DNA of 46,478 nt, from contig JBAXMC010000002.1 of the NCBI GenBank assembly GCA_037134495.1, positions 1 to 46,478 on the forward strand. Reading direction: 5' to 3'. A model generated the notes under the pieces. That model saw only the letters and a list, made by a program, of their open reading frames with translations. It was not told where the DNA came from and ran no database searches. The position numbers were made by a program, and so were the translations under genes. The stretch is from Myxococcaceae bacterium (lineage in GTDB: Bacteria; Myxococcota; UBA727; JABDBI01). Below are positions 1-46,478 of this stretch, in pieces (within the stretch, counting starts at the first letter, position 1; every line of letters starts with the position of its first letter).

Positions 1-2520
1 GTAGATGCGGCCGGCGTTTCTTTATATGAACTCTTGTCCAATTTAGATGTGAAAGGCTCGTGGGCTGATCTGAAACTGAATACAAGAGGCTTAGTCCAAG
101 GACAAATCAAACCTGAATTCTCACTCAGTGGTCATGCTAAAGGTCAGGCTTCTGGCCTTATTGTGAAAGATAAAAAGTTGCTGATTTTACAAACGGCTTA
201 TCCCATTGAGTTTGAAATGGGGCTTGTAGCAAACAAGCATGCGTTTCAATTTAAAAAGGCCCGATTTAAAGATGGAAGAAGCGAATTTGTGGCTGATTGC
301 GACTTGTTTATAGACAAACCTGGTATGTGGCTCGAGGCTCAATTTGATAAACTTGATTTTGCTTCGGTCAAAAATAAAATCGTTGATGGAAGTTATAAGG
401 GTTCTGGAAAAGCGCATGTGTTGATTGATGGGCCTTACGAAAATTTACGTATTGAAGCCCCAAGTCAAATTCAGGATTTTAAATTCGAAGATATTTTGTT
501 TGGTAATTTAGAAGGCCTATTCTCGTTCGAAAACAATCAAATTTTTGTTAAAAACATCAAGGCGACTCGGAAATCACTCGAATACACTGGAGATTTCTCT
601 GTATTATTGGACAAGCCTGTTTGGGTTAAATTTGATGCGAACCTGCATCATGGCCTGGCACAAGATTTAATCGGTGATTTCTTGTCAGGACCTATCCAGG
701 GTCAACTCAGCATGGATGGCCCTGTTGAACAAGGTTATCGAGAAAAGTTGTCGGGTCATGCGAATCTTTCGTTTATGAAAGATCACCATGAGATGACAGC
801 TGTGCTTAATCTTCAAAAAGGCGTTGGAGATTTTAAAATTACGCATACTCCTTTGGGGGATGTTGATTTCGCGCTTCAAATTAAAAATGACCAATTAACA
901 GCTCTAGGGCTAATCAAAGATTTCGGAGCGCGTTCAAATATTCAAATTAGTTTAAAAGATCAGCTCCCATTTGTTGCGACTCTTTTGATGCCTTATGGAC
1001 CGTTAAAATATTTAGAAGATTGGAATGCGCAGGCCGGTGTAAATCTCTCCGCCAAGGGTGACTTGAATAAAATCGAAGATGCAAAAGTTATTTTGGATCT
1101 ATCTCCAGCTGTATTTTATTTGGGTACGTTGAAATTTTTGGCAGCCGATAGAATTTCGGCTCGGTATGAAAATCGACAATTAATTTTAAAACCTGCGCTG
1201 TTTAAGAGCGTTCATGGCGATCAAATCGAATTGAGTGCAACTCTCAATTCCAAAGAGTTAGATATGAACGCAGCGACCAAAGGAGACTTATGGTTTCTGA
1301 CGCATTTAGATGAACGCATCGAAGGAGCTTACGGAGATTTTAATAGCAATTTGCAGATCAAAGGTCCTTGGAAGAAACTGGGCTATTTTGGAAAGGGACA
1401 AATTTCTTCGGGTTCTTATGTATCTTTACGTGATTACCCACCGGGTCTTACAAATTTGTCTGGTGAAATTAACTTTCAAGCTCAAAGAGCTGCTTTACAA
1501 TTGGAAGGTGTCGCTAATAAAGGCCATTTTAAACTCGATGGTTTTGTTAACTTAGACCATCAATCATTTGAGCATCTGCAAGTTGATTTGAAACAAATGC
1601 CTGTTTATTACAGCTCTTTTTTGACAGGTATCTCTAATGGCTTTTTAAATCTTGACGGTCCTTGGCAAGAACCTACTTTGTCTGGGAATGTCCAGTTTTC
1701 TCAAATGTTGATTACTAAAGAACTGGATCCTGTAGAGTTTAAAGCTCCTCGCTCTAGAGCCAAAAAACAATCTGTCAAACTGAATATATTACTAGATGCA
1801 GAAGATAACGTGCGTATTGAGAGTAAGTCTTTGAATGCTGAATTAAAAGGAAATCTAAATCTTGTGGGAACCACCAATTCTCCGGGTCTTATTGGCGAGT
1901 TAAACGTTCTTTCTGGTGAAGTTTACTTTAGAAATAACTATTATCACATTGTCAAAGCGCGAGCGAATTTCGATAATCCGTTTAGAATTGCTCCTTATAT
2001 TGATGTCGAAGCCAATGGCCAAATTTTAGATTACGATGTGACAGTTCGAGCACAAGGTGAGCTTGCCAAACCAAAACTTGTTTTTTCATCGAAACCTTCT
2101 TTGCCCCAAACAGATTTGCTTAGTTTGATTACGTTTGGATTTACCAATCGTGATAACAAAGATAATCTAGGAGCAGCACGAACAGCAGGGCTAGAGGCTC
2201 TCTCTGCCTATTCTGGGGTTGGAGACCGGGTTTTGAAATTACTGCCTGAAAAGAGTATTGATGAATTGCGCTTGGGGACGCTCTATAATCAAAATGGAGG
2301 CGTGACCTCTTCAGTTGTTTTAGGGATGCAAGTGTTTAAGACGATGCGTTTGCGTTTTCAAAGTGCGATGTTGCAAAATACCGCTGGGAATCGAGAGAAA
2401 CGTTTAGAGCTTGAGAAGTATATTAATAAACGCTGGCGTTGGCGTTTGATTTGGAATTCTGAAGGGGTAACTAACTACGGCGATGCTGGTGCCGATTTGT
2501 GGATTCGATGGGACTATTAA
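1..2520 (+). CDS. tamB: TamB-like translocation and assembly module protein, C-terminal part (5' end outside window)
   Basis: Frame 1 is open from nt 1 (VDAAGVSLYELLSNLD...), so the ORF-track start at 34 is an edge artefact. Long beta-rich repetitive sequence with a DUF490-type C-terminus (...RWRWRLIWNSEGVTNYGDAGADLWIRWDY*). Overlaps the downstream Omp85 gene by 22 nt. Confidence 0.7.
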   Translation, partial: VDAAGVSLYELLSNLDVKGSWADLKLNTRGLVQGQIKPEFSLSGHAKGQASGLIVKDKKLLILQTAYPIEFEMGLVANKHAFQFKKARFKDGRSEFVADCDLFIDKPGMWLEAQFDKLDFASVKNKIVDGSYKGSGKAHVLIDGPYENLRIEAPSQIQDFKFEDILFGNLEGLFSFENNQIFVKNIKATRKSLEYTGDFSVLLDKPVWVKFDANLHHGLAQDLIGDFLSGPIQGQLSMDGPVEQGYREKLSGHANLSFMKDHHEMTAVLNLQKGVGDFKITHTPLGDVDFALQIKNDQLTALGLIKDFGARSNIQISLKDQLPFVATLLMPYGPLKYLEDWNAQAGVNLSAKGDLNKIEDAKVILDLSPAVFYLGTLKFLAADRISARYENRQLILKPALFKSVHGDQIELSATLNSKELDMNAATKGDLWFLTHLDERIEGAYGDFNSNLQIKGPWKKLGYFGKGQISSGSYVSLRDYPPGLTNLSGEINFQAQRAALQLEGVANKGHFKLDGFVNLDHQSFEHLQVDLKQMPVYYSSFLTGISNGFLNLDGPWQEPTLSGNVQFSQMLITKELDPVEFKAPRSRAKKQSVKLNILLDAEDNVRIESKSLNAELKGNLNLVGTTNSPGLIGELNVLSGEVYFRNNYYHIVKARANFDNPFRIAPYIDVEANGQILDYDVTVRAQGELAKPKLVFSSKPSLPQTDLLSLITFGFTNRDNKDNLGAARTAGLEALSAYSGVGDRVLKLLPEKSIDELRLGTLYNQNGGVTSSVVLGMQVFKTMRLRFQSAMLQNTAGNREKRLELEKYINKRWRWRLIWNSEGVTNYGDAGADLWIRWDY

Positions 2521-4664
2521 TTTTTTTGATATTTTTCTCGTTTTCTTCGCTTGCGCTTCAAGTTCAAGTTGTAGGCTCGCGGGCATTTCGAGCTGAAGCT
2601 ATACGAGAACGCATTTTGGCAAAAGTAGGAACTGAAGCACCTGAAGATCGTCAGTTAGAGCAACTTCGATTTCAGATTTTAGGCCTTTATCGAAAATCTG
2701 GTTTTATTGATGCGAAGCTTGAATTTCTGACTCCGAAACCCAATCAGCTTATTTGCAATATTAATGAAGGTTCTCAAGTTGTTGTGAAAGATGTTCAGGT
2801 TTTGGGAGGACAATATTTCTCAAACGACTTGTTAAAAGCAAAAATTTTAGAATTTGTTAAAAGCGAACCGGTAGAGTCTGGTTTGATTGACTATGATCAC
2901 ATCGAAATAGATTCTATTCTTAACCCAACTAAGTTGAGCAAAAAAAAGCTTAACTGGGTCTTCTTTGGAGATGGGTTTTTGCCTTTTAATAAGAGCTTAT
3001 TTTTAAAAGCCAAAGAGTCGCTGGAGGAGTTTTATTTAGATAATGGCTTTTTAGAAATTCAGATTTTTGGTCCGAAAGAGAGTGAGATTACACAAGAACA
3101 TTGGATTAATTTGCAGTTTCGCATTGAGGAAGGTCTACAAACACGAGTGACAGAGATTCACTTAGATGGGGCCCAGGCGAGTGTTTTAGAGCCAGCGATT
3201 AAAATTGGGGATCCTTTGAATCCTAATTTGGTAGAAGATTACCGAGTTCAACTAGAAGAATCTTTCTGGAATCAGGGTTATCCGAATGCTGAAATTACGG
3301 CAGAGATTAAAGGCTCTCAAATTTTTTACCAGATTAATCTTGGCGATCGCATTCAAATAGAAAATATTGTGATTTCAGGAAATCAAATCACGCTGAAGAG
3401 AGTGATAGAAAATCGTTTAAAAATTAAAAAAGGTGACTGGTTTTCACTTGAAAAGTTAACAGACTCTCGTTCTCGCATTTTGCAAACAGACTTATTTTCA
3501 GAAGTGGATATTTCTCTTGATGGCAGAACACTTTTGGTGAATGTCAAAGAACGCGAGCGCAATACACTTGAGATGGGTTTTGGGGCTTCGTTTGAAGATG
3601 GCCCTAGAATCACGGGTATCTGGCAATATCGTAATATTTTTGGCAGAGGGATTTCTTTTAGGACGAGAACACAGGCAAACTATCCAGCGATTTTCTATGA
3701 CTTGCCAATTTTTTATCCGTCTCAGATTCGAGATGCTTTAAAATCGCAAACTTCAAATTATTTCGCAGGTAAGGTAACAACAGGGTTTTTGTATCCAAAG
3801 ATGCTAGGAATCCCATTTGATTTAGATTCAGCGATTGATTTTAGTGCAGAGAGAGCTTTAAAGCCTGCTTATGTGCTAAATCGAGCTTCAAGTTTGATAT
3901 CACTTTTTTCACAAGTGACTTCTAATCTAAGAGTGACTCCCCAGTTAGAGGTAGAGTACGACGATGTTGTTTCTCCGGCTTCTAATGCCAATAGCCTTAT
4001 CCCCGGTGTGCGCTATGAACCAGGTATTGTAAAGCAGGGAACGGTGAGACTTTTATCTCTGTGGGATCACCGAGATAACCCTCTCTTGCCTAAAAAAGGT
4101 TATGCGATTCAATTCGATGCAGATTTTGGATTTGGACTCTTTGCGGAAAAAACACCGATTTCTTACAGCAAATTATTAGCTGGGCTTACGACTTATACGC
4201 CTTTAGTCAAGCGTTTGACTTGGGTTTTCAATGGCAAAGCAGGAGGCATTTGGAATCTGACTTCAGAGGCTTATGTCCCTGTTTTTAAACGTTTTTATTT
4301 GGGTGGAACCAACAGTGTTAGAGGATTTTCGGATGATCAAATCTTCCCGGTTGATAACACCCAGCAAAGTCAGGTGAGTTTAGGTGGAAATTACTTTGCC
4401 TTTATGCGTAACGAAATCAGATTTCCGATATCAGGTGATTTAGAAGGCGGTGTGTTCGTAGACACAGGCGAACTGATGCAAGATATTAAGAATTTCGGTT
4501 TTGATAAGTTAGCGATGGGTACAGGTTTTGGGATTCGCTATAACACGCCGATTGGGCCATTGATGCTGGATCTTGGATATCGAGTGCTCGACGCCAATCG
4601 TCTTGGCAATACTAGTTTTATCAATCGTTTGGGGTTGCACTTTTCGATTGGAAACTCGATATGA
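2499..4664 (+). CDS. Omp85-family outer membrane protein assembly factor (BamA/TamA-like)
   Basis: Signal peptide (GLLIFLIFFSFSSLALQ), POTRA-like N-terminal repeats, and a C-terminal barrel with the conserved loop-6 motif RFYLGGTNSVRGF. GTG at 2499 or ATG at 2508 are both possible starts. The position after tamB suggests a TAM/BAM partner. Confidence 0.85.
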   Translation: MDSMGLLIFLIFFSFSSLALQVQVVGSRAFRAEAIRERILAKVGTEAPEDRQLEQLRFQILGLYRKSGFIDAKLEFLTPKPNQLICNINEGSQVVVKDVQVLGGQYFSNDLLKAKILEFVKSEPVESGLIDYDHIEIDSILNPTKLSKKKLNWVFFGDGFLPFNKSLFLKAKESLEEFYLDNGFLEIQIFGPKESEITQEHWINLQFRIEEGLQTRVTEIHLDGAQASVLEPAIKIGDPLNPNLVEDYRVQLEESFWNQGYPNAEITAEIKGSQIFYQINLGDRIQIENIVISGNQITLKRVIENRLKIKKGDWFSLEKLTDSRSRILQTDLFSEVDISLDGRTLLVNVKERERNTLEMGFGASFEDGPRITGIWQYRNIFGRGISFRTRTQANYPAIFYDLPIFYPSQIRDALKSQTSNYFAGKVTTGFLYPKMLGIPFDLDSAIDFSAERALKPAYVLNRASSLISLFSQVTSNLRVTPQLEVEYDDVVSPASNANSLIPGVRYEPGIVKQGTVRLLSLWDHRDNPLLPKKGYAIQFDADFGFGLFAEKTPISYSKLLAGLTTYTPLVKRLTWVFNGKAGGIWNLTSEAYVPVFKRFYLGGTNSVRGFSDDQIFPVDNTQQSQVSLGGNYFAFMRNEIRFPISGDLEGGVFVDTGELMQDIKNFGFDKLAMGTGFGIRYNTPIGPLMLDLGYRVLDANRLGNTSFINRLGLHFSIGNSI

Positions 4665-5455
4665 AAGTAGTGGGGTATACCCTGGGCTCTGGCATTGGGC
4701 CAGAGTTGTTTAAAATTGCTTTTGCAAAAGCACGTATTCCAAAAAATATTAAATTTGTTTTGTGTGAAAGCTTATCTCAGGCAATTCAATTAGCTGAAGC
4801 TGGCGATATACAAGCTTTAGTAACAGGACCTGTTCATAAAAGTATTTTACAAAATATCAACGGCAAATCTTATCCAGGTCAGACAGAGTTATTGCATAAC
4901 TATTTAGGCATAGATTCAAAGCCGCCACTCATGATTTTTGTGGGTGGACCCTTTGTTTTAGGTTTGGCAACAGTGCATGTGCCGATAAAATTAGTTTCTC
5001 AAGCTTTGACACGTGAAAATTTGTCTCAAAAATTAGAGCGCTTGATTACGGGTACGGCCCAATTACTCAAAAAGCCAGAACATGAAGTTCGTGTCATAGT
5101 CTTAGGCTTAAATCCTCATGCTGGCGAAAATGGCTTATTGGGCGATGAAGAAAAATTGGTGATTGAGCCTGTGATTCGCGATTATAAAAACAGAGGCTTT
5201 CAAATCACAGGCCCTGTCCCTGCGGATGGCTTCTGGGGATATCTGCCTGGCAATATAGACGCTGTGATGGCCATGATGCATGACCAGGGCCTGGGGCCCT
5301 ATAAGCTGCTCACCCAGGGCAGGGCGGCCAATATGACTTTAGGGCTCAAAATACCAAGAACCAGCCCCGCACATGGCACAGCCGATAGTTTGGTTGGGAC
5401 TGGAAAAGCAAGTCCGGAGTCGCTTATTCAAGCGATTGAATGGGCTTGTGCTTAA
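4661..5455 (+). CDS. pdxA: 4-hydroxythreonine-4-phosphate dehydrogenase PdxA (compact form)
   Basis: Motifs GIGPE, ITGPVHK, GLNPHAGENG, MHDQGLGP and TSPAHGTA are collinear with E. coli PdxA. ATGA stop/start overlap with the Omp85 gene. Confidence 0.85.
   Translation: MKVVGYTLGSGIGPELFKIAFAKARIPKNIKFVLCESLSQAIQLAEAGDIQALVTGPVHKSILQNINGKSYPGQTELLHNYLGIDSKPPLMIFVGGPFVLGLATVHVPIKLVSQALTRENLSQKLERLITGTAQLLKKPEHEVRVIVLGLNPHAGENGLLGDEEKLVIEPVIRDYKNRGFQITGPVPADGFWGYLPGNIDAVMAMMHDQGLGPYKLLTQGRAANMTLGLKIPRTSPAHGTADSLVGTGKASPESLIQAIEWACA
5429..5449. repeat. Direct repeat copy 1 (inside the pdxA 3' end) flanking the ATPase cassette
   Basis: caagcgattgaatgGgcttgt recurs at 6640..6660 as caagcgattgaatgAgcttgt (20/21 identical, read by eye). 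Confidence 0.8.
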
Positions 5456-6594
5456 ATCATCCCTTCTTTGATGCAGAAATCCCAGAATGGGAGCACTCTG
5501 CCTGTATTTTCATGTCCAAAATCATTGCCGCCCATGTGTACTTGATAGAACTTGGGGATTTCAGTTCGTTCTCTAAAATATGAAATGTGCGGAGAGAGAC
5601 TTTTGTCTGAGACTTTGCATTCAATGGCCATAATGGGTTTTTTGTTTTTCAAAACGACAAAATCAATTTCTCGTTTGTCGGTATCTCTGAGATATCTAAG
5701 TTCGTATTTTTCACCAAGCGTATCTGTTTGAAAATGACAGTATTTGAGTAGATGCAATGCCACCATATTTTCGAAACGAGCCCCTGGATCAGAGATCTGA
5801 GTCCAATCCCATAAGTAGAGCTTCTGTTCTTTTTTGACAGCTCGAATACGTGGCGCTCCATAGGGAGGGATTCGAAAACTAACATATAGGTTATCAAACA
5901 GTGTTATCCAGCGCTGTACCGTCGCTGGGCTGACACTCAAGTCTTCCGCTAGATTCTTAATAGAAAGTGGTGAGCCTACTCTTTCTGGCAAAGCATCCAT
6001 GAGGAGATCGAGTAAACTGAGTTCTTTGACATACTGGAGACTGATTAAATCTTCGTGGATAATTCGATGATTGCGCTCATTTTGCCACCGCTTTAAAGTT
6101 TTTGATTCTCCGGAAAAAAGAGGTTCAGGAAAGCCGCCCCAGGCTAGTAAATGCTCTGTGTCACTTTGGGTTGGATTCGAATTAAGTTCACATAATGAGA
6201 AAGGGTGTAATCGATAATAATGATAACGTCCAAGCAGAGAGTCTCCGCCTTTATTGAAATAATCGAGTCTGGCTGAACCCGTGACCAAGAAACGATTGGT
6301 TGAATGGTGTTCATCGTAAAGGCCTTTAATAAAATTTCTCCAACGAGCATATTTGTGGATTTCATCTAATATGATTAACGAGCTCGATAGTGGAATCTCG
6401 ACTCTTAAAATCATCTTTTGATGGTTTAATATGTCCCAGTTTAAATAAGCAGGGTTCTTTTCGTTGCTTGGGTCTAATAGGCTTAATGCCAATGTGGTCT
6501 TTCCTACTTGCCTAGGACCTCCAACAAAAACCATTTTATTCTTTAGATCCTGCTCTATTGGGATTTTCAAATATCTGAATTTTTTAACCATCAT
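5452..6594 (-). CDS. AAA+ ATPase with DUF4143-type C-terminal domain
   Basis: Walker A GGPRQVGKTT and Walker B IILDEIH. C-terminal segment (REIDFVVL...MAIECKVSD) is typical of the AAA_14/DUF4143 family. Its stop overlaps the pdxA stop (convergent TTAA). Confidence 0.85.
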   Translation of the reverse strand: MMVKKFRYLKIPIEQDLKNKMVFVGGPRQVGKTTLALSLLDPSNEKNPAYLNWDILNHQKMILRVEIPLSSSLIILDEIHKYARWRNFIKGLYDEHHSTNRFLVTGSARLDYFNKGGDSLLGRYHYYRLHPFSLCELNSNPTQSDTEHLLAWGGFPEPLFSGESKTLKRWQNERNHRIIHEDLISLQYVKELSLLDLLMDALPERVGSPLSIKNLAEDLSVSPATVQRWITLFDNLYVSFRIPPYGAPRIRAVKKEQKLYLWDWTQISDPGARFENMVALHLLKYCHFQTDTLGEKYELRYLRDTDKREIDFVVLKNKKPIMAIECKVSDKSLSPHISYFRERTEIPKFYQVHMGGNDFGHENTGRVLPFWDFCIKEGMI

Positions 6595-6596
6595 AT

Positions 6597-6618
6597 CATT
6601 TTACTCATGAGTAAAATG
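6597..6618. promoter_or_regulatory. 22-bp perfect palindrome 3 nt upstream of the ATPase start codon
   Basis: cattttactca|tgagtaaaatg is exactly self-complementary. It lies in the 5' leader/promoter region of the minus-strand ATPase gene. Confidence 0.4.
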
Positions 6619-6639
6619 AAGTCAATGTTAAAATGCTTG

Positions 6640-6660
6640 CAAGCGATTGAATGAGCTTGT
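6640..6660. repeat. Direct repeat copy 2 flanking the ATPase cassette
   Basis: 20/21 match to 5429..5449. The single G->A change turns the pdxA-frame TGG into TGA. Confidence 0.8.
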
Positions 6661-6830
6661 CTGTGTTTTTGAAAGAGAGACCTTCCTTGACTGAAGCCAT
6701 TGTTTTTGCTAGAAGAAAAAAGTATTTTTTGCACTGTTTTGTCTGAATTTTAAAATACTTACCTGGTTTTCCAGTTAACCGACTTAGTTTGAAATTTTAT
6801 TTTCTCTGTTTGTGTGGTATTATTGTGATA

Positions 6831-8879
6831 ATGAATCGAGTTTATTTATATGTGAAGTTATTTATTGTTTGCCTTGTTGTTCAATGCTTGTTGAGCTGTG
6901 AAAAACATGACAAAAAAAACGATAGCAACAATCATGAACAGCGTGAGCAAGGTGAAGAGAAAGAAAAATTCATAGAAAACAAAAAATTGGTCAGGATATT
7001 TTCCACAAATTCTCCAGGCCAAAAGCAAGATGTAAGAATTTACAGCGAAGTTTTTGTGCCTGAGTTTGAAGTCGAAGCGATTGAGGTCAAGGGGGACAAG
7101 GATGACGGAAAAACACTTCTGAGCAATGAACAAACTGCCCTTGTTAATATATTTATTGAACATGTGTACGATCTAAACGCAAACAAAAAAGCAAAATTTA
7201 ATTGGTTGATGATTAATCAAGAATTCGTAGATTCCCCTGACCGACTTGAGAATATCGATTTGGTTCTCTGTAAGACTCAATTGGCTGCTGATTTGATGTT
7301 GAAATACGCCGAAAAATATCATTTAAAATTTCGCGTATACTATTCAAAATTTACAAGTTTTATAGATGCCAGTGTTATTTTAGGGAAAGATTTTGATTTA
7401 GCACTTCATAGTGCTGGAAAATCACCCTTTAAAAATACAGGTTCCGTTCTTCATGCCTGGATGAAAAACCCAGGTTTTCCAAAATTGATCGTAACCTGTA
7501 GAGATTATATGCCGGGCGATCATAATGGGTGTTTGTCTCAGAATGCAAAACCTGTCTTATACGATTATCAAATTCCGATTGTTGACGGAGAAGCTCATAT
7601 GGCTTCTAATCTCGAGCTGTTTACGGGTTTTGTTTCGCAGAGTAAACTTGAAAATTGGCAGAATCAAGCGGGCTATTATATTGTTCCAAGCTCTGTCGAA
7701 GGCTATGGACACTATATCAATGAGGGACGTGCAAAAGGTGCAGTGGTTATCACGACCGATGCTCCGCCGATGAATGAGATGGTTGAAGATGGTGTAACCG
7801 GTTTCTTGGTTCCTGTAAAAGATTCTTGGTTAATGAACACCTACTCTGGAGCTCTTGCTTATGGTATTGATCCGAGTGAACTTGCAAAAGTGATAGATAA
7901 AGTCGTGGCGTTGCCAGAAGATCAAAAATTGAAAATAGGCGAAAATGGTAGGAAATCTTTTTTAGCCGATAGAGTTTATTTTCAGAATCACATGCGAACT
8001 TTGGTGAGTAGTTTGGCTGAGCATGGAGATTTGTCTGGTGTTCCAGAAAATACTTACGCGACAGTGGATCGCGAAACGGCTAAACGTGTTTTAAAGAAAG
8101 CCTGTCTTGGAGTTATGTCGCAGCATCAAAATACAGGTGTTTCGGGTACTGGGATTTCAAAAACTTATGTGATTAATCTTGATCGGAGTAAAGATCGTCT
8201 TGCAGCAATGTGTCACGAATTTAGTCAAGCAGATATGAAATTTACTCGTTTTAGAGCGATTGATGGTAAAGAAAAAGGATTCTACGCAGATACACTTGAA
8301 AATAAAAAAATCTATCAACCACTTGAACTGGTTAGTAAAAAGCAAATGACTCCAGGTGAGTTCGGAATCTATTATAGTCACTATGATATTTGGAAGAATA
8401 TGATTGAAGAGGACCATCATGTTGGAATGGTGTTTGAAGATGATGCTCGGTTTAATAAAGACTTGCGAGCCAATTTGAAAACGATTATGTCAAATGCTCC
8501 CACTGATTGGGACATGATTTTCTTAGGTTGCAGAGTGGGCGACCCCCACGGAGCTGATTCTCATAAGCTAATCCACGAAGGTTCTTTTGATTTGTTGGTT
8601 GATGGAAAAAGCAAACCATCAACATTTTTACGTGTCGATGGACAGACGACTACGGGTTTGTACGGATATCTGTTGACGCAATCGATGGCGCAGCATATCG
8701 TCAATCACGCGATGCCTATACAAGGTCCTATTGATTTAATGTTGCAAATATTTTTTATTGGAAATCCACAAAGTACAAGCATGTTCGGTCCTAGAAAAGC
8801 CTATTGTGTGTTTCCTGAACCAGTTTGGTACGATAAAAAAGAACCCTCAACAATTACAGAATATGGTCGAAAGGGCTAG
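6831..8879 (+). CDS. Exported/lipobox-bearing bifunctional glycosyltransferase (GT-B Glycos_transf_1-like domain + GT25 domain)
   Basis: ATG at 6831 gives MNRVYLYVKLFIVCLVVQCLLS|C (lipobox). The ORF-track TTG start at 6789 is less likely. The central segment SSVEGYGHYINEGRAKGAVVITTDAPPMNEMVEDGVTGFLV is the GT-B E-x7-E region. The C-terminal segment TYVINLDRSKDRL...RFRAIDG...VFEDDA is GT25-like. Confidence 0.7.
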   Translation: MNRVYLYVKLFIVCLVVQCLLSCEKHDKKNDSNNHEQREQGEEKEKFIENKKLVRIFSTNSPGQKQDVRIYSEVFVPEFEVEAIEVKGDKDDGKTLLSNEQTALVNIFIEHVYDLNANKKAKFNWLMINQEFVDSPDRLENIDLVLCKTQLAADLMLKYAEKYHLKFRVYYSKFTSFIDASVILGKDFDLALHSAGKSPFKNTGSVLHAWMKNPGFPKLIVTCRDYMPGDHNGCLSQNAKPVLYDYQIPIVDGEAHMASNLELFTGFVSQSKLENWQNQAGYYIVPSSVEGYGHYINEGRAKGAVVITTDAPPMNEMVEDGVTGFLVPVKDSWLMNTYSGALAYGIDPSELAKVIDKVVALPEDQKLKIGENGRKSFLADRVYFQNHMRTLVSSLAEHGDLSGVPENTYATVDRETAKRVLKKACLGVMSQHQNTGVSGTGISKTYVINLDRSKDRLAAMCHEFSQADMKFTRFRAIDGKEKGFYADTLENKKIYQPLELVSKKQMTPGEFGIYYSHYDIWKNMIEEDHHVGMVFEDDARFNKDLRANLKTIMSNAPTDWDMIFLGCRVGDPHGADSHKLIHEGSFDLLVDGKSKPSTFLRVDGQTTTGLYGYLLTQSMAQHIVNHAMPIQGPIDLMLQIFFIGNPQSTSMFGPRKAYCVFPEPVWYDKKEPSTITEYGRKG

Positions 8880-8884
8880 CTAGT

Positions 8885-10000
8885 ATGCAGTATGTTTTAG
8901 GGGCTCTGCTTTTCTGCTTGGCCGCTCAAGCGAGCCTAGACACCTTCTGTCGTTCTTTGTACAAAAACCCAAAAGATCTTCCGTCTGTGTCCATTCCAAG
9001 TGCATTTGCAGGTAATTTGCAAAAAAAATCTCAATTCAGCGCTGAACTTCATCATGGTAATGCAGTTGAAGCGATAAGAAATTGGGCGGATTCCATTAAC
9101 TTACGCATTGGAAAAATACATGTTGAGAAAATGAAACCAGGGAAATCACTTAATACGTTAGGTGTTTTTAAAGTTTCTGGAGAATTGTCGAATGCTCGCT
9201 ATCTAGTGAAGCTAGTCAATAATGAACGAGAACCAAACGAGTTACTCAAACAGAAAAGTCTTTTATTGTTTCATCCAGAATGCGTCTCTAATCTTATGGC
9301 CGCAAGTATGCCGCATTTTGTGGTGCCCATTTTAGTGGAAAAAATTTTGAGTAAGGAACAAGATATTTATGTGATGTTGTTTCCTTTTGTTAATATCTCT
9401 GATTTTGAATCTATTTTTCGGCAGGCTATGTCTGGAAAGCTTGATAAGAATATTTCAAAAAAAGCATTCTTCGATGCTGGAAAATCCTTGTCTGCGTTTG
9501 GATTTTCGTTTTCTGATGAGGGCAATATGTATGTCCATAAAGATTTTCATCATAAAAATTTGATTTATGACGCTTCGACTGGAGTATCTTACTTCGTAGA
9601 TAATTCAGACATTAGTTTCCAGTCGAAATCTTTAATGGATTTTCAAAGTTTCTTTGATTGGGATATTAATGAGAGAAATGCTTTAGTGTCCATGATTGAT
9701 TGGGGTAATGTCTTGAGTTGGGTGAGACATCCCTCTGTAGAGGATTTTAGAGAATTATCTGAGTACAAGAGAATAAAACTTCTGAGTGATTTTTTCATGG
9801 AATTTTCCAGAGGGTATTTGTTGAATACTCCTGAAAATCTAAAAAATTGGGTCAAAGAGTCTCTTGCAAAACTTTGTCTATCTTATCAAAACCGTGTTGA
9901 AAAACATGCCACGGCAGATGGTAAAGTCACCCTTGATGATATTTTTCAGATAAAAATATCTGACAATTGGAAGCGCTGCATAAAGCGTGATTTTAATTAA
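8885..10000 (+). CDS. Secreted protein with protein-kinase/aminoglycoside-phosphotransferase-like fold
   Basis: Signal peptide MQYVLGALLFCLAAQA|S. Lys-strand YLVKLV. Catalytic-loop-like HKDFHHKNL (nt 9536..9559, H-x-D-x4-N) followed by YFVDNSD (DFG-equivalent). Confidence 0.5.
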   Translation: MQYVLGALLFCLAAQASLDTFCRSLYKNPKDLPSVSIPSAFAGNLQKKSQFSAELHHGNAVEAIRNWADSINLRIGKIHVEKMKPGKSLNTLGVFKVSGELSNARYLVKLVNNEREPNELLKQKSLLLFHPECVSNLMAASMPHFVVPILVEKILSKEQDIYVMLFPFVNISDFESIFRQAMSGKLDKNISKKAFFDAGKSLSAFGFSFSDEGNMYVHKDFHHKNLIYDASTGVSYFVDNSDISFQSKSLMDFQSFFDWDINERNALVSMIDWGNVLSWVRHPSVEDFRELSEYKRIKLLSDFFMEFSRGYLLNTPENLKNWVKESLAKLCLSYQNRVEKHATADGKVTLDDIFQIKISDNWKRCIKRDFN

Positions 10001-11126
10001 TTTTTAAATTTTCTAATGGGATCTGAACGATTTTGGGTCGATAGATATTCAGATTAGAGCGTTGTTTGTCCGGGTTAAAAGAATTGCAAGCATAAGTGAT
10101 AGTAAGATTTTTATCATCACTGAATTGTGTCTGTTCTTTCCCTGCATAACAGAAGGTTTCCGAGTCATATCCAGGAGTTTCAGGAAGCATTTCAGGAGTT
10201 GTATAAGCTGTTTCCCAAGAAGACCAGGGTCCGTGGATTTCTGAGGCAGAGCTGATTACAATTTTTTCAGATGGAAATTTCGTGTGATGCATCACTGCAA
10301 TCCATTTTTTTAAGCTGTCATGATAACGTATACTCATTTCTGTCATGCCATTGTTGAATAGTGTCTTTGCATCTGTTCTGCTGATGCCTGGTTTCCAAGT
10401 GAAATCAGTGGCCAGATATTCCAAGTTTTCTTTGGGATGAGTTAAGCGATCAAGTGGAATTCTTGTTAGGATAACAGGGCGATTTTTATTTGTATTCTTG
10501 GGTTGGTCAATTAAAGTGACAAAAATAACATGCTTATCTTGCTTTATAATAGAAATCCCAACTAGAAAATCTTGTTCTGAATTCAAGTCTAAGAAATCAA
10601 TCTTCCAATTATCTGTACTCTCTTCAAAATTAGAAACTTTCGCAAGCTTAACTCCTCTAAATTCAAAATCTAAGGGACCTTTGCCGGTATTTTCAACTTC
10701 TACGAGAACCCAATAGAGCTGCTTATTATGTGTGAACCCATCCATGGGCCAGTATCTCGAATTTGGATTTTGAGAGTTGAAAATCGCTTTTGGGAGAGTG
10801 CTCTTTTTTCCTCCCCAATCAAAGTAAATAGAAGAGTGGCCACTTGATGAGTTACATTGAGAAATGGCTGTAGAATTAGCGATAAAAATAGCATTTTTCC
10901 GAGAATCCATATCTGCTGTTCCAATAAAAGTATCTCCAAAAAACCATAGGCTTGTTTTTGGATCAAGAAGTACAGAGTAGGCGACATCTCCACCAAGCCA
11001 TCCTTTTGAATCATTAAAGTTAGGAAGGCAGGACAAACTTTGTTCGAAGTTTGGACTTGAGTCTTGAGTCGTTTTTTTTGAGCATGCTGCGCAAAATATC
11101 GTCAGAATTATTAAACAATGCCACAT
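9993..11126 (-). CDS. Lipoprotein, possibly DUF4185-like beta-propeller (glycoside-hydrolase-like)
   Basis: Lipobox LTIFCAA|C. GWLGGDVAYSV...SLWFFGDTFIG resembles the DUF4185 N-terminal signature as I remember it. 8-nt convergent overlap with the upstream gene. Confidence 0.4.
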   Translation of the reverse strand: MWHCLIILTIFCAACSKKTTQDSSPNFEQSLSCLPNFNDSKGWLGGDVAYSVLLDPKTSLWFFGDTFIGTADMDSRKNAIFIANSTAISQCNSSSGHSSIYFDWGGKKSTLPKAIFNSQNPNSRYWPMDGFTHNKQLYWVLVEVENTGKGPLDFEFRGVKLAKVSNFEESTDNWKIDFLDLNSEQDFLVGISIIKQDKHVIFVTLIDQPKNTNKNRPVILTRIPLDRLTHPKENLEYLATDFTWKPGISRTDAKTLFNNGMTEMSIRYHDSLKKWIAVMHHTKFPSEKIVISSASEIHGPWSSWETAYTTPEMLPETPGYDSETFCYAGKEQTQFSDDKNLTITYACNSFNPDKQRSNLNIYRPKIVQIPLENLKIN

Positions 11127-11164
11127 GTCATGGTTGAAAACATATCAACCTAACAAGGTATTCC

Positions 11165-13060
11165 TTAATTCAAAGGTCTTGCGTTATGGAGAGATGGGTT
11201 CACAATATGATTGTCGTTGTACCGACATAGATCTTGAACTGTTTGCTCGATCACTTCTAGGTGAGTACTGCCAAATGGATTCCATGAGAAAGGAGTGTTG
11301 GCATGGATTCTTCTCAAAAGCTCGGCAGCTTCAATTTCATTTGAAGCAGAGTCGATATTTTCTTCGAAACCTAGACACTCACTATCTGTGCCGCAAATTT
11401 CAAAGACGAACTTTAGAGCCTTTTTTGAGTTTCCAAAACTGATCGCACGGAGTAGTTCGTTAGCCAAGAAAGCATTGTATTTTTCAATCTGAGTTTCTGA
11501 AATCCTAATATCTCTCTCGGTTTTTTTAACCTGTCTTGTTGACCAATGAATAGACAATTCTTTTACGGCTTGATGAGGAGTTTTTTCTCTGATCATCTTG
11601 AGAAATCTATTGGCTTCATCCCGATCTGAGGCGTATTTCAAAGTTTCCTCTAATTGAGGGCATTTATGATATTCAGAGCATATCTGAGTTACAAACTTCA
11701 AGGCTTCTTTTGTGTTCCCATGTTTGATCGCATTGAGCATGTTATCAACATTAGGAGAATGATATGATGGGACTTGAGTTTCTAAAGGTTCCTGTCTGTC
11801 GGTTTCTTCTGTCTTTGCTGCTCTGTATTCACTTGCTAGCTGCTCAATTTCTTTTTTAATAAGGATGGCTTTGGGAACAGAGTTAAAGAATTCTTTTACC
11901 TGATTCCATGTGTTTTGTTGAAGTCTGTTTAAAAGTTCATTCGCTATTTTTTTGTATTCTTTACCTCGAAGATTGATAGCATCTTTAAATGCTTCGCAAT
12001 GAGTGTCGTTTCCACAAATTCGAGCGAAGAAATGCAAAGCTTTTTTGGCATTTCCATGTTCAATTGAGGCCAGCATTTTGTTGACAGTTGTTACTTGAGC
12101 TTCACGAATTTTTTCGATGGCATATGTCAGTTTTTCGCTGGAACTTTCAGCGTTTTCTTTCGAAACAAAGCCTAGTATGAGTGTTGGTTGTGGTTCAACA
12201 GATTTTAAAATGTCGATGGGATCTCGTTGCTCACGTTGAGCTGCTTTTAAAAAATTATCGAGACAGTCTCTCGTGTTTTCATAGGATGAGACGCGTTCAC
12301 ATAGTTTTTCAGCCAATCCTTCTGCTACCATTGGTTGGTGCTCAACTTCTAACCCAGGGATTGCGTTACTTGCTTCAAGAAGATCTTTCCCTGAGTTTAT
12401 CTCATTGAGTAGAGCAGTATTGAATGTTTTTAAATCTGGATCTTTGGGATCGGGGAGAATTCTCAAAATAGCTTCTACTTCAAGATTTTTCCAAGCTGTT
12501 TTTTGTTTGGCTTCCTTAATATGCACAAGAAAGTCGCTCCAAATTGGTTTCTTGCCCTGCATTATTTCTTCAAGCTTTTGATCTCTGATCTTTTCGAGCT
12601 TTTGTCCCTCTGTGCTGCTTAGATATTTAGCAACAACACAATCTTTTTTTACAGTTTCGAAGGCCAACTTGGGAGCCATGCCAGCTTCCAATTCAGAGGC
12701 CATTTTTTGAGTAGCTGTCAGATAAAGACTGTTTTTGGGCCAACTTAATAATGCTTTGGTGATTTTTTCTAAATCTTGAATAGATTTGATGGCACTTTCC
12801 AAAGAAATCCAAGAACATTTCTTAAACGCAGCATCAAAAGATTCAGAGTCTCCATGGTTTGGTAACTTAAGAGGAGCGGGAGTCTTTATTTCGGGCTCTA
12901 CATCAGGCGTTAGCTCTGGTTCAGTTTGAGGCGTAACAGGTTCTGATGTAACTGGAGGCCTAACTGTTTCTTTTTTCTTGTTAAGAGGCATAAGAGGCTT
13001 GTCTGAACAGCTCATCATGCACGAAAAAATCAAACTAGTTGCGATAAATTTTTTAATCAT
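11165..13060 (-). CDS. Lipoprotein with Pro/Glu-rich linker and three ~65-aa helical Cys-pair repeats spaced ~90-110 aa apart
   Basis: Lipobox SCMMS|C. The repeats share the pattern (I/L)xxGNxKxAL(K/H)F(V/F)xxICxxxxxC...(E)xxxLLxR(I/L). They lie at about nt 11885-12085, 11555-11749 and 11270-11478. Confidence 0.75.
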   Translation of the reverse strand: MIKKFIATSLIFSCMMSCSDKPLMPLNKKKETVRPPVTSEPVTPQTEPELTPDVEPEIKTPAPLKLPNHGDSESFDAAFKKCSWISLESAIKSIQDLEKITKALLSWPKNSLYLTATQKMASELEAGMAPKLAFETVKKDCVVAKYLSSTEGQKLEKIRDQKLEEIMQGKKPIWSDFLVHIKEAKQKTAWKNLEVEAILRILPDPKDPDLKTFNTALLNEINSGKDLLEASNAIPGLEVEHQPMVAEGLAEKLCERVSSYENTRDCLDNFLKAAQREQRDPIDILKSVEPQPTLILGFVSKENAESSSEKLTYAIEKIREAQVTTVNKMLASIEHGNAKKALHFFARICGNDTHCEAFKDAINLRGKEYKKIANELLNRLQQNTWNQVKEFFNSVPKAILIKKEIEQLASEYRAAKTEETDRQEPLETQVPSYHSPNVDNMLNAIKHGNTKEALKFVTQICSEYHKCPQLEETLKYASDRDEANRFLKMIREKTPHQAVKELSIHWSTRQVKKTERDIRISETQIEKYNAFLANELLRAISFGNSKKALKFVFEICGTDSECLGFEENIDSASNEIEAAELLRRIHANTPFSWNPFGSTHLEVIEQTVQDLCRYNDNHIVNPSLHNARPLN

Positions 13061-13099
13061 TTTATTATTGTATCAATTATTTATTTAAATTGCTGAGAA

Positions 13100-13633
13100 T
13101 TAGTTACCTGTTATTTTAAATGGAGTACTCCAACTGGTTAATACGGTTCCTTCTGCGTTCAAAAGAGTGGCTTTGATGACTAAAACAACGTTCTTAGGTA
13201 GATTTTCTGTGGCCTTAAGTTGAGCAATGATTCTGGAGCCAGTTTTAGAAAGATGTACAGAAGAAGGCAATGGGGTTCCACTGGGACCCATGAGCTCTAA
13301 TTGAAGCTTTTCGCCTTCTTCTAAGTCTTGTTCCCAGTGGATGCTTTTAAAGCCTTGGTATAACAGCCAAGGTGTCTTTTGAACAATTTCAGCCTTCTGA
13401 GGCAGTGGCCCACAGAGATCCATCAATTTTCCAAGCTGATATTTGTCTGGGGCTTTAAAAGAAAAGGCATCTTTGCAGGGCCCTGGCTTGCTTCGAAGCA
13501 GTGCAGGCAAAGTTTCATAACGTGCATACACCACGGGGTGTTCTAGGGGAATTAGTGAGGCTAAACGATAGCCCAAGTCTGTCTTCTTGCAAGCCGATAG
13601 CAAAACCAGTACGAATACAAAGCCTAATTTCAT
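13100..13633 (-). CDS. Hypothetical lipoprotein, last gene of the dap operon
   Basis: Lipobox VLLSA|C. ATGA overlap with the dapD stop. Confidence 0.7.
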
Positions 13634-14376
13634 GAGATATCCTCGCGAAGCGCACTTTCTAAAGCTGCCTTGCCATCTGTTTTACTATCTCGATATTTGA
13701 CAATTATGGGTGTTGACACAGATAGACCATGAGCTGCCGCAAAGTCACCTTTAGATTTCCGAGCTCCTGGCACCACGACAGCATTTTCTGGGACACGACC
13801 CGTCCATATTTTCTCGTGTACCAAATCATAAATCGGCATGCTTGAAGTCAAAATAACTCCAGCTGCTATGACAGCCCGTGAGCCAATTTGAATGCCTTCA
13901 TAAAGACCTGTGTTGCCTCCAATGAACGCGTCGTCTTCAACAATGACTGGGTTTGCACCAATAGGCTCGAGAACACCGCCGATTTGAGCCGCAGCCGATA
14001 GATGAACTCGTTTGCCGATTTGTGCACAGCTGCCTACTAAAGCATGAGAGTCTACAAGCGTATGTTCGTCTACGTAAGCGCCAATATTGATATAAGCAGG
14101 CGGCATGATTACGACGCCTTTGGCGACATAACAGCCTATACGTACCGAACTTCCACCGGGAACCAGTCTGACTTGTTGTTCTAAACCAAAGTGCCGAGTA
14201 CCAAACTTGTCGACAAAATCGCCTCTGATAGAAATCGCTGTTTCTCTGAAAGCTTGCAAAATAGCCTGTTTGACTTCTTGATCAGCTACCCAGATGTTAT
14301 CGGCATTACGATAAGCAGCTCTTCTTTTCCCAGATTCAAGCTGTTCTAAAATCAGTTTCCAATCAATTGTCGGCAT
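13630..14376 (-). CDS. dapD: 2,3,4,5-tetrahydropyridine-2,6-dicarboxylate N-succinyltransferase
   Basis: Left-handed beta-helix hexapeptide repeats ([36 protein letters not shown]...). The realistic start is ATG at 14374..14376 (MPTIDWK...). The ORF-track extension to 14529 lies inside dapE. Confidence 0.85.
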
Positions 14377-15335
14377 AGTTTCTCGTAAATTACCACAGAC
14401 TGTTCTAGCTCCGCGACAGAAATCTGTTCCTGGGCTGTATGAGCATGTAAAATAGAACCGGGGCCTAGTAAAACAGGGGTTCCTATAGACTTCAAATGAG
14501 GTACATCCGAACCAAAGCGAACCACACAAGTTTCGAAACCTGAAATAGCTTCAAACAAGAGAGGCGAAGAAGCCGTTAAGACTTTAAGTTTTGTGCTGGG
14601 GCTTAATAGAGCTGCGATTTGTTTTTCAAGCTCGAGATGCTCAATCGTTGTTCGCATGACACAGAGAGCTTTAGCATGGTCAGCAATCACGTTGGCTGCA
14701 CGGCCGCCTTCTAACTTGCCAATATTCAGCGTGGTTTCTCCAAACTGAGTATTTTTGGGCCAATCATGTGTGAGCAATATATGAATATCGTGACTCAGTT
14801 GATGAATCGCAGAGTGACCTGTCTCAGGATAGGCGCTGTGACCCGTTGTGCCTGAGGTTTCTAACTCAAAAGCCAGAGCGCCTTTCATGGCAGAAGCGAC
14901 TTTCAAATCTGTGGGTTCACCGTTAATAAAATAAGAGACTTTGGGAGCAAAACCTAAAGCTGCTGCTTTAGCGCCATCGCTGTTTGTTTCTTCTCCAACC
15001 AGAAAAAGTAAACCAACTTCAGGTAAATCTTTAGCGGCACAAATCATAGCAGCCATGATGCCTTTGGCATCACAAACACCACGGCCTTTTAAAATTCCAG
15101 ACTCTAATACCGGAGGGATATGAGGAGGCACCGTATCTAAGTGCGTGGTTAATAAAATTTGAGGGGTGATACCTGGTCTGACAGCCAATAAGTTGTGTCT
15201 GTTGCTGACCTCCTGCAGCTTAATTTCATAACCTTGCTGTTTTAAATAATCAGAAACATAATTGGTCAGTGCTTGTTCTTCGCCAGTGGTAGAAGGGATT
15301 TCGCAAAGAGCCAGTGTTAAGTTTGTAACGTTCAT
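14352..15335 (-). CDS. dapE: M20-family deacylase, most likely succinyl-diaminopimelate desuccinylase
   Basis: [15 protein letters not shown] and GEETNSDGA metal-binding motifs. Sits between rng and dapD in a dap operon. Confidence 0.65.
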
Positions 15336-16819
15336 TTTAGTTGTGAGGCAAATACGTCAAATTGCTCCTGATGAAAAGAGCCTCTGGGTTTGAGGTTAAT
15401 TTGTTTTTTAATACGTGCTTCTAAAAATTTAAGCGTGCTTTCTTCATGGTTTCGAGCAAAATCAATCACTTCAGGATGTGCATGAACGACAACTTGAGAC
15501 TCCGTCAAATTCCAAGGTCTTTCGATTAACTCGCGAAAAATTTCGTAACAAACCGTTCTTTTAGACTTAATGCTGCCTTTGCCATCGCAGTAAAAGCAGG
15601 CCTCTCCTAAGAGATGCTCTAAACTTTCACGCTTTCTTTGCCGGGTCATTTCCACTAAACCCAGCTCACTGATTTTGATTACATTGCAGCGTGCTTTGTC
15701 TTTTTTGAGCGTGTCTTGAAGCAAAGTTAAGACTTTATCTCGGTCTTCTTCTCGCTCCATATCGATAAAATCAATAATAACCATGCCACCAATGTTACGA
15801 AGTCTGAGCTGAAAAGCGACTTCTCGAACGGCTTCTAAATTGGTTTTTAAAATCGTTTCGTCTAGATTACGCCTGCCTACAAATCGGCCCGTGTTGACAT
15901 CTATGACAGTCAGCGCTTCGGCTTGGTCGATGACCAAATAACCACCTGAACGCAACCAGACTTTTCTACTCATGGCCCGAGTGATTTCTGTCTCTATGCC
16001 ATAGTGCGAAAACAAAGGATCGCTACCAGAAAAAACTTCAATTTTATCACACAGTTTCGGATCAATAAGTTTGACAAATTGAGTGGTTCGAGCTGCTGCT
16101 TCAGAACTATCAATGATAATTTTTTCTAAATGGTCATTGGTCATGTCTCTGGCGCATTTAAGCAGCAAATCTAATACAGGTTGTACCAAAGAGGGAGCGG
16201 GCAGTTGCACGCTTCTTTTTTGGATATCAGCCCAGAGAGAGATTAAAAAGGCACAGTCTTCATGGAGTTTTTCTTCAGAAACTCCCTGAGAAATCGTTCG
16301 GGCGATAAATCCCGATCCAGGTGGAGAATTTTTTTCTAAAATATTTCTGAGCCGTTCACGTTCTGTGTCGTCTGTGATCTTTCGACTGATTCCAACGTGC
16401 GGAGAAGTGGGTAAATAAACAACATGGTGACCTGGTAACGAAGGGTTGCAGTTAACTCTTGGGCCTTTGGTTCCAATGGCATCTTTGGCTACTTGAACGA
16501 GCAGCGTTTGACCCGCTTTTAAGAGATCTTGAATGGGAACCGTTGGCGCTCCGGGTTTGTCTTCGTTTTCATCCAAATCTTCGTACGGTTCATGTGGCAA
16601 AATATCAGCCACATACAGAAAAGCAGACTTTTCGAGACCCAGATCTAGAAAAGCCGCTTGCATGCCAGGTAAAACACGCTGTACTCGGCTCAAGTAGATA
16701 TTTCCAACAAGACCTTTGTCGGCATTTCTTTCAAACATGAGTTCTACCAGTTGCCCATTTTCAAGCAGGGCAACTCGGGTTTCAAAAGGCGTTGTATTAA
16801 CCAGCAGTTGGTTGCTCAA
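15332..16819 (-). CDS. rng: Ribonuclease G (Rne/Rng family)
   Basis: The N-terminus (M)SNQLLVNTTPFETRVALLENG aligns with E. coli RNase G. S1 domain GNIYLSRVQRVLPGMQAAFLDLG. TTG start in a TTGA overlap with the ldh stop. Confidence 0.85.
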   Translation of the reverse strand: MSNQLLVNTTPFETRVALLENGQLVELMFERNADKGLVGNIYLSRVQRVLPGMQAAFLDLGLEKSAFLYVADILPHEPYEDLDENEDKPGAPTVPIQDLLKAGQTLLVQVAKDAIGTKGPRVNCNPSLPGHHVVYLPTSPHVGISRKITDDTERERLRNILEKNSPPGSGFIARTISQGVSEEKLHEDCAFLISLWADIQKRSVQLPAPSLVQPVLDLLLKCARDMTNDHLEKIIIDSSEAAARTTQFVKLIDPKLCDKIEVFSGSDPLFSHYGIETEITRAMSRKVWLRSGGYLVIDQAEALTVIDVNTGRFVGRRNLDETILKTNLEAVREVAFQLRLRNIGGMVIIDFIDMEREEDRDKVLTLLQDTLKKDKARCNVIKISELGLVEMTRQRKRESLEHLLGEACFYCDGKGSIKSKRTVCYEIFRELIERPWNLTESQVVVHAHPEVIDFARNHEESTLKFLEARIKKQINLKPRGSFHQEQFDVFASQLK

Positions 16820-17922
16820 CCAAGACCTCTTCCGCGTTTGGCCAAAGGACTTCCCACATACGTATGCTTGATTTTTCCAACGCTATAAATGCGTCGCTCA
16901 GCAAGCGTTTTGGATGCCATTAGGGTTGTGATTTTTTCTTCTTTAGCGATATTTAAAACTTGAGTCACAATGTCGTAAATGCCACTGGCTTGACGCATTG
17001 CTTGTCTTCTTTCGTATCTGATAAGCTCATTGGCAACGTTGATAAGACCTCCCGCACTAATCACAAAGTCTGGGATGTACAAAATATTTCGTCGTTCTAA
17101 CTCTGCACTGTGTTTATCTTCATCACCCAGGACATTATTGGCGCTGCCGGCTATGAGTTGGCATTTGAGTCGAGGAATCGTGTCGTCATTGACGATTCCG
17201 CCTAAAGCACAAGGGATAAAAATAGTGCAGGGGACATCGTAGATTTTATCGGGCGCTACAAACTCGATGCTTGGAAATTCTGTAGTGGTACGTTTGATGT
17301 TTTCAGCATTGACATCACTGGCAATAACTTTCGCACCAGCTGGGATTAAATGCTGCAGCAAGTGATAGCCAACTTGACCGACGCCTTGTAGAGCGACGGT
17401 CATATTTGCGAGAGAATCAGAGCCTGTTTTAAATAAAAGCGCTGCTTTAATGCCTTGAAAGACTCCATAAGCCGTAACCGTGCTGGGATCTCCAGAACCT
17501 CCAAAAGCTCTGTTAATACCGGTGACATATTCTGTCTCCATCCAAACCCAAGCCATATCTTGTACGGTTGTGCCGACGTCTTCTGCTGTGATATATCGAC
17601 CCCCTAGAGTTTGAACGAATCGACCAAAAACCCGAAGAAGTTTTTCGGTTTTCATGGTTTTAGGATCGCCAATGATCACGGCTTTTCCGCCACCTAAGTT
17701 AAGTCCTGCAGCTGCAGACTTGTAGGTCATGCCTCTGGAGAGTCTTAAGGCGTCTTTGAGGGCGTCTTGCTCGCTTGCATAGGGCCACATGCGACAACCG
17801 CCTAGAGCGGGGCCTAGAGTGGTGTTATGAATGGCGATAATGGCTTTAAGGCCGCTTTCTTTGTCATTGCAAAAAACAACTTGTTCGTGATCTTGTTTGC
17901 TTAGTTCATCGAAAATACTCAT
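16816..17922 (-). CDS. ldh: Leucine dehydrogenase (Glu/Leu/Phe/Val dehydrogenase family)
   Basis: EQVVFCNDKESGLKAIIAIHNTTLGPALGGCRMWPY and GLNLGGGKAVI closely match Bacillus LeuDH as I recall it. Rossmann motif GVGQVG. Confidence 0.8.
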   Translation of the reverse strand: MSIFDELSKQDHEQVVFCNDKESGLKAIIAIHNTTLGPALGGCRMWPYASEQDALKDALRLSRGMTYKSAAAGLNLGGGKAVIIGDPKTMKTEKLLRVFGRFVQTLGGRYITAEDVGTTVQDMAWVWMETEYVTGINRAFGGSGDPSTVTAYGVFQGIKAALLFKTGSDSLANMTVALQGVGQVGYHLLQHLIPAGAKVIASDVNAENIKRTTTEFPSIEFVAPDKIYDVPCTIFIPCALGGIVNDDTIPRLKCQLIAGSANNVLGDEDKHSAELERRNILYIPDFVISAGGLINVANELIRYERRQAMRQASGIYDIVTQVLNIAKEEKITTLMASKTLAERRIYSVGKIKHTYVGSPLAKRGRGLG

Positions 17923-18716
17923 TCTACAAAAACCTCACCTTCAAAAACGTAACGGGCAGGGCCCTTCATCTGGATCTGTAAACCATGCGTGGTTGGACGA
18001 GCGGTGATATAAAGGTTTCCGCCCTTTAAGTGAACCGTTATTTCTTCATTTTCAGGTAATTGGTTTTGTGAAACGAGTATGGCAACCGAGGCACAAGCAC
18101 CTGTTCCGCAGGCCTCAGTCTCACCCACACCGCGTTCAAAGACCCTGATATTAATTTCATGTAGATTTTTAATCTGAACAAATTCTGTGTTGACACTGGG
18201 GTCTATTAACTCTGTTTGAACATCGCCTTCAAAAACCAAATGAGGATTTCCCATAGAGACACGATTTCCGGTGATTTGTGCGATGCCCATGTCTATAGAC
18301 CATTGTCCTGATTCGTAGGTACAAGTTTTGGGGCCTGCATCTGTTTGAATGACTGTTACAGAGTGACCCTGGTCATGAAGCCACTGGGCGACGCATCTGA
18401 TGCCGTTGCCGCACATTTCAGCAATACTGCCGTTTGCGTTGAATATGCGCATATGGACCTCACCCGTCACGCTGAGCGTGCCACCCTCTCCACCAAGTGG
18501 AGAGGGTAAATCTGATTTAATTCCCCTCTCCACTTGGTGGAGAGGGGTTAGGGGTGAGGTTTCCGAAAAAAACACAAAGATTAATCCATCTGCTCCAATG
18601 CCCAGGTGTCGATCGCAGAGATTTTTTACTTGCTGAGGTGTTAAACAGGGATTTTTAGAAATAAGAATAAAATCGTTGCCGAGGCCTTCGTATTTGTAAA
18701 ACGATGTTTTTGCCAT
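17919..18716 (-). CDS. dapF: Diaminopimelate epimerase carrying an in-frame 34-codon repeat-element insertion
   Basis: YEGLGNDFI, catalytic MCGNGIRC and ACGTGA motifs. There is an extra ~29-34 aa between GADGLIFV and HMRIFNANGS compared with E. coli DapF. Confidence 0.85.
   Translation of the reverse strand: MAKTSFYKYEGLGNDFILISKNPCLTPQQVKNLCDRHLGIGADGLIFVFFSETSPLTPLHQVERGIKSDLPSPLGGEGGTLSVTGEVHMRIFNANGSIAEMCGNGIRCVAQWLHDQGHSVTVIQTDAGPKTCTYESGQWSIDMGIAQITGNRVSMGNPHLVFEGDVQTELIDPSVNTEFVQIKNLHEINIRVFERGVGETEACGTGACASVAILVSQNQLPENEEITVHLKGGNLYITARPTTHGLQIQMKGPARYVFEGEVFVE
18458..18559 (-). repeat. Double-hairpin palindromic element (REP/MITE-like), 102 bp, in frame within dapF
   Basis: TIRs cctcaccc...ggggtgagg. 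Two perfect hairpins: ccctctccac-caa-gtggagaggg and cccctctccac-ttg-gtggagagggg. The first ~35 nt of its reverse complement are near-identical to 41949 onward. Confidence 0.85.
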
Positions 18717-18740
18717 ATAGAGACTACTTTAGGAGAGAGA

Positions 18741-19292
18741 ATGCATATTTGTAAATGGATCGGCTTTGTGAGTTTGCTATCACTGGGGGCTTGCGTGGCT
18801 CACATACAATCTCCGGTTATGACACAAAGTTGGGCAGCTCAGTCTTACTGGGTCAAGCAAAGCCTTTATGGCGGTCTTTTTTATGATGACGATCGCTACG
18901 GTTTGGTCAGTCCGGAGCCGTTTGAAAAGCTGACTTACTTAAAGAGTTTAGCTGGTGATTATATTATCCCGCCGCCTTCTACAGAGATTATTCTTTTTGG
19001 GACGAGGGTTCAGATCCAAAAAATCGAGTGGCCAACCGAGCAAAATATCATCAAAAGGCCTTTGCTGACTCCGCGTTATTTACCCTGGATCTATTTGACC
19101 GTTGCGCTCGATCGAGGAGCGGTGACGCTGAGTCGAGAGCGGACGTATGTGATGCTGGTTCCTGAAGAAATCAAATCAGAAAAAGCGCTGATGGACTGGT
19201 TTTTGAACTACTTTTCAAAACAGGACAATAACTTGTATTTTTTGAATCTCAGTCCCTCTGAACAGGAAGCGATTTTAAAACCTGCGAAATAG
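18741..19292 (+). CDS. Hypothetical lipoprotein
   Basis: Lipobox LLSLGA|C. Divergent from dapF with only a 24-nt spacer. Confidence 0.65.
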   Translation: MHICKWIGFVSLLSLGACVAHIQSPVMTQSWAAQSYWVKQSLYGGLFYDDDRYGLVSPEPFEKLTYLKSLAGDYIIPPPSTEIILFGTRVQIQKIEWPTEQNIIKRPLLTPRYLPWIYLTVALDRGAVTLSRERTYVMLVPEEIKSEKALMDWFLNYFSKQDNNLYFLNLSPSEQEAILKPAK

Positions 19293-19320
19293 CCTTGATG
19301 CTTGATGTGTTTCAAGTTTC

Positions 19321-19962
19321 ATGGTGGCTAACCAACTGATTGAGCAATATGGGTCTTTTGTTCGTTCGATTGCACGGCAGGTGAAAAAGTCTGTTTCTCC
19401 TCGAATCGAACTAGATGACTTGATCGCTTATGGCATGACAGGCTTGTTAGAAGCCGCTGAACGGTTTGATGAGAAGCAAGGGGCTAACTTTACGACTTTT
19501 AGCTATTATCGTGTTCGAGGGGCTATCTACGATGGTCTTCGGGGTATGGGTTGGGTCTCGCGCAATGAATACCAAAAAATTAGATTTGGCGAACAGGCAA
19601 ATGCTTATTTAGAAAACGCATCTGGAGCAAAGTCTGAAGATCTCGAAGATTTAGCTTCACAAGTCAATAGTTTGGTGACGATTTTTGTGACTTCTCTTGA
19701 AGGCCTGGAAAAGCAAGATTTTGAAGATACTAAGCTTCAGGCACAAGATGACAGGCTGTTAGAACTTGAACTCAAAAATACGCTTAAAAAAGCGCTTCTG
19801 AGATTACCTAAGGCTGATTTAGAGCTGATTACGCTTTATTATTTTAAAAACATGAGCTTGGAAGAAGTGGGCCAAAAAATCGGCCTTTCTAAATCCTGGA
19901 CCTGCCGTAAGCATGCTCAAGTGATAGAAAAGCTTGGGGCTTTGATGCGTGGGGCTTGCTAA
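19321..19962 (+). CDS. Sigma-70 family RNA polymerase sigma factor (FliA/sigma-28-like size and layout)
   Basis: Region 2: DLIAYGMTGLLEAAERFDEKQGANFTTFSYYRVRGAI. Region 4 HTH: YYFKNMSLEEVGQKIGLSKSWTCRKH. Confidence 0.75.
   Translation: MVANQLIEQYGSFVRSIARQVKKSVSPRIELDDLIAYGMTGLLEAAERFDEKQGANFTTFSYYRVRGAIYDGLRGMGWVSRNEYQKIRFGEQANAYLENASGAKSEDLEDLASQVNSLVTIFVTSLEGLEKQDFEDTKLQAQDDRLLELELKNTLKKALLRLPKADLELITLYYFKNMSLEEVGQKIGLSKSWTCRKHAQVIEKLGALMRGAC
19882..19957. repeat. 76-bp direct repeat copy 1 (3' end of the sigma gene)
   Basis: ggcctttctaaatcctggacc...gatgcgtggggctt is identical base-for-base to 20747..20822 (compared by eye). Confidence 0.9.
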
Positions 19963-20116
19963 AAATTATAAACCTTAGATCCCAGATCATTGTTTTGCTC
20001 GTGGTCGTTATCGAGTTCTCTGAGAATTTCTAGAAGTGATATCCATGTCTGCTTGAATTCTAGACCACCTATTTGAGCGCTTGTGCAACAATGTTCCCTT
20101 GTTTTTCTAAACTCAT
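19959..20116 (-). pseudogene. Probable AbiEii-type toxin gene remnant (truncated and out of frame)
   Basis: An ATG at 20114..20116 overlaps the AbiEi stop (ATGA coupling typical of abiEi-abiEii) but reads only MSLEKQGNIVAQALK*. A second frame (the 72-aa ORF) runs to the repeat boundary at 19959. There is no full-length partner gene. Confidence 0.35.
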
Positions 20117-20688
20117 GAGAATAGCTCCACATAAGGTAAAATTCGATAACCAATGTTAAGTTCAAGAGCCATTTCATAGATAGCTCCTATTGAAGTAAGA
20201 TTCTCATTGATAGCTCTCCGTAGGCTGTCAACGGCTACTTGACTTCCAATGATTTGTGGATGTGTGAATGCATCAGCGATTGTGCGTGGGATGTTCGTTA
20301 TCCAAAATCCTTGGCGCTTATCGATGCCAGCATTCCATTTTGGCGATCGTATCCTGACCAAATGCAAGCCTTGATGACGCGAAAGTTTTGAGTGAGGCAC
20401 CATGATCCAGGTTTTCTTTGGGATTTCATCTGTCAGATTGTAATATGATAAAGCGGATAACAGACAAATTGCAGAAGGTTCTCCAACCCAGAATGTTGCT
20501 ACTTTAAACCATTCTTCTTCTGAGATATCGCCAGCAGAAGCTCGAAAAACGCCTCGCCCCAGTCGTTCAAGGATTCCTTGAGTTAGCATTTGTTCAATTT
20601 GGTAACGAGAGACTCCATTTTCTTTAGCGTCAGAGGCTGAAAAGAGCCCTGTTCGCAACGATTCTGGTAACACATTCATATTACGCAT
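20113..20688 (-). CDS. AbiEi-family (type IV TA) antitoxin/transcriptional regulator
   Basis: N-terminal wHTH LFSASDAKENGVSRYQIEQMLTQGILERLGRGVFRA plus a C-terminal AbiEi_3-like region. Size ~190 aa. Confidence 0.7.
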   Translation of the reverse strand: MRNMNVLPESLRTGLFSASDAKENGVSRYQIEQMLTQGILERLGRGVFRASAGDISEEEWFKVATFWVGEPSAICLLSALSYYNLTDEIPKKTWIMVPHSKLSRHQGLHLVRIRSPKWNAGIDKRQGFWITNIPRTIADAFTHPQIIGSQVAVDSLRRAINENLTSIGAIYEMALELNIGYRILPYVELFS

Positions 20689-20689
20689 T

Positions 20690-20735
20690 TACATAAAGTA
20701 ACACAAAAATGAAATATGTGGTACTTTTTTACGTA
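20690..20735. promoter_or_regulatory. Imperfect inverted repeat upstream of abiEi (candidate autoregulatory operator)
   Basis: tacataaagtaacac ...13 nt... gtggtacttttttacgta. The arms are roughly complementary, with mismatches and a 3-nt indel. Confidence 0.25.
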
Positions 20736-20746
20736 GTCTGTTTTCT

Positions 20747-20822
20747 GGCCTTTCTAAATCCTGGACCTGCCGTAAGCATGCTCAAGTGATAGAAAAGCTT
20801 GGGGCTTTGATGCGTGGGGCTT
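20747..20822. repeat. 76-bp direct repeat copy 2 (orphan copy of the sigma gene 3' end)
   Basis: Identical to 19882..19957. It is followed by cgtga (would read ...GAS*), whereas the gene copy is followed by gctaa (...GAC*). Confidence 0.9.
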
Positions 20823-21225
20823 CGTGAAAATCAACTAAATTAGACGTTTTGGCCATTCCGGGCTTGCGCTTATGGGTCGAATGAGGCCAAGATCGGCCAA
20901 GGAGTTTTCTAATGGCACAGTTGCCGGTTGAAATACAGCTTACATCTGAAATGTGTAGGCACCAATCGATAATGTCCCCTTTGTTCCCGCATATTTTAGT
21001 CTGCGTACGCTAAAGCTTCGGCAGACAGGTCGCCGCCGTTAGCGGCTTCCCTGTTTTGAGCCTGTAAGGGCAGAGCTACTTGGTATACTCAGCGCTGATA
21101 ATGATTTTAGATCCAGATTTCAAAATTTACGCAAAGCTTTTTTCTTTTTTATTCCCCTAACCTGCTTATTTTTAAAGACTTTTAAAATTAAAAATTCTTT
21201 TTTCAACAAATCGTCTGGCACCTGT

Positions 21226-21234
21226 TGGTAGAAT
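21226..21234 (+). promoter_or_regulatory. Candidate extended -10 promoter (TGgTAGAAT) for the pilin gene
   Basis: TGGTAGAAT lies ~55 nt upstream of the ATG at 21290. GGAG Shine-Dalgarno 8 nt before the ATG. No good -35 element. Confidence 0.3.
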
Positions 21235-21289
21235 ATCAATAGGACGAAATCTGAATTCCTCAGATCTTACGTCCACAGAGGAGATTTCA

Positions 21290-21826
21290 ATGAGAAAAAT
21301 TAATTTGGTTATTCTTGGTCTTTCGATGATGGCTTCTAGCGTTTCTTTGGCTACAACTGACCTTAGTGCGGGCGAGAGTCTTAATTCGACTGGTCCCACT
21401 ACAGGAGCTTTTACTGTGACTGCTTCAAAGGTTTCCCCATGTACTATTACTGCGAGTAATTTTACTATTACAAACTCACATACTGCTCTAGATACGTATA
21501 CTGGTACTCAAGCGGTATCTGTTGATTGTACTGGTGGTGCTTCAACTCTTTCATCATTGTATGTTCGTGATGCCGACGGTAGTACAGGTAGTCTTGGCTT
21601 CGTACTGAGTAATACGACCAACAGAGCTACCGGTGCTGTTACATTAACTCCATCCGTGAGTTTGGGCGGATGTACTGCAAGCAGCGCTTTCACTGATGAA
21701 TCAACAAGTTTGTTTTCAGACTCGTCAGTAACCGGATGTACTTTGAATGTTGGTTGGAGTGTTGTTTCTACGAGCATGATAGATGCAGAGGCAGCTCAAT
21801 ATAAATTGTACGCTACATTTAACTAA
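21290..21826 (+). CDS. Secreted Thr/Ser-rich pilin, Csu/spore-coat-U (SCPU)-like major subunit
   Basis: Signal peptide ...SVSLA|T. Two Cys pairs (CTITAS...VDCTGG; GGCTAS...TGCTL). Located beside chaperone, usher and SCPU genes. Confidence 0.5.
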   Translation: MRKINLVILGLSMMASSVSLATTDLSAGESLNSTGPTTGAFTVTASKVSPCTITASNFTITNSHTALDTYTGTQAVSVDCTGGASTLSSLYVRDADGSTGSLGFVLSNTTNRATGAVTLTPSVSLGGCTASSAFTDESTSLFSDSSVTGCTLNVGWSVVSTSMIDAEAAQYKLYATFN

Positions 21827-21833
21827 CGATTAG

Positions 21834-22841
21834 CTACTGAATCTTGCTTTGGGCTCCTAGTGAGCCCAATTCTGTTTCTGCCATAATTAACACAGAGTTG
21901 CCTTTTTTAAATCCTGCTTGAATAGGTTTTGAAATCCACAACTGCCCATTATTGACGAGATTTGAATTGTTTGTATCTCGGTCACAAGAGATGGCTTTCC
22001 CTTGTGCATCTTCCAAACTTAGAGCTCTAATAGAAAATTGTTTGCCATCTTTAAAAGTAATTTTTACAGACAAACGGTCACCGACTGGTTGTACCGACCA
22101 AAATACTTCATAGGGTGAAGATTGTATCTTTAAGCTTACTTGAGAAATATCTTGAGTTGCAGGGTCTTCGTAACTGATTTTTATCGTGTCACCAACATTG
22201 AAACCCGCTTTAATTGGTTTTGAACCCCAGAATTCAGAACTCTGAGGAAGAATGCTTGAGTTTTTAGGAGGAATTAAGTCGATCGTTTGTGCTTTTTTGT
22301 TTTGTTCTATCGCTTCTATGGAAAGATCTTTAACTTTAAAGTGCCTGTTTCCTGAATTGGTTCCCTTAATCGAGAGAGAATTCCCCAGTCTTTCAGCTGC
22401 AAACTCCATTTTTGGATTGCTATCTTTGCTCATGAAGTATGCTGGAATAGAAAATGACATTGTCATCTGAGCCTGAGCGCCTTTTTTCTGTAAAAAAATT
22501 GTGGGCTGAGGAAGTTCATTCGTAATAATCCTGTAGCTTTCCTCTCCATTAATCGGAGTTGTTGCAACTCGAACTAGTCGAATTATCTGAGACCCTTTGG
22601 CAGGTACTTTGACAATAGGAGGAGTCGAAATGACATCTCGAGTAGGGGTTAGTATTTCTTGACCATCTTTTTGAGTCCATTTAAAGATTTGCACCTGCAG
22701 ATCTATCGAATTTAGTTTTTCTGAACTTAAAGTAAGTCGAGCTACCTTTTCTGGTGCGTAAACACTGATGTTGGTCGGGGACACGCTTAATGAGAAAGCG
22801 TTTGAAGCAACGAATAAGATAGATAGGACGATCTTCATCAT
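21834..22841 (-). CDS. PapD-like periplasmic pilus chaperone with tandemly duplicated C-terminal domain
   Basis: N-domain LSVSPTNISVYAPEKVARLTLSSEK...IFKW...PPIVKVPAKGSQIIRLV. Residues ~146-240 and ~247-335 are clear paralogous repeats (G(N/D)xLS(I/V)K...F(K/S)(V/I)(K/R)xLS(I/L)E...SKPI(K/Q)AGF..G...KIQ). Confidence 0.75.
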   Translation of the reverse strand: MMKIVLSILFVASNAFSLSVSPTNISVYAPEKVARLTLSSEKLNSIDLQVQIFKWTQKDGQEILTPTRDVISTPPIVKVPAKGSQIIRLVRVATTPINGEESYRIITNELPQPTIFLQKKGAQAQMTMSFSIPAYFMSKDSNPKMEFAAERLGNSLSIKGTNSGNRHFKVKDLSIEAIEQNKKAQTIDLIPPKNSSILPQSSEFWGSKPIKAGFNVGDTIKISYEDPATQDISQVSLKIQSSPYEVFWSVQPVGDRLSVKITFKDGKQFSIRALSLEDAQGKAISCDRDTNNSNLVNNGQLWISKPIQAGFKKGNSVLIMAETELGSLGAQSKIQ

Positions 22842-22925
22842 AGTTCCAAACTTTGCCTCAAACTCGACGTGAATGTCCAGAAAAAAAATTAGAAATATTT
22901 TGCTCGTGCGGTTGTTGAAGTATGT

Positions 22926-25283
22926 ATGTGTTTTGTTTTCAGACTCATACTGACAATTTTTCTAGGGTCGACGATGCTGTTTGGTCAAGTTGAACCAACT
23001 GCAGCTCCGCTTTACCTTGAAGTCGATTTAAATTCAGAAGAGACAGGGAAAGTCATACCGTTTATTATAGAACCCAAATCTTCGCCTATGGCCATGCGAA
23101 AAGATTTATTAGAGGCGGGTCTTGTTTTACCAACAAAAGGATCGCCGGATGAGTGGATCGACTTGGACTCTTTGCCTGGAGTTGATTACGAATACGATGC
23201 GACTCAGCAAAATATCAATATTATTGTCCCTGATAACTATCGTCACGTTAAAGTTTTTTCTAATAAATTAGGAGGACCCGTTGAAACAGATCCCTCTCTT
23301 ACAGGTGTCTATATTGACTATGTTTTAGGAGGAGGGACAGTGCTGGATGTTTCGAAAGGTGCATTTTCAGGGAATTCAGCTTCACTCAACCTTGATGCAA
23401 ATTTATTCTCGCCGTTTGGAACATTGACTCAAGGTGTGGCTATTTCTAATACCAATTTTGATAACACATCTTTAGCTCGACTCAATACGACTTGGATGTA
23501 TTCAACTTCAGAACATCAACTGACAGCGTCAGCGGGTGATTTTGTGAGTGGAAGCCTTAATTGGACACAGAGTATTCGTCTAGGCGGGTTACAACTTAGG
23601 CGAAATTTTGCCACGAGACCAAGTCAAGTCTTAATGTCATTGCCATCTTTGGCTGGCAGTGCCGCTGTGCCCTCTGTGGCTGAATTATTCGTGAATAATA
23701 AGCTCTATAATACACAGCCTGTTGGAAGCGGGCCTTTCATTCTTAATAATTTGCCGATGTTATCAGGTCCATCAGAAGTTAAGATGTTGGTGAAAGATGC
23801 CAATGGCAATATTCAAGAAATCAGCGGTAGTTTTTTCCCAAACTCTCAAATCCTTAAAAAAGGTTTGGTTGATTTTTCGCTTGATGCTGGTTTTGCACGT
23901 CGAAATTTTGGTGGCTTTTCTTTTGACTATGACCCCAGAATCGTTGGTAGTGGAAATTTGCGTTATGGTCTTATTGAACACTTGACGCTCGAAAGCCATA
24001 TTGAAGGCGGAGCAGGTTTGATCAATGGAGGACTTGCTTCTACGACGAATATTGTGCCCTACAACATATTGGGGTTGTCATTTAGTAATAGTTATTATGA
24101 ACAGCTGTATGGTCTTCAGGTGACGGGCAACTGGAGATTTTTGATGCACGGTTGGGGTCTCTACGCTTCTAGCAGTAGACGATTTTTTGATTACAGAAAC
24201 TTAGGTTTTGCGACGGCTCTTGCTTCTGTAACTCAGTCGAGCTTGCTGAACAGCTTGAATGGTTTAGCCCAGGACCAAGTGGGGCTGAGTTTTCCGAGTT
24301 TCAAAAATTTGAATGTTTCATTACAAGCTTTGCATACGATCTCATCGAATCAGCAAGAAATTTGGACAGTTTCGAGCAATCTAAACTATAAGATTTGGCG
24401 CTCAATTCAGCTAAGGGGCAATGCCTATATGCAGTTTGGCGATACGCGTCAGCTTGGCGTGTATCTGAGTCTCAATATTCCGCTGGGTCAGGCTTATAGT
24501 GGCAGCGTTGGGGGAGGTCTTTCTTCTCAGCAATTATCAGGTCAAGCACAACTGACGAAAGGCAATGGAGGAAATACAGGCGATCTCGGATGGCAGCTTT
24601 ATCACAATGAAAGCAGTGCTAATCGTTTAACTGGAGCTTGGGGTGTTTATAACTCACCCATTGGAATTCTGCAGGGAAGAACAGGCTTAACGTATCCAGC
24701 TCTTAATACGAATTTAAATCTGAATGGTTCTGTCGTGCTTGTTTCAGAAGGGTTGTTTATGGCTCCACCTGTTCGAAACAGCTTTGCTGTTGTAAAAACG
24801 GGAGGCAAAGGAATTATGGTCTCACGAAATGGTCGTTTGGTTGGCACTACCGGAAAGTCTGGGAAGTTGCTGGTTCCAGGGTTGATGCCTTTTAGACACA
24901 ATCAAATTACACTTAATCTAGACAATTTGCCGTTGATGGCAGAAATGCCTGAGACAGAAGCGGATGCTACTCCTAAAGATAAAACGGGTGTGCTGGTTAG
25001 TATGGGACAACTAAAAATGGTTGCCGGAGCGATTGTGATTCTGACGGACCCTTCTGGGAAGTTCTTACCCGTTGGTAACTCTGTGACGATTGGACAAAAT
25101 ACTGCTGAGTTGTTTACGGTAGGTGAAGGTGGGCAAGCTTACTTAACCGGTCTTGAAGAGCATAATCGAATTAGTTCATTTTTTGGAAAGACAGCTTGTA
25201 AGGCTGAGTTTGATTTCAAACCTGATCCTAATACTCAACAAGTTGTAGGGCCGATTGTTTGTAAGCCCGTGGAGCCTTTATGA
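22926..25283 (+). CDS. Fimbrial outer-membrane usher (Csu/sigma-type)
   Basis: 785 aa. N-terminal LYLEVDLNSEETGKVIPFI plug/NTD signature, a long beta-barrel region, and an ATGA-coupled downstream SCPU gene. The start codon is uncertain. Confidence 0.8.
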   Translation: MCFVFRLILTIFLGSTMLFGQVEPTAAPLYLEVDLNSEETGKVIPFIIEPKSSPMAMRKDLLEAGLVLPTKGSPDEWIDLDSLPGVDYEYDATQQNINIIVPDNYRHVKVFSNKLGGPVETDPSLTGVYIDYVLGGGTVLDVSKGAFSGNSASLNLDANLFSPFGTLTQGVAISNTNFDNTSLARLNTTWMYSTSEHQLTASAGDFVSGSLNWTQSIRLGGLQLRRNFATRPSQVLMSLPSLAGSAAVPSVAELFVNNKLYNTQPVGSGPFILNNLPMLSGPSEVKMLVKDANGNIQEISGSFFPNSQILKKGLVDFSLDAGFARRNFGGFSFDYDPRIVGSGNLRYGLIEHLTLESHIEGGAGLINGGLASTTNIVPYNILGLSFSNSYYEQLYGLQVTGNWRFLMHGWGLYASSSRRFFDYRNLGFATALASVTQSSLLNSLNGLAQDQVGLSFPSFKNLNVSLQALHTISSNQQEIWTVSSNLNYKIWRSIQLRGNAYMQFGDTRQLGVYLSLNIPLGQAYSGSVGGGLSSQQLSGQAQLTKGNGGNTGDLGWQLYHNESSANRLTGAWGVYNSPIGILQGRTGLTYPALNTNLNLNGSVVLVSEGLFMAPPVRNSFAVVKTGGKGIMVSRNGRLVGTTGKSGKLLVPGLMPFRHNQITLNLDNLPLMAEMPETEADATPKDKTGVLVSMGQLKMVAGAIVILTDPSGKFLPVGNSVTIGQNTAELFTVGEGGQAYLTGLEEHNRISSFFGKTACKAEFDFKPDPNTQQVVGPIVCKPVEPL

Positions 25284-46478: not shown

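Follow-up and report, generated by a model that had tools for sequence, protein, structure and literature searches.

Within the window, i.e., the whole analysed stretch of 46,478 nt, a short hairpin-forming repeat interrupts in frame the gene dapF, and two further copies of the repeat reside between convergent genes. The relevant features are as follows.

17919-18716, minus strand: dapF (diaminopimelate epimerase) coding sequence, the host of the insertion; 265-aa ORF with Pfam, PDB, and AF2 plus Foldseek matches
18462-18557, minus strand: net insertion, 96 nt = 32 codons (codons 54-85), read as SPLTPLHQVERGIKSDLPSPLGGEGGTLSVTG; from DNA alignment against L001 (empty allele) as well as L002 and L003 (filled alleles), and from the protein alignment
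18457-18560, no strand: TIR-bounded element, 104 nt, ACCTCACCC ... GGGTGAGGT; from sequence reading, empty-allele alignment and fold energies
18458-18506, minus strand (coordinates in plus-strand view): left arm with the third-block complement CCTCACCC, a mini-hairpin connector and a 10-bp hairpin; from sequence reading, alignment and triad check
18507-18522, no strand: AT-rich 16-nt spacer TAAATCTGATTTAATT; direct reading
18523-18559, plus strand: right arm, forming a whole triplex-motif unit of type A, CCCCTCTCCAC-TTG-GTGGAGAGGGG-TTA-GGGGTGAGG; from reading and triad check
26251-26320, no strand: intergenic copy with one hairpin, its two terminal blocks GACCTCTCCC ... GGGTGAGGTT serving as TIRs; between convergent SCPU-domain and AAA-ATPase genes
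41947-42069, no strand: intergenic copy of two inverted units; flanked by the stops of two convergent genes, one TauE-like (41944) and one TonB-like (42068)

The 265-aa ORF is recognized as DAP_epimerase by Pfam (E 8.6e-40) and matches PDB DapF entries at E 1e-36; its AF2 model (mean pLDDT 87) retrieves DapF structures in Foldseek with E 9e-26 and TM-scores of 0.72-0.75. Its nearest named relatives (58-60% identity) come from MAGs labelled Myxococcota or Deltaproteobacteria. The gene overlaps the next one by 4 nt in an operon-like arrangement, and a leucine-dehydrogenase gene lies downstream. In E. coli, dapF is not known to be strictly essential.

An earlier, sequence-only reading of this DNA had described a 102-bp, 34-codon element in dapF. 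The in-frame insertion was borne out and the translation quoted for it was accurate; the size was not, since the net gain is 96 nt (32 codons) and the span between the outer ends of the TIRs is 104 nt. The 32-aa segment is absent from 16 of the 16 aligned orthologues (227-276 aa in length), and the closest of them (L001, 85.7% nucleotide identity) displays the empty site, GGAACC/GAAGCC, at the nucleotide level. A peptide predicted from the insert is, e.g., SDLPSPLGGEGGTLSVTGEVHMR; a profile search with the insert peptides in a database of 5.8 billion proteins returned only 14 candidates and one 38-aa match. The identical 265-aa protein is encoded in a contig of ENA ERZ27300165 (99.975% identity over 12 kb) and in a contig of JGI 3300020157 (100% identity). 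The filled allele is therefore represented by three assemblies from different samples, all identical, and its recovery in two other independent metagenome assemblies shows that the insertion is not an assembly artefact.

No target-site duplication was found at dapF when the filled and empty alleles were compared: the host sequences ...GAAACC and GAGGTC... are not doubled. The junctions exhibit only microhomology with the element ends (ACC; GA-G-), and the outer 3 and 5 nt of the element (ACC, GAGGT) coincide with host codons, largely present in the empty allele as well (ACC GAA GCC). The lack of a duplication together with mere microhomology at the junctions argues for break repair or template switching over cut-and-paste by a DDE transposase.

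The element, whose net insert has a GC content of 57%, can be regarded as two inverted units separated by the AT-rich spacer, each unit combining a perfect GC hairpin with a mirror-symmetric purine block. The terminal repeats cctcaccc (18458-18465) and ggggtgagg (18551-18559) and the two perfect hairpins were found on the plus strand just as first described: a 10-bp one, CCCTCTCCAC-CAA-GTGGAGAGGG, at 18484-18506, and an 11-bp one, CCCCTCTCCAC-TTG-GTGGAGAGGGG, at 18523-18547. In the right arm, the hairpin is joined to the terminal block by TTA (18548-18550). In the left arm, an extra mini-hairpin, CACGC-TGA-GCGTG (18468-18480), occupies this place, so the connector belongs to a 17-nt mini-hairpin type and not to the TTA/CCG types; connectors of the same kind occur in units of Rivularia, Prolixibacteraceae, Nomurabacteria, Chloroflexota and Bipolaricaulia. 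The element is predicted to fold into a long near-perfect duplex as RNA (-76.4 kcal/mol, z = -10.4) and, as DNA, to reach -44.5 kcal/mol (z = -10.4). The mRNA across the insert, folding at -76 kcal/mol, could impair expression.

The two intergenic copies, which the first reading had located at 41949 and 26252, are real and alignable. An arm of the copy at 41947 is 95% complementary to 18521-18562 over 42 nt, and the spacer in dapF looks, on direct reading, like a shortened version of the spacer of that copy. The DNA of the insert is homologous to that of the intergenic repeats, and the relatives lack the corresponding amino acid segment; neither of the two findings that would have overturned the first reading was made. 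The hairpin core pattern has five matches in the 46-kb window versus none in 100 shuffles. A parent IS with the same TIRs and a transposase was not found in the 46-kb window.

In the AF2 model, the residues 54-82 form a surface loop, apparently disordered (pLDDT < 50, no secondary structure), between the strands 44-50 and 87-93; the remaining fold is predicted with confidence. The site corresponds to a tight beta-hairpin turn on the surface of the N-terminal domain, where the solved DapF structure 9mro has 3 residues against 33 in the present protein. The orthologue alignment confirms, together with the ORF, that the frame is open and that the protein retains every invariant DapF residue and, with them, the two catalytic Cys motifs. 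The dN/dS of dapF relative to the empty allele amounts to 0.12, indicative of purifying selection, this being a pairwise value in which the period after the insertion is not separable.

In our opinion, the insert is probably a short, nuclease-less (MITE-like) member of the BoxC/PIT/triplex-motif family (see below), which entered dapF recently and is tolerated as a disordered loop of an enzyme that most likely works. The entry would have occurred after the split from the 85.7%-identical relative, at a turn that connects two beta-strands in the N-terminal domain. Its survival is explained by a length that is a multiple of three, a stop-free frame (one of three in this orientation), and a Pro/Ser/Gly/Glu-rich peptide able to loop out; under these three conditions the enzyme would be made with a 32-residue disordered loop and would, most likely, still function. 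The tolerance proposed in the sequence-only reading thus finds backing in the intact frame, the invariant residues, the dN/dS and the structural model, all of which suggest that the loop is translated and harmless. The dapF locus represents a clean pair of filled and empty alleles, resolved to the nucleotide, of a repeat becoming a part of a core enzyme outside Rickettsia; as such, it illustrates the birth of protein loops from selfish DNA.

Alternatively, the insertion could have inactivated or crippled dapF, so that the gene is a young pseudogene or has become dispensable through another supply of meso-DAP, the open frame merely reflecting recency. The insert is indeed recent (being absent from the 85.7%-identical relative), no mismatch has yet arisen in its hairpins, the coding region contains a very stable mRNA structure, and the 46 kb are the only visible part of the genome. 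Nevertheless, the frame stays open although four of the six frames across the element contain stops (two are open), no invariant residue has been lost, and three assemblies from different samples share one and the same allele. Moreover, the insertion occupies a turn and leaves the fold undisturbed in the AF2 model, and the same repeat resides in frame in many conserved genes elsewhere, including those of aminoacyl-tRNA synthetases. Inactivation therefore seems unlikely.

Repeats of E. coli referred to as BoxC, PIT or TM are known triplex formers and markers of unstable loci. Bergler in 1992 and Bachellier in 1999 reportedly dealt with BoxC repeats; to our knowledge, the BoxC/triplex-motif repeats have been without a known origin or function for ~30 years. 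Under the names BoxC, PIT (potential intrastrand triplex) and TM_ECO, they were characterized by Hoyne/Maher 2000 and Holder et al. 2015 (PMC4666352). The latter authors gave the strict consensus 5'-CCCTCNCCC N3-6 GGGNGAGGG N3 GGGNGAGGG, noted the absence of mobility genes from the vicinity of the E. coli copies, and reported the copies of strain MG1655 to be "always" intergenic (PMC4666352).

Judging by its sequence, the dapF element is a BoxC-type repeat and not an orphan family. Both of its arms follow the three-block rule (a pyrimidine block, then its purine complement, then a second purine block able to pair antiparallel to the first; G·G, A·A and T·A triads) with allowed triads throughout; in the right arm, all nine third-strand triads are allowed purine-motif triads, as is the case in E. 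coli BoxC no. 2. In the copy at 41947-42069, the right arm also obeys the rule, with all triads allowed; those of the left arm are allowed as well when it is read by eye with R1 = GGAGAGGGG. The 3-nt connectors found in the window units belong to the types A (TTA) and B (defined as CCG/TCG/CTG), and the units align with the BoxC arms of both types at 164547-164631 of E. coli MG1655. In the 41947-42069 copy, the left arm is of type A (TAA, the reverse complement of TTA) and the right arm is of type B (CCG), the two connectors being paired in one element like the types A and B in E. coli.

On the whole, the window units resemble the E. coli repeats in several respects: a C-rich block is followed by its G-rich complement and by a G-rich mirror block with a single A or T at matching positions, the connectors are TTA or CCG, the hairpin loop measures 3-6 nt, and the repeats occur in multiple copies and inverted pairs without an adjacent transposase. 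Several differences stand against these likenesses. The blocks GGAGAGGGG/GGGGTGAGG of the window correspond to GGGAGAGGG/GGGTGAGGG in E. coli with a one-base shift of the G-run; the third blocks of the window units face outward, forming the TIRs, whereas the E. coli pairs are oriented inward; one dapF arm possesses the mini-hairpin connector; and the dapF copy is intragenic and in frame, unlike the intergenic copies of E. coli. The window units, CCCCTCTCC N7 GGAGAGGGG TTA GGGGTGAGG, do not match the strict TM_ECO consensus because their G/C runs are shifted by one base (4+2, not 3+3). This register variant is bridged by many units of other phyla (GGGAGAGGGG). Units with the hairpin were recorded at about 150 sites in many phyla, with an identical 18-nt core recurring, and are present in viral contigs, too.

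The unmatched strict pattern and the arm arrangement, the reverse of that in the E. coli pairs, might speak for convergence: the window repeat would then be an independent, lineage-specific MITE, any G-rich triplex-forming hairpin looking similar. Opposed to this are the block sequences shared down to the single A and T positions, the presence together in a single element of the connectors TTA and CCG, known from types A and B of E. coli, the continuous series of units across many phyla that carry the identical 18-nt core, and the fact that both arm arrangements flank the DUF559 cassettes considered below. Convergence is, accordingly, quite unlikely.

It is also conceivable, with a still lower probability, that the insert has been co-opted and is kept by selection, either for its mRNA hairpins (as an RNase III site, a ribosome pause or a means of leucine-dehydrogenase attenuation) or as a protein-interaction loop. 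The extremely stable RNA structure with its long near-perfect duplex, the mismatch-free stems, and the overlap of dapF with the next gene in an operon-like arrangement would suit such a role. A recent insertion, however, would show perfect stems just as well, the intergenic copies possess the same features, and the insert is not conserved outside one population; the E. coli PIT elements, on their part, are devoid of promoter or terminator activity (PMC4666352). The least credible is the absence of the segment from the mature protein due to translational bypass (e.g., with GAA52 as the take-off and GAG86 as the landing codon) or removal at the RNA or protein level: Glu codons do flank the insert and the hairpin is strong, but no stop codon follows the putative take-off codon, no intron or ribozyme was matched at Rfam gathering thresholds, and the junction residues are not intein-like, the insert ending in G and the next residue being E. 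Rfam in the E-value mode gave only sub-threshold hairpin look-alikes (miRNA precursors; rnk_leader with 20 bits vs. a threshold of 50), which were taken as noise. An intein or a self-splicing intron was thus rejected as the nature of the element as well, the end ...VTG/E lacking the C-terminal Asn and the +1 Cys/Ser/Thr. An integron attC site and CRISPR were also considered for the element and rejected on its features.

The tolerated, translated repeat preferred here has a counterpart in the Rickettsia palindromic elements (RPEs), which, as far as they are summarized in PMC10969869 after Ogata et al. 2000, are short palindromes in frame in unrelated housekeeping genes, translated and compatible with the fold. 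The likeness to RPEs drawn in the first reading holds, as units in dapF and other hosts are in frame in unrelated genes and the encoded peptide appears to be tolerated. The "unrelated repeat family" it postulated does not, since the architecture and connectors are those of BoxC/PIT/TM_ECO. At the same time, RPEs are ~150 bp long, AT-richer and confined to Rickettsia, whereas the dapF family is GC-rich, potentially triplex-forming, spread over many phyla and linked to a nuclease. Judged from the 57% GC and the host phylum, membership in the RPE family is unlikely.

Other MITEs with in-frame copies (ERIC, BOX, Coxiella QMITE; PMC10969869, PMC5896051) likewise feature TIRs, a stable fold-back and occasional fusion with host ORFs, and the dapF element has TIRs typical of a classical MITE (ACCTCACCC / GGGTGAGGT). 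It differs from them in lacking a target-site duplication (as seen at the one site with an empty allele) and any evident IS-derived ancestry. A classical IS-derived MITE was rejected on the grounds of the missing duplication at dapF, the missing parent IS in the window and the finding that DUF559 is the sole recurrent coding partner elsewhere.

In other bacteria, the same units fall within Pfam domain envelopes, namely those of CN_hydrolase, Dus, Tex_YqgF, QueG and PMT_2. Among 120 loci selected by the repeat, six harbor a DUF559 domain, bracketed by units in each case (6/6). When 80 loci were chosen by DUF559 similarity alone, with a four-sequence DUF559 alignment as the query, hairpins turned up within 200 nt of the domain in 54 loci, on both sides in 31; their density was about 100 in 35.5 kb near the domain vs. 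30 in 163 kb elsewhere. The DUF559 cassettes reside in frame in MetRS, LeuRS, MetH, MnmE, TsaD and restriction-modification (R-M) enzymes. In the LeuRS cassettes L024 and L099, the third blocks lie outside as in the window (DLTPNPSP...GRGVGGEV), and in L139, L152 and L177 the DUF559 domain is flanked by double units like those of the window. New here are the BoxC-type units in frame in real genes and their bracketing of an in-frame DUF559 (Vsr-like nuclease) domain; no paper linking DUF559 to the repeats was found in the literature on DUF559, ycjD, BoxC/PIT and EDxHD, in which subscription journals were thinly covered. The domain was not encountered in 120 unit-bearing viral contigs (940 kb). 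The 46-kb window yielded no tblastn match to DUF559 domains, which leaves such a gene hypothetical for the present genome.

A similar partnership is that of REP/REPIN repeats with RAYT (PMC3733652), where GC-rich imperfect palindromes form spacer-separated inverted doublets folding into a long hairpin and, being non-autonomous, are linked to one small nuclease-type gene flanked by repeats. In contrast, the partner here is DUF559 (PD-(D/E)XK / Vsr-like) and not a Y1 transposase of the IS200/IS605 type, and REPs are extragenic. REP/REPIN-RAYT itself was rejected for the window repeat: on direct reading, no unit has a GTAG or CGTC head, and RAYT was not seen. Another parallel is provided by EDxHD / Vsr-like homing endonucleases (I-Bth0305I, PMC3239194; "fractured genes", PMC2677866), small nucleases inside conserved genes. 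Judging by the domain order, DUF559 apparently recurs at the same region of MetRS, LeuRS and MetH, and it is also found in MnmE; a DUF559-containing gene has been assigned to the EDxHD family (PMC9403480). Unlike these systems and inteins, the DUF559 cassettes have no intron or splicing domain, the nuclease simply lying in frame and being linked to the host through peptides that the hairpin repeats encode, and the dapF copy is devoid of any nuclease.

A wider proposal, which we advance tentatively as a real possibility somewhat short of probable, is that the BoxC repeats constitute the arms in a selfish system of wide occurrence, with a hairpin-bracketed DUF559 nuclease as its full-length form. 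The full-length form would carry the DUF559 (Vsr-like / PD-(D/E)XK) nuclease between the same units, and the nuclease may either act in trans to mobilize the units or invade their spacers by homing. The dapF insert would represent the minimal nuclease-less stage of this system, either a cassette derivative or a landing pad; with a spacer of only 16 nt, it would be a nuclease-less derivative of a DUF559 cassette. Since the open frames of the arms encode Pro/Ser/Gly-rich linkers, such a system could live in frame inside essential genes without introns or inteins. The association of nuclease and repeat gives no direction, and DUF559 could be a passenger homing into the repeats.

If the DUF559 nuclease acts on the hairpins, mobile elements would have a novel means of residing in coding sequence, and the instability of BoxC sites would be explained, too. 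In any case, the occurrence of the units in frame across phyla and their tight coupling to the DUF559 domain tie the old BoxC enigma to a testable candidate. In E. coli, the 3' end of ycjD, a DUF559 gene, overlaps a degenerate unit, next to the locus at which BoxC is reported to have been first described, by Bergler et al. in 1992.

The dapF gene of the window contains a GC-rich double-hairpin repeat, each unit of which consists of a pyrimidine block, a complementary purine block and, after a connector, a mirror purine block (the third block). The features concerned are as follows:

17919-18716, minus strand: dapF, diaminopimelate epimerase, 265 aa (Pfam DAP_epimerase, E 8.6e-40)
18458-18465 and 18551-18559, plus strand: terminal repeats cctcaccc and ggggtgagg inside dapF, from reading of the sequence
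18484-18506, plus strand: perfect hairpin CCCTCTCCAC-CAA-GTGGAGAGGG between the terminal repeats
18523-18547, plus strand: perfect hairpin CCCCTCTCCAC-TTG-GTGGAGAGGGG between the terminal repeats
26251-26320: single-hairpin repeat copy between convergent genes
41947-42069: two-armed repeat copy between convergent genes

The two intergenic copies, which the sequence-only reading had put at 41949 and 26252, are thus present where claimed. The window has five occurrences of the hairpin core, against none in 100 shuffles, and the dapF element is predicted to fold with -76.4 kcal/mol as RNA and -44.5 kcal/mol as DNA (z = -10.4 each). Rfam also gave, at 18481-18521 on the minus strand, a weak hit to the enterobacterial rnk leader that stays below threshold (20 bits vs. 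a gathering score of 50); this leader family may itself contain a BoxC-like hairpin.

A search of 5.8 billion proteins returned the window DapF itself and 17 close orthologues of 205-239 aa. In a 17-sequence alignment of the window protein with 16 orthologues (13 close, 3 more distant; 227-276 aa), a check proposed by the sequence-only reading, the segment is absent from all 16, the closest orthologue reading ...FVFFSGT-EAHMRVF vs. ...FVFFSET[32 aa]EVHMRIF in the window, so the proposed repeat insertion within dapF holds. On the contig of this closest orthologue, which has the empty allele (L001, 85.7% nucleotide identity), the site reads ...TCTGGAACC joined directly to GAAGCCCAC vs. ...TCGGAAACC[96 nt]GAGGTCCAT in the window; hence, the net insertion amounts to 96 nt, or 32 codons (18462-18557), and the earlier figure of 102 nt and 34 codons has to be reduced. 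At the ends of the element, ACC and GAGGT, which look like the outer parts of terminal inverted repeats, coincide with host codons that are for the most part present in the empty allele as well. Comparison of the filled site with the L001 allele revealed no target-site duplication, with microhomology alone at both junctions. An assembly artefact is excluded, since the identical 265-aa DapF is encoded on contigs of two other assemblies, ENA ERZ27300165 (99.975% identity over 12 kb) and JGI 3300020157 (100% identity). A 96-nt two-armed BoxC-type element has entered a turn-encoding position of dapF, without a duplication and with the frame kept open; in the population sampled, the element is fixed.

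Passage through the element is stop-free in two of the six reading frames, that of dapF being one. A 78-aa antisense ORF spanning the element (18400-18636, plus strand), probably no gene, exists only because one opposite-strand frame is stop-free as well. All invariant DapF positions are kept in the alignment, including both catalytic cysteines (MCGNG, ACGTGA), whose motifs had already been read as intact. With the insert removed first, dN/dS vs. L001 is 0.12 (dS 0.47, dN 0.056). In the alignment to the solved DapF structure 9mro, query residues 5-52 correspond to chain residues 4-55 and residues 86-152 to 59-131, so that 3 residues of the crystal structure face 33 in the window DapF. AlphaFold2 gave a model of high overall confidence (mean pLDDT 87, pTM 0.82), which matches DapF crystal structures (E 9e-26, TM-scores 0.72-0.75); residues 54-82, flanked by strands 44-50 and 87-93, lack secondary structure and score below 50 in pLDDT, i.e., structure modelling, also proposed earlier, renders the insert as a disordered loop at a beta-hairpin turn. 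Most economically, the insert is read as a disordered Pro/Ser/Gly/Glu-rich loop projecting from this turn, and we infer with moderate confidence that it is translated as such and that the enzyme works.

As to the identity of the insert, an intein or intron was ruled out, as were a REP/RAYT element (there is no GTAG or CGTC head) and a classical MITE (there is neither a target-site duplication nor a parent IS). The insert behaves similarly to the Rickettsia palindromic elements; its sequence and architecture place it with the BoxC repeat of E. coli, which was renamed PIT element and later TM_ECO (Holder et al. 2015, PMC4666352). TM_ECO has the consensus CCCTCNCCC N3-6 GGGNGAGGG N3 GGGNGAGGG, with connectors of type A (TTA) or type B (CCG/TCG/CTG), and forms a purine-motif intrastrand triplex in vitro; it was counted 3610 times in 262 proteobacterial genomes, has 23 copies in MG1655, "always located intergenically", and was linked with local genome rearrangement, with neither transposase nor integrase found in its vicinity and no phage association reported in E. 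coli (Holder et al. 2015, PMC4666352). Aligned with the MG1655 BoxC pair at 164547-164631, the window units match in the blocks, the single A and T positions and both connector types, and of the two arms of the 41947 copy, one is of type A and the other of type B. By a scripted check, every triad of the third strand is an allowed one in the dapF arms, left and right, and in the right arm of the 41947 copy; in the left arm of that copy, the same holds by eye, with the blocks read in the correct register.

The window units depart from the E. coli repeat in three respects. The G-runs are 4+2 in the window units vs. 3+3 in E. coli, so the former fail the strict published TM_ECO pattern; the third blocks of the window units face outward, as terminal inverted repeats, whereas those of the E. 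coli pairs face inward; and one dapF arm has a mini-hairpin connector. In this third connector type, a 4-5-bp mini-hairpin between the purine blocks (e.g., GTCC-GAA-GGAC, CACGC-TCA-GCGTG) replaces TTA or CCG; it was found at 18466-18483 of the window and at L107, L084, L049, L056, L068 and L085, and is common to distant phyla. Because of these differences, the dapF element is assigned to the BoxC/PIT/TM family as a variant, not as strict TM_ECO. The sequence-only observation is confirmed overall and its interpretation supported with corrections of size and family identity: the in-frame repeat insertion stands, but the blocks and connectors place the supposedly "unrelated repeat family" within BoxC/PIT/TM.

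The pattern CCTCACCCC-NNN-CCCCTCTCC, scanned for in GTDB with one genome per species, was found in at least 120 stretches; the matches listed include Chloroflexota, Bacteroidota, Cyanobacteria, Planctomycetota, Acidobacteriota, Armatimonadota, Proteobacteria, CPR lineages and others, and in almost all of them the matching hairpin arm follows, often with a distal GGGGTGAGG too. Besides single or inverted copies, units also occur as head-to-tail tandem arrays, in a Polyangiales MAG (L011, 1-140, period ~36 nt) and an Anaerolineales MAG (L090, 470-819, period ~41-42 nt). Among the 151 strict unit matches in the 120 listed genome loci, 43 lie within stop-free ORFs reaching at least 60 codons on either side. 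Short units reside inside the Pfam domain envelopes of CN-hydrolase (L007), dihydrouridine synthase (L049), Tex (L023), QueG (L078) and the PMT_2 glycosyltransferase (L093). The dapF case is therefore one instance of a general property, and this frequent residence in genes differs from the "always intergenic" picture in E. coli.

At four of the 120 genome loci, the in-frame insert is larger and consists of a unit, a domain of ~110 aa identified as the Vsr-like nuclease domain DUF559 (PF04480, E about 1e-35) and another unit; it lies in LeuRS, at different sites in L024 and L099, in MetRS (L010) and in a Type ISP restriction enzyme (L084). By tblastn, six of the 120 loci selected by the repeat contain DUF559, and in each of the six, units flank it on both sides at a distance of no more than about 70 nt. 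In the reverse test, 80 metagenome loci were picked solely by DUF559 protein similarity: a BoxC-type hairpin lies within 200 nt of DUF559 in 54 of them and on both sides in 31, with ~100 hairpins in the 35.5 kb near DUF559 vs. 30 in the remaining 163 kb (~15-fold enrichment). Both arm arrangements surround DUF559, and in some cassettes, a complete double unit of the window type stands on either side. In 16 of the 80 loci, DUF559 is embedded in an ORF reaching at least 100 aa on either side; Pfam analysis of these and some one-sided cases identified the following hosts:

LeuRS: L161 and L167 (two DUF559 copies each), L183
MetRS: L166, L172
MetH: L135, L154
MnmE: L128
TsaD: L181
MmeI/Eco57I/Type ISP enzymes: L126, L156, L178, L188
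Others: DNA methylase, type I R subunit, branching-enzyme-like protein, His-biosynthesis protein

Judging by domain order, the DUF559 inserts appear to recur at the same region of MetRS, LeuRS and MetH. In E. coli, the DUF559 gene ycjD adjoins fabI/envM, the locus from which BoxC was originally described. The 3' end of ycjD (...RRSPSP*) lies in a degenerate BoxC hairpin, and BoxC copy no. 9 follows 170 nt downstream; a separate perfect 16-bp inverted repeat, CACCTCATTCTGACAA...TTGTCAGAATGAGGTG, is located just upstream of the gene (all on L125; MG1655 1351205-1351432 and 1351755-1351800). A DUF559-containing gene has been placed in the EDxHD homing-endonuclease family (PMC9403480; for the family, see Taylor et al. 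2011, PMC3239194); our literature search found no paper tying DUF559 to BoxC. The 46-kb window contains no DUF559. The pattern CCTCACCCC-NNN-CCCCTCTCC is also abundant in viral or proviral contigs of IMG/VR (at least 120 stretches, L206-L325), with up to 7 copies in 4 kb (e.g., L251, L214, L210, L281), and DUF559 was found in none of the 120 listed (940 kb).

It is plausible, if a little short of probable, that one system comprises both such nuclease-less elements and the DUF559 cassettes flanked by units. The former would then be deletion derivatives mobilised in trans or, alternatively, landing pads into the spacer of which the nuclease gene homes; the association of units with DUF559 gives no direction. 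The spacers of the dapF and 41947 copies look related (TAAATCTGAT-TTAATT vs. TAAACTTGATGAAGATAATTTAATT), suggesting that the short form is itself multiplying. Break repair or template switching accounts better than DDE transposition for the microhomology at the junctions and the absence of a duplication. Two observations may be new at the family level, namely the frequent in-frame residence in genes and the coupling with a DUF559 nuclease set in frame into essential genes; if confirmed, both would outweigh the single dapF case, which opens a lead to where BoxC repeats come from and to nuclease cassettes that sit in frame without an intein.

Other features of the window were recorded as well. 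The stop codon of a TauE/SafE-family ORF (41576-41944) abuts the BoxC-type element at 41947; with just 122 aa, covering profile positions 2-109 of 237, it may either be half-size by nature or have been truncated at the repeat. The 3' end of a sigma-70-family gene (19321-19962) is duplicated by a 98-nt direct repeat (19882-19979 and 20747-20844), whose copies share 91% identity and hardly differ in their first 76 nt. The two copies enclose an 865-bp segment with an AbiEi_4 antitoxin-like gene (20113-20688, minus strand), which looks like an insertion at, and regenerating, the 3' end of the sigma-70-family gene, with no integrase seen. Finally, an ORF of 3116 aa (29290-38640, minus strand) has DUF3638 (residues 2086-2291) as its sole Pfam match.

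Follow-up and report, generated by a model that had tools for sequence, protein, structure and literature searches.

The window considered here is a 46,478-nucleotide stretch of DNA from a Myxococcaceae bacterium. It carries on its forward strand an intact sigma-70-family gene of the FliA/WhiG type (19321–19962), encoding 213 amino acids with Pfam Sigma70_r2 and r4 domains. The protein matches NCBIfam FliA_WhiG at 8.2e-41, which lies below the curated cut-off, and is full-length against the homologues at three related loci (L001–L003), with 78–92% amino acid identity. Exact look-up of the protein returned no record, and a metagenome scan with it returned the same organism on a 1-kb contig ending before the 3′ end of the gene, plus distant relatives only. 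Scans for tRNA, tmRNA, and Rfam families found no matches in the window or in 19800–21400, and an RNA gene serving as attachment site at the sigma end was rejected on these grounds. Promoter and terminator scans gave matches no more frequent than in shuffled sequence.

The last 25 full codons of the sigma gene (19882–19957, forward strand) encode GLSKSWTCRKHAQVIEKLGALMRGA, part of sigma region 4, and the nucleotides of the gene that are most conserved among relatives fall within this stretch. A second, orphan copy lies in direct orientation at 20747–20822, also on the forward strand, and is identical at 76 of 76 bases (BLAST E = 2.8e-39). The second gene end sits 865 bp downstream of the first, and the DNA enclosed by the two repeats, referred to below as the islet, measures 789 bp. 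Short REP-like palindromes aside, the pair is the sole long direct repeat of the window. A sensitive search found no third copy of the sigma end, even a degenerate one, anywhere in the 46 kb, including the region near 38.6 kb. A transposon or insertion sequence was considered and rejected, as terminal inverted repeats are absent from the islet ends, the duplication is 76 bp long, and there is no transposase.

Beyond the 76 bp, each copy continues for one more codon and an in-register stop, after which 13 of 20 bases are alike. The terminus of the gene itself (19958–19979, forward strand) consists of TGC (Cys), the stop TAA, and a tail ending in TTAGA. That of the orphan copy (20823–20844, forward strand) reads TCG (Ser) and TGA, in the form TCG-TGA-AAATCAAC..., and its tail likewise ends in TTAGA, the weak similarity of the two tails running to this common motif at 19979 and 20844. 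Differences between the copies number 0 in 76 bp and then 11 in the next 25. Because the exact 76 bp are joined by in-register stops and a 13/20 tail, these are evidently two homologous gene ends rather than a chance match, and two versions of a terminus rather than a simple copy.

An earlier note on this DNA had described the perfect 76-bp repeat at the sigma 3′ end, the diverging last codon and stop (TGC-TAA in the gene, TCG-TGA in the orphan), and an intervening 789 bp with abiEi and a toxin stub, and each of these observations stands, abiEi and toxin remnants having been found between the repeats. Its proposal of an element supplying a replacement terminus holds in part. There are two versions of the terminus and the sigma gene is intact, but the abrupt passage from 76/76 identity to ~40% divergence does not fit an element-borne end that has simply diverged, and calls for recombination to have had its breakpoint at the final codon.

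The AbiE remnant and its relatives

The islet holds an intact abiEi gene on the reverse strand (20113–20688), predicted to encode an antitoxin and autoregulator of 191 amino acids (Pfam AbiEi_4, 9.6e-8; PADLOC AbiEi, 2.7e-34, residues 12–189). The protein is 79–84% identical to four homologues of 191 amino acids each (P0002–P0005) and has the same length as at least 40 homologues, and the dN/dS of the gene is 0.13–0.14. The end of abiEi and the beginning of the gene after it share 4 nt (ATGA). Of that gene, the toxin abiEii, a remnant persists at 20004–20116 on the reverse strand, delimited by blastn against L006, by alignment, and by tblastn with the 284-residue AbiEii of L006. Codons 1–15 (20116–20072) are fused out of frame to codons 262–284 (20072–20004). 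With the L006 protein as reference, codons 16–261 are gone, an internal loss of ~740 bp, and the DUF1814 nucleotidyltransferase toxin is represented only by residues 1–15 and 262–284. A 72-amino acid ORF across this region (19959–20177) has no Pfam match.

The 58 nt upstream of abiEi (20689–20746, reverse strand) contain an 8-nt inverted repeat, GTAACACA (20698–20705) and TGTGGTAC (20717–20724), whose position is kept in all fetched homologous loci and which is a candidate operator. At four of these loci (L004, L005, L006, and L021) the homologous upstream region extends to about −80 and ends in a 17-nt box, AACACTTWACATAAGGT, that is missing from the window and also from more distant AbiE loci. 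In the islet it stops at −58, at the joint with the orphan copy. The joint lies at an arbitrary point within the usual upstream region of the module, which speaks for a deletion or illegitimate joining, not for an att arm that has been kept, and does not sustain the attL/attR-like reading of this junction given in the earlier note. The same note was right to see the islet as degraded, given the missing toxin codons and the truncated upstream region, but had the toxin gene cut at the left repeat; abiEii retains both its first 15 and its last 23 codons, and the deletion is internal.

Likeness to type IV toxin–antitoxin and abortive infection systems of the AbiE family lies in AbiEi, with its N-terminal winged helix and a C-terminal domain, the 4-nt ATGA overlap, and the inverted repeat before the operon. 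An inverted repeat stands in front of the operon in the autoregulated AbiE systems of S. agalactiae and M. tuberculosis as well (PMC3985639, PMC7319586). In contrast to a working AbiE system, the toxin here has been destroyed. The islet is thus predicted to provide an orphan AbiEi, a DNA-binding autoregulator and antitoxin, without its toxin.

The closest relatives of this AbiE module elsewhere lie in or beside a tyrosine-recombinase-like gene, as seen on short contigs. In L004, L006, and L021 the opening ~19 codons of a tyrosine-recombinase-like ORF precede the module, and in L006 that ORF also comes after it (Phage_int_SAM_1, 9.7e-10). When homologues of the L006 recombinase fragment were sought, a single truncated relative was recovered. 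In the window, no recombinase gene or fragment was found, and for 19960–38693 neither domain searches of the ORFs nor tblastn with the associated recombinase fragments detected an integrase or recombinase, in agreement with the earlier statement that no integrase is present. A 14-nt motif, GATCTGG-GATCTAA, lies on the reverse strand between the sigma stop and abiEii (19975–19988) and may be a relic of such a gene's upstream region. It occurs once in the window and in 0 of 100 shuffles, and among the fetched loci it is found only in L012, L013, and L021, just upstream of the tyrosine-recombinase-like gene. The local alignment has p ~0.005–0.02, for a pattern chosen post hoc.

Several candidate recombination sites were considered and set aside. 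The box AACACTTWACATAAGGT is not an att site; it corresponds to the sequence coding for the recombinase N-terminus (NTLHKV), with a similar copy in the upstream palindrome. The state of L005 is explained by deletion between two AACACTTWACATAAGGT-type boxes and gives no evidence of a recombination site. Manual comparison of the sigma site (GGCCTTTCTAAATCC) with the reverse complement of this box matched only ~7 of 15 bases, with a gap, and was not relied on. An integron cassette was likewise rejected: there is no intI in the window, the palindrome close to the associated recombinase gene of L012 and L004 was seen by eye to lack an RYYYAAC / GTTRRRY core, and no such site exists in the window.

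The insertion site in relatives and other gene-end brackets

In L001 and L003 the sigma gene directly adjoins a homologue of the gene at 38730 of the window, and in L001 sequence matching the window from 38694 onward begins 19 nt past the sigma stop. Synteny resumes with a promoter region and a 137-amino acid gene (38694–39143, forward strand), which follow sigma in both relatives. From this gene order, 18.7 kb (19963–38693) are lineage-specific, comprising the islet, the orphan gene end, a pilus operon, and an ORF of 3116 amino acids. The site is thus apparently an insertion point that is uninterrupted in two relatives. It is also variable, since L002 carries other genes downstream of sigma. 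The part of the block beyond the orphan terminus (20845–38693), absent from L001 and L003, contains SCPU/PapD/usher pilus genes (21290–26230), an AAA-ATPase_like/PDDEXK_9 gene (26447–28003), a 404-amino acid ORF, and the 3116-amino acid DUF3638 ORF (29290–38640). Its right end has neither a flanking repeat nor, within the block, a recombinase, and as no third sigma end occurs near 38.6 kb the 18-kb block is not bracketed. Lineage-specific DNA has a GC content of 0.408 and the core 0.407, so the insert is not distinguishable by GC.

These comparisons answer in part the suggestion that relatives might show an empty site. The uninterrupted sigma site exists in L001 and L003, but the gap it reveals is the whole 18.7 kb, and sigma followed directly by 20823 onward was not observed. 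No genome or contig lacking the islet but carrying the 18 kb was found, and a homologue search with the first gene past the orphan copy (21290–21826) returned only itself and hence no locus with the pilus region and without the islet. Three further sequencing runs (X3, X4, and X5) represent related strains at 2–4x and leave the joints uncovered.

A parallel at pdxA, drawn in the earlier note, is real though smaller. A 21-nt direct repeat from the last pdxA codons (5429–5449 and 6640–6660, 20 of 21 bases identical) delimits 5429–6660 and encloses one opposite-strand gene of the AAA_14/DUF4143 type (5452–6594, reverse strand; PADLOC PDC-S01, 1.3e-46), a candidate defence gene. The repeat has the size of an att core. 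Elsewhere, L004 carries an AbiE module with 84% nucleotide identity to that of the islet. The insert that holds it measures 3.5 kb and lies between two copies of a 136-nt stretch from the 3′ end of hisS. These copies are 84% identical, and their differences are evenly spread, with 15 codons changed synonymously and 4 non-synonymously by a manual count. Since these differences are mainly synonymous, the orphan in L004 comes from a different functional allele, as at e14/icd. The AbiE module of L007 is flanked by an imperfect 37-nt repeat of intergenic sequence.

Origin and meaning of the islet

The reading that fits the islet best is a scar left by mobile DNA after recombination into the final codons of the sigma gene. 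The leading account, with a probability of about one half, is that it is an integrative element of the CIME or e14/icd type that has since decayed. The insert lies between direct repeats made of the target gene end, and the sigma gene is full-length relative to its relatives, as in an integrative element, whereas an element-encoded site-specific recombinase is not found in 19960–38693. Counted in favour of a decayed element are the exact repeat, the uninterrupted site in L001 and L003, the hisS insert of L004, the recombinase association, the 14-nt relic, and the pdxA bracket. Counted against it are the absence of a recombinase from the window, the lack of an empty site missing only the islet, a GC content equal to that of the core, and the left edge of the orphan copy, which meets the AbiE module at an arbitrary point so that at least one att arm is not preserved. 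Weighing on the same side, the recombinase association comes from short contigs and the 14-nt motif was identified post hoc.

Such an element would have entered by one reciprocal, Campbell-type crossover within the final ~100 bp of the FliA-like sigma gene, bringing along its own copy of the sigma end and leaving the gene whole, with a second end 865 bp downstream. We infer that recombination at the sigma end was site-specific; a tyrosine recombinase may have catalysed the crossover, its gene being deleted later. A deletion with one end upstream of abiEi and the other within the orphan copy would then have removed the rest of the element and fixed the repeat length of 76 bp. On the right-hand side, the 18 kb may already have been present, or may represent an older element pushed inward. 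For the islet to leave today, either the 76-bp repeats would have to recombine with the help of RecA or a recombinase would have to act in trans. The run of 0 differences in 76 followed by 11 in 25 calls for an extra assumption, namely that the element came from a near-identical strain or that gene conversion took place.

Known systems offer partial counterparts. In Escherichia coli, e14 lies between icd and an icdC fragment, and its excision swaps the termini (PMC13626634, citing Hill et al., 1989). e14 and phage 21 at icd resemble the islet in that an element recombines within the 3′ end of a protein-coding gene and brings in a homologous gene end, the gene remaining whole and a C-terminal pseudogene fragment marking the distal boundary in the same orientation. 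e14, however, retains an integrase together with prophage genes amounting to ~15 kb, and SOS induction triggers its excision, whereas the islet is 789 bp without a recombinase, with a repeat that is perfect over 76 bp and then sharply divergent. [quoted passage not shown] Like a CIME, the islet has lost genes and is flanked by repeats, but its orphan copy adjoins an AbiE upstream region that has been cut short, so that at least one arm is not intact, and no second att occurs in the 18 kb next to it. CIME status, for which the islet is a candidate, also needs att sites still recognised by a cognate integrase and mobilisation in cis or trans by the integrase of a related element. The tycheposons of Prochlorococcus are described as stacked integrations at one site that push older elements inward, forming islands with partial target copies, fragmented integrases, and cargo-only remnants, often with defence cargo (10.1101/2020.12.28.424599). 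Their targets in that account are tRNA and tmRNA genes and their enzymes a defined tyrosine-recombinase family, whereas the targets here are the protein-coding sigma, pdxA, and (in L004) hisS genes, and the recombinase link is indirect.

A possible but less probable origin is the tandem joining of two sigma-downstream haplotypes of close strains by homology-facilitated illegitimate recombination, with no dedicated recombinase. One haplotype would have been sigma (GAC-TAA) followed by AbiE and the other sigma (GAS-TGA) followed by the pilus and giant-ORF region, with the orphan copy as donor flank. The incoming DNA would have been anchored by homology in the conserved right flank, and its left end, starting 76 bp inside sigma, joined illegitimately 58 nt upstream of abiEi. 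Under this scheme the identical 76 bp reflect the same strain background and the divergence at the last codon marks the haplotype boundary, with no extra steps. The arbitrary cut in the AbiE upstream region, the missing recombinase, the missing right-hand repeat, and the uniform composition are accounted for, and the variation of the site in L002, with different genes after sigma, is in keeping with it. The scheme nevertheless requires a rare illegitimate joint, for which no convincing microhomology was found at 20746/20747, and neither single haplotype was observed. It also leaves unexplained the recombinase-upstream relic beside the sigma stop and the recurrence of gene-end brackets on defence genes, at pdxA and at hisS in L004, where the orphan stems from a diverged allele.

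A more far-reaching proposal, regarded as improbable, is that small defence cassettes without a recombinase of their own (AbiE and the PDC-S01-type AAA_14/DUF4143 gene) insert convergently in the last codons of sigma, pdxA, and hisS, duplicating 21–136 nt, through the action in trans of a tyrosine recombinase whose own gene is likewise targeted, at its 5′ end (L004, L006, and L021). If true, such movement of defence cassettes would constitute a cassette system distinct from integrons.

Very unlikely is a local duplication or long target-site duplication, arising when a piece of DNA was trapped at a staggered break within the 3′ end of sigma, for example by end-joining repair or template switching, and the last codon and stop differences are coincidental or later. 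The perfect identity of the 76 bp, an insert that is a module fragment with arbitrary ends, and the intergenic repeat around the AbiE module of L007 would suit this origin. Yet duplication would give identical or unrelated tails, not tails that are homologous and 40% diverged next to 76 unchanged bases, and the mainly synonymous differences of the L004 orphan mark a foreign allele, not a decayed duplicate.

Assembly support was drawn from unitigs and contigs of the source run and of a second, independent sample. Ordinary reads are longer than a 76-bp repeat, which counts against a misassembly. Unitigs of the source run break exactly at the repeat, whose unitig has a depth of 23x against 8–10x for its flanks, and the islet unitig (10x) matches its own flanks (7.5–8.6x). 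In the second sample, a 155-nt contig (20686–20840) spans the junction from islet through orphan copy to downstream DNA without mismatch. It is hardly credible that the true chromosome runs from sigma straight to 20823 onward, with the 865-bp unit a circle, a tandem array, or other-strain DNA threaded in through the 76 bp: the k=31 unitig graph of the source run does collapse the repeat, so that both traversals share words and an excised form, the repeat being longer than a word, would yield no words of its own, and the repeat depth slightly exceeds twice that of the flanks, but the islet has the same depth as the flanks, and the 155-nt contig links it to the chromosome on the downstream side, while on the other side the repeat must come before it.

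Taken on its own, the islet is a routine genome scar that changes the understanding of no system, though one that recurs in the lineage. It identifies the end of a FliA-like sigma gene (3′) as a hot spot for insertion, where 18.7 kb of accessory DNA gathered in one lineage of an uncultured freshwater bacterium. The remnant within it exemplifies the usual fate of a toxin–antitoxin defence module after arrival, in which the toxin is deleted and purifying selection preserves the antitoxin and regulator. Duplicated gene ends that bracket defence genes, at sigma and pdxA here and at hisS in a related contig, offer a lead to the recombinase and the attachment sites that seed such defence islets.

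Two termini of one sigma-factor gene

The repeat that brackets the AbiE islet, the 789 bp between its two copies, is exact over 76 bp (19882-19957 and 20747-20822; BLAST E = 2.8e-39), as an earlier note on this DNA had described. Short REP-like palindromes aside, the 46 kb of the window contain no other direct repeat of any length, and a sequence search returned no third copy, degenerate ones included. The left copy constitutes the final 25 full codons of a sigma-70-family gene (19321-19962) whose 213-aa product contains Pfam regions 2 and 4 and whose best NCBIfam match, FliA/WhiG (8.2e-41), lies under the family cut-off. Past the 76 bp, each copy continues in the same register for exactly one further codon and a stop, TGC-TAA in the sigma gene versus TCG-TGA in the right-hand, orphan copy, a difference in last codon and stop that had likewise been recognized. 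After the stops, 13 of 20 bases agree, closing in a common TTAGA, and similarity ends there. The shared register, stop, and tail indicate that the two copies are homologous versions of the sigma terminus, identical for 76 bp and ~40% diverged thereafter. Coding constraint is ruled out as the cause of this sharp switch: in L001, the closest relative, ~13 positions of the same 76 bp differ from the window (alignment counted by eye).

The assembly was checked against Logan contigs and unitigs of two samples, X1, a lake-water run that is the likely source, and X2. X1 unitigs end exactly at the repeat, and the 76-nt repeat unitig has a depth of 23x, whereas the sigma body, the islet, and downstream DNA have 8-10x. 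A 155-nt contig from X2 covers 20686-20840 with zero mismatches, independently supporting the joint between islet, orphan, and downstream DNA. The predicted direct junction of sigma to 20823 was not found in the collections and runs searched; an excised form would add no new 31-mers to the unitig data.

An 18.7-kb variable block

A search with the sigma protein recovered three related genomes (L001-L003), all MAGs with records labelled Myxococcales or Deltaproteobacteria. All three share the upstream order RNase G, leucine dehydrogenase, dapF, a hypothetical gene, and sigma. In L001 and L003 (92% and 78% sigma amino acid identity), sigma is directly followed by homologues of the window genes at 38730-39143, 39192-40421, and 40397-41575, with homology in L001 restarting at 38694 of the window, 19 nt past the sigma stop. 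In L002, the genes downstream of sigma are unrelated. The synteny of L001 and L003 thus identifies window 19963-38693 (18,731 nt) as lineage-specific. The empty site sought in relatives is there insofar as sigma is uninterrupted in both, but the whole block is absent, not the islet alone.

This block carries the islet, the orphan end of the gene, and a pilus cluster of chaperone-usher/SCPU type, besides an AAA-ATPase_like/PDDEXK_9 gene and two ORFs of 404 aa and 3116 aa, the latter including a DUF3638 domain. No recombinase or transposase occurs within it, in keeping with the lack of an integrase remarked on earlier, and no repeat was found at its right edge. In GC content it matches the core (0.408 and 0.407).

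The first gene of the block after the orphan (21290-21826) encodes a 178-aa secreted protein beside SCPU/PapD/usher genes, and a homologue search among 5.8 billion proteins returned only itself. The AAA-ATPase_like (PF09820) and PDDEXK_9 gene (26447-28003, minus strand) is the second of ATPase-nuclease type, besides the one at pdxA. The 3116-aa ORF (29290-38640, minus strand), absent from both syntenic relatives, has DUF3638 (residues 2086-2291) as its sole Pfam match and no PADLOC match, and the adjacent 404-aa ORF (28061-29275) matches no family whatever.

Relative to L001, dapF (17919-18716, minus strand) contains an in-frame insertion of ~32 aa at 18452-18568 made of two REP-like palindromes (CCCTCTCCAC..GTGGAGAGGG), which resembles palindromic elements that enter genes in frame. 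Further copies of the palindrome lie at 26265, 41962, and 42032, X1 depth over the dapF element rises to ~230x, and L002 ORFs contain similar peptide stretches (PSPLAGEG...). A short sequence in the non-coding DNA after the orphan (21030-21071) recurs on other X1 contigs with 3-5 mismatches, and its local depth of up to 47x makes a further small dispersed repeat probable.

AbiE modules and gene-end brackets

Within the islet, abiEi (20113-20688, minus strand; Pfam AbiEi_4; PADLOC AbiEi 2.7e-34, nearly full length) is intact. Its product shares 79-84% identity with four proteins from metagenomes, all likewise of 191 aa, with a dN/dS of 0.13-0.14, the same value as among those relatives themselves. 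Of its upstream region 58 nt are left, including an 8-nt inverted repeat (20698-20705, 20717-20724) whose position is kept in every homologous locus fetched and which, by analogy with published AbiE systems, is a plausible AbiEi operator (PMC3985639; PMC7319586). The toxin gene abiEii had been read as a stub cut at the left repeat, which is incorrect: alignment with the full operon of L006 (AbiEii of 284 aa) shows that the 4-nt ATGA overlap, codons 1-15 (20116-20072), codons 262-284 (20072-20004), and 13 nt past the stop are all retained, while ~740 bp are lost internally and the frame is broken. The module is therefore an orphan antitoxin with a toxin disarmed, deliberately or accidentally.

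The most informative line of evidence comes from AbiE loci elsewhere. Window 20072-20733 shares ~84% nucleotide identity with L004, L005, and L006. The module of L004, a contig of 18.7 kb, sits within a 3.5-kb insert that runs from a complete hisS to an orphan hisS 3' end, the duplicated ends (7782-7917 and 11311-11446) being 84% identical over 136 nt. Their codon differences, counted by eye, comprise 15 synonymous versus only 4 non-synonymous, so the orphan derives from a different functional hisS allele rather than from a duplicate decayed in place. The orphan joint falls inside abiEii, at a different point from that of the window. Besides abiEi and an abiEii truncated at its 3' end, the insert contains an OB-fold fragment of an aminoacyl-tRNA synthetase and a 5' fragment of a recombinase.

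A tyrosine-recombinase-like ORF is associated with these modules. Its first ~19 codons precede the module in L004, L021, and L006, the ORF also follows it in L006 (Phage_int_SAM_1, 9.7e-10), and truncated copies in L012 and L013 lie beside other toxin-antitoxin genes. The motif GATCTGG...GATCTAA, found just upstream of the ORF in L012, L013, and L021, occurs once in the window (19975-19988), within the 25 nt that separate the stop of sigma from the end of abiEii; this pattern, picked post hoc, appeared in none of 100 shuffles (local alignment p ~0.005-0.02). It is suggestive of recombinase-proximal DNA having once been present there.

A 17-nt box (AACACTTWACATAAGGT) at the module's upstream edge was considered as an att site. 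It occurs twice, 87 nt apart, in L012 (1691-1794), L013 (659-760), L021 (1-140), and L004 (9826-9938), once in a palindrome upstream of the recombinase-like ORF and once within codons 12-17 of that ORF (NTLHKV). Being recombinase coding sequence with a similar copy in the upstream palindrome, and absent from the window, it is not counted as such. Because the module begins right after the second box in L004, L021, and L006, the recombinase gene itself was an insertion target.

In L007, from the same MAG as L002, an AbiE operon lies between imperfect 37-nt direct repeats of intergenic DNA (9950-9986 and 11489-11525; 81%); its surroundings form a toxin-antitoxin/defence-type cluster with PIN, MNT/HEPN-like, AAA_14/DUF4143, and ParE genes. 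The parallel drawn earlier with pdxA (4661-5455, 264 aa) holds: a 21-nt sequence at its end (5429-5449) recurs at 6640-6660 (20/21), and the intervening 1.19 kb contains only one gene, on the strand opposite to pdxA (5452-6594; AAA_14/DUF4143; PADLOC candidate defence family PDC-S01, 1.3e-46), whose stop codon overlaps that of pdxA. The sigma and pdxA sites have the same layout, with cargo convergent with the target, the 3' end of the cargo abutting the working end of the gene and its promoter side abutting the orphan copy. A perfect palindrome with 10-bp arms (CATTTTACTC/GAGTAAAATG) lies between the start of the AAA_14/DUF4143 gene and the orphan 21-nt repeat. The Pfam PdxA model aligns only from profile position 63 onward, and the pdxA ORF shares 4 nt with a preceding 721-aa ORF; a shortened N-terminus or a miscalled start is possible.

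Origin of the bracket

All evidence agrees that two alternative sigma ends, each with what follows it, are placed in tandem. In the best-supported route, to which we assign a probability of about 0.5, a circular element bearing a copy of the sigma gene end integrated in the Campbell manner and then decayed. The recombinase would have been lost, a deletion starting in the upstream region of abiEi and ending inside the orphan copy would have fixed the repeat length at 76 bp, and abiEii would have been internally deleted. An integrative element is favoured by the duplicated hisS end of L004, the association of the module with a recombinase, the relic motif, and the bracket at pdxA. Precedents include e14 between icd and an icdC fragment (PMC13626634), CIMEs together with accretion at the 3' ends of genes (PMC5704250), and stacked, degenerate tycheposons (10.1101/2020.12.28.424599).

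The main rival, possible but doubtful, involves two close-strain haplotypes with the same sigma that differ from the last codon on, joined illegitimately with the help of homology and no recombinase, the orphan being the flank of incoming DNA. Homology-facilitated illegitimate recombination has been worked on in Acinetobacter, pneumococcus, and Pseudomonas stutzeri. Such joining is the more economical account of the identity over 76 bp, of the sudden onset of divergence, and of the arbitrary position of the joint, yet leaves the relic motif and the recurrence of gene-end brackets unexplained. A long duplication of the target, made when a break was repaired, is improbable and does not fit termini that are homologous yet diverged. 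An assembly artefact is highly improbable given the X1 depths and the X2 contig.

The earlier observation is confirmed, with the toxin corrected to an internal deletion and an 18.7-kb variable block added; the interpretation as the residue of a larger island is supported in part. At present the islet is best regarded as a scar that is immobile or, at most, excisable through RecA, and its AbiEi regulator/antitoxin may neutralise related AbiEii toxins. Events of this kind are already known, and the feature is a further example from an uncultured lineage; what merits pursuit is the recurrence of gene-end brackets around defence genes.
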